Positions 1 through 64,000 of a stretch of 64,000 nt of DNA are shown one piece after another. Position 1 is the stretch's first letter, and each line of letters starts with the position of its first letter. The stretch is from the IMG/VR virus record IMGVR_UViG_3300004807_000018, positions 18,170-82,169 of that record; one strand, given 5' to 3'. Position numbers and translations under genes: made by a program. The DNA comes from a virus. The notes below the pieces were generated by a model that saw nothing but the letters and a program-made list of their open reading frames with translations, was not told the origin of the DNA and did no database searches.

Positions 1-575
1 AGCCTTCGAGGTGCCACCTGTCTTCCGTCCGTCACGTCTGTGACCAGCATCATCGGCCCAGTGAAGTTGAAGTAGAACCGCGACCAGCAAGCCTTGTCGT
101 AGATCCTGCGAGCGCGTACGTCTACAGCCTCTTGTGTCTGAAGCTTAAAGTCGACGACCTCGATCGGCACCGCATGGCCAAAGTATTCGGGGGAACTGCC
201 GTCCGGGAAGTGAGGATTCGTGTCTGGAAGGTTGAAGAAGTTGCACGAATCGACTTTGTAGATGGTCCGTGTGATGAGTCCGGCATCCTGGAAGCCAGCC
301 TTCGAAGCGTTCTCCGCGACAGCCCCACCTGTGACGATGACAACGTTGCCTTCTGCCGCGTCGCGAGCAGTTACGACCGTGCCAGCTTGTACAAATCCAT
401 GCTGGATGACCTGGTCGCCGACCTTCGTCGTTCCGTAGGCAGCGCACCACTGAGGCACCCTTTCCTGCCCATCCATCGCGAGCAAGGTGGGGTGATCAAT
501 CTCGAAGATGGCCAGGTTGTTGTAGGGTGGACGCTTTTGCTCAAGCATCCGCAGTACGCCGGTGGGAGTAGGCAT
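1..575 (-). CDS. Tail-tip/baseplate-hub-like protein, runs off the left edge of the window
   Basis: Not in the ORF track. ATG at 575 overlaps the stop of the upstream gene (TAATG). Open to position 1: MPTPTGVLRMLEQKRPPYNNLAIFEID...RARRIYDKACWSRFYFNFTGP. Lies downstream of the tape measure gene. Confidence 0.6.
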   Translation of the reverse strand, partial: MPTPTGVLRMLEQKRPPYNNLAIFEIDHPTLLAMDGQERVPQWCAAYGTTKVGDQVIQHGFVQAGTVVTARDAAEGNVVIVTGGAVAENASKAGFQDAGLITRTIYKVDSCNFFNLPDTNPHFPDGSSPEYFGHAVPIEVVDFKLQTQEAVDVRARRIYDKACWSRFYFNFTGPMMLVTDVTDGRQVAPRR

Positions 576-2599
576 TAGCTTGCCGCCTCGTCAAAAAGCA
601 TGTAGCCGCCCGTGAAGTCGGCGCACATCTCAGACATGATGTCGATCATCTGGGTGCCGAACTCAGCGACGTATGCGTCGCCGTCTGCCGAGAACAGTTG
701 AACGTCGAGGTCTGGCACATCGACCATCCATGAGGGGTAGATCGTCGAAGCGCAGATCCGAATGACGTCGGTCGCCTTGAATGGCTGGCCCGTGACCGGA
801 TTGGTCCACGTCCTGAAGTTCGGCACTCGCACCTGTGCAGCCCTTGACCACTCGCCGTCGCATTGAAGGGTGTATTCGCTCCAGTCGGTCGCCGGGTACA
901 CCTGGAACGGGCTTGAGCGGTGGATCTTGCGCGAAGCTGTACGGATGTAGCCACGGAACAGGCACGCAACGTTGCCATGCGAGTCGTACGTCGTCCAGAT
1001 TGCGATTGGCAGGCGGTTGACTTCCTGGATGTACTGGAGTTCGTTCAGGTAGTCAGCCACCACCACCGTGGCGCTCTCGGCACCAGGATCGGCTTGCTGA
1101 GGGGTGATCGTAATCGACTCGACAGCGTTTTTGAGAAGTGCTGGCAGGCTGCCCCGGGCAGAAGGAATCGTGACGGGGGTAACCGGACTCGCGCCGGCGT
1201 AAACAACCGTGCGATCGACTTCGTAGCCCGTGATCGTCGGAGTTTGAGAGAAGTCGGAGTTCGAATTAAGCGTGAACTCCAGTTGAATGTATCGCTGGCC
1301 GACTCCGGAGATCGTCGTGGGCACAAAGGAGATCGTTGCGACCTGGCCTGTCTTTGTGTTGGTCGTCGTCAGTCCCGAATTGACGGCGAGCATTGTGCCG
1401 TTCTCGTCGTAGGCTTTGACGTTCCAAGACGTACCGGATGGAAGGACGCCCGAAAGGTACACATAGATCGGCTCGTCGGTCGTGATCGCGTGCTGGAAGC
1501 ACAGGTAGTCGTCGCGAATGGTCGCGCTTGCGTAATAGATATGGCGCGAAACCTGGATAGATGCTCTGCAGTCGCGAGCAAGATCTACTCGAATCGGAAC
1601 CTTGGTCGTCGGCTGGTCCGAGAGGCGCGGAACGTTGTAGGTCGGCACGTCTCCAGTCGCAGTCTTGATCGCCGCGTGAGCTAGGCCCACCATGGCGTCG
1701 ATGGTGCCGTAATGGCCGGGAGTGACCGTCCAACCCGCCTGGTTGAACGTGATACGGTCACCCTGGTAGTTCTCGTGGGCGTCCTGCCACATTCGCGACT
1801 TGACGCAGATTCGTTCAACTCCCCATGAGACAGCGTTGGCGTTATAGCGCCAGGGGAAGCTAAACCGCTTCTTCCACGTTTGGTTGTTGAGCAGCTCGTA
1901 AACGTAGGCCTTTCCGTCGCCTCGAATCTTGGCGCAGTAGTCGCCCGTGCCAAGAAGGCCAGAATCGTTGACCGCTGCCTGATCGGATCCCGCAGGACCC
2001 ATAAAGTAAAGGTTCGCTAGTGTGGACCTAGGCGAGATCGCCGATCCAGGAGCGATAAACAGGAACGTGATATCGTCCCACGGGTTCACCGCGGACGTTG
2101 AGGAAACCAACACTCGGTCAAGCGGGACAAGGTCCTCTGAAGGGTTAGGGCCAGGAAACGCCGCCTGGTCGCTCGACATCGCATTGTTGCCCCAGTTGGT
2201 CTCAGACGTCGGGTAGCGTGCCGTGAGGTACGGTGCGCCCGTTGTCTGTACGCCCGAGCCGTACGACATCCCAGGGATCGTCTCCTGCGTGAATGCCGGA
2301 GCTTCGAACATGTAGCTCCCAGCCGACGCGTTGCCCGCAGCGGGAGTGAGCACGCCTGACTGAGCAGCAGTCAGCCACGTCGCGGATCCTGGGTCAAGCT
2401 GGTAGGAAGCAATTTGCCAGCCAATTCGAGGAGCCAGAATCGCGTCACTGATGACTGCGGCATTCGAGTGGCACATCTGGTCCGCATCGCGCTGAATGCT
2501 CACCCACGGCTGTAGAGTGCCCGGAAGGTAGTCACCAAACACGACGTAGGTCGTGCGATCGGCAAAGGTGCCAATGGGGGACACAAGAGGCGTTGGCAT
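575..2599 (-). CDS. Minor tail / tail-tip protein (674 aa)
   Basis: Long beta-rich, T/S/G-rich ORF; first late-operon gene after the tape measure gene and the moron. Confidence 0.6.
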   Translation of the reverse strand: MPTPLVSPIGTFADRTTYVVFGDYLPGTLQPWVSIQRDADQMCHSNAAVISDAILAPRIGWQIASYQLDPGSATWLTAAQSGVLTPAAGNASAGSYMFEAPAFTQETIPGMSYGSGVQTTGAPYLTARYPTSETNWGNNAMSSDQAAFPGPNPSEDLVPLDRVLVSSTSAVNPWDDITFLFIAPGSAISPRSTLANLYFMGPAGSDQAAVNDSGLLGTGDYCAKIRGDGKAYVYELLNNQTWKKRFSFPWRYNANAVSWGVERICVKSRMWQDAHENYQGDRITFNQAGWTVTPGHYGTIDAMVGLAHAAIKTATGDVPTYNVPRLSDQPTTKVPIRVDLARDCRASIQVSRHIYYASATIRDDYLCFQHAITTDEPIYVYLSGVLPSGTSWNVKAYDENGTMLAVNSGLTTTNTKTGQVATISFVPTTISGVGQRYIQLEFTLNSNSDFSQTPTITGYEVDRTVVYAGASPVTPVTIPSARGSLPALLKNAVESITITPQQADPGAESATVVVADYLNELQYIQEVNRLPIAIWTTYDSHGNVACLFRGYIRTASRKIHRSSPFQVYPATDWSEYTLQCDGEWSRAAQVRVPNFRTWTNPVTGQPFKATDVIRICASTIYPSWMVDVPDLDVQLFSADGDAYVAEFGTQMIDIMSEMCADFTGGYMLFDEAAS

Positions 2600-2612
2600 G
2601 GCGGTCGAAATG

Positions 2613-2645
2613 AAAAAGGCCCACGCCGTTTAGGGCATGGGCCTT
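2613..2645 (-). terminator. Rho-independent terminator ending the moron transcript
   Basis: Minus strand AAGGCCCATGCC-CTAAAC-GGCGTGGGCCTT followed by TTTCATTT. Confidence 0.7.
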
Positions 2646-2672
2646 GTCGATAGATGTGCGGGCTAGTGGACT

Positions 2673-2852
2673 CTAGTCAAGAATTTCGGATGCCAGAGCG
2701 GCTATCCCTTTCAGGATGAGCGGAGTGTCCGGGTTCGTGGCCCGTCGCTGCGCTTCTCTCATGAGCGCCACCATACGGGGATTGCTTTTGAGCTTTTGGC
2801 AAGCATCCTGATATGCGGCTTCGGACATCGGCTCCAAACTAATACTGTTCAT
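2673..2852 (-). CDS. Small hypothetical protein (59 aa)
   Basis: Hand-translated MNSISLEPMSEAAYQDACQKLKSNPRMVALMRE...EILD*; fills the gap before the terminator. Confidence 0.45.
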   Translation of the reverse strand: MNSISLEPMSEAAYQDACQKLKSNPRMVALMREAQRRATNPDTPLILKGIAALASEILD

Positions 2853-2891
2853 CGGGGTCTCGTCAGGGTCTTTTGATCGTCCGATTAGGAT

Positions 2892-3413
2892 CTATGAATT
2901 CTTGATAACGTAGATCCTCGCCGCGTTAACAGACTTTCTAAGCTTCCGGTTTTCCTCGGTAAGTTCGCTAATTCGATCTGCCAAGCGGTTGTTTTCTTTT
3001 ATGACGTCGAGATAAAGCGCGTGCGAACTATCAAGATCAAACATGATGTCCCGAGCGATATTTGACCCATCAGCTTCGCCTGTGGCGACTCCTTCCACCT
3101 CTCTGGCTGGAATCGTCTCACACTTTTCATTAGTTTCGCTGTATCCCGCCAATCGGATCCATAATGCGATTTTCTCGGGGTTTGGTAAGGATTCTAAGCT
3201 GTGAAATCGACGCCACAAAGAATCTTGTAACCTGTGAAGTCGACGATAAAGACTTGGGCTAGTCCAGTATTCAAGGACTGCAGATTTGATTGTTGTGTAT
3301 TCAGATTTAGGGATTTTTCCGGAGTAGCTCGCAAACACAAAAGAAGCTTCTTCGTCCAAGCTCCTAAATTGGCGACGGTTGAACTGAGTGTCATGGTAGT
3401 TGATTCTTAGCAT
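2892..3413 (-). CDS. Hypothetical moron protein with C-terminal coiled coil
   Basis: 173-aa ORF in visibly AT-richer DNA; ENNRLADRISELTEENRKLRK heptads. Confidence 0.6.
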   Translation of the reverse strand: MLRINYHDTQFNRRQFRSLDEEASFVFASYSGKIPKSEYTTIKSAVLEYWTSPSLYRRLHRLQDSLWRRFHSLESLPNPEKIALWIRLAGYSETNEKCETIPAREVEGVATGEADGSNIARDIMFDLDSSHALYLDVIKENNRLADRISELTEENRKLRKSVNAARIYVIKNS

Positions 3414-3686
3414 ACTAATCGCATCCCGTTGCTTATCCCGTCCATCGTCTCTCCCTGCTCGCTGGCCGCGCTGTTATCATAAAAAAGGCTTATCGGAAAG
3501 GTTCCCGCGCCTTCTTGAGGACTTGTGACGACCTTATCGACGGCGCACCCTTTCTTCGCTCCGCACGATAAGCAAACGTTATGAAACACCGCTTTTAACC
3601 AGTTCATAGGAGTCTCCATGCGCCAAGCGTTTTCGTGCGCTTCGCGCGGTCGCCCTAAAGGGCTGAAATCTGAGGATTGGCTTTGC

Positions 3687-3719
3687 CGCCCTTCACTTCT
3701 AGTCCAGAAGTGAAGGGCG
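3687..3719. repeat. 14-bp inverted repeat (hairpin) after paralog B
   Basis: CGCCCTTCACTTCT-agtcc-AGAAGTGAAGGGCG; no clear U-tract. Confidence 0.75.
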
Positions 3720-3728
3720 TCTAGCAGA

Positions 3729-4178
3729 CTACGAGAAGGGCAAAACTTCGACTTCGAGCGCGTTCCGCGCGTCCGTGGCTACGTCCACCCTGCACGGGTA
3801 GCCAGGCGGATACCCGGCGACTGAAAGCCAGCCTTCGACAAGTTGTCCAGGGATGTCAGCCCCGATGCACTCTTCGAGCAAGTAGCCCTTGCGAGCCGTG
3901 AGGGTGAAATGTCCACCGTACGACAGATCGCGCAGCGTCCAGTTGTGGACCTTCCGGTCGTCAAACCAAACCTCAAGGGTCGCTTCTGTCTGGCTTACGT
4001 CGACATGCCCTTCGAGTCTGATCTTCGACTGGTCGAATCTGTAGGTTCGGTCAAGAACTCGACTCAGCGATGCCTGGACTTCAGGGAACCGCACGAGGTC
4101 GATCTCGTTGCCCCGTGCGGGGCGATGACAATTCACATATGGGCTCGAGATTTTCTTTCTCGGCTTTTTCTCGCTCAC
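3729..4178 (-). CDS. Unknown protein, paralog B of 5590..6039
   Basis: 149 aa; shares EIDL..[FY]PE.QASL.R.L..TY.F, LEVWF..R.VH.W.L.DL.YGG.F and WL.V.GYP.GYPCR.DV with 5590..6039. Confidence 0.8.
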   Translation of the reverse strand: MSEKKPRKKISSPYVNCHRPARGNEIDLVRFPEVQASLSRVLDRTYRFDQSKIRLEGHVDVSQTEATLEVWFDDRKVHNWTLRDLSYGGHFTLTARKGYLLEECIGADIPGQLVEGWLSVAGYPPGYPCRVDVATDARNALEVEVLPFS

Positions 4179-4232
4179 GTAATATCTCCTTCAACAGGTA
4201 CCTTCCTGTTGGTGAGATTAGTATACAAACTT

Positions 4233-5063
4233 CTACTTGTTTTGGAGTCCGATTTCAACGGCGTCTTTCTCTGACCACTTCTTCTGCAGCCAGATGAGGC
4301 CCTTGCCCGTAACAAGGGTTCGGCAGTAAACGTGCGTTTCACCTGTCTTAGCGTGCTTGTAGGACTTTTCCACAACCCGGAAGTAGCCACGCTCCACATA
4401 CTCTTGCTTCGGCACCCAAGAGCGCCCTTCCATCATCACGATGCCTTGCGCCTGAAGGAACTTCCACAACCGCTGCTCGCCGGTCTTCAGCACCTTGGCA
4501 ACCTCGTTAACCACCTGAGCCTCGACTGCGCCCGCTACGTGGTCATGGAACTCCACGACAGGAGCAAGCGCCTTCATCTTCATCTCTAGCGCCTCTTTGG
4601 CCTCCAGTTCGGCGGCATAAGCTCGCAGCGCCTCAGGCAGAGACTTCGGCAGATCGGTCTTGAGCTCCGCCTCACGGGTCTTAATCGCGAAGTAGGTTTG
4701 AGCGGCTGCAATCTCGGGCTTGCGAGGATCGCCGTTCATCGCCACGAGGTAAGCAGCGTAGCGGGTCAGGTGGAAATCGGCTACGGGTATCTGTATCCCG
4801 CCGTGTCGATTGCGACTGTCCTTGATTTTCGTGGCGTCACGAAAAGCTAGAACTACATCTTGTCCAACGTTCGAGGCGGCTGCCCTTGCGCGGTCGATGC
4901 TCTCGGAGAAGTTTTCCCACCGGTCGTACCCAAGAATGGGCATCAAGTCTCGAGCGCTCCAATACTCGGAGCCGTCTTCTCGCACTTTCCGAATCAAGTC
5001 AAACGGAGACGTAATGGCGGAGGATTGACCTCCTGTGGCAAGATAGGTTTCTTTTGTGTTCAT
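4233..5063 (-). CDS. ant: Phage antirepressor: DinD/Bro-N-like N-terminal domain plus ANT/KilA-C C-terminal domain
   Basis: EYWSARDLMPILGYDRWENF...FHLTRYAAYLVAMNGDPRKPEIAAAQTYFA (DinD-like); LPKSLPEALRAYA linker; PKQEYVERGYF...TLVTGKGLIWL (KilA-C). Start at ATG 5063 with GAGGGG SD. Confidence 0.9.
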   Translation of the reverse strand: MNTKETYLATGGQSSAITSPFDLIRKVREDGSEYWSARDLMPILGYDRWENFSESIDRARAAASNVGQDVVLAFRDATKIKDSRNRHGGIQIPVADFHLTRYAAYLVAMNGDPRKPEIAAAQTYFAIKTREAELKTDLPKSLPEALRAYAAELEAKEALEMKMKALAPVVEFHDHVAGAVEAQVVNEVAKVLKTGEQRLWKFLQAQGIVMMEGRSWVPKQEYVERGYFRVVEKSYKHAKTGETHVYCRTLVTGKGLIWLQKKWSEKDAVEIGLQNK

Positions 5064-5178
5064 GGCTGTTACCCCCTCGTACGGGTATTGGCTCACGGGC
5101 GGTGGTAACGACACCGCCCGCTTTGTTCTAGAACCAGGGCCGAGCCTAGGCCCAAATCATGAGTGCTCGTTAAAAGGC

Positions 5179-5621
5179 GCTACGTCGATCGACATGCAAT
5201 TTCGTGCTCCCCGATATTGGGGACCTCAAATCTTCATAGTCGACGCTCAGGACGTACTCGGTTCTGACTCCTCGATTTCCCGCTCCCCGATTTTGGGGAG
5301 CGGTGTCCTCATATGTCGCATAGCCAGCGCCGTCCACAAAACCGTATTGATGGAACCGATCTCGTGGCGAACGATTGCCGAGTTTAAGATGTGATTGCTC
5401 AAAATTGTCCTCGCAAATAGAACGACAAAAATGCCCAAAAGGGGCACCAGATCATTTTCCCGGCGCCGGGAAAATGATCTGGTGCCAGTCGCCGAGCCTG
5501 TCCGTGGCGGATCATCTTGCTGGTGTCAGCAAGATGATCGCCATCCTCGATGACCAAGTCTTTCGCGTGTGTGTTCATCGTCGTCAGCGCTAGTTGAAGG
5601 GAGCTACGTCGATCGACATGC
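5179..5621. repeat. Palindrome array bracketed by 19-bp direct repeats
   Basis: DR GCTACGTCGATCGACATGC at 5179-5197 and 5603-5621. Hairpins at 5199-5231, 5280-5303, 5405-5428 (weak), 5443-5486 (perfect 44 bp) and 5510-5539. Confidence 0.9.
5200..5364 (-). pseudogene. AntA/AntB antirepressor-like fragment without an upstream start codon
   Basis: Hand translation RDRFHQYGFVDGAGYATYEDTAPQNRGAGNRGVRTEYVLSVDYEDLRSPISGSTK resembles the AntA pattern RI..YGF.EG.DY...(variable)...EY.L(T/S).D. Confidence 0.6.
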
Positions 5622-6039
5622 CGTTCTTGGCGTCTACAGACACGTCGATTCGGCAGGGATAACCTGCGGGATATCCCGACACTTCTAGCCACTCATTGGC
5701 GAATCGGTCTGGCAGATTGCGCTTTGCGCTTGCATCTAGCGACCTTCCGGGGCGAGCGATCACGACAAAGTCGCCACCGTAAGCGAGGTCCTTTAGGTTC
5801 CAGTAGTGGACTCTTCTTTCTCCAAACCAGACTTCAAGATCGGCTTCGGTTTCGCCAGGGTTGACGATCCCGCTGATCTTCAAATCGTCAAGATTGAATC
5901 CGTAGGTCTTTTCCAAGATTCGCTTTAGCGATGCTTGTGCCTCTGGATAATGGGCAAGGTCAATTTCTCCGACCGTGACCGGGCGTCCGATTTTGACGAA
6001 AGGACTAATACTCTTTGCCTTGGCTGTTACACTCTTCAT
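5590..6039 (-). CDS. Unknown protein, paralog A of 3729..4178
   Basis: 149 aa from ATG 6039 (MKSVTAK...), same length as paralog B and colinear with it. Confidence 0.8.
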   Translation of the reverse strand: MKSVTAKAKSISPFVKIGRPVTVGEIDLAHYPEAQASLKRILEKTYGFNLDDLKISGIVNPGETEADLEVWFGERRVHYWNLKDLAYGGDFVVIARPGRSLDASAKRNLPDRFANEWLEVSGYPAGYPCRIDVSVDAKNGMSIDVAPFN

Positions 6040-6118
6040 GTGCTTGCGCTCAGTTCGCAGGCATCGCGCCTCGGGATGGTCGAGCATCGCCGGGGCTTTT
6101 CTTTGCCTGACTGATCGT

Positions 6119-6156
6119 ATTATACACGTATATAAACGTATTCATGCGTGTATAAT
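6119..6156. promoter_or_regulatory. Divergent promoter/operator between paralog A and the RHH gene
   Basis: Inverted repeat ATTATACACG...CGTGTATAAT gives a TATAAT on each strand in an AT-rich gap. Confidence 0.55.
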
Positions 6157-6384
6157 GCTTTTATGAGCGATATGACGCTAAAATCATCCATGCCTCGGAA
6201 GGCCACGGGAATCAAGCGAAAGCCAGTCACTGTCACCCTAGACACGGACACAAGAACCAAGCTTGAATTTGTCGCCTCCGAATACGGGTATAGCTTGAGT
6301 CTGTTCCTTGAACGAGCCGGCTTGTGGTACGCCAAAGAGATCGAAAAGGACCCTTCTAAACTGCGCCAGCCTGCGGAAGACTGA
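6148..6384 (+). CDS. Ribbon-helix-helix (CopG/Arc-like) regulator
   Basis: RKPVTVTLDTDTRTKLEFVASEYGYSLSLFLE; true start probably ATG 6163 or 6190. Confidence 0.7.
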   Translation: MYNAFMSDMTLKSSMPRKATGIKRKPVTVTLDTDTRTKLEFVASEYGYSLSLFLERAGLWYAKEIEKDPSKLRQPAED

Positions 6385-6405
6385 CTCGTGGCGTAAAATG
6401 CCGTC

Positions 6406-7197
6406 GTGCTTCAACAAGCAAAGTACTGCGCTCGTTGCCGTTCTGCATGCCATCCATCAATGGCTTTTTGTCCTCAGTGCGGGCAACCTTTCGCGGTTGC
6501 GCAACCGACCTATGCGCCGGTCCAGCCTGCAGCAGCGATTCCACGAACGACCAAAGATCCGGTCGAGTGGAGGTTGTCTGTCGTGTGGCACTGGATCTTT
6601 CTCACGATTGCCACTCTTGCGGCTATCGTGACACTTCAGTACGTCTGCGGGACTTTTCAGGCGTTCTACGCTGAGCGATCGACCGGTGTCAGCAATTCGT
6701 TTGCTGACTGGTTCATCTCAAGAATGGCTTGGATCGCAGCGCTTGGTTTCGTGGTCTCATGCGCGGCTGTCACCTTCATAGGCACGCGCCTAAGGCGACT
6801 CTACGTCTATGAAGCGCCTTATTATTCGGAGTGGAAGAACGCTTTCTGCGGCTACGCTTTTGCGCTCTTTGTGTTTGTTGTTGGAGACGGCCTGCTGACC
6901 CACACCCTTGGAGGCCTTACCCCTTCCTCTGATGGTCAAGGATTCAAACAGGGAATGTCCGAACAAGAAGTGATGAGGGCATTTCCAGATCAGTCGCTCA
7001 CGCCTCGCTCGTATCCTCCAAACAGCCAGATCGAAACCTACGGCGTGTTTGTTGGAACTGGAGACGAGTCGATCGCGGCTGACCTATCGTCGAAGAAGAC
7101 TGCCATGTTTGTGTTTTCTCAAGGGCGTCTTGTTTCAGAGTCGGTTTGCACCTTTACTGACGGCTCAAATATGCCTACCGTCGAACGAGTCTTTTAG
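6406..7197 (+). CDS. Zinc-ribbon membrane protein (moron; possible superinfection exclusion)
   Basis: N-terminal CxxC...FCPQCG; three hydrophobic segments; C-terminal FKQGMSEQEV (SmpA/BamE-like start). Oriented opposite to the late operon. Confidence 0.65.
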   Translation: MLQQAKYCARCRSACHPSMAFCPQCGQPFAVAQPTYAPVQPAAAIPRTTKDPVEWRLSVVWHWIFLTIATLAAIVTLQYVCGTFQAFYAERSTGVSNSFADWFISRMAWIAALGFVVSCAAVTFIGTRLRRLYVYEAPYYSEWKNAFCGYAFALFVFVVGDGLLTHTLGGLTPSSDGQGFKQGMSEQEVMRAFPDQSLTPRSYPPNSQIETYGVFVGTGDESIAADLSSKKTAMFVFSQGRLVSESVCTFTDGSNMPTVERVF

Positions 7198-8855
7198 AGG
7201 ATCCCCCAGCTTGCCGACTGCCATCCTGGCGTCAGCCCAGGAATTACCTTCCCTGGCATTGAACTACTTGCTCGCGGCCCTCCTCCGAATTGTCCTTCTC
7301 GCACGGCATTGTTCAGGCGGTTCACTGCATCAGTGTTCTTTTCGACTGCTTCCTTATGGCTGTCGAGCGGTAGGTGAAGCGCCGTCCTGATGTTGTCAAC
7401 GATATTGTTGACCGCACTTAGGATGTTGCCATAGATCCGAGAAACAAAGGACAGAATGAGCTGTCCGGCCTGAATGAACGGGTCAATGATCGGCTTGACA
7501 AGAAGGTCGTAGCCTCCAATCACAAACTTCTGAATGGCATCGCCAAGCGTCTGGAACATCCTGCCAACCGTTTTCAGCGTTGGCCCGAATGTATCGCTCA
7601 ACCACTCCGACGTGGTCTTAATAGCGGTGTTTAGCGTGCTAATGAAGTACGCGAACTGCTTCATGTCGTTGCCAAACAGGATGACAATGAAGTCCTTGAT
7701 GCCTTGAGCGGCCACGGCCATGCTCGCAGAGAAATCTGCTGCAGCCCTCATGTTTTCAAAGGAGCCTGATCCTTGTCTCTGATTGCGCATCACGTCGTAG
7801 ACCGGTTGAGACAAGAAGTAGGCACCGGCCGCATCGGGCGAACCAGCCATCTCTGCGCGCTTTCTTGACTGGTTCAAGTCTTTTGAGTTGCGGATCCAGT
7901 CGAGAACCTTGAGTCCCTTGGTGTTGTAGTTGTTGTCACCGAACGGGCCGCCGAGCGGATTGACGCCTGCACCGGCAGCAGCGATCGGCCCAAATCCACT
8001 TAGCAAGTTGCTACCAAGCCCCGCGACATCAATTCCTAGAGCTGCCCCAAATAGGTTTGCCGACCGAGCTTCGCCAACAGTGCCTCCGCCCCGTACAAGC
8101 GACGTGCGCACTTCATTCAACGTGCTGACCGTTGATTTCATGGCCATTGCAAGCGCCAGGGATTGTGCAGCAGCAGCAGCAAACGGCGCTGCAACCCCAG
8201 CAGCAGTTCCCGCCAGACCAGCAGTTCCCCCGGCAGCACTCGCGGATCCCGCCAGGTTCAGAATGCCGCCGATGGTTGGGTTCATGCCCATCGAAAGCAT
8301 GTGCCCAAATATAGGCATGAGTTGCAATTTCCCGTTGGGACCGATTGCGGCCCTGCTGTTGTTGATCAGCTTCCTGATTGGGTCCACTACTGGCGGAGCT
8401 TTGGGAGAAGACTTTTTGATCAGATTGTTGTAGGCAGTGTTCACCTGCTGCTGCGCAATCTTCGTCGCATAAGGATCTCCCGCAACACGAGCGTCATGTA
8501 GTGCCCCGTAAGCCTTTCGAAGGTTGGAATAAATCGGCAGGTTAAGTGGGCCATTGTAGCCTGAACCACCACCCGAGCCTCTCCTACCTCCGCCACTCCC
8601 CCCTGAGGATCCTCCAGAGGAAATCTTCGGGATTTTGATTCCCTGCATGCCGCCGATCGAGGCGACCATTTTTTGAAAGGCAGTCGCGACCTCATTGGCC
8701 AGGAACTTTGTGTTCGCAAGGGAGATGTTCAGCTTGTGAATTCCAGCGTTCACATCACTCGTCGACTTCTTGACCGCCTCCATACTGGATTGAAGGCTTC
8801 GAATCGCCGCAAAGGCGGTTTGATCCTTGATTTTTGCATCGACAATAATCGCCAT
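7194..8855 (-). CDS. Tape measure protein (553 aa)
   Basis: A/G-rich helical ORF directly after the tail chaperones; aromatic-spaced amphipathic repeats in the C-terminal third. Confidence 0.8.
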   Translation of the reverse strand: MAIIVDAKIKDQTAFAAIRSLQSSMEAVKKSTSDVNAGIHKLNISLANTKFLANEVATAFQKMVASIGGMQGIKIPKISSGGSSGGSGGGRRGSGGGSGYNGPLNLPIYSNLRKAYGALHDARVAGDPYATKIAQQQVNTAYNNLIKKSSPKAPPVVDPIRKLINNSRAAIGPNGKLQLMPIFGHMLSMGMNPTIGGILNLAGSASAAGGTAGLAGTAAGVAAPFAAAAAQSLALAMAMKSTVSTLNEVRTSLVRGGGTVGEARSANLFGAALGIDVAGLGSNLLSGFGPIAAAGAGVNPLGGPFGDNNYNTKGLKVLDWIRNSKDLNQSRKRAEMAGSPDAAGAYFLSQPVYDVMRNQRQGSGSFENMRAAADFSASMAVAAQGIKDFIVILFGNDMKQFAYFISTLNTAIKTTSEWLSDTFGPTLKTVGRMFQTLGDAIQKFVIGGYDLLVKPIIDPFIQAGQLILSFVSRIYGNILSAVNNIVDNIRTALHLPLDSHKEAVEKNTDAVNRLNNAVREGQFGGGPRASSSMPGKVIPGLTPGWQSASWGIL

Positions 8856-8857
8856 CG

Positions 8858-9573
8858 CTAGTTCATTCCTTCTGGAAGCTCAGGTTCGGGTTGCTGAATG
8901 GGCCGTGTCGTACGGCGACCGTTCTCGGGGAATTCCTGCTCTGCCAGTTCGAGAGCATCTTCGAGCAATTCGCTCACAGAGCACTGATCAAGATCAATAC
9001 CGCAGGGCTCAGAGCCAAGCTTTTCACAGAGGGATCCGAGCCGTGCGTTTATGGAGTAAAGAGCATCCAGTTGATACGCTAGGACAGAGGGGTGGCCCAT
9101 TCCCTTATAAAGGAAATAGGCAATTACCCCTGTCCGGAAATCTCTTTTGGGTCCTTTTTAAGCGCCTTCTGGGGGAGCTCGTTGTAGAGCGCCATCATCT
9201 GGGCCAGGATGAGCGGGTCAGTCATGAACAGCACAATCTCTTCCCATGTGTACCGGTCTTCATCTGGGCAGCTTTGCGCTCTGTACAGAGCCGCAGCGAT
9301 TTCAGCGGCATCTCGCGACACGAGTACGGGCTCAGCGTTCAGCATCAGCGTCTGAGGTGGCTGATAATCTGGGCTTCCTTTGATGCCAACGCCCGTGCTG
9401 TACTCGGCTAGCTTTTGCTCCCTCATGTCTTTGACGTTTAGGTACTCGGTCGGCGTGAGGTGCCGCACATGCATCGAAAAAGTGACCGACCCGTCTTCAG
9501 AAGTGAAGACAGGGTCGGGGGTGACGAACGTGCGCTCTCGCGCGGTCAGCGACTGTGGAGTAACTTTCGGCAT
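8858..9573 (-). CDS. Tail assembly chaperone G (9124..9573) and -1 frameshift product GT (to 8858)
   Basis: Between major tail and TMP. GAC CCA AAA GAG contains C-CCA-AAA (X XXY YYZ) at 9145-9151; the -1 frame reads RDFRTGVIAYFLYKGMGHPSV..., in frame with ORF 8858..9100. Confidence 0.8.
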
Positions 9574-10085
9574 TAGGTGTACGCAACGGAGTATTGGAGC
9601 GTGCCGAAATCGGCAGGCCCGAGACTGAGAGTGGATTCCTGAGCGCCTCGGCCCTGGCCGCCATCGCGGAAGGCTCCTCGGTGTCCTAGGAACGTGTGTG
9701 TCTGGATCGATCCAGCGTTGGTGCCGGTCACCCAAACGACCTTGATGTAGTCGTAGGTGGTTGCTCCGGCTACACCTTGGAACACGGTGTAAAGCGGGTT
9801 GGGATCAGAACCGTTGTTGACTTTGTAGATGGTGATCTCGGCAGACCAACCATCGGCGATTGGCACCTCGTTGTGACGCGTGGTGTGCATCGCGTTGACT
9901 TCTGGCGCTTCGACGTCGATCGAGAACTGAATACCCATCAGCTCTCCCACGGGTACGCCCCCGGTAACTGCAGCAAGGCTTACGCCTGTGCCCCAAGTTA
10001 CGGTGCCATCGCCAGCGACGGTGCCCGGATAGATCAGGCACGACGTTGTATGCCGACCAAACATCGGCATTGGGATTTTTGACAT
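9573..10085 (-). CDS. Major tail (tube) protein
   Basis: 170-aa beta-rich ORF in the canonical position before chaperones and TMP. Confidence 0.7.
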   Translation of the reverse strand: MSKIPMPMFGRHTTSCLIYPGTVAGDGTVTWGTGVSLAAVTGGVPVGELMGIQFSIDVEAPEVNAMHTTRHNEVPIADGWSAEITIYKVNNGSDPNPLYTVFQGVAGATTYDYIKVVWVTGTNAGSIQTHTFLGHRGAFRDGGQGRGAQESTLSLGPADFGTLQYSVAYT

Positions 10086-10095
10086 TTAGAGACCC

Positions 10096-10587
10096 TCAGA
10101 GGACGATGTCGCGTCTCTCGAATGCGGCTAGGGCGCTTTCGATATGCGACTCAATCAGTGGTTCGCCGAGAGCTTCAAGCTCGTCGTCTATGGGACGGCG
10201 CACCATTTTGCTACGAGGCCGGTTTTTGCCTGCCAGGTAATCAGCCACGGGCGAAGCGTTGATAAGGCTTGCCGTGATTCCTTCAGAGGTCGTGATCATG
10301 GGATCGACCTTCCAAAACGAAATGAACCCGCTAGGGCTATGGGTGTTGATAATCGCGGGATCGAGCATCGGAACGCTTGGGTTCACGTACTCGTTTGGCA
10401 TCCGAAGTTTCCAAACGCTCGCCCCGCTCACATGACGCGTCGCGTACGGGTGACCCATCGCCGCAAGCTGAGCAAGGCTGTATCCTCCGCTCGATAGCCC
10501 TACGGCTACCTGCTTCATCTCGTCCATCCCGGAGGACAGACCGAGTTTGAAGGCGGTCTCTAGCTCGTCGCCAAGATCAATGTCCAT
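10096..10587 (-). CDS. Neck / tail-completion protein (HK97 gp10-like)
   Basis: Synteny; ASPVADYL.G.....KMVRRP-type C-terminal motif. Confidence 0.55.
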   Translation of the reverse strand: MDIDLGDELETAFKLGLSSGMDEMKQVAVGLSSGGYSLAQLAAMGHPYATRHVSGASVWKLRMPNEYVNPSVPMLDPAIINTHSPSGFISFWKVDPMITTSEGITASLINASPVADYLAGKNRPRSKMVRRPIDDELEALGEPLIESHIESALAAFERRDIVL

Positions 10588-11114
10588 CAGTACATCTGGG
10601 TGAGGAGGCCTGGGCTGTATTTGAGTGAGCAGCCGTACACGTTGGTCTGTGAGACGCTAAAGATCGCGTGAATCAGTGGGTCAGAAAGCGTGCTGTTGAC
10701 CACTCCCTGCTCCCACACGGTGAAGGTATTGAAAACTGCGCTGGGGCTGTCCATGGCCGCCCTCATCAGGTTGCCAAAGTTGTCGTTGGACTCCTGAGTG
10801 CCAACGGTTGAAGATTGGCCCCACTCTTCGAGGTAGTAGGCTTTGAAAGGCCTGCGGCATAGTCCGACAGCGGACATGAGCAACTCGCCATCTGCCGATG
10901 GAACAGCCTCCCCGATCTCGAGGAGAATGCAGGGGAACGAAAGGTTTGGATCCGACGAGCGAAGTTGCTCAATAAGCGACTCTTTGGCACCCTCGGTGTT
11001 CGTGAAGACGTTGACTCTTCCCGAAGGTGGTTCAGGCAAGCTGACAGCCGCCGAAAGCACCGCGGTAAGTTCCGCCCGCATGTCGGCAAAGTTTGTGGTG
11101 GGAACAAAAGGCAT
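10587..11114 (-). CDS. Tail terminator-like protein
   Basis: Synteny; FPCILLE strand typical of terminator proteins. Confidence 0.5.
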   Translation of the reverse strand: MPFVPTTNFADMRAELTAVLSAAVSLPEPPSGRVNVFTNTEGAKESLIEQLRSSDPNLSFPCILLEIGEAVPSADGELLMSAVGLCRRPFKAYYLEEWGQSSTVGTQESNDNFGNLMRAAMDSPSAVFNTFTVWEQGVVNSTLSDPLIHAIFSVSQTNVYGCSLKYSPGLLTQMY

Positions 11115-11115
11115 A

Positions 11116-11529
11116 TCAGATCAGGGTCTTGGGTGGCTCGACGGGCACGGTGTAGAAGAACGCATGAGGCAACTTCACTGGGCGCTTGGGCTCGCCTTGC
11201 GGTGCACCCCACTCCGTGTCGCCGTTACGGGTTGTGTAGTGCACCAAATCTCCGCTCTTTACAGGGATCACATACTGGCAGTCCGTCTTGTTGGCGGTGA
11301 GGAGGGTGTTTTCCTTCGCGATGAACGAGTCGGCCATTCCCGTGTTGTAGTTGGGCGTCCGGTGCAGGTTGCAAGGGACGTTCTCTAGAGGCGTAGGGTC
11401 ATCGGGCGACAATGGGCGAATCGTGTAGCCAATGACCGTGAGCGTCCCGGACTTGTAGACGGGCATATAGACCGTCATCGAGTCCAAATACCTTCGGATC
11501 TCGCGCGGGGTCAGTGGTGGAAGTGCCAT
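11116..11529 (-). CDS. Head-closure / head-tail adaptor protein
   Basis: Start at ATG 11529 (MALPPLTPRE), overlapping the previous stop; ENVPC and VKSGDLV motifs; synteny. Confidence 0.55.
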   Translation of the reverse strand: MALPPLTPREIRRYLDSMTVYMPVYKSGTLTVIGYTIRPLSPDDPTPLENVPCNLHRTPNYNTGMADSFIAKENTLLTANKTDCQYVIPVKSGDLVHYTTRNGDTEWGAPQGEPKRPVKLPHAFFYTVPVEPPKTLI

Positions 11530-12215
11530 CAGTAGGAGTGCTCGAGCCTGTACCTGTATAGGTAACGCTCTGCTTGGCCCCGAACGCCTCGGCCCATGCG
11601 AAGCAGCAGGGCAGGGTCGTACTCGTCGGATTGGTCGATGTCGGTGATCTTGATCAGCCCGGCCATCAGCCCCTCTCGAACTGCCGCAAGCGTGTTGGCC
11701 ACAGCGAGAAGGAGGATTCCCTCCCACGCGCCATCGGGGATCGTGCCAGTGCAGTAGCCCCAGACGCCTGTCACAATGATCGACTGAGGTTGCCCGCGCT
11801 GGACGTAGGCAAACATGATTGAGGTGTAGGGTGGGGCTGGCACCACATTGGGGTCGAGGGCCGGTTCAAGCCAGTAATCGGCTCCCTGAATGAGAGTGCT
11901 TCCACCTAGGCCCGTCGAGGGGTCGACGCCAGTCACGACCGACGTGCACGAAAGCAGTCCGTTGGTGAGCAGAAGTTGGCAGTCTCCACCCACAAAGCCG
12001 CCAAGCCTATCTGGCCCCGGTGGGTTGAATGGAATTGACTGAGCAGTACTGCTTGTCTGAAAGAAGGGCCGGTAGCCTGTCCGCTGGTTCCAGTCATCAA
12101 TCGCTGCTGAAAGCCTCGACGCGACGTCAAAGCCTCCAGGAACGCTGATGGGAGTGGGCAGATTGGCCAGATAACTGGTCACATCTGATACCGTGGGCAG
12201 GCTACCGTGGCTCAT
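11529..12215 (-). CDS. Head-tail connector (adaptor) protein
   Basis: PTVSDVTSYL...IDDWNQRTGYRPF...SIIVTGVWGY...IPD...L.RYR pattern of gp6/gp15-like adaptors. Confidence 0.7.
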   Translation of the reverse strand: MSHGSLPTVSDVTSYLANLPTPISVPGGFDVASRLSAAIDDWNQRTGYRPFFQTSSTAQSIPFNPPGPDRLGGFVGGDCQLLLTNGLLSCTSVVTGVDPSTGLGGSTLIQGADYWLEPALDPNVVPAPPYTSIMFAYVQRGQPQSIIVTGVWGYCTGTIPDGAWEGILLLAVANTLAAVREGLMAGLIKITDIDQSDEYDPALLLRMGRGVRGQAERYLYRYRLEHSY

Positions 12216-12644
12216 TTACTTGCTCTTTGCGGCGGCCAGCGTAGGCTGTGCAGCCGGTGCAACTCCAAGCTCACTCTTGAGGGCCGCGATTTCGTCGCGA
12301 AGCTCTTTGAGTTCGGATGCTTGGCTTGCGCTCGTCTGGGTCAGCGCACTTACCACTTGCTGGTTGCTAATCACCAGTTGGCGGATCATGTCCGCTAGAG
12401 GAGCAAAGTCGGCGCTTCCGGCAGTTGGTTTGCCTGCAACAACGGGCTCGGACTGCTTCTTGAGCTCGAACCACTCGTTGGTGGTCACGAACATCACGTT
12501 GGTGTCTTTCTGAAGGATTGCGAGTTCCCGGTCAGTAAGCACCTGCCTGGTGCCGTCGCTGAAACAGACGCCTGTTCGGTCCTGGAACCGGTCCAGCTTT
12601 ACGGCGACCTTCTTGCCTTCTGCAATTGCGAGCTGTGCGTTCAT
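12216..12644 (-). CDS. Hypothetical head-region protein
   Basis: 142-aa ORF coupled to its neighbours. Confidence 0.6.
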   Translation of the reverse strand: MNAQLAIAEGKKVAVKLDRFQDRTGVCFSDGTRQVLTDRELAILQKDTNVMFVTTNEWFELKKQSEPVVAGKPTAGSADFAPLADMIRQLVISNQQVVSALTQTSASQASELKELRDEIAALKSELGVAPAAQPTLAAAKSK

Positions 12645-12991
12645 GATCTAGCCTCTGTGCTCTCAGGAGTCTCTTCAGCTGCAGGCTCTGCTGCGGCCTC
12701 AGATACGGGTGTGTTGCGAGCCTCAGATTCAGCGTGCTCGCGTCCGTCTGGGTCTTCGGCGACCTCGGCGACCTCTTCGGTCGCAGGGATGTCAGCCTTA
12801 AATTGAAGGGAGTGGGATGCTTTGCTCGAGGACTTCTCGCGCAGACTCAGCTCGGCAAGCACGAACTCTTCGTCGCTTCGGAGCCTATCCAGTCCAGCAT
12901 CATCCAAACGTACAGTCTCGCCCGTGGCAAGGAGCACGTTGTGCTTTCCCTGGTCGCGGCCAAGAACCTGGAATTTATGTTCTGTAATCAT
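12641..12991 (-). CDS. Hypothetical head-region protein with acidic tail
   Basis: 116-aa ORF; ATGA overlap with the next gene. Confidence 0.6.
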   Translation of the reverse strand: MITEHKFQVLGRDQGKHNVLLATGETVRLDDAGLDRLRSDEEFVLAELSLREKSSSKASHSLQFKADIPATEEVAEVAEDPDGREHAESEARNTPVSEAAAEPAAEETPESTEARS

Positions 12992-13006
12992 GGGTTTGAA
13001 GGGCGT

Positions 13007-13231
13007 TCAGGCAGTGGGCGTGAACGTGTGAGAGGCCTTCGTCGTGACCTTTTCTAAGGCTTTGCTCACTTTGGCGATGGTGTATTGCCCAGTCTTGAGG
13101 TTTGGCAGCTTAGCGTCGGGCACAAAGAAGGTTTGGGTGGAGAGGGTGTTGCCGTTGGCGTCTTGTGAATCGATGCCGACGAGGTTCTGCCCGTTCTCGC
13201 GCCCGAGAGTTCGAAATGGTTGAGCAGGCAT
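13007..13231 (-). CDS. Small hypothetical head-region protein
   Basis: 74-aa ORF; N-terminus similar to 12641..12991. Confidence 0.55.
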   Translation of the reverse strand: MPAQPFRTLGRENGQNLVGIDSQDANGNTLSTQTFFVPDAKLPNLKTGQYTIAKVSKALEKVTTKASHTFTPTA

Positions 13232-13243
13232 GATGTTGAAAGT

Positions 13244-13265
13244 GGCCCGGGGGATCCCCCGGGCC
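13244..13265 (-). terminator. GC-rich palindrome after the capsid/decoration genes (probable terminator)
   Basis: GGCCCGGGGGATCCCCCGGGCC is a perfect palindrome, followed by ACTTTC on the minus strand. Confidence 0.55.
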
Positions 13266-13276
13266 GTAAGCGATCC

Positions 13277-13780
13277 TTACGAAGTCGACAGACTTGGGTT
13301 GCTCGCTCTGTCGTAGCCTGGAGTCGACGTGAGAGTCGAGTGGGTAGCGACGCCGCTTGGAACGACCGCGCCAACGATCGAGGCGTAGCGGAATGCCACA
13401 GCGCCCGTGATGACCACGTTGGCCGTAGCGCGAACGATCTGTCCTCTGACATAGCTCACCAGGGGCTTGAAGATGTCAATGAACAGAAGCGTTGCGGAGT
13501 CTCCGGTCGTGGCCTGAGCCTGAACCGTGTTGCCGGAATCGACGTGCTGGAAGAGTCCAATGGTGCCAGCGCCATATGTGCCGGACGTGTTGGAGCCCTT
13601 CGCCTGCAGAGTCGCCGTGCCGGTTGCGGTGATCGTGCCAATCAGCGCAAGGAAGAAAACTCCGTTGTACTGCTGACTCATCGAAACCTCGGTGAAGGTT
13701 TGAGTGTCGGTTGTACCCGCAGCCACCGCGCCAAGCGCGAGGATTGGGTCAAGGTCGGTTGTCGGTTGGTGGAAGAACAT
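13277..13780 (-). CDS. Capsid decoration/cement-like protein
   Basis: T/A/G-rich beta protein immediately after the MCP. Confidence 0.55.
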   Translation of the reverse strand: MFFHQPTTDLDPILALGAVAAGTTDTQTFTEVSMSQQYNGVFFLALIGTITATGTATLQAKGSNTSGTYGAGTIGLFQHVDSGNTVQAQATTGDSATLLFIDIFKPLVSYVRGQIVRATANVVITGAVAFRYASIVGAVVPSGVATHSTLTSTPGYDRASNPSLSTS

Positions 13781-13846
13781 TGTTTAACCTCGTGTGAAGT
13801 GGGCTCCGGAAGACCCGAAGCCCGTGACCCGCGCTACGAAAGCGCC

Positions 13847-15304
13847 TTAGCTCTGCTGTCCGATGTGGACGGCGCGGCTCTGAACGGTCTGTCCACCGCA
13901 GCGGAATCGGAAGTTCCAACCGAGGGCGTTCTTCTGGATCATCGAGCGGTCTTGAGTACCGTAGGTCTCGATGGTCATGCCAACGCGCTGGCAGAAGATG
14001 TACGCATCCTTCGGATCACCGAAAGCGACGACATTGTTTCCTGCGCCGGTGTTGGGCATGAACGGCGAGAAGATCACGTCAAAGCCAAGAAGCTTGTGAA
14101 CGCGCTTGCTTGCCAGACCCTCAGGACCCTGCGATCGAGCCAGACCAAAGATGAGCTGGCCAGAACCGTCAGTGATCTGCGAGAACGTCGCCCAGGCGTT
14201 GATCTTGTTCATCAGCGCCACAGTCGTGTCAGAATCGGTGTACTGCGGAGGCATGCCCTCAACAAGGTTGATAAGGCCTGCAGCCGTGACCGGGTTACCG
14301 CAGTTGACCACTGGGCAGTAGTCGCCCGCGCCGCCCGCGTTGGTCAGAAGTCCGACGGGCTGGTTGATGCCGGTACCCGACACCAGAGCGTTGTCGAGAC
14401 CGAGATCGTAGGCCTGGCCACCGAGCTTGCCGATCACCATCGAAAGAGGAATCTGAGAGTCCTCCAGGAGGTTGCGCGAGCACTCGATGAAGAACTGGCC
14501 GGTGTGGATCTCAACCGTCACGTTGCCGAAGTTCGGGTCAGCCTGACTTGGCGTGGGGCCCTTTTCGCCAATCCACTGGATTCGCGGGCTGTTTGCCACG
14601 TAGATGTCGGCCGTATCCGAGTCGTTGTTGATTCGGGGCCAGATCACCTGGTCAGCCGAGCACGGAACCGTCTCGACATAGCTCATGAGCCGTGTCGGGT
14701 GAGGCTTGCGCTGAATGAGCTGAGCAATGTACTGCGGAGGAACGAAGAAGCCTCCGCCGCTGTCCGCGCCCTCAGAAAGGGTTTTCGCGTCCATCAGGAC
14801 TTGGAAGTCGGCCTTGTCGAGCGCGTCTTGTCCCTTTCGAGCGTAGATCTCGAACGCCCGCATGTAGGTGGGCTCCTGGATTGCCTTCAGGGTTCGGTCG
14901 GAGAGAACCGCACCGTCGCCCTCGATCGGCACCATCTTGCCCGTGATGGGATCGACGCCATAGGTCTCGTGACCGCTCTTGCCTTCCCATGTCGTGCGCT
15001 GGCCCATGGCCTTTTGAGCTGCATTCTGGATGGCTGCAAGTTCTGCCTTAGCAACCGCACCGATCGGCATGAGATTCGCGTTGCCCATAAGTCCCTTTGC
15101 GGACTGCATGCTCTTCTCAAGCTCGATTGCGGACTGAAGGTTGGCCTCAGCCTCCTTGAGTCTTTGGGGATACTCCCTCAGAAGTTTCAACTCGTCGGGG
15201 GACCAATTGCCCTTGGCCTGAAGCGTCTCGCACTCCGACACGATGCCCTCGAAGGCATCACGCTGCGCCTTGATCAGCGCATTCTCTTGATATGCTGTTG
15301 CCAC
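13847..15304 (-). CDS. Major capsid protein, HK97 fold
   Basis: N-terminal coiled delta domain; LSEGADSGGGFFVP, WIGE, SRNLLEDS, GTGINQPVGLL, LLGFDV, VAFGD motifs. Confidence 0.95.
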   Translation of the reverse strand: MATAYQENALIKAQRDAFEGIVSECETLQAKGNWSPDELKLLREYPQRLKEAEANLQSAIELEKSMQSAKGLMGNANLMPIGAVAKAELAAIQNAAQKAMGQRTTWEGKSGHETYGVDPITGKMVPIEGDGAVLSDRTLKAIQEPTYMRAFEIYARKGQDALDKADFQVLMDAKTLSEGADSGGGFFVPPQYIAQLIQRKPHPTRLMSYVETVPCSADQVIWPRINNDSDTADIYVANSPRIQWIGEKGPTPSQADPNFGNVTVEIHTGQFFIECSRNLLEDSQIPLSMVIGKLGGQAYDLGLDNALVSGTGINQPVGLLTNAGGAGDYCPVVNCGNPVTAAGLINLVEGMPPQYTDSDTTVALMNKINAWATFSQITDGSGQLIFGLARSQGPEGLASKRVHKLLGFDVIFSPFMPNTGAGNNVVAFGDPKDAYIFCQRVGMTIETYGTQDRSMIQKNALGWNFRFRCGGQTVQSRAVHIGQQS

Positions 15305-15316
15305 TGAAATACCTCG

Positions 15317-16786
15317 CTAAGTGGTGGTCGTAGCAGCCTGTCCCTCTTTCAGGGAGGCAAGCATCTGCTTGGCGCTTGCGAGACTCTCCTCAACCGCCTT
15401 TGCCGCGGACTGATCCACGGTTGGGGGAATGAGAGCCTGCAGAGCGTCCATAGACGTCTTGCATGCGTTAGCTGCCTGGTTCAGGAGGTCAATGGCAACA
15501 GCACCAAGGTCCGCGCCCCCCTCTTGTCTAAGTGCTTTGATCGCCTTGAATCTGGCGTGAGTCAAATCGCACTCGGTCTGCAGGTCGTCAGCAAGGGTCA
15601 AGACCCTCGCAACCTGCTCAGACGTCCGAAGCCCACGGGCATCAGGCGTCTGCAATCCTTTCAGGTGCAAATACTTGGATCCGCACGAATGAAGGTCTCT
15701 GGACATCAGCCCCTCGTCGAGGGAGTCCAAATAGCTCTTGAGGTGATTCTCAAAATGAGACTTGAGTTCACCGTGCTCTGCTCGGTTTACGATTCCGTGC
15801 GTGAGCATGTGATCTGCGCCGGCATTGTGGCAGCGGGTCAGGACGGCATGAAGCGCGTCGCCAACAGTCTTGAGGTGCTCTCCGAGGCCCTTGTAGTCGA
15901 GGTCGTACGCGTCCCACTCATCGAGGTTGCGCTGCGAGACATCGTCATTTAGGCCTGTGTGGTACTGATAGACCGTATCGCCCCACTTTGTGGAGATGTC
16001 CTTGTACTCGGCTGGGCTGATCGTCCGATTGCGGAAAAGCGACTTGACGAGCCCATCGTGCTCGGCTGCCATCTTGGCGCACATCGAATGCCCAACCATG
16101 GGCTTCACCGGATACACGTAGTCGCCAACCTTAGGGTCGGTGAGAACCGAAGACCCTTCAGCCTCAACCTGCATGCCTTCCGTGAGTGACTTCAAAGAAG
16201 GAGCGGATCCGAAGTCGTATGACTTGAGCGGCATAATGTCTTGCCTTGTGCGGGGTTCGCACGGAGTCGGAGTCAAAGACGCGTCGATGCCGAGAGGCCA
16301 CTTGGTGATCTTCGTGGCGATCACCGTTCCGTCAGCCGCCTTTACGGGCTCTCTTTCCACGAGGTGCGATGCGGTGCCAGAGCTGGCCCCGATCTTCTTA
16401 CGGTCCTTCTTGGAGAGGTCGGCAATCTGCTTGGCGTAGCTGTTCGCTTTGTCAAGCTGGTAGTCCATCCACACGCCCTTGGCGTCAGCCTTGAGCGTGC
16501 ATGTCCCGATCTCTTCTTTGCGAACGTCGGGATCTAGTCCGTGGTGCCAGTACACCGGGGATGTCTTGTGAGATCCGAAATCGGTCTCGGAAGTGAAGAA
16601 CTCCTTGGCAAGGTCGGGATCGTCCTGAGTCGAGAAGAGGACCAGGTAACAACCGCCCTTGAAGGGATCTTTTGCGTCGACCTTGATTTCAGCGGTCGAG
16701 AAGGCAATTTCGGTCACAGAAACTTCCTGTGACTTCACAGCGCTTGACGCGCCCTGTCTTAGTGCGTTGATCGCCTGGCTTGGCAT
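15317..16786 (-). CDS. Prohead protease with C-terminal scaffold-like extension
   Basis: DLAKEFFT, VYWHHG, GASSG, WPLGIDASLTPTPCEPR (HK97-like protease motifs); directly before the MCP. Confidence 0.8.
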   Translation of the reverse strand: MPSQAINALRQGASSAVKSQEVSVTEIAFSTAEIKVDAKDPFKGGCYLVLFSTQDDPDLAKEFFTSETDFGSHKTSPVYWHHGLDPDVRKEEIGTCTLKADAKGVWMDYQLDKANSYAKQIADLSKKDRKKIGASSGTASHLVEREPVKAADGTVIATKITKWPLGIDASLTPTPCEPRTRQDIMPLKSYDFGSAPSLKSLTEGMQVEAEGSSVLTDPKVGDYVYPVKPMVGHSMCAKMAAEHDGLVKSLFRNRTISPAEYKDISTKWGDTVYQYHTGLNDDVSQRNLDEWDAYDLDYKGLGEHLKTVGDALHAVLTRCHNAGADHMLTHGIVNRAEHGELKSHFENHLKSYLDSLDEGLMSRDLHSCGSKYLHLKGLQTPDARGLRTSEQVARVLTLADDLQTECDLTHARFKAIKALRQEGGADLGAVAIDLLNQAANACKTSMDALQALIPPTVDQSAAKAVEESLASAKQMLASLKEGQAATTTT

Positions 16787-16789
16787 GGC

Positions 16790-17266
16790 TTACTCCCTGT
16801 CCCTGTCCCAAATCAGAAGGGCCGCCTGATCGCCACCGATTTGGCTTAGCCGCTTCAGGTGCCTGTTCAGCGTCTTGATGAGGACGATGTTTTCATCGAG
16901 GTACCGGTCGCAAAACTCCTCAAGTGCTTTAGTCGGACCGGCAGAGGCGGAAACGCTTTGCCAGCCTTCTTGGGCCTCTTGAACGGCAGACATGATCTGC
17001 TGGTAGCAGTCCTCAAGGCTGGTCGCGGTGCAGGGGCAGTCGGCTACGCCAGGCACCGATACGGGCATAGCAGCGTAGTCGGCAATGAACTTGCAGACTC
17101 CCTTGACGTGCTTGCGGCATTCCTTGGAAAACCGACCAAGCCACTTGTGGGAGCCTTGCCACTCTTCGGTTTTTGCCCACAGGGACAGTGCGAGGCCAAG
17201 CGAATGGGCCCGCATCTCGATTTCGGCTTGTCGCCTTAGCAATGCGCTTTGTTCGGGGGTGATCAT
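16790..17266 (-). CDS. Ferritin-like protein
   Basis: 158 aa; Q..IE..A....L.L.LW....W.G...W.....KE...H and a C-terminal RL..IGGD.AALLIWDR resembling bacterial FtnA. Confidence 0.7.
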   Translation of the reverse strand: MITPEQSALLRRQAEIEMRAHSLGLALSLWAKTEEWQGSHKWLGRFSKECRKHVKGVCKFIADYAAMPVSVPGVADCPCTATSLEDCYQQIMSAVQEAQEGWQSVSASAGPTKALEEFCDRYLDENIVLIKTLNRHLKRLSQIGGDQAALLIWDRDRE

Positions 17267-17290
17267 GATCGTGAGGGAGCAAAATGAGCA

Positions 17291-17320
17291 GGGGTCCGAA
17301 GCGGTATTGCTTCGGACCCC
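17291..17320. terminator. 12-bp stem hairpin, possible terminator of the inserted gene block
   Basis: GGGGTCCGAAGC-ggtatt-GCTTCGGACCCC. Confidence 0.55.
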
Positions 17321-17349
17321 TGGGGGTGTGATCAGAGCTAAGCTTTGGG

Positions 17350-18286
17350 TCAGCCGGTCGTAACCGGACCTGGGGCAAGAGGAATGCTTCCGCTTCCAGA
17401 CTTGTCGCCCTTCACCATCATCGACGCGGCAATCAGAGTGGTCGCCAGCGCCTCAGCAGAGGACGGAGAGATCGGGATGTCGAGCTTCTGGTCGTCCCAC
17501 TCGACAACTACGTGGACGTTGTGGTCGCTGGCCGTAAGGACCAGGATCTTGACGTCGCTAACCCGGTTCTTTGGCGATAGGTGTTCGTGCGGTACAAGCA
17601 TCAGTAAACTTTTCCTCTGGCCGTCTGGCCCATCACCACGTCACGGACGTAGACGTCTTGGCTGTCGCCGTGGTCTTCGATCTTCATGACCCAGGACCAA
17701 ACGTCGTTGACAAAACAGCGCTCGCCTTCCCTGGTGTGCTTTGTCGGCCAGTCCTCTAGGACCATCAAGGGAGTGAGAGGCGGATCGCCTTCTTCAAGCT
17801 GCGGTGGGTCGTTGTCCCAGTAGCGAATGGTGCAGGGCATCAGGCCCGCGCCTTCCGTTTTTTCAGGGTGTAGGCAACCTGCCACAACCCATGTACGCAA
17901 CGGTAGTCGTGGTCAAGGACGCCGACTTTGGTAAACCAAGCGAATAGCCCAACCCATAAGAAACTGGCGCACCAAACAAGGGTGAGCCAGACCGAAAGCC
18001 GCAACGCATTGAGATTGCCCTCGCAATAGATCGAGTTGCACAAGAGCAGCCGCGAACAGGCACTTACGTTTGCTGGAAGTGGAACTTTTACGAAAGCGTG
18101 TGGAACAATGCCTTGGCCCTCTAGCTCTCTGCTCACCGCAATCGGAAGCCAGCGCCATCCGCCGTCTTCATAGGTCAGATGCTTTTGGTGCGGGTCAAAC
18201 CGACAAATACGAGACCTGACCGAAAACGCGCCAATTGGGATGCGCGAACAGGTGTACGCGCGATTGACGTGGATTGTACTGGCCAT
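17350..18286 (-). CDS. Three small coupled hypothetical genes (17350..17601, 17601..~17841, 17840..18286)
   Basis: Stop/start overlaps on the late strand; no recognisable motifs. Confidence 0.45.
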
Positions 18287-19254
18287 CAGTTGCTCTGAAC
18301 GAAGCCTGAACGTGAAGGCTCAGGGACTGCGGAATGAAGCAAGTCAATGATTGGCGTCCAGTTTAGAGTGAGCGAAATTCCGTGCTCTTTCAGATGCTTG
18401 CACAGCAGACTATGTCGCTCGGCTCCCGAGAGTGAGGCTAGCAGCGTCTTAGCAAACTCCACGAACCACACGCCTGAGTCCGAAACTCCATGGCAATACA
18501 CCCTGACCCTGTCGCCCAGGTCGTCCAACTCAAACTTCGGTTTTTGGTCAGAGCTCTCGCCAGTTGAAACAACAGGCTTGCCCAGTTTTGCTAGTTTTGT
18601 CTGCGCTGCAAGTACCGCTAGTTCAACCAAATCTGCGACAACTTTCATCTCCTCGCGTCCAGCAGCGCCCGGGCCTTTATTTTCCTGGCAGAACTTGCGG
18701 ATCTGATCTGCGCCGGTGATCCGTAGGTCCGCATTGAGTTCGAAACCGGTGATCTTTGAGTGTTTAAGCCCAGATACAAAGACCCTGGCCAATTCATCTG
18801 CGATGATGCTGTATTCACACCGGATGTAGCTGTACGGCGAGTTGGGGTCTGGTTTAAGCTTATGAACACCTACTTGCGCAGCGATGTCCGAAATATATCC
18901 AGCGGGTTGCGTGGGGCTGACACTCTCATAGCATTTGAGGAACTGGTCCTCAGTCAGCACTGACAACGGGCGATAGTGCCCTCGCATCAGCAAAAGATAG
19001 TCGCCTGGCTTGCCCTGGTAGTTGGTCCCGCAAATCCTGAGAAAACGCCCTTGACCATCAAAAGCCGCTTCAACAACATATTCCAACTGGCGCTTCGACC
19101 AGTCAAACAAACTTTGAAGGAATTCAGGCGTGATTAAGTCGTGCGCCGGAATTTGAACCGCTTCAAACTTCTCAGTTTCGCGCACTACTTGGATCTCAAG
19201 TCCACTCGTTGAAGGCGTTACGCCGTTGCCGACAGATGCTTGGTTTTCGCTCAT
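18286..19254 (-). CDS. Hypothetical protein with N-terminal 'PGDY'-type phage domain
   Basis: EAVQ...GKPGDYLL.....P......F.KCYE motif common in small phage proteins. Confidence 0.6.
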   Translation of the reverse strand: MSENQASVGNGVTPSTSGLEIQVVRETEKFEAVQIPAHDLITPEFLQSLFDWSKRQLEYVVEAAFDGQGRFLRICGTNYQGKPGDYLLLMRGHYRPLSVLTEDQFLKCYESVSPTQPAGYISDIAAQVGVHKLKPDPNSPYSYIRCEYSIIADELARVFVSGLKHSKITGFELNADLRITGADQIRKFCQENKGPGAAGREEMKVVADLVELAVLAAQTKLAKLGKPVVSTGESSDQKPKFELDDLGDRVRVYCHGVSDSGVWFVEFAKTLLASLSGAERHSLLCKHLKEHGISLTLNWTPIIDLLHSAVPEPSRSGFVQSN

Positions 19255-19320
19255 GGTTTATCGGGAAAGAGCGAGGAAGTACTCGCCGCTCTTTGGGTCA
19301 GGTCCCTTGTGAGGGACAAG

Positions 19321-20745
19321 TTAGTCGTCTTGGTCCGCGAGCACTCCCTCGCCTGGACCGGCCAGTTGATTGCCATCGCCGTTGTCGACCATCGCCGTGG
19401 TCGGATCCTTTGGCGCTTCTGCTGCTTGCCGCTGAGTGCCTTCCGCTTGGCCCATGGGGCGCGTTCCCTTTGGCACCTGAATCTGGTCTCCGCCGTCGAC
19501 CTTGCCCATGCCGATCCTTGCGCGTCCCTCGTCGGGGGTAAGGGGAGGCACACCGCAGAGCACTGCGATTTCCTTGAGCAAGATGTCCTTGAGGGCCTCG
19601 ATCTTGGACTCGTCGTACATGATCACTTGGCCGTTTTTGCCAAGCTCAGGAATCAGGTTGCTTGTAAGCTGCCGAGCCCGCCTTCTGGCGTAGGGGATCA
19701 CGAACGAACGGAACGTTAGATCGATCGCGGCTTCGATCGACGCGCGATTGTTGGACTCTCTGAGCCCGGTGCCCATGCCAACCACGACTGGCTGAATGCC
19801 AAACACGGCGCAAAGCCTCTGCTCTGCTTTCCCGGTCGTGTATTCGAGCCCGAGGGACTTGGGATCAAACTGAAGCTGCCCGACCTCAAGCGGAATGTTC
19901 GAGACGAGAACCGACCCTTTGCCGTCGCGCGTGAGCTGCTGTCTAAACCGGTTTTCGAGTTGCTTTGCTTGACCAGGCCCAAACTCGAAGATCGGCTGGA
20001 AGCTGTCTTCCGCGGTGTAGTTGCTCGGATACTGTTTAGGTGTGATCAGCGCCGACGCGACTGCCCCGTTCGCAAGGATCGCCGCCTCGTGGCGGGCTGC
20101 CAGCATGTCCGATGCTAGTTCAGGGATCGCCGCGTAAAGCGGAGACATCCCGTAGACCGGCCAAACCGGATCCATCATGTACCGCATGTGCAGGATGTCG
20201 CACGGAGGAATGCGGTAGTAGCCGTTGACCGTGCTGACCCGGTACTCGGAAACGAACTCACCCGTTCCAGGCCAGGTGTAGGGATAGCACGAGTTTTCAG
20301 GAAGAAACTCAAGTGCGATCACCTTATTGGTGCGCGGATGCCTGTGCTTGTAGGCGTAGCTGTTGCCCCAAGCCATCTCCGTGAACACGGAAAGCTGGCT
20401 TAGGTCCGTGCCGTCGTACCACGGGTTTGGCCGCTCCAGGAGCACCGTGGCCGGATGGTGCTCGATGAGCTCGTACTTGTTGCCGCCAAGATCCCAATAC
20501 GTTTCGAGCGGGATTGCCTCGATCTGCCGAACCGCGAACGAGATGATGGAAAAGACGATCGACGAGTTGTAACGAAGGCTTGTTGCCTCGTTCCAGTCGA
20601 TTCCTCCGGCCAGGGTCTGCTGGTACTGCCCGAAGTAGGTGCCTGCTCCGTAAGAACCGCCCGTAATGCTTGCGACCGTGTTGCCACGCCTTGCCGCACT
20701 GACCAGCGCACTGGCGAACTGGCTGACCCTTTGTCCAATGCTCAT
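19321..20745 (-). CDS. Portal protein, HK97 family
   Basis: HP...LL.RPNP, GNSY, ILHMR, YGMSPL, LCAVFGI.P..VG, TPDEGR..IG motifs. Confidence 0.95.
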   Translation of the reverse strand: MSIGQRVSQFASALVSAARRGNTVASITGGSYGAGTYFGQYQQTLAGGIDWNEATSLRYNSSIVFSIISFAVRQIEAIPLETYWDLGGNKYELIEHHPATVLLERPNPWYDGTDLSQLSVFTEMAWGNSYAYKHRHPRTNKVIALEFLPENSCYPYTWPGTGEFVSEYRVSTVNGYYRIPPCDILHMRYMMDPVWPVYGMSPLYAAIPELASDMLAARHEAAILANGAVASALITPKQYPSNYTAEDSFQPIFEFGPGQAKQLENRFRQQLTRDGKGSVLVSNIPLEVGQLQFDPKSLGLEYTTGKAEQRLCAVFGIQPVVVGMGTGLRESNNRASIEAAIDLTFRSFVIPYARRRARQLTSNLIPELGKNGQVIMYDESKIEALKDILLKEIAVLCGVPPLTPDEGRARIGMGKVDGGDQIQVPKGTRPMGQAEGTQRQAAEAPKDPTTAMVDNGDGNQLAGPGEGVLADQDD

Positions 20746-20896
20746 TTTTGCGGTTCATCCTGCCCAGCGATAATGCCGTCCACGACCTTGGTGAAAAACC
20801 GGTGTGCGAGAACGGATCCAATGACCACCGGGGCCAGCGCAAGCAGTCCGGCCGCTACGCCAAGCAGCACGCCGAACACGGGGAGAAAAGTTGTCA

Positions 20897-22342
20897 TCAG
20901 TAGACGCCGATCTTCTTGCGGGTTGGTGCGGTGCGCTCAGCCATCGCGTCGGCCAAAGCGTCTACCCAGTCGTCGTTGCGTCCTCTCGGGAACGCGCGAA
21001 GTTCTTCAATGAAGTCTTTCGCGTACTTGGAGTTTAGTAGCTTCAAATTGCCAGCGTTGACCTGCGCTGCTGAGGGCTCGGCTCTTAGTTCCTTGTCTCC
21101 GGAGACAGGAAGCACGACCACGCTGTAACCAGCGTGCAGAGCAAGGAACTTCTGGGCCGACTCCTTGCCCGCTGCGCCTGGATCCTGAGGACCACGGATG
21201 CGCGAAGGCTTTCGAAGGTCGGCTTCCTGCCGGATGCGCCTGTTGCGCTTATTCGGCTCGTGCTGGAAGCGCACGACGTCCGCATAGAAGATCCCGTCTG
21301 AATCCGGCCCGAAAAGCTCGACACCAGCAGTCCAGTCTCCGTCGTCCTCTGTCGCGCCAAGGTCCCACGCAAGGCAGCTTTTAAGCCCTGCGGGTATCGC
21401 CTCGACGATCTCAATCTTGTCCGGATGGAATAGCGATCCTTCTGGAGGAGTCGGGTTGCCCTGGAACAAGGCTTCAAACTTATGGGCGCCCGCGTCCTTG
21501 AGCTGCTGAAGAATGAACTTCTTCGGTTTTTGCTCTGGCCACAGCGGCTCGCCGACTTCTCTGCCGAGAACGTCGCCTTCCACGGCAAGAGCCGGGAAGT
21601 TGATGACGGTCCAGCCGTGATCAGGCTGGGCGGTCAGCCGCCCAATGAGGTCGTCTTCGTGCCAGCGCGTGGCAATAATAACGACGATCGTGTCCGGCCA
21701 GAACCGCTGGACGATTGCGCCGGTGTACCACTCCCAAATGTTCTCCCGAATGGTTTCGGAAGAAGCTTCCTCCCAGCTCTTGATCGGGTCATCAATGATG
21801 ATCAGCCGGAGCCTAGGGATACCGGTAGGAGGCGTTCCAACACCCCGAACCGAGACCGTCCCGCCAGTGGTGAAGGACCACTCATCGAGCGCTGTCGCGT
21901 CCGAAGAGAGAATGCCACGCTCGTGCGCCAGGTCCCTTGCAGGTTTGCTAAGCTGCTTTTCGGCAAACCGCTGGTTGTATCCCGTGAGAAGCGCGTTCTC
22001 GCCCGGGAAGTGCTCGCCCCAGTAGACCGGCAAGCGTCGGGTGATCGTGTCAGACTTGGCGTGCTGCGGAGGCATCGAGAGGATGACCCGCTGCAGACGA
22101 CCCTCGATGATCTCTTGGACTACCTCCTCGCACAGCCAATCAATGTGGTGCGGAACGAGGTAGTAGCTGGGAATCGTGGTGTCGTACCACTTCCTGTAGG
22201 TTGGCCTTGTGCTAGCTTTCGCCAGAACCTTAGCCTGAATCTGCTCCTTGATCGGGATCCCGCGCCGGGCCGCTTCCGCGAGCCTCTCGGACAAAGGAAT
22301 CGCATTGAGGGGAATTCGCGAGCTCCTGCCAAATCGACTCAA
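20897..22342 (-). CDS. terL: Terminase large subunit
   Basis: MPPQHAKS (Walker A variant), IIIDDPIK (Walker B), TRWHEDDL, AWDLGA, FPRGRNDDWVDA. Start codon uncertain. Confidence 0.95.
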   Translation of the reverse strand: MSRFGRSSRIPLNAIPLSERLAEAARRGIPIKEQIQAKVLAKASTRPTYRKWYDTTIPSYYLVPHHIDWLCEEVVQEIIEGRLQRVILSMPPQHAKSDTITRRLPVYWGEHFPGENALLTGYNQRFAEKQLSKPARDLAHERGILSSDATALDEWSFTTGGTVSVRGVGTPPTGIPRLRLIIIDDPIKSWEEASSETIRENIWEWYTGAIVQRFWPDTIVVIIATRWHEDDLIGRLTAQPDHGWTVINFPALAVEGDVLGREVGEPLWPEQKPKKFILQQLKDAGAHKFEALFQGNPTPPEGSLFHPDKIEIVEAIPAGLKSCLAWDLGATEDDGDWTAGVELFGPDSDGIFYADVVRFQHEPNKRNRRIRQEADLRKPSRIRGPQDPGAAGKESAQKFLALHAGYSVVVLPVSGDKELRAEPSAAQVNAGNLKLLNSKYAKDFIEELRAFPRGRNDDWVDALADAMAERTAPTRKKIGVY

Positions 22343-22799
22343 TGAGAGCCTCGTCCGTTGTATCGTTTAGGGTCAAATCGACCTTGGAAGTGTTGGAGAA
22401 TTTGCCTCCCACGAGTTGGGCCGCTGTCTCGACTGCATTGAGCAGCAAAGCGTGGTCGCCAGCTTCCCTTGCCTTGTTGGCTATCCCTTGGATTTCGAGA
22501 AGTTGGCCCTCCAGCGTGGCAATCGGGATGATCTTGATGTCCTGCTCAAGGTGCTGCTTTCGCACACGCTCAAACCGCTCAAGGAGCACTTTTCGAGCCC
22601 TGGAACCGTTGACTTGAATGTCGAACTTGATCGCAGGGTTGTCGAAATTGAGGGCGCTGATTGAGGATCGGACTGGAGTCGTCGTTCCAGGGAATACCGA
22701 TTGCCAGGATTCACGAATGTCCTTTGCAGACTGAAACACCGCAAAGGCATCGACGATGTAGTGAAGCTGGCGCGTTGAAAAGCCGGGGCCTTTGCTCAT
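22230..22799 (-). CDS. Terminase small subunit (DUF2280-like)
   Basis: Upstream of TerL; IV...A.F, F...R..., IPIA and E.AA..VGG.F.N pattern. Confidence 0.7.
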   Translation of the reverse strand: MSKGPGFSTRQLHYIVDAFAVFQSAKDIRESWQSVFPGTTTPVRSSISALNFDNPAIKFDIQVNGSRARKVLLERFERVRKQHLEQDIKIIPIATLEGQLLEIQGIANKAREAGDHALLLNAVETAAQLVGGKFSNTSKVDLTLNDTTDEALIESIWQELANSPQCDSFVREARGSGPARDPDQGADSG

Positions 22800-23449
22800 T
22801 AGATCCGCGCACCGCAGCCGCAGTACGCCTCCAGTTCGCCTCGCTTAAATCTGGGAGGCCTATTTAGCGCGTCGCCAAACTCTGCAAGCTGTCCGTTCCA
22901 AGCGCCGTAGCGACGAACGACGCCGGCGAACTCTTCAATATCGTGAGCGCGAGTGCACCAGACAGGGCTACCGTTCCGAAGAACCGGCATGCCGTACTCG
23001 GTCATCTCTTGCCCGCAGTGGTAAAGCTCGTGCTCGATGACTGCGCAGCGGCTCACGATGTCCGCATCGTAGAACCACGGGGCATTAAGCGTAATCAGGA
23101 AGTCCGGCCAGTTGTCCTGCGGATCCCAGGATTCCCTGCGTGCCCAACTCTGGATCAGTTCTGTCGATCGCCCTTGCGACCACTTTGCAACCTGTCCTTG
23201 CGGGACTTCGGCCTGTCCGGCGAGGATCTTTCCCTTTTCTTTCGCGCCATAGCTTGCCCACACGAACAGAATCTTCGCTTCGAGCAAATGCTGGTGGTCT
23301 TCGTTGTAGTACTGCGGGACGTCGCCCGTGATGAACATCTCTTCGGCCCATCTCCGAACTTCGGGGGCAGGCTCGAAGTGAATGCCGGAGCTTAAAACCG
23401 AGGCAGGAATAACCGGGAACTCAAGCTCAGACCCGCTACGCTTAGCCAC
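22799..23449 (-). CDS. Putative phage metallopeptidase
   Basis: IEHELYHCG (HExxH) and HDIEEF.GVVRRYG. Confidence 0.85.
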   Translation of the reverse strand: MAKRSGSELEFPVIPASVLSSGIHFEPAPEVRRWAEEMFITGDVPQYYNEDHQHLLEAKILFVWASYGAKEKGKILAGQAEVPQGQVAKWSQGRSTELIQSWARRESWDPQDNWPDFLITLNAPWFYDADIVSRCAVIEHELYHCGQEMTEYGMPVLRNGSPVWCTRAHDIEEFAGVVRRYGAWNGQLAEFGDALNRPPRFKRGELEAYCGCGARI

Positions 23450-23458
23450 CTCGCACCT

Positions 23459-23680
23459 TTAGTCGTTGCGGCTTACGCTTTCTCGCGCAAAAAACATGAG
23501 CGCAATGCAAATCGACACGGTCGAGACAAGCAGTTCTTGCTTAATCGATGCTTGATCCAAAGATTGCCCCGAAATCATCCACAGAGCGCAGCAGATCAGC
23601 ACCGATATCCCAAAGCTGAGCAGCAGAAAACAGGCGACCATTCCGACAAACGCGAAACAGTCGCCCAGGAACTTCCACAT
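23459..23680 (-). CDS. Small two-TM membrane protein
   Basis: Two hydrophobic stretches in 73 aa. Confidence 0.5.
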   Translation of the reverse strand: MWKFLGDCFAFVGMVACFLLLSFGISVLICCALWMISGQSLDQASIKQELLVSTVSICIALMFFARESVSRND

Positions 23681-24156
23681 TAGAATCCCCAGCTTCCGCC
23701 GACGATCAGCCCCGCGTTCGTAAGCGAGAGCTGATTGATCTGGAATGCTTTCGAGAGGTCCGCTTTCTCGCCGATCCCGCCGAAGAGGGAGAAATTGGAA
23801 TTGAAGTGGTATCGAACAACACCAGCAAAACCAGCGACGGCGCTTTCGTCCTTGACGTCATAACCCCCGAATAGATCGAAACCGACCGTGAGATTCGGTA
23901 CTTGACCAAAATTGAATCCCAGAAAGGACCACCCTTTTGCCAGAGGAGCGTAACTCTTGACCTCGTTGAGTGCGATTACGGCATCGTGGCCGCGCTGGAT
24001 GAACTCAGCGCCAGACCACGGGCCAGCGAACGGGTTAGATGTCGGTGCGGTTGCTTGCAGGCTCACCGCAAGAACTGGCTTTAGGGTTGGGGCACTGTCC
24101 GCAAACGAGCAGGCAGAAAGCACGGCGAGAAGGGCAAGACTAAGGAAGTGTTTCAT
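23680..24156 (-). CDS. Exported beta-strand protein, outer-membrane-barrel-like
   Basis: Signal peptide MKHFLSLALLAVLSACSFA; alternating G/aromatic strands; terminal ...GGSWGF. Confidence 0.6.
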   Translation of the reverse strand: MKHFLSLALLAVLSACSFADSAPTLKPVLAVSLQATAPTSNPFAGPWSGAEFIQRGHDAVIALNEVKSYAPLAKGWSFLGFNFGQVPNLTVGFDLFGGYDVKDESAVAGFAGVVRYHFNSNFSLFGGIGEKADLSKAFQINQLSLTNAGLIVGGSWGF

Positions 24157-24424
24157 AGATGCTCCGCAGCTTTTCGAAGCTGCTTGGTAAACCGCGAAGG
24201 CTTTCGCCTGCGGCAATTCCTGGTCATGTCGATCGGCACGGACGGTTCTTTAGCGAGTGCAGAGCCTGGCAAGCGCCAAGTCGGGGCCTCTACGCTTGGG
24301 ATGCATTCACCGGAGACGACTTCTTGCCCCTGCAAGGCTGGGCATGTGCAGACCGACAACCGCCTGGTGATCGTGTCGGACATGCCATGCCGTGCGGGCA
24401 TCAAAACGAAGCTGCTTGGCCCCA

Positions 24425-24775
24425 TTAGGCGCTGCGAACGATCGACAGATCGGCAACGAACTCAAGGCCTGCGTACTCGGCAAGGTCCGCGCCACGGCGA
24501 ACAAGGTAGGAGGCCTTCGAAAGGTCGATCGCCTCGACGAGATCGGCGGGAAGACCCTTGACGTTGTCGGTGATCGTCAGAGCGAGTTGCTCAGCGTCCT
24601 TTGCGCCCTGAACCTTGGCGGTCGCCTCGACGTTGATGCCGCTTCCGACTTCGAGGGAAACGACCTGATCGGGAAAGCTGGTGAGGGTTACCGGGTGACT
24701 GGCAAGGTGAAACACCTTGAGCTTGGTGTTTCCTTCGACGACGTACAGATCAGCGGTTGCGGTGTAGCTTGACAT
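24425..24775 (-). CDS. Hypothetical protein
   Basis: 116-aa ORF with AAGGA SD. Confidence 0.6.
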   Translation of the reverse strand: MSSYTATADLYVVEGNTKLKVFHLASHPVTLTSFPDQVVSLEVGSGINVEATAKVQGAKDAEQLALTITDNVKGLPADLVEAIDLSKASYLVRRGADLAEYAGLEFVADLSIVRSA

Positions 24776-25253
24776 GTTTGTTCCTTGGGGCTAGGCCCCG
24801 AATCCTAAAATCGTTTGGATGGCTAACGTCTGCGCCTGCCCGGTGACGCTGAGTCTCGAGCCTGCGCAATCTGTTCGATCTGCTTGTTGAGCGCCGAGAT
24901 CTCGGCCCTTGGTGAAATCAGATCGCCTTCTGCTTTGAGATCCGCATAGGGCTTGAGTGCACGCACAAGGACCACCGCTTCATACAGCGGGTCTTTGTGC
25001 CGAGTGCCGACGCAAAGCGAGCGAGACCACGCGGGATCACACTGGCGCGGATACTTGTCAAATTCACCCTCCGGCATGGGGGCGCATCTGACACGCTTGT
25101 CGATGACTTCGTTCATTGAGCGCGAGTCCTGATTGAATTGACTGTGGGCAGCTTTTGCGCTAGTCGCCGTAGCGCCGAACAACGTCCCCTAAACGTAGCT
25201 GCGAGTCGGTGGTCTCAGGGGACAATCTCCCACATGGGCCACAGTCAAACTGG

Positions 25254-25726
25254 TTAGAGAATGTCTCCCGTGAGCATTTCAGCAGGCAAATAGGCAGTCA
25301 TAAAGCGCATGCCTTCCTCGATCTTGACGGCCTGCTCGTCCTTGACAAACGTGCATTCAAGGGGCACACCGCGAACGTTCGTTGACCGAATGATAAACAG
25401 TCCCAACTCGTAGATCGGGCCATCTTTGCCCATTTGGATCTTTTCTGGAAGGCGCTTGCTTGCCATGGTCAACTGGCCTCGGCTGGAAGACAGATTTCGA
25501 CCTGACCGAAAACTTTGGCCGTGACGGGTTTGTTTTGGTCTTTAAGGAACAAGCAAGGAACCTGCGTCTTTGCCCCTGCAAGCAGGATCAACACTTCGAC
25601 CCACCCTTCTTCGTCGTTTGCAGACTTCGTTATGTGGGTAACGTCTTGGCCGTTGACTTTGACAACGATATCCCTGTGCTTGCCATTCGGAAACTCTGCC
25701 CGTACGGTTTTAGCGTCAATAAACAT
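25254..25726 (-). CDS. Two small hypothetical genes (25254..25466, 25469..25726)
   Basis: Coupled ORFs; both begin within the same 16-nt junction sequence. Confidence 0.55.
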
Positions 25727-25728
25727 GG

Positions 25729-26784
25729 TCAACTGGCCTTTTTGTGGCTGGTCTTGATGTGCGCGTGAGTCTCGTGTGTAGACATGCCCGGAGCCGCGAT
25801 CACAAGGCCCATTCTTGAAAGAGCATTGTGCAGACGTGGGTTCTGGAACCCTACGCAACCGCCGCCACGCTTGCGCTGCGAGACCATTCGGTTGATGTCA
25901 CCCACCAAAACCCAGGGGCTTGCAGCGTCGGCCGAGATTGCCCACTTCGCGTGATCGTGCGCTTCAGAGAAGGTGTAGGGCATGCCAACAGGCTGCATGC
26001 TCACGAACTTAATGTCAGCAACGCGGTGAATGCCGTCCTTGTCCGCGGTGGGAGCGATCTCACCACGGATCCACGTCTCGACGTCAAGGTCGACGCCAAG
26101 AGCACTGCCCACGCCGTCGTTCCAGAAATCGCCTCCCCACTCGCGGTTCTTGGCGAACAACTTGAACGGCATGCCGCCCAGCGTGGTGAGATCCAGCACG
26201 TCAAACGCGGGGTGCGGATGAGGCGTGAGATCCTTATGCCAAAGATCAAAAAGCGATTGTGGAACGTCCACGGTCACGGGCTCGACGCCGCCAGCAGAGT
26301 AAACCTGCGGCTCTTGGTGGCACAGCATCTGAGCAGCGATCAGCCCAAGAGTGTCCAGCGAGAGCGAAAGGCACAGGAACGTCTGCCCGTAAATCGGAGT
26401 TGGTGCAGCCTTCCCGCCAGGCACCGGAAACTTAGGCCACGAGTGAACCAGCAGGAACCCGGTCTTGCTCGCCGTATCCCAGCAGATCACGCCCTTGGTG
26501 TGGCCTAGCGATTCGTCGTCCGGGCCACCAGGCGTGCCGTCTGGCTTCTCGTCGTTGTACAGGATAAAGCTGGACCCAGTCACCCCAACTTGCGCGAGTG
26601 TCTCGTGAACTGCGCCCGAACCCTGGTCAAGCCTGTGAGGCGAAGCCGAAGGCACATCGCTTAGCGAGTCTGCATAGGCATACTCGTAGCCGCTGGCTCC
26701 GTTTTCACCCGCTAGCCGAGCGACCTTGTAGGCGAAAAACCAGTCGACAGGCTGGCCAGATTCATTGAGTGCTTGAATAGGCAT
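25729..26784 (-). CDS. Deoxyribonuclease II family (PLD superfamily) nuclease
   Basis: G.PVDWFFAYK, YND, GHTKGV, LVHSWPKFP, YGQTFLCLS, DHAKWAIS, GDINRMVSQRKRGGG; both HxK motifs intact. Confidence 0.9.
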   Translation of the reverse strand: MPIQALNESGQPVDWFFAYKVARLAGENGASGYEYAYADSLSDVPSASPHRLDQGSGAVHETLAQVGVTGSSFILYNDEKPDGTPGGPDDESLGHTKGVICWDTASKTGFLLVHSWPKFPVPGGKAAPTPIYGQTFLCLSLSLDTLGLIAAQMLCHQEPQVYSAGGVEPVTVDVPQSLFDLWHKDLTPHPHPAFDVLDLTTLGGMPFKLFAKNREWGGDFWNDGVGSALGVDLDVETWIRGEIAPTADKDGIHRVADIKFVSMQPVGMPYTFSEAHDHAKWAISADAASPWVLVGDINRMVSQRKRGGGCVGFQNPRLHNALSRMGLVIAAPGMSTHETHAHIKTSHKKAS

Positions 26785-27151
26785 GGCGGTTCACAAGGCA
26801 AATCTCGGGAGCAAAACCCAGAACAGAACGAAGCTCGTTACACTGCAGCCGACGAGGAACCCAATTACGAACGTGACCCAAGGGCATTTGAGGTCGAGTC
26901 GGAACATGGCATCACGGGTTCCAATCCTCTCGCGCACGAGTCGCAGCGCCGACGCCTGTTGTAATACTTGCGGCCACCCCAAACACGGATCTTCTGCTCG
27001 TGTCCGCATTCAAGTTCCTCAAGATCCGGCTCAGGCACGTTCTGGAACCTGGGGCTCACGTTGATGTGCCGCCCGTGCTCGTCTCCGATGATCGATGGGT
27101 TTTCAAGCCAGAACGAAGTGGCCGGGCAGTCAAACGGTCTCGATCCTTCCA

Positions 27152-27784
27152 CTAGCCAGATGTAGGCTGTGACTCGTCGGAGAACTTGAGCCATGAGAAA
27201 CCGAGGATCCAGCGCAAAGCCGCAACGCAAAACATGAGCACTGCCGCAAACAAGAAGCCGTCCTTCTCCATCGCGCGTCCTCGTAGGACGCTGAACACGC
27301 AGTAGGTTGCTAGGCCAGCGTAGACGTCGCCGCACAACTCGTTTGCGTCCATTCTGGATTTGCAAAATGTGCAGCCGCCTATCTCGTGCGTGCATCGCTC
27401 TCGCGGAGTGCGGACGCCCCAGATAAGCAGGATGCCGAGGATAAACGCAAAGTTGCACCAGAACGCATCCCAAAACTCGCTGGTTCTACCAACCAGGCTG
27501 AGCACAAATGCATCGAGCTTGGCCGCGACCACGGAGCACACCACAATCACGAGTGCGGTGAGCGCTTGCGCAAGGAGCGTCTTCATGGTCTGTTAGGCGC
27601 TTGGCCCCTTCCGAAACTGAACGAACGTCGGGATGAGCGTTGAGGCGAACGAGATCATTGCCGTCCAGAACTCAAGGTGCGCCGAGTCAGCTCGCGCCAC
27701 CTGGTGCAGGATCCGGCTCAGGAGCCACACCACAAGCGCGAAAGCAATGCACTTGAGCACGTAGCCAAAGAAGTGCGCGTTCAC
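27152..27784 (-). CDS. Two membrane proteins (27152..27586, 27593..27784); holin/antiholin candidates
   Basis: Multiple hydrophobic segments; lysis-region position. Confidence 0.45.
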
Positions 27785-27787
27785 TGC

Positions 27788-28000
27788 TTACTTCTGCCTT
27801 CCCTCGAGGATTCCGAGGATGCGCTCAACCTTGCCGATAAGGTCCTGAAACAGCGTCGTCGACTCCCGTTGCCCAGATTCCAACCGCTCAATGCGCTCGC
27901 CATGCGATTGCTGTTTTGCCCACATACGGACGAGCACTGCTCCACCCGAAACGGCGCAGCCTGCAAGGAAAACGCTGATGGTTTGTTCTGACTGTGTCAT
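27788..28000 (-). CDS. Holin-like single-TM plus coiled-coil protein
   Basis: N-terminal TM followed by HGERIERLE...; near the endolysin. Confidence 0.5.
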   Translation of the reverse strand: MTQSEQTISVFLAGCAVSGGAVLVRMWAKQQSHGERIERLESGQRESTTLFQDLIGKVERILGILEGRQK

Positions 28001-28213
28001 GGTTCTGGATCGCAGCAAATTTTGTCAATCGCGACTGGCGGGCGAAGAATCTGGACGGTCTCATGACCGATAAACTTTTGATTGGAGTCGAGCTCACTTT
28101 CGGCAACAATTGCGTACCGGCTAGTTCCGGGCTCGCGAAGCACCGCAAAGCCGAACCCATTGCGCTCGACTGCCGCGCGGGCCTCTCGAATCGCAACGTC
28201 CTTGTCCATGGAC

Positions 28214-28833
28214 TCACGCAGTTGGCAGCCAAAGGCCAGCCTGATTAGGATCGGAAGCAGCCGCACCGACGAGCGTGTCGACGTCGACATCGAGCCCCGC
28301 CACAGTTGTGGTCTGGCCCTGGAGAATGACTTCCTTTGCTTCGGCCTTGGATCCAGACCAGCCCATCGACTGGCTCAGCCAACCATAGTGAGCAATCCCG
28401 GCTCCGATCACCTTGTCCATCACCAGGCCAGAGCCGTAGACGGTCACGAGGTAACCCGCTGAAGACAGCTCGTTGTGAACTGCTTTGAAGTAGGCCAGGA
28501 CAGCAGGCAGATCGGACTGAGGCGCGTCGTAGTCCACCGCAAAGCCAATAGCCTTAGCTTTTGGCAGCTTGAGTGCTTGAGCGACCTTGACGGCTTCCCA
28601 GCGTGGACTTTCCCGATCGCAGCAGACATCTCAGAGGCGGTGCCAGCCACCTCCCACACCAGTCCAACCCAAACGCCAAAGCGAGCGCACTCACGGATCT
28701 CAGAGGCGGTGACCCGTTTGTTCGGAAAGCTCGCAGTGTTGGGGCTGACGTAGCGAATAATGCCGGAGACGCCGAGGCCCTTGAGCTTCGCGACCTTGCC
28801 GATGACTGAATTCGGGGTGTCAATGAGCTTCAT
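28214..28833 (-). pseudogene. Endolysin, DUF1906/GH25-like glycoside hydrolase, split by a 1-nt frameshift near 28598
   Basis: 5' half GIIRYVS...K.VTASE...VGLVWE; 3' half in the -1 frame IGFAVDYD...YF..V.....GY.VTVYGS...WLSQS.GW...VDVD. The halves join if GCT GGG AAG has one more G. Confidence 0.8.
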
Positions 28834-29187
28834 GTGAACCTCGATGCTCGATGCAAATTGGTGCTCTCGGAAACAGGCGGCTGATAGGGCGACCATGTAG
28901 GCCCGTCCGCCTGCTCCAAAGCCACGAGTAATACGCCCGTGGCACACGTCCGACTTTCTTGTTGGCGCTCAGATAGCGTGAGCGTGCCGAAACCATCCTG
29001 TTTTCCCCATGTCAGGCCACGGTTACTCACCGCACGGGGTATTCGAAACGCCCCAGGGATCGTAATGTAGGAATTGATTCTCGCGCCAGGGCTCACGTGA
29101 GATTTCCCTTCACGTTAAAAAGACCTCTTGTTTAAGAGATCCCAGACCGGAGGGTTTGCAACGTGTCTAGTGAGACGCGAGATAGCT

Positions 29188-29264
29188 TGGGAGCAGGGGC
29201 TGGATTCGAACCAGCGAATAGATGGTTATGAGCCATCCGTGATGGACCGCTACACGACCCTGCT
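29188..29264 (-). tRNA. tRNA with CAT anticodon (Met or Ile2), encoded CCA
   Basis: AGCAGGG/CCCTGCT acceptor stem; GATGG-CTCATAA-CCATC anticodon arm; GCTGG-TTCGAAT-CCAGC T arm; C-CCA end. Confidence 0.9.
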
Positions 29265-29476
29265 GCAAATCGGACGCAATATTCCCTGCAAATATGATCA
29301 CACACGCAAAGTGAAAAATCAAGGGCGTTTATAGCTTAGATATAGCTTTGCTTGCCTTTGCGCTCATTATTGCGCCCAAGTGAGCAATTTATACACCTGT
29401 CGCATTCATATAGATTGCTGCAATTGAGTGCTTCGCCACGAATATGGTGTCATTTTGATATCAATTTGATATATAG

Positions 29477-29988
29477 TTGTTTCGTGCAAAACTTCAACTA
29501 CTCCATCAAGAGGCGATCACTGTGAGCGCCTTCAACAAGTGCAAGGACTGCGGAGAAGTCGCCCCGGCTAGTGGTTGGCAGACAAACTCCAAATCGCTGT
29601 GCAAAGCTTGCGCAGCGCAGCGTGCGCCAAAAGCTGAGGCGCAATCGTTCGTGGATCCGAAGCAGGCTGCTTTCAGCGATGCCTCCATGGCGCTAGCGAT
29701 GCTGGCAGGAATGGCAATCGGACGAGGCCGACCACGAGGCTACAGGCAGTGAGCCTGGAGTCTTACGACATCGAGAACTACCCGCTCGGCTTCGTGAGCA
29801 CTCCAGGGGGCGGAGGCTACCAGAAAGTCAGCTTCCGCACGGCGATGCCCAACCCGTGGAAGTTTCACGCGGCATTCAAGCGCAGTGGTGGCGATCTCAT
29901 GCCGGTTTGGCGCAACGAGATCAGCGGGAGCTTGGCTTTCGGAGATCGTCCACCTGCGCTGAACCCTGACCAGAGGAGGACGAAATGA
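29477..29988 (+). CDS. Two small hypothetical genes (29477..29752 with CxxC pairs; 29749..29988)
   Basis: Coupled ORFs starting the rightward operon. Confidence 0.5.
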
Positions 29989-31004
29989 CATACAGCGATA
30001 TCGCTAAAGAGAAGATTGCGGAGGCCAAAACACATCTGTCTCCCACCGGCATTAGCCTTCTAGCGGGGCAGCTAGAGTCCGTGTCCGCGAAGCTTGACGA
30101 TCAGTCCGTCGCCTACGCGGGGATGCGCCCTCGTGCAGAAGGGAAAGCCAAGCTTGACGAAGTGACAAAAAGGGCAATCGAGCATGTGTGCAAGGGCATG
30201 GATGACAACTATGCCGTGGCCCTAGGGATCGCTCGCGGCATCGACTTCATGCTGGGAGGGACGGGAGAGGATTTCCTCCAGCAGATAAGGAATGAGGTCA
30301 ACGAGGACCCGGCAGATTCCGAGCCCTTGAATAAGATTCGTACGCAGTCACGCAAGAGTTTTGGATACACCATCTGCGACAACCCGAACTGGGCCGTGAT
30401 TCATACGCGAACAAAGTGGTCTGAACAATCCATGGGGGCTCGTGACAAGCCGTATGCCCGAGACTTCCACGAGCTTGCGAGTGCCCTTCAAGACATTCAC
30501 GGAGTTGTTGACGCCTACGTCAATTGGTACGACGTGCATATCGAGAAGGCTACGGCGTTTTCGTGGGACGAGATCTTTGCGGAAGCTGGCGAAATCATCG
30601 AGTGCGGCGAGAAGCAAATGTCCGGCGATCCAGTGCTGTGCTACGTACGCCATCAATGCGCGTGGTTTACAACCCAAAAGGTTTCTCGGCAATGGGGTGA
30701 CGACTGGGGCGATGCGCCATATGAGACCAACGCTGGAGAGCCCTATGCAGACGAGGCCAAAGATCGCGCGCCGATGTGGAGGCTGTTCAAGGTTCGTTTT
30801 GAAGGAAGCTTCATCGAGCCATTCGACGGGCATTCAAATAGCCCTTACAGCGTCGAAGCCATCAACGCCGGAGTCATACCTTGGCTTAGGTCAGAGTCGG
30901 TAACTCCGCAGATCTGCATCCCTGCCGGGACGCCCTTGAGCAAATTCAAGGAGCTCATCTTGGCAGGTGGCGGGCAAGTTTTTGAGGAATCCGAGGAGAA
31001 CTAG
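29985..31004 (+). CDS. Mosaic hypothetical protein
   Basis: GGAGG SD; C-terminal QWGDDW.DAPYE.NAGEPY...NSPYSVE.IN.G..PWL phage domain. Confidence 0.7.
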   Translation: MTYSDIAKEKIAEAKTHLSPTGISLLAGQLESVSAKLDDQSVAYAGMRPRAEGKAKLDEVTKRAIEHVCKGMDDNYAVALGIARGIDFMLGGTGEDFLQQIRNEVNEDPADSEPLNKIRTQSRKSFGYTICDNPNWAVIHTRTKWSEQSMGARDKPYARDFHELASALQDIHGVVDAYVNWYDVHIEKATAFSWDEIFAEAGEIIECGEKQMSGDPVLCYVRHQCAWFTTQKVSRQWGDDWGDAPYETNAGEPYADEAKDRAPMWRLFKVRFEGSFIEPFDGHSNSPYSVEAINAGVIPWLRSESVTPQICIPAGTPLSKFKELILAGGGQVFEESEEN

Positions 31005-31907
31005 ATGACAAACGCCGAACAACTTTTGCAGAGCATTGAAGAGTGGAGCCAATCCAACAACGTCGCAGCATTCTACGTGAAAGCAGAGCTAGAAAAGTTA
31101 CTCCCTCATATGCGAAAGCTCGACAAATTCGCGGGCATGAAGACACGGCTGCAGATTGAGATCCAAGTGGTACGAGGTGACTCAATCAGGGAGTTTTGCC
31201 GTGGCTGGAACGCAGCTCTGGAGTGGGTTCTTAGTGAAGAGCAGGATGTACCGCAACTCTCGGCGACTTGCGAAGATCGCGAGTCGCCTGACAAGCTCAA
31301 CCAGCAATCACAGGTCCATTGGGCCGGATATCTGAAGCAAGCCGACTTGATTGTCAAAGGGATCGGTCATCTTCCTGAACTCAACCAAATCTGCGCTTTG
31401 AAGGAAGAACTTAGGCATTTTGCCCAGACTTTGGATGACTACGCGGGGATGCAGACGCGGGCACAGGTTGAGGTATTGATGCGGGATCTTGACGACGACG
31501 ACAAAGATTACACAGAAGGGTGGAACAATGCGATTTTGGCAGTCCTGAATTATTTCAAAACACCAGAACCCGCCCCCGAACCAACCCCCGAGTTTGAGCC
31601 GTGCGATGCAGGTACGGAGCCGGTTGAGGGGTTGTACGTGAAAATCAGGAATGAGTATTGCGAACTTAGATGGATCGCTGATCTCTTGACCGCTGGAAAT
31701 TCTGAGGGTTATTGCGCATCAGCAACCACGATCAGTAATCTCCACATCCCCCTCTACCGCCGCGTTTTGCCACCTAAGCCCGTGGTGTGGGAGGAAGAAC
31801 GAACCATCGAAAGGGATGATAACGATGATTCGCTTATATACGTGCCCAGCGGCTCATTTAAGCGCGGAGAACTTGTCAAGATTCGCATTGAGAAGGTGAT
31901 CAAGTGA
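31005..31907 (+). CDS. Hypothetical protein with internal duplication
   Basis: LD.[FY]AGM.TR.Q.E...GWN.A occurs twice. Confidence 0.7.
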   Translation: MTNAEQLLQSIEEWSQSNNVAAFYVKAELEKLLPHMRKLDKFAGMKTRLQIEIQVVRGDSIREFCRGWNAALEWVLSEEQDVPQLSATCEDRESPDKLNQQSQVHWAGYLKQADLIVKGIGHLPELNQICALKEELRHFAQTLDDYAGMQTRAQVEVLMRDLDDDDKDYTEGWNNAILAVLNYFKTPEPAPEPTPEFEPCDAGTEPVEGLYVKIRNEYCELRWIADLLTAGNSEGYCASATTISNLHIPLYRRVLPPKPVVWEEERTIERDDNDDSLIYVPSGSFKRGELVKIRIEKVIK

Positions 31908-32052
31908 ACAGGACTCACGCATTAGCCGCACTCGGCATGTATTCGTCAACAAGGGCAAAGCCGCACGGACCAGACAAGAAAGGGTCAGGACGGCTCAAGA
32001 GATCCAGGCGCGCGATGGCTAAGGCTTCGCGTAAAGCGAATAGGGGGAAGCG

Positions 32053-32472
32053 ATGAACAACGACCTAACCAAACGCGCTCAGGACCTACTTGCGGTTATG
32101 GCCAATTCATACCCTGGGCCGTGGCTTGCGGTCGCAGGAGACTACGGCGAAGAGCCGGGAGACTTCGCGGACATCCTTGCTAATCCATACAAAGCGTCGT
32201 CCACCGAAGACATGCAGCCGATTGCTGAAGATGTGTCGATGCACAACGCGGTCGCCATTGTCCATGCGATGGATCACGCCCCCTTGATCATCGCGGAGCT
32301 ACTGGCCGAAGTCATAAGGCTTCAGAAGGTTGCGGATCAAATGAGAGAACTTGGGGACTTTAACTATTGCGTAGACGACGTGACTTGCGGAAACGAATGG
32401 TTTGACGGAAGTCACTACCCCGAACTGTACGCCGAGCTAACCAAGGAGGCAGACAATGCGGATCGGAGATAG
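32053..32472 (+). CDS. Ead/Ea22-like protein
   Basis: PGPW...NA..I..A...P..I.ELLAEV.RL pattern. Confidence 0.55.
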   Translation: MNNDLTKRAQDLLAVMANSYPGPWLAVAGDYGEEPGDFADILANPYKASSTEDMQPIAEDVSMHNAVAIVHAMDHAPLIIAELLAEVIRLQKVADQMRELGDFNYCVDDVTCGNEWFDGSHYPELYAELTKEADNADRR

Positions 32473-32606
32473 GGTCATTGTAATCGGTGGACACTGGGCG
32501 CACTTGCGCGGTTCCGTAGAAGGATTCATCGGGCACTACTTCATTAGCGTCACCCTTGATGCATTAAAAGAGCCGGTGCCGATCCATGTGAGCGATTTGA
32601 ATTTGA

Positions 32607-33764
32607 TTGGGGTGGAAGACAATGCCGGTTGATACGAAACAACTCAGAAAGATGGCACGAGAATCCGAGAGCATTGACTTGTTTGAAGATGCCGAAGCCT
32701 TGACCGCAGCCGCCGACGAGATCGACGCCCTGCGCGAACGAGTTGCGGAGATCCCTTCTTGGCAGGATAAGCCGACGTGCGCAGGCAAGTGGATAGGTGA
32801 GTGGACAGTAAAGGGCAGCAGTCAAAAGGGCATCGAGTGGTTTGAGATTGTAATGGTCGAAGGAGTCTCGCATTTTGTTTGCGAGTTCACCGGAGATTTT
32901 AGGCCAGTCCCGTCTGAGACGTTGGCGTCTAAATGGAAATTCTTTGGCCCGATACCTCTCCTAACTGAAGGGGTCAAGTGATGCGGATGTTTCCCGTTTT
33001 ATGTTCGTACAAAGATCACAAGCCTGGTGATCCTGGATCAATACCGTGGCCTATTGCCGAACGTGCCTACGACGAATTCAAGAAGGAGAGAGGGATTTGA
33101 GCACCGAGCATGAATCAGAAGTCCAGCCGGTCATCAGAGATCGGGTGAGAGCCGTAGGTATGCGCACCGAGCCGATCTCGGAATCGGTCTCGCACGCTGT
33201 CCGGCAGATTGACCGGATGAACGAGTTTCGAGTCTGGATGTCCGGGCTCAAGTGGTCGCTGTACGAAGAAGGCTCAGGACGCATTGTCGCACTGACGGAC
33301 GAGCAAGTGATTAACTTCCCCTTGCTCCGCAACGCCGAAGCTCGGGCAAGGTTTCTGGACGCGGTGAGCAAGTCATGAAAACCGGGCCGATCGTATGCGC
33401 CAAGGATCCCGAAGGATATGAGTGGTTCTTCATTTGGAGCCCAAGTGTCGACGCTCCTTTGACTCCAGCGATGACCGAGAAAGAGATCGAGCGCTACGTC
33501 GTTAGCAATTCTGTTGGGCCAGTGCTCAACGGTGGTCCCGCAGTCACGAGGGAGCTGGTCATTGAGGTCAAGCACCAGACAGGCAAAGCGCGAAGGTCCA
33601 TTCAGCGAGCCAGGCGCAACGGTGTGAGCATCTGCGACTACGAGAAGACCACATGGCGCGATTACGTTCGGAACAACCGAGCCGGATCAAATGAATCTTG
33701 CCTGGATCCCGACGAGCTGCTTCGAGAACTCGTTGAAGCCCGACAAGAAGGGACCACAGCATGA
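32607..33764 (+). CDS. Hypothetical genes (32607..32981, ~33097..33378, 33375..33764)
   Basis: Coupled plus-strand ORFs; no function recognised. Confidence 0.5.
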
Positions 33765-34078
33765 GACTTAGTGAGCACCACCTAGTTGTCCTCGAGGAAG
33801 AGTCCATCGAAATTGCACGCGAAGCAATGGATCTTGGCCAGCGGTGCAGCAAGGCGCTGCGCTTCGGGCTCGATGAGGTCCAGGCTGGCCATGTGCATTC
33901 CAACATCGAACGGATCGAGGTTGAGATCCGCGACCTGGTCACGATCGCTCACCGTCTAGTCCGTGCCGGCGTCCTTAGCCCAGAGTGCCTGACACCATGC
34001 GAGGCGAAGGAACAAAGGATAACCGCAGCCATGGCGTACTCGGCCGAGTGCGGCACGCTTGAGGATGTCGACGCTTGA
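33761..34078 (+). CDS. MazG-like nucleotide pyrophosphohydrolase
   Basis: LEEE..E....SKALRFGL...N.ERI..EI.DL acidic helical motif. Confidence 0.6.
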   Translation: MRLSEHHLVVLEEESIEIAREAMDLGQRCSKALRFGLDEVQAGHVHSNIERIEVEIRDLVTIAHRLVRAGVLSPECLTPCEAKEQRITAAMAYSAECGTLEDVDA

Positions 34079-34248
34079 ACACTCCCGAGTCTCGAAGCAG
34101 GATCCTCGCGTTCGAATCCTCGTGCGCAGTTCCACGCGGCGAAAAGTTCCTCAGCGATCAAGAGTTCAAAACGCATGTAGCGTCTAGGCTTTCGGAGCGG
34201 CCAACAGATACCGCGGCTAAATCCGACCGACCCGATATCTCACCTAAA

Positions 34249-34440
34249 ATGAAGCGAATTCCAATCACACTCACGGACTTTGAGCATGCACGGCTCAAGG
34301 CCATCAGCCAGGCTCAAGGCATGTCTATGAACACAATCATGCGCCTGGCTTTCGAGCAGGCCCACCCACTCCAGAAAGAAACGAAAGCGACGGGCGGAAT
34401 TGAAAGCACGATCCGGCGCGAAGAAGAGCTGGCCCATTAG
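34249..34440 (+). CDS. Ribbon-helix-helix protein
   Basis: KRIPITLTDFEHARLKAISQAQGMSMNTIMR. Confidence 0.6.
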   Translation: MKRIPITLTDFEHARLKAISQAQGMSMNTIMRLAFEQAHPLQKETKATGGIESTIRREEELAH

Positions 34441-34459
34441 TTTGGGCCGGGTCTTGGGC

Positions 34460-34846
34460 TCACCCTCTGCCGTTGATCTGGGCCATCAGCAGACGCATTG
34501 CGCCAGAATTCAGCCGCCAAATAGTGCGATCAAGCACAAAGATAAACCGGCTGCCCGCGCCTTCTATGTCGATCGGTCCGAAAAGTTTGAAGAAGTCAAA
34601 CTGGTTGAGAAAAGATCCTCGGAACTCGAATGCCCGAGTCCATTTTTCGCCGTCAATAACTTGCACACGGTAAAGCGTAAAGCTCCCCACGGTCGAAGTG
34701 CACTTCAAGTCCTTCCGCCATTCAATCTGATCGGGAATCGCAGGGAATACAAAAATGTTACGATCGGACTCTTCTGGAATCTGATTCAGGGCGTTCAGGA
34801 TATCCATCGGTGTCACCTCTCCATTTGGTTCATATTGTGGTGTCAT
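34460..34846 (-). CDS. Hypothetical protein
   Basis: ATG 34846 overlaps the upstream stop; GAGGAG SD. Confidence 0.5.
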   Translation of the reverse strand: MTPQYEPNGEVTPMDILNALNQIPEESDRNIFVFPAIPDQIEWRKDLKCTSTVGSFTLYRVQVIDGEKWTRAFEFRGSFLNQFDFFKLFGPIDIEGAGSRFIFVLDRTIWRLNSGAMRLLMAQINGRG

Positions 34847-35520
34847 TTGAGCTCCTCGGCGTTCTGCACAGATCCCGCGTCCAATCCGATCTCTTTCATT
34901 CTCTTGCGCCACCGGTACGCCTTGCTGTCATGTGGTGACCGGTGCCGAGCTCTCAGCCTTCTCCATTCACGGATGCTCGACTGCACGACTGTAAGGTCTC
35001 TTCGTGAGATCGTGCCGATCTGCTCGGCAAGGTAGTCGATCAGTGTTTGGGCGTCCGCTTCGACTATCCCTTCCCTCCCCTGGCAGGTGAAGACCTTGAA
35101 GCCTGGCTGGTCATTGACCCACTGGGCAACGAACAGTCCCTCGTAAGGCCCGGTCCAGTTGTCGGGGCGAACATCGTACTCCGGAGCGTGCTCAAAGTCG
35201 AGATCTGCGATCGCACGCTCAACCTGGATCACCACAAACGCCATCGGGTGTGGATCGTCTGCTGGCCGAAACTGGCCGCCCTTCGATCCCGAGTACCCGG
35301 GTCCAGACGATGGCATCACGGGATGCACGTTCTTCAGGCGTTCCTCTTCAATCATCATGGAAGGGGTCCTGAAGTCGGTCTCCTTCCAGCGCTTGCGCCG
35401 TTCCTGAGTCGAAAGCTTTTCGATCCTCCGAGGAGCGTCGGGCATACGGGCGTGGCGCTGCTCGGCTGCAATCACAAGCATCGACCGGGCTGCTGAAAGC
35501 AATTCCTTGCTGGGTTTCAT
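34843..35520 (-). CDS. Hypothetical protein, possible late-gene activator
   Basis: Near the end of the replication operon; basic C-terminus. Function inferred from position only. Confidence 0.4.
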   Translation of the reverse strand: MKPSKELLSAARSMLVIAAEQRHARMPDAPRRIEKLSTQERRKRWKETDFRTPSMMIEEERLKNVHPVMPSSGPGYSGSKGGQFRPADDPHPMAFVVIQVERAIADLDFEHAPEYDVRPDNWTGPYEGLFVAQWVNDQPGFKVFTCQGREGIVEADAQTLIDYLAEQIGTISRRDLTVVQSSIREWRRLRARHRSPHDSKAYRWRKRMKEIGLDAGSVQNAEELK

Positions 35521-36881
35521 GATGTGCTCCTTGCTAACGATCGGTAACGGGCAAACGACGGTTGAAATCCAAGCTTCACGGTGCCAACGGGCCCCATGCG
35601 CTGTTTGGCCAGAATCACTTCGGCTTCCTCGACCTCGTGCGGGTTCTCGGACCCACTCCTTTGCTCTTCCTTGGCTTTGTAGTAAGCATCGCGGTACAGG
35701 AACATGATCGAGTCGGCATCGTTCTCGATCGCGCCGGATTCGCGAAGGTCGGCAAGTGTTGGGCGCTTGTCGTCTCGTTGCTCCACCTGACGGTTGAGCT
35801 GCGAGAGCGCAATGACTGGCACTCCCAGTTCCCTAGCCATGCCTTTACAGGCGCTCGATATCGCCGAGACTTCGACCTGGCGGTTCTCCTGCCTGCTGCC
35901 CTTTGGTGCCTTGAGAAGTTGGAGGTAGTCCACCACGATGAGCCCCAGGCCCTTGTCGGACTGCATAGCCCGTGCTGCAGCGAGCATCTCAGGCACCGTA
36001 GTCGTCGGAGACTCCGTGATGCAGATCTGAAGCTCAGAGAGCGTCTCGCAGGCGTTCTGACAGGCGGTATAGACGTCGTCCGTGAGCCTTCCAGTCTTGA
36101 AGAACGAGAGGTTGATTCCCCCAATCATCGACACAAGTCGCCGTGTCATCTGCACCTTGGACATTTCGAGGCTGAACACGAGTACGGGCTTTTCTCTTGC
36201 GACCGTGAGCGCGATGCCTAGCGCGAAACTCGTCTTGCCCATGGCAGGCCTTGCACCGACGATCACGAGGTCACCTGCATGCATGCCGCCCATGAACTGG
36301 TCAAGATCGACAAACCCGGTATCTACGCCTCTGATCGGGATGCCAGTTTCACAAATACTGTCAAGCTGGTCGAAGAACTCAATCGCCATCTCCTTACCGG
36401 TTAAGATCTTCGGACCCAGGCTTCCAGAGCCCACAGACTTCAGGATCTTGTCTGCCTGGGCAAGGGCCTCAGATCCCAGATCGACGTCTGGGTCGTAAAC
36501 AAGCTCGACTATCTTCCTGCCAGCTTTTGCAAGACGCCGCAGTACCGCTTTTTCCTGAACGATCCGCATGTACTCAAGCGCGTTGCTTGCCGATGGGGTG
36601 TAGTTCGCTAGTTGAAGCAGATACTCAGGACCACCTACATCGGAAAGCAATTGGCGTGAAATGAGAGCATCCTCAAGCGTAATCTGGTCAAGTTCTCCGC
36701 CACGGCCAATGATCGTCCGGGCTGATTTGTAGATCTCTCGATGCGCTGGCGAGAAGAAGTCCCCCTCGTCGAGCAGCGCCGCGATGTCTTTGGCTGCACG
36801 GTCCGAGAGCAGCATCGCGCCAAGCACCGACATTTCGGCCTCAGGGCTGTGCAGTGGTCGCTTTTCGTTTTCGGTGGTCAA
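35517..36881 (-). CDS. dnaB: Replicative DNA helicase
   Basis: HSPEAEMSVLG, GARPAMGKT, FSLEMS, VDYLQL, LSQLNR, DLRESGAIENDAD; TTG start at 36881 overlaps the upstream stop. Confidence 0.97.
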   Translation of the reverse strand: MTTENEKRPLHSPEAEMSVLGAMLLSDRAAKDIAALLDEGDFFSPAHREIYKSARTIIGRGGELDQITLEDALISRQLLSDVGGPEYLLQLANYTPSASNALEYMRIVQEKAVLRRLAKAGRKIVELVYDPDVDLGSEALAQADKILKSVGSGSLGPKILTGKEMAIEFFDQLDSICETGIPIRGVDTGFVDLDQFMGGMHAGDLVIVGARPAMGKTSFALGIALTVAREKPVLVFSLEMSKVQMTRRLVSMIGGINLSFFKTGRLTDDVYTACQNACETLSELQICITESPTTTVPEMLAAARAMQSDKGLGLIVVDYLQLLKAPKGSRQENRQVEVSAISSACKGMARELGVPVIALSQLNRQVEQRDDKRPTLADLRESGAIENDADSIMFLYRDAYYKAKEEQRSGSENPHEVEEAEVILAKQRMGPVGTVKLGFQPSFARYRSLARSTS

Positions 36882-37246
36882 GATCTCTCTCCAGATTTGG
36901 CCCGTATTTGCGCCAGGATCGCCGTAGAGACGCCTGAAGGCGCTTCCTGCGGTTCTGAGACGGACCCCATGGGCAAACAATCGCTTTCGCTGTAGGTTTT
37001 TGGCGGTCTGCTGCGGATGATGCTCGCGGCCAGCTCGTGGGGGAACGGGGTGTCGGGACCGAACTCGCCGCACAGCCAACGGTCCACGATCGGCCTGATT
37101 TCGTGCTGCTGGACGCCCTTCAGGCTCAACACCCGGACGTACACGCCGGTCTGTCCCTCGGGCTTACGTCCGTAGGTGTTCAGCCCCGCAAAAAGGTCTT
37201 TCACGGCTGCCGTAACCGCCTCGATGAACTCAATTCCAGGTTCCAT
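36878..37246 (-). CDS. Putative helicase loader/inhibitor
   Basis: Small gene between initiator and DnaB; FP.E motif. Assignment by position. Confidence 0.45.
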   Translation of the reverse strand: MEPGIEFIEAVTAAVKDLFAGLNTYGRKPEGQTGVYVRVLSLKGVQQHEIRPIVDRWLCGEFGPDTPFPHELAASIIRSRPPKTYSESDCLPMGSVSEPQEAPSGVSTAILAQIRAKSGERS

Positions 37247-38078
37247 TGGCGACCCTCCGCTTGATTTCCTCGGCTTCTCGATCAATCACTTCCGCCACCG
37301 AAAGCGCGGTCTCCTTCTGCCGCCTGGAGCCCTTTGCCTGCTCGTCGTTGATCCATTTTTTGGCCCTGGCTTGCCAGTTCGTGATCACCTGGTTCGAGCC
37401 TGTGACCCACTGGCCAAGGTCGTCCCGCTGGCCGTCGAAGTACAAGAAAAACCCGTCAGCGCAGTCCTGGGTAGATCCGAGCATCGCGAACACGGTCCGG
37501 ACATCGGCAAGGCTCGGGGCCGGATGCTTGGCTTTCTTTCCCTCTTCATTCCGTAACGGCGTTACGGGTGCGTTAGCTTTTTCGCTTTTCGACAGGTTGG
37601 TACCAACTATTAACTCACCTACTGTCTCTGTCTTTGTCAATGTCTCTGTCTCCGTCGCGTGACGGGGTAACGCCGTTACGGTGCCGTTACGCGCAGAATT
37701 TGGGGCATTTTCTGGACGATTTGAACCTGAATTCTCCGCCTTACGCTTCTCGCGCCAACTCTTCTGACGGTCTCGATTACTGGCGTCAACCCCCTGGTAG
37801 AGGTCCCAATTTTCGATGATCCACATGTCGTCTTCGTTACGTAACGCTCCAGACGCGTTAGCAGCCGTTACTAACGCCGTTACGGTGTCGTTAGGTATGT
37901 CGTAGCCGCCCGCGAACCGCTCAAGCAGCGGGGCTTTGCAACGGCCACCCGTGCCGTTGACCTTCACATGTGTGATGATCACCGGCCACACGGCTCGGAC
38001 GTGCCAAGGCAGTGCAGCGAGCCATTTCGACTCGTGCCAATCAACGTTAAGCCTTATCCAGCGAGCGTTCTCTGCCAC
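37230..38078 (-). CDS. Phage replication initiator protein
   Basis: WIRL N-terminus, I.NW..YQ, RDRQ..WRE, ETETLTKTET linker, C-terminal P.L.DV...F...F...W..G...I.NWQA...W; internal iterons. Confidence 0.85.
   Translation of the reverse strand: MAENARWIRLNVDWHESKWLAALPWHVRAVWPVIITHVKVNGTGGRCKAPLLERFAGGYDIPNDTVTALVTAANASGALRNEDDMWIIENWDLYQGVDASNRDRQKSWREKRKAENSGSNRPENAPNSARNGTVTALPRHATETETLTKTETVGELIVGTNLSKSEKANAPVTPLRNEEGKKAKHPAPSLADVRTVFAMLGSTQDCADGFFLYFDGQRDDLGQWVTGSNQVITNWQARAKKWINDEQAKGSRRQKETALSVAEVIDREAEEIKRRVANGTWN
37551..37893. repeat. Iterons / probable replication origin inside the initiator gene
   Basis: CCGTAACG-G-CGTTACGG (37551-37567); TAACGCCGTTACGGTG at 37668-37683 and 37872-37887; several more CGTTAC/GTAACG copies. 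Confidence 0.75.
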
Positions 38079-38080
38079 GG

Positions 38081-38722
38081 TTATTCCTCAGTCAACTCGT
38101 CCGGGAAGCGCCTGACCTTCTGCGATACTCGTGACTTTCTATCTCCTAAATCGGCGGGCTTTTTCTTGTATTCCTTCGCACAATTGGCCAAAACAATGTA
38201 CTTGTCCATAAATGTCTCGCCACCTTTCCCAGCGTCTTCCCCGTATTCCAGGATGATGTGCAGCGCCGATTTCCCCTTGTGCTGCTCCTGCGTTGTTAGC
38301 GGGATGAACTCGCCCCACTTCACGTACTTGTACGAGTCATTCTTTAGGAGTCCCGAGTCCACAATGCCGTCAATGTGAGGCTTGAGGCATGCAATCGCGT
38401 TCTGCTCGTCATGGGGCCTAGCATGAATAGGATTGGGCTCCTTTAGCTTTGGCAAACCGTCCCTTTTGCGCCTAGCGTTACTGGATCTGATCTGGTCAAT
38501 CGAGTCTAGTCGCGCCTGCTCAAAGGGACTGTAGCCCATGAACCAGACGTGATGAATGATGCATCTGCCCTGAATCTGACCACCAGCCATGTGCGGAAGA
38601 GCAGCGACTCTCGCGAGTTCTCGGATGTCCCTAACCACCTTTTCCTTGCCTCCATGGGCACGCTTATTGACGTTGCAAGACGTCCTCCATGGAGGCAGTG
38701 GCAATTCAATAACGATCTGCAT
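38081..38722 (-). CDS. rusA: RusA-like Holliday junction resolvase
   Basis: IELPLPP start; D..N....LK..IDG.V..G....D motif. Confidence 0.75.
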   Translation of the reverse strand: MQIVIELPLPPWRTSCNVNKRAHGGKEKVVRDIRELARVAALPHMAGGQIQGRCIIHHVWFMGYSPFEQARLDSIDQIRSSNARRKRDGLPKLKEPNPIHARPHDEQNAIACLKPHIDGIVDSGLLKNDSYKYVKWGEFIPLTTQEQHKGKSALHIILEYGEDAGKGGETFMDKYIVLANCAKEYKKKPADLGDRKSRVSQKVRRFPDELTEE

Positions 38723-38723
38723 T

Positions 38724-40139
38724 TCAGGGCCTCTTGTTTGAACTCGCAGTCAGCTTTCGCAGCCAATCTTGAATGAAGTCGTTCTTCTTGAATTGAAGGT
38801 TCTTGCTCTGGAACTCGACGAACATCTCGCTGTACGTGTCCCTGATCCACCTGACGCCATCCTTGTCCAGCCGGAACCGGAGGCGCAGTTCGTGAGCCAT
38901 GGCACCTTCTGCAATCGCCCTAAATGCCGCGATGAACTCGGCAGGTTTGAGGTCCTTCGGGTCTACGGAAATGAAAGGTTCGGTTTCCTCTTCCTGGATG
39001 GCCGGTTTGGGCTCGTCCTTTGGCTTTGGTTCCTCGGCTTCGGGGGCCTTCTGCTCGAGTTGTGCAGGGGATCTCAGCAGCGAGACGAGAAGCATCTCAT
39101 CCTGAGCGCTGCGCACGTTTCGCCCAGATCGCAGCACGATGGCCTTCAGTTGCTTGTCAAGCAGTTTGTACTTATCCCTGGTCGCAGCCAGACTGTTTCG
39201 CATGTAGAAGTCGGCAATGGCCAGATCTGAACCTGAAGGAGGACTCCCACTGCTATCGGTCCGAAACATCTTGATTGCACGGCCGAGTTCGGCAACCTCG
39301 ATTCCGAAGTGGTCGGTCGTGGACTCCGTCTGATGTGTCTGGTGGTAGTCGAAGATCTTGCGGTACAGCTCTCTCGTTTCCTCAAGGGCTTTTGCGCCTG
39401 GCTTCGGCTTCTCCTCTGCCGGAGTGTCTGTTTCCTCTTGCTTGGGCTCTGAAGTAGAGGGTGAAACAAGGCCTAGGCTGATTGCGGTTTCAGCCAGTTC
39501 GCCCGCTAGCATCGTGTCGATCGCCGCATTGTCCGATTCTTCGGGCAACTCCTCGACCGAAATTGAGATTGCTTCGGGTGAGTCACCTACCCTGAAGTCT
39601 TTCCATGGCTCTGGCAAGTGTTGCTCACCAACAAAGGGCATCGGTGGTACGATCGGTCGTGCCGGTGCAGTTTGACTATCCTGTCCGGCGATGCCCGCTT
39701 CTGACTCTCGGTGATTCTTCACATAGAGCGGTAGCCGGGGCCTTGGCTCATCGTGCCTTGCGCTCTTGTGCCTTCGAGGACTCTCGGCTTTTGGGCGTGC
39801 GTCGATCAGGAATGACCGCTCCCCGCAGAATGAGACGCTAAAGTTCTCTCCTGGAACAGCTCTGCTCGCGCACACTTGCCGGAGCGCCCCGAGCAGCCCG
39901 CAGCAGGTGGCCTTAGTCCACCTTCGCACGATGTTGTGCCCTATCTCGCCGACCGTGCAGCGGATAAAGCCAGCGTCGGCATCTTCACCGATCTCGATGA
40001 ACAGTTGGCCTTTGCCTCGCTCGGGCAGAAGGACCGCGCTGAGCGAGTCGGACAAACTGACCGCGGACTTGCCGTAGGTGACTTGCAGGACGCCGGAGAG
40101 TGAGTGGACGGGCGATCCGTCGTATGGCTTAAATGACAT
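38724..40139 (-). CDS. Hypothetical protein (471 aa)
   Basis: Long ORF with P/E-rich linkers. Confidence 0.6.
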   Translation of the reverse strand: MSFKPYDGSPVHSLSGVLQVTYGKSAVSLSDSLSAVLLPERGKGQLFIEIGEDADAGFIRCTVGEIGHNIVRRWTKATCCGLLGALRQVCASRAVPGENFSVSFCGERSFLIDARPKAESPRRHKSARHDEPRPRLPLYVKNHRESEAGIAGQDSQTAPARPIVPPMPFVGEQHLPEPWKDFRVGDSPEAISISVEELPEESDNAAIDTMLAGELAETAISLGLVSPSTSEPKQEETDTPAEEKPKPGAKALEETRELYRKIFDYHQTHQTESTTDHFGIEVAELGRAIKMFRTDSSGSPPSGSDLAIADFYMRNSLAATRDKYKLLDKQLKAIVLRSGRNVRSAQDEMLLVSLLRSPAQLEQKAPEAEEPKPKDEPKPAIQEEETEPFISVDPKDLKPAEFIAAFRAIAEGAMAHELRLRFRLDKDGVRWIRDTYSEMFVEFQSKNLQFKKNDFIQDWLRKLTASSNKRP

Positions 40140-40340
40140 TGTAGAAAACCTCCATCTGGGCTTGCTCGATTGCGGTGAGCTGTCGTAAGTGATTGCGGAC
40201 GAAAAATGGGCTCACCAGGTGCGACTTTTGGTCGCGGCCGTCGAGCCACGAAAGCGTTTCGTTTGCGAGTTGCACGGGCGTCCCCTTAGGCGGGAACCTC
40301 AAATCGTCGTGAGCCAGGTGCACGATGTGCGTCAGCCGGA

Positions 40341-41471
40341 TCACGCTGGAACCCCGTTGCGCTGGTGACGGGCCCACCCTATGCGCTCCCGAGCGATTTC
40401 CATGGCGATGGGATTGCTGTCGCAGCCAGCGAAATTGACCCCCTCAAGCACGGCTGCCACCCCAGTGGTTCCGCTGCCAAGGAAGGGGTCGACGATCAGT
40501 GCACCAGGGGGGGCAACGAGACGGATAAGCCAGCGCATGAGCGCGATCGGTTTCACCGTTGGCCAGGGGTTCTTGGCGCTTTCCTTCGTCCCCTCAGACT
40601 GAAAGCCGCCCATCCCACCATGGCCCCATTTCAGAAGCCTTTCCGGGAGCTGCTCGCATCCGAGGTCTCGCTCGCGCCGGGACGCCTTAGCGCAGTAAAA
40701 GAACCGCGAAGCTCCGCCAGCGTCTTCTAGTCTCAGTGATGAGCATTCCTTCTGGCCCTCGAACGGCCTGGAGGTGTTCTTGTGCTTCGCGGACGCTCGT
40801 CTTCTTGGGTTCGCGCCGGACTTCAGAACGCCCGTCTGCTCATCAAGCATCGCCGCAGCGGTCTCGTCGAGCGCCACATTAGCAGGCCACCGCCCAATGT
40901 CACTTGCCGAACCTCCACCCGTGCGAATATCGGTGACGGATCCGGTCTCGCGGGTACCTGAATGGCCTCGATCTCTGGAGCAGTTCGCGGAGTACTGCGC
41001 GTCCGACACTGGGATCCGAGCAGCGTCGATGTGCAACGCTCCACAGCCGTGACCTAGAAGGTTTTCCCGAACCGTGCCGGCGAGTGGCCGACGCGCAACG
41101 GTGATTGGCTCCCATCCAGGTTTCAACGCAGTGCCCCATCCAAGCCACCGGCCATGCTGGTTGTGCGACTTGGGATAGCCCTGCCCGTACAGCCATGTGA
41201 TGTGGTCAAGAACCTCGAAACCCGCATCCTCGATCCTGCACACCTGACGGTGGAAGGTCCGGGTACCACCGAACGCGAGCAGGTAGCCGCCTGGCTTTAG
41301 GGTCTGCAGCGCTTCGGCCCAAACCTCGACGCTTGGAATCTGCGCGTCCCACTCGCTGTCCATGAACGAGAGCCCGTAAGGCGGATCGGTCACGATTGCG
41401 TGAGCCGAGTTGGGCGTCAGGGAGCTCAAAAACGACAAGGCATCCTGGTCACGCAGAATTACATCAGGCAT
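40341..41471 (-). CDS. DNA methyltransferase, N6-adenine/N4-cytosine, beta class
   Basis: VTDPPYG near the N-terminus; PTVKP..LMRWL; VDPFLGSGTTG. Confidence 0.92.
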   Translation of the reverse strand: MPDVILRDQDALSFLSSLTPNSAHAIVTDPPYGLSFMDSEWDAQIPSVEVWAEALQTLKPGGYLLAFGGTRTFHRQVCRIEDAGFEVLDHITWLYGQGYPKSHNQHGRWLGWGTALKPGWEPITVARRPLAGTVRENLLGHGCGALHIDAARIPVSDAQYSANCSRDRGHSGTRETGSVTDIRTGGGSASDIGRWPANVALDETAAAMLDEQTGVLKSGANPRRRASAKHKNTSRPFEGQKECSSLRLEDAGGASRFFYCAKASRRERDLGCEQLPERLLKWGHGGMGGFQSEGTKESAKNPWPTVKPIALMRWLIRLVAPPGALIVDPFLGSGTTGVAAVLEGVNFAGCDSNPIAMEIARERIGWARHQRNGVPA

Positions 41472-42693
41472 GCTTGGCCTCCCAGATGTCGAGGGCTGGC
41501 GTGACACGCGAGCACCTGGCCCGAATCATCTCGCAATACTGTGGATTGGCTTCGATCCCCCAGGCCTCGTGACCTAACTCGATCGCTTGCTCGAGTGTCG
41601 TTCCCGATCCCGCGAAGAGATCCAAAACCCGTCCGTGGGGGGGGGTAGTCGCCAGAATGCATGTGCGCGGGATCTCTCTCGGGAACGTCGCGAAGTGAGC
41701 GCCTTTGTAGGGGCTCGTGCTGATTTCCCACACCGTGCGCTTGTTGCGCGTACCGGTTGAAAAGGTGTCCTTGCGGTCTGGCCTGTGGCTTGCGTTGGTA
41801 TGGCCCGGGACTAGGACATGAAGCTGCTTGCCCGACTCTCTCTTGAAGGAATCGCGAGACCGCTTGGCATAGCCGGATAGCCCCGACTTGGTTCTGAACT
41901 GCCCTTCGATGTCCAGCCCGTACTTACCGTGATCCACGTTTCCGGGAGGTCCTCCGACAGCCTTTTCTGCGATGGCCGCGCAGTCGTAGAAGTATCTGCT
42001 CGACTTCGTCAGATGAAAAATGTATTCGTGAGCCCGGGTGCAACGATCCTTGACACTCTCAGGAAGGGGCGCAGGCTTTGCCCAAATGATGTCGTTGCGG
42101 ATGATCCACCCTCGCTCATGGAGTGCAAGTGCCACTCTCCACGGAATCCCGATCAGGCTCTTCTTGGGAATGCCTTTGAGTGGCATGCGGTTAGGCTGCT
42201 GGTCAGGACCGCAATGAGCCCAACGGTCTCCTTGATGTCCACCTCCTGCATGCTTGCCAATGCGGCCGGCGCCGGTGGCATACGAGTCACCGAGATTCAG
42301 CCAGACCGATCCGTCTTTGCGCAGGACCCGCCAGACTTCGTCGAAGATGCTGACCAGATGCTCAACGTAGAGGTTTGGATGTGGCTCAAGTCCAAGACAT
42401 CCGAGCCAGCCGCCGCACTTACAGCAGACTGCCGACTTACTGACTTTGCGCGTCGCGGAGTGGACGTTCTTGGTGCATCCGACCATCGACGTGCTCCCGT
42501 TCTTCGCAGGCAGCACCGTCTCTTCGAACTCATGGGCGCAATCAGGGTCACCGCCCCAGAACGATGGCTGTATTCCATAGTTTCTGAGTCCGTAGTAAGG
42601 AGGGCTGGTCACCACGGTGTGGAAGAAGTTGTCCGGCAGGCTCTTCACCTGCTCTTGCGCAAACCCCGGAAGGATGTGGAGGCGGTCATTCAT
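41464..42693 (-). CDS. DNA methyltransferase, N4-cytosine-like, beta class
   Basis: VTSPPYY, WLNLGDSY, HFATFP, VLDLFAGSGTT. Confidence 0.92.
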   Translation of the reverse strand: MNDRLHILPGFAQEQVKSLPDNFFHTVVTSPPYYGLRNYGIQPSFWGGDPDCAHEFEETVLPAKNGSTSMVGCTKNVHSATRKVSKSAVCCKCGGWLGCLGLEPHPNLYVEHLVSIFDEVWRVLRKDGSVWLNLGDSYATGAGRIGKHAGGGHQGDRWAHCGPDQQPNRMPLKGIPKKSLIGIPWRVALALHERGWIIRNDIIWAKPAPLPESVKDRCTRAHEYIFHLTKSSRYFYDCAAIAEKAVGGPPGNVDHGKYGLDIEGQFRTKSGLSGYAKRSRDSFKRESGKQLHVLVPGHTNASHRPDRKDTFSTGTRNKRTVWEISTSPYKGAHFATFPREIPRTCILATTPPHGRVLDLFAGSGTTLEQAIELGHEAWGIEANPQYCEMIRARCSRVTPALDIWEAKHA

Positions 42694-43430
42694 GCCGCAC
42701 CGCCAAAGTCGAAGCACATCTGCCCGTTAGTCGCCTTCGTTGGGGTCAGCGAGTCCAGCAGAGCGCTGATGTTCGAGACAATTTCTGTGATGGCCGAACG
42801 CCTGGGCGCTTGCGCCAGGCCCCAGAAAGGGTTCACCCTGGTTGCCCACGTTTCAGTGGTCAGCGCGTTGCCATGAATCACCGTGGCAGGGATGCCCCAG
42901 AGCGTCAGGTTTACGTAACACATGTCGCATGCCAGGGAGCTGATGTCTGTGCAAACCGCTCTCATGTTCAGCGGGCTGTAGCCGCGATCCACAAGTGCCT
43001 CTGCGATCGAAAGCACCATGGCTCCGGATCCGCACGCAGCCTCCTCGACGTCCAGTGGCCGGTCATCGGGGATATCTTTCACAGTGAGTTGGGCCATCAC
43101 CCGGCAGATGTCCATTGGGGTGTAGAACTCACCGCGGTGCGCGGCATCGCTCCTGGAACTCCACTCCATGTGCACCGGCCCGAGGACGTCCGTGAACGGT
43201 CTCTCCTGCATCTCGGAAATCAGTGCGCCGAGCGCGACGGCAAATTCCTGCATGTGCTCGGGCTGCCACCGCTTGGCTTCCTCGAGGTAGTCGGCTTCCC
43301 TCCGCCCCGCCGAGGCAGCGCATGCCGCGAGGTAAACGAACGCGCGAAACACTTCGTGCGAATAGCGTCCGCTCGCCGTAGCGATGCGCTCCAAGACCTT
43401 CGTTGTTGAGGGTAAGTCCTGTGGCTTCAC
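42690..43430 (-). CDS. Short HsdM-like / N-6 DNA methylase-family protein
   Basis: GEFYTP, EAACGSG, DIS, HGNAL; ends before a canonical NPPF/Y motif. Confidence 0.75.
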   Translation of the reverse strand: MKPQDLPSTTKVLERIATASGRYSHEVFRAFVYLAACAASAGRREADYLEEAKRWQPEHMQEFAVALGALISEMQERPFTDVLGPVHMEWSSRSDAAHRGEFYTPMDICRVMAQLTVKDIPDDRPLDVEEAACGSGAMVLSIAEALVDRGYSPLNMRAVCTDISSLACDMCYVNLTLWGIPATVIHGNALTTETWATRVNPFWGLAQAPRRSAITEIVSNISALLDSLTPTKATNGQMCFDFGGAA

Positions 43431-45892
43431 GCTGCGACTGCCTCCGCATCGAGCCCGAACGCTTTGGCGAGCGCGTCGTAAATTGCCTCAGATGGTCTTG
43501 CCATCATGTGGGCACAGTTGGCGCGGATCATCGCCCGAGCTGGCCACGGGCTGACCGAGTTGCCGCACATGTGGACCTGCTCTGTCGCAGTCAGCTTTCG
43601 GCCGTCAGCACCGCGGTCAATCACGTAAGTGTCTGGGAACCCCTGGCAGCGGAAAAGCTCGCGAGGCGTGAGCATTCGCATGCGGATGTCACTCACGACG
43701 TACCTAGTCCAGCCGATCCACTTCTCGACAAACTGGCCTTTTGTGGATCCCGGGAACCACTTTTCCAGCAGAGCAGCGACGAGGGCAGCCTTACCGTTTC
43801 CGGTGCCCGTAATCGTGGGTGACGGTAACTGGAGCGAGGCCCCGACCGAATTGCCGAAGTCACGCTGCATGAACGCACATGTCACGTTGTGCCGGGCACC
43901 ATCCGCCACGATGGTGTGAAGGGGATCTTTCCCTGATGAACATGGGTTCCAGCCCGTGTTGTTGTGATGGAAGTAGACGCCAGCAAGCATCTGCTGAGAT
44001 CCAGTCGTCAGAGTGCTCGATGGATCGTGCGCCAGGGCCCCTTGATGCCCTCGGCTCTCTGTCAGGATCGTGCCGAGCGGATCACGCAAGGATCGACCTT
44101 TGGCACTGTAGAAGCCACCAAAAGCGTGGTCTAGCCAGACTCCAACCACGGAATGGTTGGCCCCCTTGCCCGTGATCGTCGAAACCGGCGCTCCAAGGTG
44201 CTTGCCGTTGCCTGAATTGTCGATCGCATACCCGCCGACGTTCGTCGCGAGGAACGATGCGACCACAGATGCATGGTCCCTCGTCGTGACTGTGGGCAAT
44301 GGTCGGTCAATCCGCGCCGCTTGGGGAGTGCCATAGTACAAATCAAGGCTCATCGCCGTCAGGGCAAACCTATTCTCTGTGCTTTGGGTCCTCAGAGGCT
44401 CGCCGATCTCGCATGATCGAGGAGCGCCACCGTAGTACTGCGAAAGAAACGCTGAGGCGAGCCCTCCGCCATTGCCATCGCAGACCACCGCAGGATACGG
44501 ATCACCGATCGAGCGCGTCCGCATCGCTTGCCCAGGCCTTTCCCCGTATCGAGGAATGAACCAGGACATCGACAGGGCAAGATCGTTCGATCCCGTGACC
44601 GAAGCCAGTGGACGAGCGACTTCCTTGCTTCCGTGCCCCCACCTCTTCGATCGGGCTCCGCCCTCTGAGTGAGCGGTATGGACAAAACAAGGGGACGCGA
44701 TAACCGTGTCAGCCTTAGCCGTGATCGTCGCAAATGGTTCCTCAAGAGAACGTTCGGGCGACTGCCCAGCCCGCCCGCCGCAGCCCGCTGTGTAAGAGGC
44801 AGAAGCCACCGCAAAGCCATTACTCGTGGTGACAGTGCGCAGCGGATCCGAAACGCTCCAATGGTTTGGATCTCTGCCCGTGGTCTTCGAGTTGGCCACG
44901 TTCGCGATGATCGGAGAAGCGACCGCGATTTCACCGCGGTGAGCGGAGGTGATTGTGGGGAACGGCTCGTGAGTCGCTGGGCAACGGCGCGAACCCTGAT
45001 GAGTGATCGGAACAAAGAATGGAGATGCAGATTCGAGAACGTGAATCTTTAGCCCTCGAGCTAGGCGTCCGAACGTGTTGTCAGCCAAAGGCCTGATCGG
45101 GCACTGTTTGCCGTGCTCTTTCGCCCATGCTTTCGCCTCGTCCTTCGTGGCAAACACGGAGCACATCGGGAGCGACCAGTCGATGCACTCGGCTGCAGTC
45201 CGCCAAGGCTTGAGCGCTCCGCTACGTACGGCCGCAGACTTCGGATCTCCGTGTGTGGGTTCGGGCCAAACGATCTGCTCCCCATCGCAGCGAGCGATGC
45301 AGAACCAGCGCTTTCGGATGGTTGGAGCGCCATAGTCACAGGCCCTGAGTTCGCGCCACTCAACCTTGTATCCTTCCTGGCGCAGAGAGCGAACGAACTT
45401 CTTAAAGGTTCTGCCCGCCCGCCCCTTATGAGGTCTAAGGTTGCCGTCCTTTCCACGAAGAGGGCCCCACTTCACGATTTCCTCGACGTTTTCCATCATG
45501 ATTACGCGAGGCTTGACCGTTGCGGCCCACCACTTGACAACCCAAGCGAGCGAACGCCGACGCCTCAAGTTGTCTCGAATAGGCTTTCCGCCACGGGCTT
45601 TTGAGAAAAACGTGCAATCGGGGCTCGCCCACAATAAGCCCACAGGACGCCCGCCGCTGGCTTCTCTTGGGCTCACCTCAAACACGTCAGCCTTGTAGTG
45701 CTCCGTGAGTGGATGGTTGGCCTGGTGCATCGCGACGGCAGACGCGTCGTGATTGACAGCTACGTCTACGGGCTGGCCAGTGGCCATTTCATAGGCCAAG
45801 CTCGACCCTCCGCCACCCGCGAAGAGCACCACGCAAATCTCACGGAACAAGTCAGGTGGATTGGTCAGCGATCGCTCAAAAAGGGACGACAT
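43427..45892 (-). CDS. C5-cytosine DNA methyltransferase with expanded repetitive variable region
   Basis: LFAGGGG, WASPDC, MENV.E, R.RWF, RMLTPREL...QGFP, GNSV. Confidence 0.95.
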   Translation of the reverse strand: MSSLFERSLTNPPDLFREICVVLFAGGGGSSLAYEMATGQPVDVAVNHDASAVAMHQANHPLTEHYKADVFEVSPREASGGRPVGLLWASPDCTFFSKARGGKPIRDNLRRRRSLAWVVKWWAATVKPRVIMMENVEEIVKWGPLRGKDGNLRPHKGRAGRTFKKFVRSLRQEGYKVEWRELRACDYGAPTIRKRWFCIARCDGEQIVWPEPTHGDPKSAAVRSGALKPWRTAAECIDWSLPMCSVFATKDEAKAWAKEHGKQCPIRPLADNTFGRLARGLKIHVLESASPFFVPITHQGSRRCPATHEPFPTITSAHRGEIAVASPIIANVANSKTTGRDPNHWSVSDPLRTVTTSNGFAVASASYTAGCGGRAGQSPERSLEEPFATITAKADTVIASPCFVHTAHSEGGARSKRWGHGSKEVARPLASVTGSNDLALSMSWFIPRYGERPGQAMRTRSIGDPYPAVVCDGNGGGLASAFLSQYYGGAPRSCEIGEPLRTQSTENRFALTAMSLDLYYGTPQAARIDRPLPTVTTRDHASVVASFLATNVGGYAIDNSGNGKHLGAPVSTITGKGANHSVVGVWLDHAFGGFYSAKGRSLRDPLGTILTESRGHQGALAHDPSSTLTTGSQQMLAGVYFHHNNTGWNPCSSGKDPLHTIVADGARHNVTCAFMQRDFGNSVGASLQLPSPTITGTGNGKAALVAALLEKWFPGSTKGQFVEKWIGWTRYVVSDIRMRMLTPRELFRCQGFPDTYVIDRGADGRKLTATEQVHMCGNSVSPWPARAMIRANCAHMMARPSEAIYDALAKAFGLDAEAVAA

Positions 45893-46606
45893 TTACATCC
45901 CTCCTTTCGCAGCGGCCTTGCGCTCGGCATACGGCACAGCTCTACGCTTCGAATGCCCAATCGGATCGAACTCGTGCCGGTGCTCTTCGATGTGCTCACT
46001 GCGAGTCAGACACTCAAGATTCTCAAGAGCGTCGTTCAGTGGGTTGCGATCTTTGTGATGAATGACGCAGCCACGCGGCAGAGGTCCGTTCTCCTTCTCC
46101 CAGACGTGGACCGCGAGTTGCCTCCACTTGTTGGGCTCAGCAATCTTGATCCAAGCCCTAACGACGCCAAACTTATCAGTGCGATGAGTAATAGAGTCAA
46201 CGGGCAAGTAATTGCGCGGAAGAGACCCCGGTGCAAATTCGGTCGCTTGTGATCGCCTTTCACCCGGCTGGAATCTCCGTTGCTTGCTCAGACATCCACA
46301 CGACCTTCTGCGCCCACCCGTTAGGGCGTCCGATCGAAGGTCAATTTGACCGCCGCACTCACAAGCACACCGGAAAACCGCTAATCGCTTACGGTTGATG
46401 CCTAGCAAGCAGATCACCGTCAATTGCCCAAACTTTTGGCCCGACAAATCCCTAATCTTGCGCGTGGGAGCCTTCAGCTTACGGGGAGGCTTTTGGGCCC
46501 CTGCTCCAAAATGAACGCAAGGAGGGCTATCGTAGATGGCTTCCAACGAACTCGGGTTCAAGCCGGACGGCATAACAGCCTTTGATCCTTCGACGAAAGC
46601 AGACAT
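45893..46606 (-). CDS. HNH endonuclease
   Basis: DL.GQKFG.LTV...C.CECG...SCGC N-terminal part; VWE..NGP.P....HHKD.NP.N...ENL. Confidence 0.85.
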   Translation of the reverse strand: MSAFVEGSKAVMPSGLNPSSLEAIYDSPPCVHFGAGAQKPPRKLKAPTRKIRDLSGQKFGQLTVICLLGINRKRLAVFRCACECGGQIDLRSDALTGGRRRSCGCLSKQRRFQPGERRSQATEFAPGSLPRNYLPVDSITHRTDKFGVVRAWIKIAEPNKWRQLAVHVWEKENGPLPRGCVIHHKDRNPLNDALENLECLTRSEHIEEHRHEFDPIGHSKRRAVPYAERKAAAKGGM

Positions 46607-46810
46607 CTACCGTACGCTCCCTGAACCCGCGCAAGATTCGATCTTTGGTACCCCTGCTGTACAAGTCACCCAATAACTTGACTTGCATGTTTTTGCTATC
46701 TCAAGAGCATTTACAGGATTCAATGACCAATTATTAAAACTGTATCGTTTACTCATTAGTCCCTCCATGGGAGATTGACAGGTGACCAAATGCAGTTAAA
46801 CCTAACGGAC

Positions 46811-47026
46811 CTAACCCGCCTGGGATTGCTTGCAACGCTGGAGGTCAGCGATAACTTCAGGGCTCGATCGCTCAAGGCGCTCAAACGCTCGCATGGCTCG
46901 CTGGTGGCAGGGCCAAGACAACGTCTCGGCTATCTCACGCCAGCTCATTCCATCGCTGATCCGCAATCTGGCGATCAACCGCTGTGTCTCTATAGTCGGG
47001 CCCTTCGGCCCCCTCGGTCTGGCCAT
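46811..47026 (-). CDS. Cro-like HTH regulator
   Basis: LR...GMSWREIAETL; divergent from the repressor; ATG at 47026. Confidence 0.65.
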   Translation of the reverse strand: MARPRGPKGPTIETQRLIARLRISDGMSWREIAETLSWPCHQRAMRAFERLERSSPEVIADLQRCKQSQAG

Positions 47027-47059
47027 ATCGAGGACACTATACACCGTAACTTGCACCGA

Positions 47060-47088
47060 TTGATAGCAAACTATATAGCCGCTATAAA
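47060..47088 (+). promoter_or_regulatory. Sigma70-type promoter with CTATATAG palindrome in the spacer
   Basis: TTGATA-N17-TATAAA upstream of the repressor gene. Confidence 0.65.
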
Positions 47089-47180
47089 ATTTGAGGGGGA
47101 GAATTCAAATTCTAGCAACTTTTGCAACACGTACGATGAGCCCAACAGGTTCGCCACCAGGCTGCCTGATAGGAGACATC

Positions 47181-47885
47181 GTGAAGAAAGCTGTTTTAAT
47201 GACGGGCGACCAGATCCGAAGCGAGATCGCTGCCAGGGGTCTCAGTTATCCACAGGTGGCGCAACTGCTCAACGCCGCAGGGTTCACACGCAGCCGTGGT
47301 GGAGCGTGGTCAGATGACGCTATTTCTCAGGTGGTCTCAGGCCATCTCAAGCCGACGCCAGAGTTCATCAAGGGGTTATCACAGGTGCTCGATATTCGAG
47401 ATCTGCCACAACCAGCAATTCCAAGTTTCTTGGCAGTCAAAGAATCGACCGCTGAATATAAGCCAGGCATGGCTAAAGCGATCCTGGTGGGCTCTATCGG
47501 GCAAGGAGGCCTAAACGCACAGATGGAGAATCGAAAAGTAGCACGGGTACCAGAATTCGCTGCACACTGCGTCTGCAGCCAAATCCTCGACAACGACTTC
47601 GCCCCGATTTTCGAGACCGGTGATGTCGTCCTCATTAACATGTCGGTCGCAGTCCCTTTGACGGGCAAGGCGTACGCACTGCTCGACACAACGGACGGCA
47701 AAGGACTTTACGGCATCGTGGTCAGAGAGAAAGGTGTGGCAAGTTTCAAATTGACTGATGGGACAATCAAAGAGCTATCGTCCGTGACGATCGAGGGCCG
47801 CATTGACGGGATAATGCCGCAATGGGTTGAAGGCGCGGTCAACGTGCGATTTAATGATCAAGGATACGATTTCGATAACTGGTAA
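47181..47885 (+). CDS. CI-like repressor (HTH plus degenerate S24-like domain)
   Basis: AGGAG SD and GTG start; RGLSYPQVA.LL...ISQVVSG..KP HTH; P.FETGDVVLI S24-like strand. Confidence 0.75.
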   Translation: MKKAVLMTGDQIRSEIAARGLSYPQVAQLLNAAGFTRSRGGAWSDDAISQVVSGHLKPTPEFIKGLSQVLDIRDLPQPAIPSFLAVKESTAEYKPGMAKAILVGSIGQGGLNAQMENRKVARVPEFAAHCVCSQILDNDFAPIFETGDVVLINMSVAVPLTGKAYALLDTTDGKGLYGIVVREKGVASFKLTDGTIKELSSVTIEGRIDGIMPQWVEGAVNVRFNDQGYDFDNW

Positions 47886-47941
47886 ATTTACTTGCTATCA
47901 GTTCCTATCATATAAATTTGCACCAAAATTTGCACCGCATA

Positions 47942-47970
47942 TTGATATTTCCTATATAGCGTCCTATAAT
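47942..47970 (+). promoter_or_regulatory. Sigma70-type early promoter with CTATATAG palindrome in the spacer
   Basis: TTGATA-N17-TATAAT; preceded by two copies of AAATTTGCACC (47914-47936). Confidence 0.75.
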
Positions 47971-48002
47971 AATTGCATCCACTCCGAGAGGGGGATGCAT
48001 CT

Positions 48003-49181
48003 ATGGGACACACAGTCACTGCAACCGTCACCCTATACGTTCTGATCGCACTTGCGATCGAAGCGCTGATCTTCAAGGCGATCTGCCTGGTCGTCCTTGC
48101 GAGGCATTTCAAATCCAGGCACGTCGCCCGCAGACAGACAGTCAAGTGGCGACGATCTGAACTGTTTCAGCCCCTTGAGACTCGCCCAGGCTACGCCGAG
48201 TACCTGTACGAGGCAGAGTTCGGGGCAATGCCTTACGGAGTGCGGCTGTAATGGCCCCACTGCCCACTGCTTCGCCGACCACGGTTTCCGCGTGGCTGGA
48301 CCGGTACGAAGTTAAGCCTGGCGGCACATCCTATGAATCTGCGCTAGGCGAGGCTTGCAGTCTTGCGCTCACAGCCCGCTGCTGCATGTCAGTCGTGTGG
48401 CTTGGCATGCAGCACTGCCCCCAGAAAGGCACCTTTGAGGCGGTCACCGTTCAGGAAGCATACGACTACAACCGTGAGATCGTGGCGGAGTGCTGGCCTG
48501 GTGGCTTCCGCGAGTGGAACGTTTCAGAGGTGGCGGCATGAGTCGCCATCTCAACCTGATCGCCGTCAAGGTGATCTACACCGCGTATATCGACCTTGCG
48601 GTGGTCGAACTCTATGACAGCCGACGCATGGCCTGCCGTGGCTTTGCGAACATCAAAACGTTCGGCGAGCACGCATTTGTTCAGGCCCAGCGAGCAGCGG
48701 TCGAGGCTGCTGCCAGCACTGGAGCGTCAGTCAGCGTTCTGTGGCTTGACGAATCGGTTGTGTTCGCAAACGGAAAGTTTCGAGCCCAGTGCGGGTGCAT
48801 GGAGGCGGCATGAACCTCAGTGAAGCCGCTAGCCACGCTGACCGTGTCGCGTCCTCGATTCGCCGCGTCGTCGTGGTGGTGCCTGACATCAAGTCGGGTG
48901 ACTACGCCCTCGCCAGACCCTACGAGGCTTTCTTTGCAAGGCAGACGGTTCTGTACCGCGCAAAGCCCGGGGCTTCGATGCCGCCCTACTTCTCAAACGA
49001 ATCGCTCGATGCTGCTGCCTTCAGAGACGCCGCAGCTCGCGATGCCCAAGACCGAATTCTCGCCATCTGGCACGACTTGAACGCGATCAGGAACGCACTC
49101 GCAGGCTGGATTAAGCCCGCGATCGGTGCGCTGTTTGCGATCACTGCCCTGCTCGTCGTCCTCGCACTTTTTGGAGAGTAA
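48003..49181 (+). CDS. Four small early hypothetical genes (48003..48251, 48251..48541, 48538..48813, 48810..49181)
   Basis: Stop/start overlaps; GAGG-type SDs. Confidence 0.55.
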
Positions 49182-49183
49182 CC

Positions 49184-49543
49184 ATGAAAACCGTCCTCGT
49201 CCCAACCGCGCGTTTCTGCGCGAAGGCTCCGTCAAACATCGTCGCGGTCGGATACGACTGTGATAACCGAACGCTCGCTGTCGAATTCAAGTCGTCCACG
49301 GGCAGGAAGATCTACCCGTACCTTTCGGTGCCCCTCGAAGTTGCTCAGCAGTTCGTCACTGCTCCATCGCTTGGAGTTTTTCACGCATCGCAGATTAAGG
49401 CGCTTCCGGGCGTCTACGCGACGATCCCGAATGGATACGACGAGAAGTCGATCGCGGAGCGCGTTGCGGACCTCGCTGATTCCGAACCGCTGCCCGAATG
49501 GCTGAGCGTCGTGACCGACCTCCGCGTCCAGGTGCCAGCGTGA
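49184..49543 (+). CDS. KTSC domain protein
   Basis: SNI.AVGYD.....L.VEF......Y.Y..VP......F..APSLG.F...IK. Confidence 0.85.
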   Translation: MKTVLVPTARFCAKAPSNIVAVGYDCDNRTLAVEFKSSTGRKIYPYLSVPLEVAQQFVTAPSLGVFHASQIKALPGVYATIPNGYDEKSIAERVADLADSEPLPEWLSVVTDLRVQVPA

Positions 49544-51486
49544 AGCGCGTCATCCTGCACTCGCTGACGCTGGGCCACTTCGCCGGCATCAAGTCGCTTG
49601 AGATCAAGACGGGCGGCATGGATCTATGTCTCCAGGGCATGAACGGCACCGGCAAAAGCACGATCGCATCGGCGCTCATTTGGCTCTGGACCGGCTTTGA
49701 CGTCGAAGGTCAATCGCTCGGCGCGGACATTAAGACGCTGGTGGGCGACACCCCGATGTCGAAGACCGATCACTGGGCAGAAGCGACGCTCACCGTGGAC
49801 GGCGAGTACGTGACCATCAAGAAGGTCTTCCGCGAGATCTGGACCACCAAGCGAGGCTCAGCAAATTCCGAATTCACGGGTCACGAGACCCAGTGCTTCT
49901 ACGACGAGATCCCAGTCAAGGAAAACGACTACCTCGCGCGGCTTGAGCAGATCTGCCCGGCCCGCTGGCTGCGGTTCCTATTGCAGCCAGAGCACTTCAT
50001 GCAGCGCATCAAGAGCGAAGCAATGCGCTCGGTGCTCATCGAAGTCTGCGGCGATGTCTCTGACCTCGATGTCGCAGCATCGGAGGAGCGCTTTGCGCCC
50101 CTGGCGGCGATCCTGTCCAAGCGCTCCATCGACGACCACCGAAAGGTCTTGAAGTCACGCAAGGATCCTCTCGTCGAAGAGAAGAAGGGCATCCCTGCTC
50201 GAATCGATCAGACACAGCGGCTCATGCCTGAGTTCATCGAAGGTGAGCTCGAAACACAACTCGAACTGAGGAACACGAGACTTCGCGACCTCCAGGCCCA
50301 GCGAGCGCAGTCGAGCGCTTCCGGCGCAGTTGGCGATCTTCAAAACCAGATCCGGTTGCTAAGCGGCGAGGCGATCGACATCGTGAACGCTGCTAAGGTT
50401 AAGCGGGATCCGGCCAGGGCCGAGGCCCTCAAGAAGCAGGCAGACCTCGACGGAAAGATCCGTGAGGCCACAAGCAAGGTTGACCACGTTGAGTCACGCC
50501 TTCGCCAAACGGCTGGCGAACTGGGCGGAATCGAGCGCCAGCTTACTGATCTTCGCGCACAGTACAGGCTGATCTCCGCTGAATCCTACAGTGGCGACGG
50601 TATCTGTCCGACGTGCAAACAGTCCATCCCCGAAGCTGAGGTAGCAGCTAGGACCGAGGCGTTCAACACCGCGAGGGCCACAAAGCTCGATGCCAACCAG
50701 AAACAGGGTAGGGCGCTGGCAGCTACCAAGACGGAACTAACTACCAAGACCGAGGCGCTCGGCAAAGAGTTGGAATCCGCGAAGGCTGGACTCGCAGGCC
50801 TCCAGGCGGAGCGCTCGGCACTGGTGATCCCGAGTGAGGTCGTGGTGGACCCGGCACAGGATCCTCGCTACATCGAGATCCAGGAAAAGCTTCAACTCAT
50901 CGAGAAGCAGAAAGCGGACCTACTCGCAGGATCGGGGAGCGCAACTGCCGAGATCGACGCGAAGATTGCTCGTCGCCAAACGGAGATCAACGAAGCTGCT
51001 GCGGCGATTCGCAGCAATCAGGAACGTCTTCGCTACGAGCAAGAGATCGAAAAGCTATCGGAACGAGAGAAAGCGCTAGGCGCAGAACTTGAGACGATCG
51101 ACGCCGAGATTTTCCTTTGCGAGGACTTTGTCCGCGCTAAGGTCCGGCTGCTCACCGAGCGCATCAATAGCCGTTTCTCGCTGTGCAAATTCACCCTGTT
51201 CCAAGACCAGATCAACGGGGGACTGAAGGAAGTTTGCATCGTTGTCAAGAAGAACGGCATTCCACCCAGCCACGGCGAATCCGTGAACTGTGGGCTCGAC
51301 GTCATCAACGCGATTAGCGAGCACGTTGGCGTGAGCCTCCCCATCGTCATCGAGAACTCCGAGGCGGTCAGCGCATTCCTGCGCACAACCGGGCAGCAGA
51401 TCCGGCTGAGACACGACGACTCCATCGAAGAACTCGAAATCCGCACCTTTGACCGAGAGTCAAAGCGCGAACTCCTTTTCGCCTGA
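49540..51486 (+). CDS. Rad50/SbcC-like AAA ATPase
   Basis: L.HFAGIK, G.NGTGKST, long coiled coil, central CPTCKQ zinc hook, PIVIENSEAV. Confidence 0.88.
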   Translation: MKRVILHSLTLGHFAGIKSLEIKTGGMDLCLQGMNGTGKSTIASALIWLWTGFDVEGQSLGADIKTLVGDTPMSKTDHWAEATLTVDGEYVTIKKVFREIWTTKRGSANSEFTGHETQCFYDEIPVKENDYLARLEQICPARWLRFLLQPEHFMQRIKSEAMRSVLIEVCGDVSDLDVAASEERFAPLAAILSKRSIDDHRKVLKSRKDPLVEEKKGIPARIDQTQRLMPEFIEGELETQLELRNTRLRDLQAQRAQSSASGAVGDLQNQIRLLSGEAIDIVNAAKVKRDPARAEALKKQADLDGKIREATSKVDHVESRLRQTAGELGGIERQLTDLRAQYRLISAESYSGDGICPTCKQSIPEAEVAARTEAFNTARATKLDANQKQGRALAATKTELTTKTEALGKELESAKAGLAGLQAERSALVIPSEVVVDPAQDPRYIEIQEKLQLIEKQKADLLAGSGSATAEIDAKIARRQTEINEAAAAIRSNQERLRYEQEIEKLSEREKALGAELETIDAEIFLCEDFVRAKVRLLTERINSRFSLCKFTLFQDQINGGLKEVCIVVKKNGIPPSHGESVNCGLDVINAISEHVGVSLPIVIENSEAVSAFLRTTGQQIRLRHDDSIEELEIRTFDRESKRELLFA

Positions 51487-51523
51487 TCTTCAGGCCCAGA
51501 CCATTCCAAGAGAGGAACCACTT

Positions 51524-52579
51524 ATGTCAACAGCAACTCAGACTCGAAGCGCAGCAACAAACAACGGCAGACCAAACGGCGAGACTGCACCTCCCCAGGA
51601 TCCGCAGCAGGTGTCCGAGAGTTCTCGAAGTAGCCGATTCCTAGTCATGGTCGAGCAGCAGTTTTCCGCAGCTAGCGGCTCGGAAGTGCGCTACACCGAT
51701 CAAGAGAAGGCCTTGGCGCTGAACCTCTTTGCCAAGATCGACTTGTCGCTCAAGAAGCTTGAGGCTGACCGGTTATCGAAGAACAGCCAAGCGACGCCTA
51801 TCACCTGGGCAAACATCAACATGGACAGCCTGGCCATGCAGGCGTACGCCTTGGTCAAGCGCAAGGTCGACGCGCTCCAAAAGAACTACGTCCATGTGGT
51901 GCCACGGTGGATCACTTCGCTTCAGAAGTACGAAGTCGAACTTCAACTCGGGTTCATGGGCAGGCTCTTCGTCTGCCAGAAGTACAGCACTCACCCGATC
52001 GACTCGATTACGATCCTGCCGATCCACGAAGGGCAGAGACTGAGGCCCCTATTCAAGAGCCAGTCGAACCCGATCGAGGGCTACGACATTGTCACACCCG
52101 AGGATTTCGACTACCTCAATCCAGGACGAATCGCAGGCGGCATCGGCTACATCTCGTACAACGAGCCAACAAGGAACAGGCTTGTGCTGATCACCATGCG
52201 CGACCTCGAGCGCTCGCGCAAAGCATCTCCTAGCAAAGGGGCCATGTGGGGCGGACTGCTTGAGGATGGCCAGGTCGCACAAAACGAGAGCTACGACAAG
52301 ATGGCTTACAAGACGTTTGTGCACCGCACATGCGATGCCATCGTGCTGGATCCTTCAGTCGTTGCCGATCTGGGCCAGATGATTGGCACTGACGACGTCG
52401 AAGACGTGATTGAGGACGTCCAGGCGAGCGCATCAGCCGAGGCAAACGCCCGCACGATGTCAATCCCTGCCGTGGCCGAAAGTGTCGTCACGATGCCGAG
52501 CGTGCCTGCTGAGCCCGAGAAGGCCCCAGTCGCGTCTGGACAGCCTAGCCTGACAACCGACGAGGATCCAGGCTACTAA
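51524..52579 (+). CDS. recT: RecT-family single-strand annealing protein
   Basis: LGFMG, G.I.GG.GY, W......M..KT motifs; position between the AAA ATPase and MBL genes. Confidence 0.75.
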   Translation: MSTATQTRSAATNNGRPNGETAPPQDPQQVSESSRSSRFLVMVEQQFSAASGSEVRYTDQEKALALNLFAKIDLSLKKLEADRLSKNSQATPITWANINMDSLAMQAYALVKRKVDALQKNYVHVVPRWITSLQKYEVELQLGFMGRLFVCQKYSTHPIDSITILPIHEGQRLRPLFKSQSNPIEGYDIVTPEDFDYLNPGRIAGGIGYISYNEPTRNRLVLITMRDLERSRKASPSKGAMWGGLLEDGQVAQNESYDKMAYKTFVHRTCDAIVLDPSVVADLGQMIGTDDVEDVIEDVQASASAEANARTMSIPAVAESVVTMPSVPAEPEKAPVASGQPSLTTDEDPGY

Positions 52580-53310
52580 TGATCCACTTCGAGCCCCTTG
52601 CGAGCTCGTCCGCAGGATGCGCATACCGCGTGTCCTGCGGATCCCACTCCATCCTTTTGGACGCCGGGATGACGATCAAATCGCTTCAGATTGCGCTTGG
52701 ATTTCGAATCTCGGCGCTATCTGGATGCCTTTTGTCTCACGCGCACGGTGATCACAGCAGGGCCATTTACGCGCTGATGGAGAAGGGACTCGACGTTTAC
52801 GCTCACGAGGGCACATGGAGTTCGATCGCTTCAACCAAACAGGTATCGCAGGTTAGGAAGAAGGTGGTCACCGCGGATCAGCGCTTTTCAGTGGGGGCCT
52901 GGACCGTAAGCGCATTCGAAGCCGTCCATGATTGCCCCGGAACCCTTGGGTTCGTGATCGACAGTCCTGAGGGAGACAGGCTGCTGTATCTCACGGACTC
53001 CGTGTACAGCAAGGTCACGTTCCCAGGGCTCACCCACCTCGCGGTGGAATGCAACCACAGCATCGAGATCGTGCGACGCAACGTAGACCTCGGATTCCTC
53101 GACAAGGAAAGGGCCACGAGGACCCTGCAGACGCACATGTCGATCGAGCGCCTTGAAGATCTGCTTCGCGCAAACGACCTTTCGCGCGTGGAGTCGATCT
53201 GGCTGCTCCACCTGAGCAATGGCAACTCCAACGAAGCGGAGTTCAAGAACCGAATTGTCAAGCTGACCGGAGTTCCGGTCCACGTCGCAGCCGAGAGGGG
53301 GAACTCATGA
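52579..53310 (+). CDS. Metallo-beta-lactamase-fold nuclease
   Basis: LASSSAG, LSHAHGDH, HD, TD, ECNH, HMS, LLHLS. Confidence 0.9.
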   Translation: MIHFEPLASSSAGCAYRVSCGSHSILLDAGMTIKSLQIALGFRISALSGCLLSHAHGDHSRAIYALMEKGLDVYAHEGTWSSIASTKQVSQVRKKVVTADQRFSVGAWTVSAFEAVHDCPGTLGFVIDSPEGDRLLYLTDSVYSKVTFPGLTHLAVECNHSIEIVRRNVDLGFLDKERATRTLQTHMSIERLEDLLRANDLSRVESIWLLHLSNGNSNEAEFKNRIVKLTGVPVHVAAERGNS

Positions 53311-54632
53311 GCTTTGCGGGTATTCAATCAAGCGTTTCGCTGTCGGCCAGTCAAGCGTCAGCACTGGGGCTCATTCGGCAGAGGATTAAGGAAGGCGAGC
53401 CCTGCGTCATCTTCGTCACGGGCAAAGCTGGCACCGGGAAGAGCACCGTCATCCACGCGATCAAACGGGCTTTCCGTGTGGTCACCGTGGCACCAACGGG
53501 CCTTGCCGCCTTGAACGTTGGCGGCGAAACTCTTCACCGCTTTTTCGCGATACCGATCGGGCTCACAGATCCATTTAAGGCTAAGCCACTGAGGGAAGGC
53601 AGACGCAAGCTGCTGATGGCGATCGACGCTTTGGTCATTGATGAGATTTCAATGGCGCGGGCCGACGTTATCGACGCAGTGTCCGCGGTCATGTCTGCGA
53701 CCCTTCAGGACCCCAGGCCCTTCGGCGGCAAGCCGGTCATCGTGGTGGGCGACATGTGGCAGCTTGAACCCGTCGCGCCCCGCAGTGGCGAAGAATCGTC
53801 CTGGTTCTACGATCTGTACGAGTCCACGTTCTGGTTCGACGCACGGGTGTTCAAAGGCACCCCATCATCGCTTGGGCTCGATACCGTTCAGATCGAAATC
53901 TGCGAGCTGACCGAGATGTTCCGTCAGTCGGACGAGAACTTCAAGGACGCCCTGAACCTTATCCGCATCGGAGATCCTGAGGGCCTCCGGCACATCAACA
54001 GCCGCGCTGGCGCAACCTGGAAGGGCACGCAGCCCATTTGCTTGACGCTCACCAACGCCAAGGCAGACTCCATCAACGAGCAGTGCCTTTCAAGGCTGAC
54101 TGACGAGGCTGAGGTTTTTACGGCCGTAGTCTCCGGAGACTTTCGCGAGTCCGAGTATCCCCTTCCCCTGGAACTGACACTGAAGCAGGGTTCGCGGGTC
54201 ATGGTCGCTCGAAACCTGATGATTGACGGCGCACTTGTGAGCAATGGCTCACTCGGCAAAATCTTGTCGATCGACGGTGACGAGGTGAGAGTTGCGCTTG
54301 ACGATGGAAGGGAGTGCGCAATCAAGCCCGTGGAGTGGGAAAAGACCACCTTTGGGGTCACCGATAGCGGAGAACTCACGAACACGGCGACAGGCAAATT
54401 TAAGCAGATTCCGCTGCGACTCGCGTACGCCGTGACAGGTCACAAGGCTCAGGGGCAGACGCTCGATTCAGCCTATCTCGCACTTGAGAGGCCCACCTTT
54501 GCGCATGGACAGCTTTACGTTTCGCTCTCGCGCGTTCGGACCATCGAGGGGCTGTTCCTCGACCGGAAGCTAACCGCCCGGGACATCGTCGTGAATCCGC
54601 GAGTCGTCGAGTTCGCCGGAGGATTCCTATGA
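53307..54632 (+). CDS. Pif1/RecD-like SF1B helicase
   Basis: TGKAGTGKS, APTG.AA, IDEISM, GD.WQL.PV, FRQ, PLRLAYAVT.HK.QGQT, GQLYVSLSR. Confidence 0.93.
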   Translation: MSFAGIQSSVSLSASQASALGLIRQRIKEGEPCVIFVTGKAGTGKSTVIHAIKRAFRVVTVAPTGLAALNVGGETLHRFFAIPIGLTDPFKAKPLREGRRKLLMAIDALVIDEISMARADVIDAVSAVMSATLQDPRPFGGKPVIVVGDMWQLEPVAPRSGEESSWFYDLYESTFWFDARVFKGTPSSLGLDTVQIEICELTEMFRQSDENFKDALNLIRIGDPEGLRHINSRAGATWKGTQPICLTLTNAKADSINEQCLSRLTDEAEVFTAVVSGDFRESEYPLPLELTLKQGSRVMVARNLMIDGALVSNGSLGKILSIDGDEVRVALDDGRECAIKPVEWEKTTFGVTDSGELTNTATGKFKQIPLRLAYAVTGHKAQGQTLDSAYLALERPTFAHGQLYVSLSRVRTIEGLFLDRKLTARDIVVNPRVVEFAGGFL

Positions 54633-55156
54633 GCGTAGATCTGTCACGGCACGAAGGCCACACGCCCGGCAAGTGGCACTGGACTGGCGATGCCGATCTG
54701 CATTCGCTGCACCTCGGTTCTGACGCATCACGCAGGCCGGTAGTCCTGGCGTTCAGACGCTGGGGCATGGCCCAGGCACAGCCCATATTCAACGTGGGAA
54801 TGCGTCTGGAAGACGCTGCAGACCTCCTGCAGTTTGCGGTTGGCGACCAAAGCGTTCGAGGCTACCAGTCCGCCAAGCGAGACGATTCGGTTTACCGCTA
54901 CACGATCGCGGCGATAGACCACCCGGACGCAAGGCTGATCGAAGATGCTCCACTGCTGAGGGCCGAACTGGTCGCGTTGAGGGAGGAGTACCGGGTGCTC
55001 CACGAAGCGCTGACGAAGCTTGTATTCCACGTCGATTCTGCACTTCCAGCACTTCGCGCTTATCCAGGCACTTTGCCTGAAGCGCAGACCCTGAAATACC
55101 GCGCCAGGCAGGCTTGCGAGGCTGCAGACGAATCCCTGAGGAGGATCAAAGGCTAA
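54629..55156 (+). CDS. Hypothetical protein (HTPG.W...DARLI..AP type)
   Basis: Common phage motif pair. Confidence 0.6.
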   Translation: MSVDLSRHEGHTPGKWHWTGDADLHSLHLGSDASRRPVVLAFRRWGMAQAQPIFNVGMRLEDAADLLQFAVGDQSVRGYQSAKRDDSVYRYTIAAIDHPDARLIEDAPLLRAELVALREEYRVLHEALTKLVFHVDSALPALRAYPGTLPEAQTLKYRARQACEAADESLRRIKG

Positions 55157-56337
55157 TGGCCAGCAAATCAAAAATCGAGTGGACGGACTCGACATGGAAT
55201 TCGATTTACGGTTGCTCGAAGGTGTCCGAGGGCTGCCGAAACTGCTACGCGATCCGTGAGGCGCACATGCACGCGGGCCACCCGATCGCAAAGCTAAGCG
55301 ACAGGTTCAAGGGCCTCACCAAACTGATCGGCGGCAAGCCTGAGTGGACAAATCAGGTGAACCTCTGGCCAGGTGGGCTTCTCGCTCCGCTACGGTGGAA
55401 GGATCCGCGCAAGATCTTCGTGAACTCGCAGAGCGACACGTTCCACCCTGACGTGCCGTTCGAGTACATCGACAAGATTTTCGCGGTGATGGCGCTTTGC
55501 CCTCAGCACACATTCCAAGTGCTGACGAAGAGGCCAGAGCGAGCAGCGCAGTATCTGTCAGAGCGAGTGCAGATCAACTATTCGGACCCAAACACAGGTG
55601 CGTCAACTAGACCATCGACGATGACCCGTGGCGAGTGGATCGGGATGCATCTTAGGGGCACCGATGCTGACCCTTACTGGGGCACAAAAGCAGAACGCGA
55701 GAGGATCGTTTCCATCGGGTGCTCGATGCAGTTTGGTGGCCAGAACTGGCCGCTGCCTAACGTGTGGCTTGGGACGAGCTGCGAAAACCAGGCAACAGCG
55801 AACGAGCGGATCCCGCACTTGCTCAGGTGCCCTGCGGCAGTTCGGTTCCTTTCCTGCGAGCCACTTCTAGGGCCGATTGATCTGGACAAATACCTAGTCT
55901 GTAGCACCTGCGAAGGAACTGGCAAGGTCGGGCTCTATTCGGCTGCGGGCCACTTACTTGAAACCGTTGAGTGTGAAACGTGTCTTGGCGGAGATGCGAG
56001 CATCCATTGGGTAATCGCTGGGGGTGAGTCAGGCCCGAAGGCTAGGCCGATGCATCCCGACTGGGTGCGATCGCTCCGTGATCAATGCGGAAGAGCCGGT
56101 GTGCCGTTCCTGTTCAAGCAATGGGGTGAGTGGGCACCAGACAGCGCACTTCCAGACGACTTCGACTCAAACTACTTTCGAACCAAGCTGCCCCGCGAGT
56201 ACGTGACGCCAAAAGGTGAATTTGACGGGCAAGGCATCGAGCCTGGAATCGTAGTCATGAATCGCGTCGGCAAGAAGACTGCCGGTCGCTTGCTCGATGG
56301 GCGCACATGGGACGAGTTCCCAGAGGTGTCGGCATGA
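55156..56337 (+). CDS. Gp37/Gp68 (DUF5131) family radical-SAM-like protein
   Basis: SKIEWTD.TWN...GC.KVS.GC.NCYA, FVNS.SD.FH, QVLTKRP, FLSCEPLLG, WVIAGGESG, FKQWG. Confidence 0.92.
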   Translation: MASKSKIEWTDSTWNSIYGCSKVSEGCRNCYAIREAHMHAGHPIAKLSDRFKGLTKLIGGKPEWTNQVNLWPGGLLAPLRWKDPRKIFVNSQSDTFHPDVPFEYIDKIFAVMALCPQHTFQVLTKRPERAAQYLSERVQINYSDPNTGASTRPSTMTRGEWIGMHLRGTDADPYWGTKAERERIVSIGCSMQFGGQNWPLPNVWLGTSCENQATANERIPHLLRCPAAVRFLSCEPLLGPIDLDKYLVCSTCEGTGKVGLYSAAGHLLETVECETCLGGDASIHWVIAGGESGPKARPMHPDWVRSLRDQCGRAGVPFLFKQWGEWAPDSALPDDFDSNYFRTKLPREYVTPKGEFDGQGIEPGIVVMNRVGKKTAGRLLDGRTWDEFPEVSA

Positions 56338-56795
56338 GCAGCGGTTGGGCGAAGTTTCGATACAAGCAAGACCTCGCGCACGAGCGGGCAATGCAAACGC
56401 CGGAAGCTGTTCTGGCAAAGCAAACGCAGGACGACTTGGACGACTTGGAGGAAGGCGTCGTCAGATGCCCTCACTGCGGCAACGTCAACCTTAACCATTC
56501 AACGGAGCTTTGCTTCTACTGCGGGAAGTTCCCAGACGAGGTGGCCAGTGCCAGCTAAGAAGCCTTTCCCTGTTTATGACCGAAGCATGGGCTACGTCGA
56601 ATACGAACCGGCACAGACGGTGATCATCGCCGGTAGGCCTCGCCACCAAATCATCTACTGCAACGCAGCCGTAGAGCAGGCCTACATCCACGAAGACCGC
56701 ATCAACGATTCCCTTCGCAAGAAGCGCGAAGAAAGGGCTACAGCGGGAACGACGGCCATGGAGGTCTTTGGCCAGCAGTCCGCAAAGGTGAAAGC

Positions 56796-57563
56796 ATGAA
56801 CCTGAACGAGATTAAAGAACGCGGGATCCTGATGAGTGCCCCGATGGCGCTCGCGATTGCCGAAGACCGGAAGACGATAACCAGGCGCGTCACGAAGCCG
56901 CAGCCGAAACCAGGTGACTTCAACCATTGAGTCCTCACCAGAGCCTATGACTGGCAGATCGACGATCAGGGATTCCTGCACGGCTTAGTGGCCGGCGATC
57001 ATGGCTACGAACCCACGACGATGAAGTGCCCATACGGCAGACCCGGTGACCACCTGTGGATCAAGGAAACCTGGACGACAGAAGGCGCTGACGCTCGCCG
57101 GAAGTTCATGGAGAGCGGTGCCATCTCTCCGGAGATCTTATACCGTGCGGATACTGAAACGGCGCGAAAGCTGGGCGACACCTGGAAATGGAACTCTGCG
57201 CTGTTCATGCCTCGCTGGGCCGCGCGATCGACGCGCGAGATCGTTGCCATCCGCGTTGAGAGGGTCCAGCAGATCACCGAAGCCGATGCTCTGGCTGAAG
57301 GCATCCAGATGCACGATGGGCGTTATGGGTTCGGCCCTGACTGCCACAAGTACCACTGGTGCTCACCGGTCCTTGCTTACCGCGAGTTGTGGGATTTCAT
57401 CAACGACTGCCGCAAGCCCGTAAAAGGTCTTGATGGGCAGATCAGTCACTACGTCAGCTACCCCTGGGAGGACGTTCAATACACGCTCGACTACAAGGGC
57501 AAGCCCTGGTACGTCGTCGGCAACCCGTGGGTGTGGGTGATCCAGTTCGGGAGGATTTCATGA
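56796..57563 (+). pseudogene. ASCH/PUA-like phage protein interrupted by one in-frame TGA (56928-56930)
   Basis: KERGILMSAPMA.AI...RKT.TRR in frame with CPYG.PGD.LW.KETW, FMPRWA.R, VERVQ.I.E.DA.AEG and NPWVWVI.F. Confidence 0.8.
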
Positions 57564-58296
57564 ACAAGGTTAGTTGGTTTGGTTTTGTAGTCCTGATGCT
57601 TTCCACGGGAGTACTCGGAGGCGTAATTGCTGCCGTGATCATCTTTGCCGGTTTCGATGAAGCGGCAAGTCGTGCGTTTCGCGAAACGGTTGCTGCGAAA
57701 AGCGCTCCAGTAGCGCCAACTAAGCAAACGCGCACCTGGTGGGTTGGCGCGACGATGGATGAGGTGCTTTCGATAGAAGGCACACCGACCGAACAGTTCT
57801 ATTCAGACGGAGAGATGACCGGTTGGAGGTACGGGAATTACCCTCAGTCGGCCTTTGTCGTGTTTAGGAACGGTCGCGTAAATACCTTTGACAACCATGC
57901 GGGCATCCTGCACGTCAAAGCCCCGATTGGATCCACAGCGGGGAGGCACAAGTAATGTCGAACCGTACAAAGCTTTTCTGGACCAACGTGTTCATCGCTG
58001 TTGCGGCGACTATCGCCGTCTACAACCTCGTATCGGTGGTCCTGAAGCGCAGCCACGATCCTAACATTGGCCCTTGCTTGATCAGGTCCACGCCTGATGG
58101 CTCGGACATGTCCATCAGCAACTGCGCGATCGAAGTAGTGAAGGGCGCTCCTCAAGGCGAAGTGCGTTACCACCTTGGCAGTACGGATGGCAGCAGTCCC
58201 GTGTCCATCGCGATCGACAGAGCAAACGTCGATATTCTCGATAGCCCCAAAGCGGCTTTACGCGCCGGAGAAACCCTCAGGAGCCTAGAAAAGTGA
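57560..58296 (+). CDS. Two N-terminally anchored membrane proteins (57560..57955, 57955..58296)
   Basis: N-terminal TM segments; the first has an SmpA-like VGATMDEVLSIEGTP motif. Confidence 0.55.
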
Positions 58297-58976
58297 GCAC
58301 TTCTGGATGGGTTGGGGTGGACCTCGATGGCACGCTTGCGCACTACGGCGGTTGGACTGGTGGGATTGGCGAGCCGATCCAGCCCATGGTCGAACTCGTG
58401 AAGAAGCTACTTGCCGAAGGCACTGAGGTTCGTATCTTCACGGCGCGGGTAGCAGCCACCGGCCTTGACGTCCCTGGAGTGGGCGAGACGCTGTTCAACC
58501 AGGTCGCGGAACAAACCAGGCTGATCCAGGACTGGTGTGAAAAGCACATCGGCCAGCGATTGCATGTCACGGCGACGAAGGATTTCGCGTGCATCCAGAT
58601 CTACGACGACCGAGCGATTCAAGTCGAGTTCAACACGGGACGGATCGTAAACGACGTGGTTGGAACTCAACGCAACGCGTTGCACGAGTTCGTGAATGCT
58701 GCGTCCAGGGCTGCCAAAAGCAACGAACTCAAAGACCTGGTTCGGATGTGGACAGAGCTAGGAATCAAGCATCAGGTTCCATCGATGGTGCTCCGTAAGG
58801 GCCAGATCTGGGTCAGCCGCATTGGTACGGTCAGCATCGAGATCGCAGGCCTAGAGCCCGGGACAAGTGATACGTGGGGCTGCCGGGTGCTGGGATCCGG
58901 TCACATGACGCGAATGTCAGGTGTGTACATCCTGAGCGCCTACAGTTTGAAGCCTAAGGAGAGCGCCACTTGCTGA
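58293..58976 (+). CDS. HAD-superfamily phosphatase (PNK-phosphatase-like)
   Basis: GVDLDGTLA, IFTAR, K and YDDRA motifs. Confidence 0.8.
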   Translation: MSTSGWVGVDLDGTLAHYGGWTGGIGEPIQPMVELVKKLLAEGTEVRIFTARVAATGLDVPGVGETLFNQVAEQTRLIQDWCEKHIGQRLHVTATKDFACIQIYDDRAIQVEFNTGRIVNDVVGTQRNALHEFVNAASRAAKSNELKDLVRMWTELGIKHQVPSMVLRKGQIWVSRIGTVSIEIAGLEPGTSDTWGCRVLGSGHMTRMSGVYILSAYSLKPKESATC

Positions 58977-59366
58977 CAACGATCACACGGGCGTTCATGT
59001 GGCTGATCCTATGGATCTGGCTTGTGCCTGCCGCCAAAGTCCTTGAGGTCTTTGGGTTCTCAAGTGTTCTTGCCATCGCTTGCGACGTCAGCGACGACGA
59101 CACCGAAACGGCCTACGCCGTCACTGGTCGCGAGCACCTGCTTGTTGAGTTGCTCGAAGAGCAATTGAAAGTCCTAAGACAGGCGGTGAATTCCTGATGG
59201 CAGCTCCTAACCTCTTCCACGTTGACGAGCGGCTCATTGAGGGTCAAGTCACGATCGACCGCGAGACCGGTCGGTGGGTGCTCGACTGCAAAGGCACGGG
59301 AAGGACATACGCATGAGCAACGCGTGGCCAAAGCTCCCGATGCTCTTTCAGGAGGCTGGTTAGACC

Positions 59367-59765
59367 TTGGGTTCGGTGCCTCCACACGTCGAGGTGCTTG
59401 CGCTTGACCCTGCTGGGGTCAAGCGGGCTCTTTCGTTGCGGTCTGCTGAAGAGGCGCGTAAACTATGGCTCGATCCGACGTTTCCGGGTATCGAGGATGG
59501 TTCGCGCCAACTGGTAGACGCTGACGACCTCAGGGACTGGTGGAAACGGCGAAAGGATCAACTTCGAGCGAAGCGCCATGCCTCCGAAAAAGCCGTCCAA
59601 GCCCCGGAAGCCGAACCTCTCAAGGAAGAACCGCAAAGAGATCAAGCGGTTGGTAACGCTGGCGGACGGCTCGACTATTCGCAAGTCATATTACGGCGAG
59701 ACGGAACAAGAAGCGGAGTCAAAGTGGCGCGAGGAGACAGGGCAGCTTCCGCTACAAGGCGATGA
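59367..59765 (+). CDS. Excisionase-like HTH protein
   Basis: FP.I..G.R.LV...DL.DW pattern; immediately upstream of and overlapping int. Confidence 0.55.
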   Translation: MGSVPPHVEVLALDPAGVKRALSLRSAEEARKLWLDPTFPGIEDGSRQLVDADDLRDWWKRRKDQLRAKRHASEKAVQAPEAEPLKEEPQRDQAVGNAGGRLDYSQVILRRDGTRSGVKVARGDRAASATRR

Positions 59766-60954
59766 CCCAGGCGATATACCCGGCTCGTTCGCTTGGGTCT
59801 TCTTCAACAAGCTGTTTCCCCTCAAAGTTGGGCTTCGAGATCGATCCATCGAAGACATCCAAACCACCCTTCGGCACGTGCTTCCGCTTCTCGGCACCAC
59901 TCAAGTTTCCCAAATCGACGCAGTCGTAGTCGCCACAACCTGCAACGCGATCGGCTCGAAGATGATCCTCAAGAACCCACGGGCCAAAGACCGCGAGAAG
60001 CATCCTGAAAAGTGGGTCCCCATCAGCGCACGGACCGTCAACAAGTGCAGAGCTCTCATCCTTGAGGTGATGGGAGTGGCCGCAGAAGAGTTTCCACAAA
60101 AGGTCAGGCCCATCACCTCAAAGAGGATCAAGACAAAGAAAGATCCCCCAAAGCGCATTACGATCTACACGCCTCAAATGCTGCGGAGGCTCTATCTGCA
60201 CTCACAGGGACGCGTCTGCGCTCCAGCAGTACTGCTCTATGGATTCTGCGGGCTTCGGCTTCGCGAAGGAGCCGCAGCACATTCTTCATCGCTTACGGAA
60301 AGCGGCAACCTCCGTGTGGAGACGCAGCAAGTCAAAGACAAAAAGCAGACCACGAAAGACTTGAAGTCGGCCAGCAGCTACCGTGTGATACCTCTACCTA
60401 GTGGCGTCCACGAAGAGATGAAGAAGTTCGCGGATCCACCCGGTCCCTTGATTCGTTCGCTCGAGCGAAAGAACAATCTAGGAGGGGACCACGTGCGCGC
60501 CGCGGGCATTGCAGCCTCTCTTACAAGGGCGATGGTTTCCGCTGGACTTCCTGTCGTGAGCACGCACAAGTTACGCCATGCGTTCAGCACATGGCTCGAA
60601 TCGAACGGCTGTCCTCGCAGCGTCCGAAGGGAACTCATGGGGCACGGCGAATCTTCGATCGACGACACGTACAATCACCCCGGCGATGCGGTCATTCGCA
60701 TGTGGCTTGACCGGCTTTGGCAAGCCTCGATGGAACCCGACACCCAGACCTACGCAACTCCGACACGCAAGAGACGCAAGATGTCTCGCCCAGCCGCAGA
60801 AAACCCACGCGCAAAACTCTCTCCAGACCAGGTCAAGGAAATCCGCAACCGTATCGGAAACGAGACAATTGGGTCGATTGCGCGGGCCTTCGGAGTCAGC
60901 CCAAAGGCTATCAGAAACATCCGAGACGGCAAGGCTTGGACCAATTTGTCGTAA
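59578..60954 (+). CDS. int: Tyrosine integrase with extra C-terminal HTH
   Basis: RKSYYG.TE.EA arm-binding domain; GLRLRE, K, HKLRH, LMGH and Y catalytic motifs; AKLS..QV.EIR......IARAFGVS...I.NIR.GKAW tail. Confidence 0.93.
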   Translation: MPPKKPSKPRKPNLSRKNRKEIKRLVTLADGSTIRKSYYGETEQEAESKWREETGQLPLQGDDPGDIPGSFAWVFFNKLFPLKVGLRDRSIEDIQTTLRHVLPLLGTTQVSQIDAVVVATTCNAIGSKMILKNPRAKDREKHPEKWVPISARTVNKCRALILEVMGVAAEEFPQKVRPITSKRIKTKKDPPKRITIYTPQMLRRLYLHSQGRVCAPAVLLYGFCGLRLREGAAAHSSSLTESGNLRVETQQVKDKKQTTKDLKSASSYRVIPLPSGVHEEMKKFADPPGPLIRSLERKNNLGGDHVRAAGIAASLTRAMVSAGLPVVSTHKLRHAFSTWLESNGCPRSVRRELMGHGESSIDDTYNHPGDAVIRMWLDRLWQASMEPDTQTYATPTRKRRKMSRPAAENPRAKLSPDQVKEIRNRIGNETIGSIARAFGVSPKAIRNIRDGKAWTNLS

Positions 60955-61170
60955 ATGTTTACGACAAGCTTGTTGCGAGTCCCTGGCGTTAAGAAAATGC
61001 TCAGGTTCAAAATTGCTGGAGCGGGAGACGGGACTCGAACCCGCGACAGCCTGCTTGGGAAGCAGGCAACCGTGCAACTATTTAGGTTCACTTTGCAGGT
61101 AGACAGACTCGCTCAGTAACCCATTAGCTTGAATCTGAGATGGTGTTTACGACAAATGTTTACGACAAGC
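60946..61170. mobile_element. attP: tRNA-Gly(CCC) 3'-half core (61017-61067, minus strand) flanked by arm-type repeats
   Basis: Minus strand CCTGC-TTCCCAA-GCAGG..GCGGG-TTCGAGT-CCCGT-CTCCCGC-TCCA with no 5' half. TGTTTACGACAA at 60956, 61144 and 61157, plus an inverted 10-bp copy at 60946. Confidence 0.85.
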
Positions 61171-61264
61171 CCTCGGATGGTCCCGGCTAGTTCACCAACT
61201 GACAATTTTGATGCACACACATAAAATTGTGTTAATTATACGCGATATCGTGTATAATTAGGAC

Positions 61265-61836
61265 ATGGTTTCACCAATCACCCCAGCCACGGGCTCAGGC
61301 CCGCTCTTCCCAGTAGGCACTCTCGTGCTGAACTTTGGCCAACTCGGCAAGGTTGAAGAGGTCTGCGATAACGGTGACCTCATCCTGTGTTCGGTCGGTC
61401 TATCGGGCGACTGGTCAAAGTGGCGGGCATCGGCCAGCAAGTGCGTGGCGTTGCCCAGCGCCGAGACCACCGTTCGCCATGCCGAGGGCCTGGTTGAGTT
61501 TTGGGTGAGCGCGTGAAGTGCTCAGCCATTCGCCCCGGCGATGTCGTTGATTTTGGGAGCGGGGCCAAGGTCGCGGTATCGCCAGCCCGAATCTTCGTTG
61601 GCAAAGCCTATTCGATGGGGCGTAGGTGGGATGTCTACGGTATCGATCTCACCCTTTCGGAACCCAAGAAGGACAAGCAAGGGCGGTATAAGGTGGACCG
61701 CTGCGGACACGAGCCATACGCCATCCAGTGCGATTTGACGCTAGGCACCGATGAGGTAAGTCCGCACATCAGTGTGAAGCGTGACGGCATCGAGATGAAT
61801 CGCCACGGCTACGCTGATGCGGGAGCCTACATCTAA
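61265..61836 (+). CDS. Two small hypothetical genes (61265..61516, ~61513..61836)
   Basis: Follow a TATAAT-containing palindrome; GTGA overlap. Confidence 0.5.
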
Positions 61837-61856
61837 GGGATGGCTCCAGCCAAAAG

Positions 61857-62732
61857 CTACTGGCTGGAGCGCGTGAGCGTCAGCGTGGCACCTGCCGGAT
61901 AGGTGCCTGTCGCCTCGATCAGAAAGATGGTGATTCGGTCAGTCGGAACTCCCTGGTCACCTCGTTTCAACTTCCCAACGAGTGCCGGCGTCGGGTTCCA
62001 CTCGATCCACCCTTTGCCCGCGAGATTGTTGTTGTCTCGGTCGCGAAGCATGAACGACCCTCGGGTCCAAACCCTGGCACCCTCGAAGGTGTAGGTCTTG
62101 CCAAACACGGTCATCTTGCCCGTCATTGTTCGCCTGGATCGATCGCCCGTCTCGTCGACCACAAGGGAGTCATGGGCATCTGAATAGGTCCCGTTGATGT
62201 TGATCGCAGGCGACTTCCCGATATAGTAGATGTCGTCACGATAAGCAGTCTGTCCACCAGCATTCCGAAGGTTCAGGCTCAGCACTCCTCGCGAAGCGCC
62301 TGGCGTGATCCGCACCTGACCGGTGTCCGACTCGGTCTCGGGCCGTGGAATAAAGGGCAGCGGGAATGCAGTCCCGAGCAGTGTGCAAGTCGTGGGATTG
62401 AACCCCTTTAACTCATTGGCTGAAAGCCACGAAGCACAATCCGCCTGCCGGTCATTCGGCAGGGAGCCATGGCCAAAAGGGTTATTCCACCCGCAGATCA
62501 TGGTCGTGGAGCTGTCGAATAGACCGTAGTAGCCGCCATTGTCGACGGACTGGAGACTAAACAGACTGAAGTGCCTTCCCTTCACTGTCGCCCAGATCTC
62601 GAACGGCGCTGCAATCACGAACGTGTTGTAGTCACGATCAGCCCAAAGTCCGTTGAGCCCCGGATCCATGGGTTGGGGCGTCTGGCACACCACAGCAGCG
62701 GCAAGCATTGCAATCATGTGAAAGTTATACAT
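61857..62732 (-). CDS. Exported hypothetical protein
   Basis: Short hydrophobic N-terminus; beta-rich body. Confidence 0.6.
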   Translation of the reverse strand: MYNFHMIAMLAAAVVCQTPQPMDPGLNGLWADRDYNTFVIAAPFEIWATVKGRHFSLFSLQSVDNGGYYGLFDSSTTMICGWNNPFGHGSLPNDRQADCASWLSANELKGFNPTTCTLLGTAFPLPFIPRPETESDTGQVRITPGASRGVLSLNLRNAGGQTAYRDDIYYIGKSPAININGTYSDAHDSLVVDETGDRSRRTMTGKMTVFGKTYTFEGARVWTRGSFMLRDRDNNNLAGKGWIEWNPTPALVGKLKRGDQGVPTDRITIFLIEATGTYPAGATLTLTRSSQ

Positions 62733-63361
62733 CAGCCGAGGTCCTTATTCGAAAAGGGGATGTGGGCAGGAGAAGGAAAATTGTCCAGCGATGCAAGCTG
62801 ATCAAACTCAAGGAATGTCGGATTGAGCCCAGGCGTCCGCTTTATGACAACCTTGGACATTGTGTCTTCCCAACCCTTCGGTAGACCGAGGAACTTCACG
62901 AGAGCGCCTGCAAATCCTAGAGGTTCTCGAATCATGTCTTCGAACCACAGACATCTGACGTTGCGCACGCCTACGCTCCGCATGCATTCCCGCGTAGCGA
63001 GGCCAATGTCCCTCTCAAGAGACCGAACCAGTCTGTCTTGCGTCCCCACAGAGTTGAAAGCCCCTGGAAACGATTGCTGCAGGAAACGCACGTGAGATTG
63101 CGCCTGGATCGTCGCGTTCCGAGTCATGAGGATCACCTGCGACTGAGGCGCAAATTGCAGTCCTGGGCGCTTTTGCGGATCCAAAACCTTGATGGCTTGA
63201 CCGCCGAAGTCTCGAAAGTCGGATCGACCAAGATTCATCTCTTCGGGCTCGAAGTCTGGCCAATCGCCCGCACAAGGGATTCCGACCGAGTGCAGCATCT
63301 GCATCACGCAAGACATACCGCACCGGCCTAGGCCAGCCACTACGATGCTTGGGGCGCTCAT
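62732..63361 (-). CDS. Sulfotransferase-like P-loop protein
   Basis: IVVAGLGRCGMS..MQML...G (PAPS loop like G.PRSGTS), VI.M.R.....A.S, FED.I.EP......L..FL. Confidence 0.7.
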   Translation of the reverse strand: MSAPSIVVAGLGRCGMSCVMQMLHSVGIPCAGDWPDFEPEEMNLGRSDFRDFGGQAIKVLDPQKRPGLQFAPQSQVILMTRNATIQAQSHVRFLQQSFPGAFNSVGTQDRLVRSLERDIGLATRECMRSVGVRNVRCLWFEDMIREPLGFAGALVKFLGLPKGWEDTMSKVVIKRTPGLNPTFLEFDQLASLDNFPSPAHIPFSNKDLG

Positions 63362-63651
63362 TGCTGAACTCTCCCGTGGTCGTTGCTGGCAGGCGTCGAC
63401 GGAGCCAACGTAGGCAAACCCGCCGAGGTGACCGAACAGTTCATGAACGCCAGATCCCTTACCGCGAAAACCTTCGCTATGACGCCATTTTGATCGTCTC
63501 TCAAGGCGTACAAGCCGTCCTTGACCTGGTGAACTTCAATAGTGGGATCCTGCCTTCCGTGGATCCGACCTCTCTGTTGCCCAAATGGAAGCAAGTAAGC
63601 CACCAGTCCTGCACACAGCGCGGCAATCGCCGATTGCAATATGCGGTTCAT
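63358..63651 (-). CDS. Small membrane protein
   Basis: MNRILQSAIAALCAGLVAYLLP; AGGAG SD. Confidence 0.5.
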   Translation of the reverse strand: MNRILQSAIAALCAGLVAYLLPFGQQRGRIHGRQDPTIEVHQVKDGLYALRDDQNGVIAKVFAVRDLAFMNCSVTSAGLPTLAPSTPASNDHGRVQQ

Positions 63652-63839
63652 GCATTCTCCTTTTTCGGGCCCAGGTCGATGCCCTTGCTCGCGGCAAACT
63701 CGGCGACGGCCATGTCTACGAGCTCCGACTGAGTCACGTCCCGGTGCTGCTCGGCGCTGAGAACACGCTTCAGTTGGTTGATCGTCGTCCGGGTCTTTTC
63801 TGTGACCCGGATGAGCATCTGAATGCGCCTGAGACTCAT
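63648..63839 (-). CDS. Ribbon-helix-helix-like protein
   Basis: MLIRVTEKTR..I..L.......VTQSELVD.AV. Confidence 0.55.
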   Translation of the reverse strand: MSLRRIQMLIRVTEKTRTTINQLKRVLSAEQHRDVTQSELVDMAVAEFAASKGIDLGPKKENA

Positions 63840-64000
63840 CAGGCAATTCCTTCCGTGAACGCCTCAATGAGTTGGGGCAGAGCTGAGTCAAACCCTACAA
63901 CCTGAAGGCAATCCTCGGACTGAGGCATCGAAGTCGTCCGGGATGCAGTCATCGACGCAACCACGCACTTTGCCGAAGGCACGGCACTCTTGTAGCGGGT

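Follow-up and report, generated by a model that had tools for sequence, protein, structure and literature searches.

The locus

The window, i.e., the whole stretch of 64,000 nucleotides analysed here, carries an intact antirepressor gene (ant) on its minus strand. The locus holds in total one palindrome inside this gene and four orphan palindromes upstream of it, two of the DinD type and two of the AntA type. The features are the following:

4233-5063, minus strand: antirepressor gene of 276 aa, with a DinD/Bro-N-type N-domain and an ANT (KilAC) C-domain
4826-4845, minus strand: in-gene coding palindrome with 8-bp arms and a 4-nt loop, encoding AFRDATKI (residues 73-80)
5096-5120, no strand assigned: hairpin of another type than the coding palindromes, with a stem of 10 bp and a loop of 7 nt
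5157-5207, minus strand: relic of a third ORFan paralog copy (C-terminal 13 codons and stop region)
5173-5448, minus strand: putative decayed AntA-domain frame of 92 open codons, with no start codon
5199-5231, no strand assigned: decayed copy of an AntA-type palindrome, with a TCCCC-N6-GGGGA core, 5 perfect pairs and decayed outer arms
5280-5303, no strand assigned: AntA-type palindrome (arms of 9 bp, loop of 6 nt) occupying the variable position in the AntA relic
5443-5486, no strand assigned: DinD-type orphan, a perfect 44-bp palindrome that reads DHFPGAGKMI
5510-5539, no strand assigned: DinD-type orphan with 13-bp arms and a 4-nt loop that reads DHLADTSKMI
5590-6039, minus strand: gene B, an ORFan paralog of gene A (3729-4178)
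6119-6384, plus strand: inverted repeat (6119-6156) and a divergent 73-aa gene (6163-6384), ribbon-helix-helix-like

In the antirepressor, residues 24-125 match Bro-N (PF02498; 36 bits versus a cut-off of 25.6, and 37.5 bits in a second Pfam search) and residues 161-264 match ANT (PF03374; 90.1 bits versus a gathering cut-off of 25.3), and the PHROG assignment of the gene is 'anti-repressor Ant'. The N-terminal part is also recognised by the NCBIfam model for DinD, NF008573 (E 9.4e-41, 140 bits, model positions 9-156 of 288); judged by this score, which lies below the full-length cut-off of 242 bits, the protein has a DinD-like N-domain and is not a DinD equivalog. Its nearest homolog shows 49% identity, a search for close relatives of this phage found none, and a blastn search of E. 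coli genomes with the N-domain gave no match. No sequence match in the PDB and no Foldseek match below E 0.19 were obtained for its structure. In the AlphaFold model, the codons of the palindrome 4826-4845 correspond to strand 74-79, the first strand of the β-hairpin 74-99.

Genes A and B, which flank ant, are 45% identical (E 9e-53) and have no match in Pfam, NCBIfam or PHROG; neither the viral contigs nor a set of 5.8 billion proteins contain a homolog. The remains of a third copy are seen as a direct repeat (D1; 5157-5197 versus 5581-5621, 83% identity), and a tblastn comparison of ARNCMSIDVAPFN with AKNGMSIDVAPFN of gene B gave E 6e-5. The hairpin 5096-5120 lies 33-57 nt ahead of the start codon of ant and has a folding energy of -19.9 kcal/mol; given its T-rich tail on the plus strand, it may be a terminator of transcripts antisense to the ant start. 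The divergent 73-aa gene has no Pfam match, and its neighbours in a protein atlas belong to the RHH_1, CopG and TacA clusters (0.94-0.95), which is taken as a lead only. The 9 nt ATGAACACA shared by 5570-5578 and the start of ant were discarded, being at chance level (E 0.5).

A palindrome at a fixed codon block of two gene families

It was established that the N-domains of two related families, the DinD/Bro-N type and the AntA type, each have a DNA palindrome at one fixed position, namely the codons of the first β-hairpin strand, just ahead of a conserved GGRP motif. The sequence of the palindrome differs from gene to gene while the complementarity of its arms is kept. Using homolog sets collected with peptide patterns from one virus collection, perfect arms of at least 8 bp were found at the aligned block in 46% of 80 DinD homologs versus 1.2% of control segments, and in 35% of the AntA genes versus 2.8% of the controls. 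In a gap-free alignment of 28 nt from 60 DinD-type sequences, 85% of the cells are paired versus 58% after shuffling and 37-57% in slid controls, with the proviso that the axis taken is the best within 24 nt on each side, so that pairing is somewhat inflated. The same alignment shows 197 cells changed on both sides where 71 are expected, a value reached in none of 500 shuffles. When synonymous codons were resampled with the peptides fixed, 6.12 of 12 pairs were expected and 9.95 were observed; this result, as well as the comparison with the 1.2% of control segments, is independent of the choice of axis.

Several features of these palindromes are shared among the DinD-type genes. At least 8 of 11 arm positions pair in 60 of 65 distinct homologs, and 7 of 11 in the other five. 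The outer arms have a common TTT...AAA frame, and the palindrome occurs in two codon phases, the FPGAGK type and the FSRxRE type. The axis of symmetry falls between two bases in 63 of the 65 sequences and on a base in two, and the centre, which is unpairable in a hairpin, is still complementary in approx. 60% of them. The mismatches (14 G-T, 12 A-C and 36 others) show no bias towards RNA wobble pairs. A comparison of the identity to the left and to the right of the palindrome revealed no discordant pairs among 61 homologs, i.e., no sign of recombination breakpoints. Cultured phages also carry it, in gp60 of Mycobacterium phage Acquire49 and gp47 of Gordonia phage BaxterFox. Full-text searches of the literature yielded no description of a coding palindrome for Bro-N, KilA-N, DinD or antirepressor genes.

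The palindrome of the window gene aligns without gaps to those of 57 homologs and has a folding energy of -13.9 kcal/mol; no second copy is present in the 64-kb window, even when up to 3 mismatches are allowed.

These data bear on several points of the initial annotation, which had assigned the expressed gene to the DinD type and proposed that the variable segment of these domains might be palindromic throughout the family. The assignment is correct according to the NF008573 match, and the nucleotide alignment of approx. 60 distinct DinD homologs, with its compensatory changes and codon bias, bears out the proposal, as does for AntA the enrichment mentioned above. It had also taken DH[FL]xxxxKM[IV] as the variable segment of DinD-like domains; this is a real allele class but one of many; more generally, the segment takes the form F-x4-[K/E].

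Orphan palindromes upstream of the antirepressor gene

The two DinD-type orphans lie 51 nt (5510-5539) and 104 nt (5443-5486) from the stop codon of gene B. The 44-bp palindrome forms a hairpin of 22 perfect stem pairs with a folding energy of -41.7 kcal/mol, directly followed on the minus strand by CCUUUUGGGCAUUUUU; it matches in-gene palindromes of other phages nearly base for base. IMG/VR contains 24 instances of its 18-nt core, and in 17 of these the core falls within a DinD-like gene, at that same block of codons. The unit at 5510-5539 (-27.3 kcal/mol) has a sole near-copy in IMG/VR, identical at 27 of 30 bases, which is likewise free-standing (L196). Both units align gap-free with the palindromes of the 57 in-gene homologs, and the pattern GATCAT-N18-ATGATC, expected 0.15 times, has two sites in the 64-kb window, both at this locus. 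The similarity to DinD genes stops exactly at the 10 codons of the palindrome. A profile of the DinD N-domain made from the homologs scored at most 0.1 bits with any six-frame piece of 5064-5600 or of the spacer of L037. A block this short and this variable is beyond the reach of a profile; the orphans were therefore compared at the DNA level. Contigs from a second freshwater sample cross the centre of the 44-bp palindrome with unique DNA on both sides, so that it is no assembly artefact; in the Logan contigs of four freshwater runs, breaks occur at it.

The AntA-type units are located in the frame 5173-5448, which scores 17.3 bits (E 0.0075) with the Pfam AntA model PF08346, under the gathering cut-off of 27 bits, and 16.4 bits (E 2.3e-5) with our own profile of 57 AntA genes, being the sole match among the six-frame pieces. 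From these scores the frame was filed as a decayed AntA relic and not as a member gene. The palindrome 5280-5303 (-21.2 kcal/mol) has a 20-nt core, 5282-5301, identical to palindromes inside intact AntA genes of three other loci (L202, L232 and L249), and 32 of the 71 matches to the AntA-type pattern are located in AntA genes. The decayed copy 5199-5231 (-12.8 kcal/mol) is one of the two copies of a tandem duplication of approx. 50 nt with a period of 76 bp. The pattern GCTCCCCGATWTTGGGGA is found in the window at the two AntA-type sites only, versus 0.12 expected. A role of the TCCCC-N6-GGGGA units as repressor operators was considered and dropped, the units being identical to AntA in-gene palindromes. 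As a whole, the window contains 8 palindromes with arms of at least 9 bp, 3 of them inside 260 bp at this locus.

The initial annotation had described these four units, and in all of them both the positions of the palindromes and the translations were confirmed. Its view that the upstream units are copies of the variable segments of antirepressor genes is upheld by the 17 in-gene matches of the DinD-type core and by the identity of 5282-5301 to AntA in-gene palindromes, and the idea that the palindrome was collected without the whole gene holds for the two DinD-type units, where no flanking gene sequence is left. On the other hand, a further 'weaker palindrome' at 5405-5428, with just 5 perfect pairs, does not rise above chance. 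Orphan units are not exclusive to this phage; they were also found at L037 and L038 (two units ahead of a 5'-truncated gene), and at L101, L104 and L196.

Origin and possible role of the orphan palindromes

The reading that we favour, with a confidence somewhat above even, is that the units are leftovers of earlier antirepressor genes, which they would have outlived by a process acting at the DNA level, the DinD-type pair being probably a terminator or attenuator. The DinD-type orphans come directly after gene B, the AntA-type ones lie inside a decayed and partly duplicated AntA frame, and the slot shows signs of rearrangement in the form of the third-paralog relic and the 76-bp tandem duplication. 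The slot between gene B and ant would formerly have been occupied by other antirepressor genes, lost by deletion or decay while their palindromes remained perfect. That palindromes are perfect after the loss of the gene points to a DNA-level process independent of coding, which may be template switching, where one arm corrects the other, selection for the hairpin, or both. The perfect centres and the between-base axes suggest that template switching may maintain them. Decay in place should leave similarity in the flanks of the DinD-type units and none is seen, so that this reading has to assume that the units were trimmed precisely, that the palindromes grew outwards or that the units moved.

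With less certainty, the DinD-type hairpins are predicted to terminate or attenuate transcription between gene B and ant, which would limit read-through into the antirepressor. Such a role for the two units is plausible. The second hairpin, 5443-5486, has a U-rich tract after the stem; this tract is interrupted (U in 4 of the first 8 tail bases), and the terminator scan flagged a small overlapping hairpin, 5448-5430, and not the 44-bp hairpin itself. A perfect stem of 22 bp goes far beyond the need of termination.

Other explanations were considered. It is possible, though we hold it to be distinctly less probable than not, that the palindrome is a functional DNA element, maybe recognised by the very domain that it encodes, so that gene and site would co-diversify and the orphans would act as platforms or templates. 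Its form might be that of a hairpin or cruciform, or else of a site with two-fold symmetry; the block would encode a putative DNA-contacting β-hairpin, the platforms would offer additional binding, and the templates would be used in short template-switch events that rewrite the wing segment. A related proposal, which extends the operators or decoys of the initial annotation and which we regard as unlikely, takes the palindromes as putative duplex or cruciform sites for a dimer of the Bro-N/AntA-type domain or for another phage regulator, the in-gene copy being a putative self-operator or roadblock and the orphans operators or decoys in the ant leader. It agrees with a symmetry that resides in the DNA, given the lack of G-U wobble bias, the axes between bases and the complementary centres in approx. 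60%; with the position of the block in the model, as the first β-hairpin strand after two helices in a winged-helix-like layout; and with the free-standing units upstream of XRE-type regulator genes at L101 and L196. The fold resembles DNA-binding domains weakly (Dachshund, Z 4.9, the best in VIA-align; DdrC N-domain, Z 4.4; Mbp1, Z 4.3), but all the fold matches are below Z 5 and not significant. In addition, the five units of the window are unlike in sequence, so that the shared TTT...AAA frame is all that a single protein could recognise in them; the palindrome of the gene itself is single in the window at up to 3 mismatches, and at most homolog loci the surrounding 4 kb contain no further copy.

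The sharp edges of the DinD-type orphans, with no gene flank, and the near-identical units found both in genes and free-standing in unrelated contigs would also suit small mobile palindromes (REP-, MITE- or RPE-like) that insert into a permissive wing loop and into intergenic DNA, for which there is a precedent in Rickettsia, whose palindromic elements enter genes in frame. We judge this very unlikely, as none of the 65 distinct homologs offers a clear empty site, from which the palindrome looks ancestral and not inserted; moreover, each unit is single-copy in the 82-kb record, in contrast with the multiple copies of REP/BIME- or MITE-like elements, no target-site duplications were seen, and the unit sequences are too diverse for a single element family. 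Even less probable, in our estimation, is that the array is a leader or small RNA, with hairpins that serve processing or stability beyond simple termination, and that the in-gene palindrome is an mRNA hairpin. A 561-nt RNA of the minus strand folds with -229 kcal/mol (z-score -8.3), every unit forms a stable hairpin and the arms covary strongly; nevertheless, the low folding energy stems from the palindromes themselves, G-U pairs are no commoner than A-C mismatches, and the loops always have an even length and in many cases self-complementarity, neither of which is needed for RNA folding. No match at E 1 or below was obtained with Rfam 15 for positions 3000-7000 on both strands; without this match or a wobble bias, the structured leader RNA that had been suggested initially finds no support.

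The initial annotation had put forward the orphans as gene-conversion donors that retune the specificity of the antirepressor; in the form considered here, they would exchange its variable wing segment through gene conversion or templated switching. The orphans do represent other alleles of precisely this block, at a distance of 380-700 bp on the upstream side of the gene; at L037 and L038, the upstream orphan and the gene's own block share an 18-nt core that includes the asymmetric loop, and the block of the window gene has the same arms as that of L058 with the loop in reverse complement, which suggests that small templated flips do happen. Against this, blastn-short of 5390-5600 with the gene gave chance matches of 7-9 nt only and thus no flanking homology; two of the four orphans are of the AntA type and could not serve or convert a DinD-type gene; approx. 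60 of the 65 distinct homolog loci have no array within 4 kb; and the AntA units, one of them decayed itself, lie in a decaying frame, unlike a maintained library. Variant alleles of the expressed segment were absent from the Logan contigs of four freshwater runs, bearing in mind that contigs drop rare variants. The lack of flanking homology, the unit types and the loci without arrays speak against this proposal, and we consider it scarcely probable.

Comparison with known systems

Promoterless copies of variable segments clustered upstream of the expressed gene recall pilE/pilS of Neisseria and vlsE/vls of Borrelia. The pilS and vls donors have conserved blocks on their flanks in common with the expression site, and variant populations are detectable; in contrast, there is no flanking homology here, and two of the units belong to another domain family. 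Quasi-palindrome correction (the Ripley model; the hairpin-loop inversions of chloroplasts) would explain the perfect arms, the self-complementary centres and the between-base axes. It would also account for changes that come in pairs with no selection on RNA, and for flips of the loop, as between the block of the window gene and that of L058. Template switching at quasi-palindromes is a known mutational mechanism at scattered sites; to our knowledge it has not been described to keep a palindrome at one codon block across a protein family. The layout is also similar to the immI region of phage P22 (mnt, arc, ant and the antisense sar RNA), with an antirepressor downstream of a divergent small gene that is ribbon-helix-helix-like (here as a lead), an inverted repeat between genes, and hairpins in the ant leader that could limit expression. 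The P22 Ant is not a DinD/Bro-N plus ANT protein, and we know of no palindrome array in P22 immI. Finally, the DinD-type units resemble intrinsic (Rho-independent) terminators as GC-containing hairpins after a stop codon, the second with a U-rich tract, and differ from them in the 22 perfect pairs, in being copies of the coding block of another family, and in the interruption of the U-tract.

Coding palindromes have been reported in mitochondrial genes of Nematomorpha, as many scattered long repeats of up to 284 bp (Mikhailov et al. 2019, PMC6649704). The likeness lies in perfect or near-perfect inverted repeats within coding sequence, with both arms translated, and in a palindromy at the DNA level that shapes the protein sequence (PMC6649704). 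Unlike that case, which concerns one animal group, here a single palindrome of 20-44 bp is present at a fixed codon block of a phage/prophage domain family, varies in sequence between genes and has left free-standing copies. The hr regions of baculoviruses occur in many near-identical copies per genome and act as enhancers and origins bound by IE-1; the units described here are single-copy, mutually different and match in-gene codon blocks. The hr regions are arrays of imperfect palindromes of approx. 30 bp, often located beside bro (Bro-N) genes, their copy number varies, and the genes around them are prone to rearrangement (PMC4758234). The similarity is limited to the geometry and the Bro-N gene neighbourhood, and no link between hr and the coding sequence of bro is found in that article (PMC4758234).

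Significance

The value of this locus is that in-gene and orphan copies of both family types are found side by side, and that palindromes, one of them as a perfect 44-mer, persist without coding constraint. A palindrome that is present at one codon block of two antirepressor/DNA-damage-inducible families, that is kept at the expense of amino-acid changes and codon preference, and that outlives the genes, must act at the DNA level. Since cultured phages carry it, the question is directly testable. The orphans sit in the leader of an antirepressor, i.e., of the switch that triggers prophage induction. If the palindrome proves to be a binding site, a hotspot of recombination or template switching, or an attenuator, it would represent a new layer of control and diversification for the induction switches of temperate phages, and it would account for the recurrent unexplained intergenic palindromes near defence and regulatory genes.

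Organization of the antirepressor locus

The window comes from an 82-kb IMG/VR viral contig, and the same phage is contained in four freshwater metagenomes. Its antirepressor gene, ant, encodes an N-domain of the Bro-N/DinD type, which scores 36 bits against Pfam Bro-N and matches the N-part of NCBIfam DinD at E 9e-41, and a C-domain of the ANT/KilAC type (90 bits in a profile search). It is flanked by genes A and B, which are 45% identical to each other and for which no family match and no homolog was found, including in a search of 5.8 billion proteins. In the following list, palindromes are named DinD-type or AntA-type after the antirepressor N-domain family whose codon block they match, and orphan units are those lying outside any intact antirepressor gene.

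Features of the locus (window coordinates)
Within 6119-6384, opposite orientation to gene B: divergent 73-aa gene
6119-6156: inverted repeat upstream of gene B, 13-nt arms, overlapping a TATAAT-like hexamer
5590-6039, minus strand: gene B, ORFan
Between gene B and ant: spacer of 526 bp
5510-5539: DinD-type orphan, 13-bp arms
5443-5486: DinD-type orphan, perfect 44-mer
5280-5303: AntA-type unit, 9-bp arms
5199-5231: AntA-type unit, 5-bp core, outer arms decayed
5157-5207: relic of a third A/B paralog copy, 13 codons, in the spacer beside the AntA-type units
5096-5120: hairpin preceding the ant start by 33-57 nt, 10-bp stem, -19.9 kcal/mol
4826-4845: in-gene palindrome, 8-bp arms and 4-nt loop, encoding AFRDATKI
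4233-5063, minus strand: ant, Bro-N/DinD-like N-domain and ANT/KilAC C-domain
3729-4178, minus strand: gene A, ORFan paralog of gene B

All palindrome coordinates of the initial annotation were verified; the segment 5405-5428, which it had described as a weaker palindrome, is no stronger than expected by chance. Three of the eight window palindromes with arms of at least 9 bp cluster inside 260 bp, and the patterns GATCAT-N18-ATGATC and GCTCCCCGATWTTGGGGA each occur in the window only as their own two units (0.15 and 0.12 occurrences expected, respectively). Elsewhere, the window carries a perfect 22-mer palindrome in the structural-gene region (13244-13265) and two intergenic hairpins with 14-bp arms (17289-17322 and 3687-3719), one of them directly after gene A; these three are probably terminators.

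The A/B paralogs, together with the relic in the spacer, suggest repeated modules formed by a paralog and an antirepressor. The closest protein-atlas neighbours of the divergent 73-aa gene are ribbon-helix-helix regulators (0.94-0.95), and a Pfam search gave no match; a regulator of this kind is a lead only. The arrangement of gene B, the inverted repeat and this divergent gene recalls immI of P22 (mnt/arc-ant). The hairpin at 5096-5120 has a T-rich tail on the plus strand and could be the end of a putative antisense RNA covering the ribosome-binding site of ant, comparable to the sar RNA of P22, which is antisense to that site in its own ant.

A coding palindrome in DinD-like genes

The variable segment of DinD-like domains proved to be palindromic across the family: it is so in nearly all of 80 homolog loci, whose proteins are 35-60% identical to ant and whose palindromes differ in sequence. 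Of the blocks equivalent to AFRDATKI, 46% have perfect arms of at least 8 bp; among segments drawn at random from these loci, the figure is 1.2%. When 60 sequences are aligned over 28 nt without gaps, 85% of the arm cells are paired (58% when shuffled; 37-57% in slid controls), and changes on both sides affect 197 cells versus 71 expected, a value reached by none of 500 shuffles. Of 65 distinct sequences, 63 have their symmetry axis between two bases.

Depending on the gene, this kind of palindrome is translated in one of two codon phases, as F-P-G-A-G-K or as F-S-R-x-R-E, which indicates that the DNA is conserved and not the peptide. Synonymous resampling with the peptide fixed gives 6.1 pairs out of 12 versus 9.95 observed, and 89% of the genes lie above the 95th percentile of such resampling. 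Arm mismatches reveal no G-U preference (G-T 14, A-C 12, other 36), and the centre of the palindrome, which is unable to pair in a hairpin, is nevertheless complementary in approximately 60% of the sequences. Both observations point to a symmetry that lies at the DNA level rather than in a sense-strand RNA hairpin.

An AlphaFold model of the protein (pLDDT 86.6) places the residues encoded by the block in strand 74-79, which opens a beta-hairpin that is preceded by two helices and has a poorly predicted tip (80-93); in fold searches, winged-helix-like DNA-binding domains were weakly similar (Z ≤4.9). Compared with three other IMG/VR loci (L058:4121-4148, L073 and L076), the ant palindrome has identical 8-nt arms but a 4-nt loop in reverse-complement orientation (ACGC versus GCGT); this reversal, which resembles a hairpin-loop inversion, changes G-V to D-A. 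A full-text literature search found no description of a coding palindrome in these antirepressor genes. The nearest published analogue is found in hairworm mitochondria, whose genes contain coding palindromes (PMC6649704), and the baculovirus hr arrays that adjoin bro genes offer a suggestive parallel.

Orphan units in the spacer and at other loci

Both DinD-type orphans are variable segments of this kind: they align gap-free with the family, and 5451-5478 nearly equals the consensus of the in-gene blocks. A search of IMG/VR for the 18-nt core of the 44-mer gave 24 occurrences, of which 17 fall within DinD-like genes at the same block; among these 17 are perfect coding palindromes of 38 bp (L109, reading DHFPGAGKMV) and 34 bp (L019, reading DHFPGAGKVI). 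The only near-copy of 5510-5539 in IMG/VR (27/30 bases) is also free-standing and precedes an XRE-type gene in L196. Similarity of these orphans to any DinD gene ends exactly at the ten palindrome codons.

The TCCCC-N6-GGGGA units had been assigned to an AntA-like frame; Pfam AntA matches in exactly that frame, weakly and below the cut-off, and a profile derived from 57 AntA genes recovered it as the sole match among six-frame spacer pieces (E 2.3e-5). The AntA variable block is itself enriched in palindromes (35% versus 2.8% of controls), and intact AntA genes carry in-gene palindromes identical to the 20-nt core 5282-5301. The two units are copies of a tandem duplication of approximately 50 nt with a period of 76 bp. 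That the units are orphan copies of a coding palindrome found across the family is close to certain. In IMG/VR, 32 of 71 occurrences of GCTCCCC-N6-GGGGAGC lie inside AntA genes. About 40 lie outside recognisable ones (e.g., in the GVMAG contigs L198, L210 and L219), some in giant-virus bins, and include a recurrent CTTGCTCCCC...GGGGAGCAAG form; these may be orphans or parts of other domain families.

In the related loci L037 and L038, two units immediately precede a DinD/ANT gene that is truncated at its 5' end, and one of them shares an 18-nt core, asymmetric loop included, with the gene's own block. The truncated gene (L037:3700-4100; L038 alike) lacks its start codon and first ~55 codons, and is preceded by a terminator-like hairpin along with the two palindromes and, further upstream, by two intact Bro-N genes. 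Two adjacent free-standing DinD-type units are found at L101:8609-8670; these and the one at L196:2232-2261 immediately precede XRE-type helix-turn-helix genes on two unrelated viral contigs.

De Bruijn assemblies are fragmented by perfect palindromes that exceed the k-mer in length. In runs X1 and X3 of the source sample, the public contigs assembled in this way break exactly at 5443-5486, which occurs additionally as a separate 44-nt contig; orphan units may therefore be under-reported in assemblies.

Origin of the orphan units

The reading that we favour, at somewhat better than even odds, is that repeated rebuilding of the slot between gene B and ant removed earlier genes of DinD and AntA type and left their palindromes behind. 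Perfect palindromes with lost or decayed flanks imply upkeep by something independent of coding, for which self-templated correction by template switching, hairpin selection, or both, are candidates; template switching would account for centres that are perfect and axes that fall between bases, as well as for the loop flip relative to L058. In the minus-strand RNA, the hairpins of 5510-5539 (-27.3 kcal/mol) and 5443-5486 (-41.7 kcal/mol, followed by CCUUUUGGGCAUUUUU) lie 51 and 104 nt past the gene B stop. As part of the same reading, we infer that they probably terminate or attenuate transcription ahead of ant.

A role of the palindromes as operator or decoy sites is unlikely. The initial proposal of silent cassettes that donate variable segments to ant is considerably less probable. 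Arrays of units do recur elsewhere (L037, L038 and L101). The DinD-type orphans share nothing with the local ant beyond 7-9-nt chance matches, and the orphans have no homology to ant outside the palindrome, leaving homologous gene conversion without a substrate. Moreover, two of the four orphan units belong to a domain family other than that of ant, and in approximately 60 of the 65 distinct homolog loci no further unit lies within 4 kb. Assembled contigs from the four samples, from which rare variants are lost, showed no variant and break at the 44-mer. That the units are mobile palindromic elements is just as improbable as the cassettes, and a structured RNA formed by the array, for which an Rfam search gave no match, is marginally more so.

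The coding palindrome is also present in the cultured phages Acquire49 (gp60, codon 75) and BaxterFox (gp47, codon 83), so its function is directly testable.

Follow-up and report, generated by a model that had tools for sequence, protein, structure and literature searches.

I found that a temperate freshwater phage carries, between its lysis genes and its terminase genes, a gene predicted from its sequence to encode a catalytically competent endonuclease of the DNase II type. Apparently, this is the first time that a genuine DNase II has been seen in a genuine phage. The gene lies in a stretch of 64,000 nucleotides (hereafter, the window), which is the whole stretch of DNA that was analysed and forms part (bases 18170-82169) of an IMG/VR virus record of 82,169 bp that is 88% complete according to CheckV. 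In the record, the DNase II is located mid-contig, at 43979-44938. The arrangement of a lysis cassette followed by a DNase II gene recurs in diverged relatives.

Identification of the DNase II protein

The gene and its two catalytic motifs have the following positions in the window.

25729..26784, (-), DNase II gene (351 aa, ATG start; Pfam PF03265, 5I3E match, AF2 model)
26491..26505, (-), first HxK motif GHTKG (H95, K97), from the translation; invariant in alignment A1; equivalent to H100/K102 of BthDNase II
25942..25956, (-), second HxK motif DHAKW (H278, K280), from the translation; invariant in alignment A1; equivalent to H279/K281 of BthDNase II

A match to the DNase_II profile had been set beforehand as the test of the assignment, and it held: the 351-aa product matches Pfam PF03265 with an E value of 6.5e-71 and 239.6 bits against a cut-off of 23 bits, and DNase_II is the sole Pfam family matched. 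Residues 6-325 align with positions 3-319 of the 326 profile positions, and a PF03265 profile search of the IMG/VR record gave 239.3 bits. The DNase II of Burkholderia thailandensis (BthDNase II; PDB 5I3E/5UNB) is about 55% identical to the phage protein (E 3.4e-93) over residues 3-350 with no large gaps. Based on this full-length identity to 5I3E, the phage enzyme may form a homodimeric U-shaped clamp. The AlphaFold2 model, which is a prediction and not a solved structure, has a mean pLDDT of 76 and a pTM of 0.82, and Foldseek matched it to 5i3e_B with an E value of 1.1e-34 and a TM score of 0.84. The modelled fold is that of DNase II and the PLD-like proteins.

Both catalytic HxK sites and the rest of the DNase II motif set had been read by the initial annotation from the DNA letters alone, and PF03265, 5I3E, and A1 all agree with that reading. 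H95, K97, D103, H278, K280, and R306 are all invariant in A1, an alignment of 19 sequences; D103 and R306 correspond to D108 and R305 of BthDNase II. The most probable candidate for the Asp residue of the second motif is D286, which does not vary in A2, an alignment of 8 sequences from the clade of the phage protein (see below), although a two-residue insertion makes its exact correspondence to D288 of BthDNase II uncertain. Across these 8 sequences, 101 columns are invariant. In BthDNase II, H100 was proposed as the residue of the covalent intermediate and H279 as the water activator (PMC5449587). BthDNase II has an acid pH optimum, does not require a metal, and leaves 3′-phosphate products (PMC5449587). 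By analogy, the chemistry of the phage enzyme can be taken from the family: metal independence, a His-phosphate intermediate, and 3′-phosphate ends. The initial annotation was also right about the lack of a signal peptide. The phage protein begins at the conserved core, and neither a hydropathy scan nor the alignments revealed an N-terminal hydrophobic segment.

Thus far the phage protein resembles BthDNase II (5I3E/5UNB; Varela-Ramirez et al. 2017, PMC5449587), which is likewise full-length, has the HxK motifs and the Asp and Arg residues, and has no signal peptide. Unlike BthDNase II, it is carried by a phage, is encoded beside lysis genes, and belongs to a separate clade. Unlike the eukaryotic lysosomal DNase II, it lacks an N-terminal secretion signal, as do the bacterial members. 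Nuc of plasmid pKM101 and BfiI are comparable as PLD-superfamily enzymes of mobile elements with EDTA-resistant, HKD-type phosphodiesterase chemistry. Nuc and BfiI have one HKD motif per subunit and belong to Pfam families other than DNase_II. The fold relationship of DNase II to PLD was stated previously (PMC5449587).

The phage genome and the lysis cassette

The window contains the following features relevant to the DNase II gene.

19321..20745, (-), portal protein (phrog_2662, phrog_12)
20897..22342, (-), terminase large subunit, TerL (phrog_38, E 1.8e-69; Terminase_6C)
22799..23449, (-), phage metallopeptidase-family protein (PF18894, E 1.7e-30; phrog_513)
23680..24156, (-), lipoprotein/outer-membrane-like accessory protein (signal peptide, LSAC lipobox, C-terminal GGSWGF)
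25469..25726, (-), 85-aa ORF, starting 2 nt after the DNase II stop codon
26791..27009, (-), small membrane-protein ORF (TM residues 48-66), ending 6 nt before the DNase II start codon
27152..27784, (-), two small membrane proteins (63 aa; 144 aa with 3 TM helices), from a hydropathy scan
27788..28018, (-), 76-aa protein with one TM helix (residues 14-32) and a coiled-coil tail, candidate Rz-like spanin
28214..28947, (-), endolysin homologue (PF08924, Rv2525c-like glycoside hydrolase), both halves matching PF08924
29188..29264, (-), tRNA-Met (CAT), found with ARAGORN, with which the minus-strand lysis/late block begins
40341-45892, three DNA methyltransferases
45893-46606, HNH gene
40341-46606 and 55114-56337 of the window, and additionally L142:4477-5793, DNA-modification set
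59578..60954, (+), tyrosine integrase (phrog_1, E 6.9e-26; PF00589)

The minus-strand block runs from the tRNA-Met through the endolysin, the spanin and holin candidates, the DNase II, and small ORFs to the terminase and the head genes. Downstream of the DNase II on the same strand are the lipoprotein-like gene, the phage metallopeptidase, TerL, the portal protein, and the major head protein. On the other side, past a divergent intergenic region, the genes for DnaB, the three DNA methyltransferases, the HNH protein, SbcC-like, RecT-like, and Dda-like proteins, and the tyrosine integrase are found, and the rest of the contig encodes a helicase, an exonuclease, and a PAPS-reductase/DUF3440 protein. 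The presence of the integrase indicates that the phage is temperate. The tRNA-Met (CAT) adjoins the divergent intergenic region (29265-29476). The DNA-modification set is unusually large; it comprises two N6/N4 methyltransferases, an 821-aa C5 methyltransferase, the adjacent HNH endonuclease, a DUF5131 protein, and the PAPS-reductase/DUF3440 protein. Past the integrase, there are three minus-strand ORFs (61857-63891), one of which has a sulfotransferase-like domain (62732-63361); these ORFs may belong to the phage as cargo or may mark where host DNA starts.

A 26,930-nt Logan contig, assembled independently and probably from the source run, covers the whole of 24000-29300 with no substitutions and one inserted base. 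Thus, the linkage of the DNase II gene to phage genes is not peculiar to one assembler. The sequencing runs that contain the phage are labelled as freshwater metagenomes, and no RNA run is listed among them; in three of them (X2-X4), the stretch is covered only by short contigs of low depth. The relatives found by the portal protein are all metagenomic. The best cultured match of TerL is a Microcystis phage, which at 45% identity is too distant for naming the host.

The initial annotation had placed the DNase II between the lysis genes and the terminase, and the gene assignments agree, with the endolysin homologue at 28214-28947, the membrane proteins at 27152-28018, and TerL at 20897-22342. 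The endolysin homologue is split in the window into two ORFs (28444-28947 and 28214-28537). A metagenomic relative, L002, has an intact endolysin homologue of 228 aa, which scores 84.8 bits against PF08924 and matches phrog_13480 "endolysin" with an E value of 1e-18. A tblastn search with this homologue located a frame change between 28597 and 28630 of the window. In the contigs of three runs, one of them the probable source run, one more G is present behind 28598, and with this base the two ORFs become one gene of about 230 aa. Thus, the split is an error of the record and does not indicate a pseudogene. A broken endolysin in a defective prophage was considered and rejected, since the contigs of the three runs point to the omission of one base in the record.

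In L002, the ORF at the position of the 76-aa ORF matches phrog_7686 "Rz-like spanin" with an E value of 7e-5, and the 76-aa ORF of the window is a candidate for the same function. The 63-aa and 144-aa membrane proteins have no family match in Pfam or PHROG and are holin candidates. For the 85-aa ORF at 25469-25726, family searches also gave no match. In run X2, there is a contig in which 25463 is followed directly by 25724, so that this ORF is skipped. Thus, as far as a single low-depth contig can tell, the ORF is strain-variable and is not an obligate partner of the DNase II. Among the genes tested, the lipoprotein-like gene at 23680-24156 stands out by its GC3, which is the lowest (0.60), and by its codon use, which deviates most; this suggests that it is a recently acquired moron. 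Its product weakly resembles (E 2e-4) a signal-peptide protein at the same relative position downstream of the DNase II in L002. A scan for promoters and terminators gave site counts no higher than chance, as judged with shuffled sequence. It may reasonably be supposed that the DNase II gene is co-transcribed with the lysis/late block.

Rarity among phages and viruses

The initial annotation did not know DNase II as a standard gene of tailed phages, and the PHROG, phage-record, IMG/VR, and BFVD searches all support this statement. In PHROGs v4, there was no match for the DNase II of the window (E <= 0.001) or for its L002 homologue (E <= 0.01), and tblastn against 50,697 phage records found nothing at E <= 1e-3. 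Pattern scans of 2.9 million IMG/VR contigs, for which the protein alone and then alignment A1 served as the query, revealed no further DNase II; these scans rest on a few peptide patterns, and the absence is not strict. In BFVD, the sole significant structural match was the fowlpox virus protein FPV032 "DNase II" (Q9J5H0) with an E value of 4.8e-13. FPV032 is virus-borne like the phage enzyme and shares 29% identity with it over 243 columns, but it belongs to an animal virus, is shorter (232 aa), and is a distant relative with no link to phages. Among 72,556 plasmids, only two have a member of the DNase II family, and both are Burkholderia megaplasmids. PADLOC-DB 2.0 had no match at E <= 0.01 for the DNase II and nine neighbouring ORFs. 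A phage DNase II was not described in any paper retrieved by full-text literature searches.

I also searched for related phages by their head genes. A scan with the single portal sequence gave no match, while a search with the portal alignment A3 found relatives at 25-46% identity, none of which has a DNase II gene. IMG/VR phages whose portal, capsid, and TerL proteins are 37-50% identical to those of the window have neither a DNase II nor a homologue of the endolysin at 28214-28947 within 10 kb. Thus, the DNase II belongs to the accessory genes of a narrow group of phages.

Phylogeny and conserved linkage

The phage DNase II is a singleton at 90% identity, and its best relative is 62% identical. 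In a search of 1.84 billion cluster representatives, matches at E <= 0.001 numbered 1,791, of which 171 reached E <= 1e-30. A maximum-likelihood tree of 132 rows (a quick LG+G4 tree) groups the phage protein with nine other sequences (P0002-P0007, P0116, L002, and L018), and this clade of 10 has an SH-aLRT support of 97. All members of the clade are metagenomic, and it contains no genome-derived row. Under a site-heterogeneous model (a quick mixture-model tree of 43 rows), the support of the clade is 100 and its stem length is 0.48. Its sequences carry two additional residues behind the second HxK motif and lack the Lys-rich C-terminal tail of many bacterial members.

The gene context was informative in the window, in L002, and in the partial locus L040, which is not in the trees; L018 is too short. 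The DNase II proteins of L002, a member of the clade, and L040 are 57% and 60% identical, respectively, to that of the window, and both loci repeat the order of endolysin, spanin, and DNase II. The homologous endolysin and Rz-like spanin lie about 1.7 kb upstream of the DNase II on the same strand. The DNase II gene of the window has a GC content of 0.595 and a GC3 of 0.69, equal to those of the phage core genes, and its codon use is also alike. Thus, the gene shows no sign of a recent arrival.

Bacterial homologues

DNase II was described in the initial annotation as mainly eukaryotic with a patchy distribution in bacteria. The patchiness was confirmed, but the spread among bacteria is far broader than "mainly eukaryotic" would imply: a genome scan found DNase II in at least 143 of 185,579 species representatives, a lower bound that depends on peptide patterns. 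The best 80 of the 143 loci (L062-L141) come from at least 10 phyla, including Bacteroidota, Acidobacteriota, Verrucomicrobiota, Pseudomonadota, Ignavibacteriota, and Myxococcota, and none exceeds 52% identity to the phage protein. The bacterial DNase II clades are deep and well supported, and they extend far beyond the single Burkholderia lineage of PMC5449587, whose acquisition of DNase II from a eukaryote was discussed there.

Of the 77 bacterial loci in which both flanks extend for at least 3 kb, 26 have the DNase II gene within a same-strand xanthine-dehydrogenase/phosphoesterase cluster. The cluster encodes a fused xanthine dehydrogenase (XDH) of about 1,500 aa, a protein of about 500 aa, a PF04185 phosphoesterase, and XdhC; the gene for the phosphoesterase, which has no signal peptide, lies directly downstream of the DNase II gene. 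Examples are L118:3809-13648 (Flavobacterium aestuarii), L015, L085, L108, L110, and L111. This cluster, for which no description was found in the literature searched, looks like a nucleic-acid/purine catabolic operon. The DNase II proteins of such operons (L118, L015) are 46-52% identical to the phage protein and also lack a signal peptide. In contrast to these bacterial genes, the DNase II genes of the window and its relatives with an informative context have no XDH, PF04185, or XdhC gene beside them and follow an endolysin/spanin cassette instead.

Possible roles of the phage DNase II

The likeliest role, to which I would give an even chance, is that of degrading host DNA in bulk when the cell lyses or afterwards. 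The initial annotation had likewise suggested that host or extracellular DNA is degraded at lysis, which is plausible. The strand, spacing, and position of the gene in the minus-strand lysis/late block suggest that the DNase II is most likely made late, and the enzyme would stay in the cytoplasm, lacking a secretion signal. At neutral pH, no activity was visible for BthDNase II, which is the sole bacterial member of the family that has been characterised. If the phage enzyme is similarly silent, replicating phage DNA would be spared until the envelope fails. The host chromosome would be cut non-specifically at the end of the lytic cycle, either while the de-energised cell is dying or, once the lysis proteins have freed the enzyme, in the lysate. 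In this way, viscous, virion-trapping DNA would be cleared, and nucleotides might be freed. I infer this timing, substrate, pH behaviour, and benefit for the phage enzyme.

Breakdown at lysis is favoured by the operon-like packing of the gene, with ORF gaps of 6 nt upstream and 2 nt downstream, and by the conserved tie to the endolysin/spanin cassette in L002 and L040. The DNase genes of Streptococcus pyogenes prophages also adjoin the lysis module. Their products are secreted, metal-dependent enzymes with signal peptides, a fold unrelated to DNase II, and a role in animal infection. Spd1 and its relatives thus resemble the phage DNase II as accessory DNases of temperate phages, whereas the enzyme of the freshwater phage belongs to the DNase II family and has no signal peptide. 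These prophage-encoded DNases, such as Spd1 (bioRxiv 10.1101/2020.05.17.095000 = PMC7538557), provide a precedent for the lysis role. The main weakness is the freshwater habitat: if its pH is near neutral, an enzyme with an acid optimum would be weak outside the cell as well. In addition, 3′-phosphate products are not directly reusable, and phages with related portal and capsid genes manage without a DNase II. Phage enzymes that degrade host DNA are classically encoded by early genes. The lipoprotein-like moron in the same region makes it possible that the DNase II is instead expressed from the prophage.

Alternatively, the host chromosome may be degraded in the living infected cell for shutdown of the host and for nucleotide pools, while the heavily modified phage DNA is spared. 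The phage does encode three DNA methyltransferases (40341-45892), the PAPS-reductase/DUF3440 protein, and the DUF5131 protein, and the apparently cytoplasmic catabolic operons of the bacterial homologues (26 of the 77 loci) suggest that the family can work in the cytoplasm. However, the DNase II gene belongs to the late/lysis block rather than to the early genes, the phage copy has no catabolic partner gene of this kind beside it, and BthDNase II lacked visible activity at neutral pH. To my knowledge, there is also no evidence that DNase II discriminates methylated DNA. Degradation in the living cell is therefore unlikely.

It is rather unlikely that the DNase II is a moron which, expressed from the prophage, helps the host by making DNA available as a phosphorus or nitrogen source or by forming a barrier to superinfection or transformation. 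Such a benefit would fit a temperate phage (integrase, 59578-60954), the nutritional look of the bacterial homologues, the variation of gene content near the DNase II between strains, and the presence of a lipoprotein/outer-membrane-protein-like gene with deviant codon use, which also lies between the lysis genes and the terminase. However, the DNase II gene itself has the codon use of phage core genes, its own promoter or terminator was not detectable, and the gaps to the flanking ORFs are just 2-6 nt. Without a signal peptide, the enzyme could not reach external DNA from a living cell, and the PADLOC search gave no match.

The DNase II might also be a passenger that the phage acquired from a bacterium and has yet to lose, and that plays no part in its life cycle; this would explain why phages with related head modules, and all catalogued phages searched, lack the gene. 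This is improbable, since the catalytic residues are all intact, the base composition has equilibrated with the phage, the arrangement of lysis genes and DNase II is also present in divergent relatives at 57-60% identity, and the proteins form a separate long-stemmed clade (SH-aLRT 97 and 100).

The initial annotation had also raised a packaging-associated role, in which the DNase II replaces the HNH proteins adjacent to terminases; its sole point is that the gene is within about 3.4 kb of the terminase genes, and it is extremely improbable, because five to seven ORFs lie between the DNase II and TerS/TerL, TerL has its own RNaseH-like nuclease domain, an HNH gene is present elsewhere (45893-46606), related phages with homologous TerL, portal, and capsid proteins have no DNase II, and DNase II is non-specific and leaves 3′-phosphate ends (PMC5449587). 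Unlike the terminase-associated HNH nucleases, the phage DNase II has no HNH match and is several ORFs away from TerS/TerL. The idea of an HNH-like packaging nuclease is thus not supported by the genome.

Returning to the breakdown of host DNA at lysis, a more specific version is quite unlikely but may be formulated: a small phage-borne DNase II lineage would provide a lysis-coupled nuclease that is made late and is silent at cytoplasmic pH, or that spares the multiply modified DNA of the phage itself. In the pH-dependent case, the holin would collapse the membrane potential, the cell interior would take the pH of an acidic or humic habitat, and the DNase II would be switched on. If true, this would be a new, metal-independent phage route to liquefying host DNA at release.

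Implications

DNase II is usually viewed as a lysosomal enzyme of animals, and the few bacterial cases have been ascribed to transfer from eukaryotes. The wide spread found here over many bacterial phyla, together with the purine/nucleotide operons, bears on the origin of DNase II and on its non-lysosomal function, and the direction of the old DNase II transfer deserves a second look. Phages are a plausible vehicle for the patchy spread of the gene. If the phage enzyme has the metal-free, EDTA-tolerant activity expected by analogy, it could serve as a reagent or as an anti-biofilm enzyme. The enzyme is conventional, and phage-borne DNases are already known; it is the carrier of the DNase II that is new. 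A temperate phage and its close relatives carry a DNase II tied to the lysis cassette, which adds a type of nuclease to the phage toolkit.
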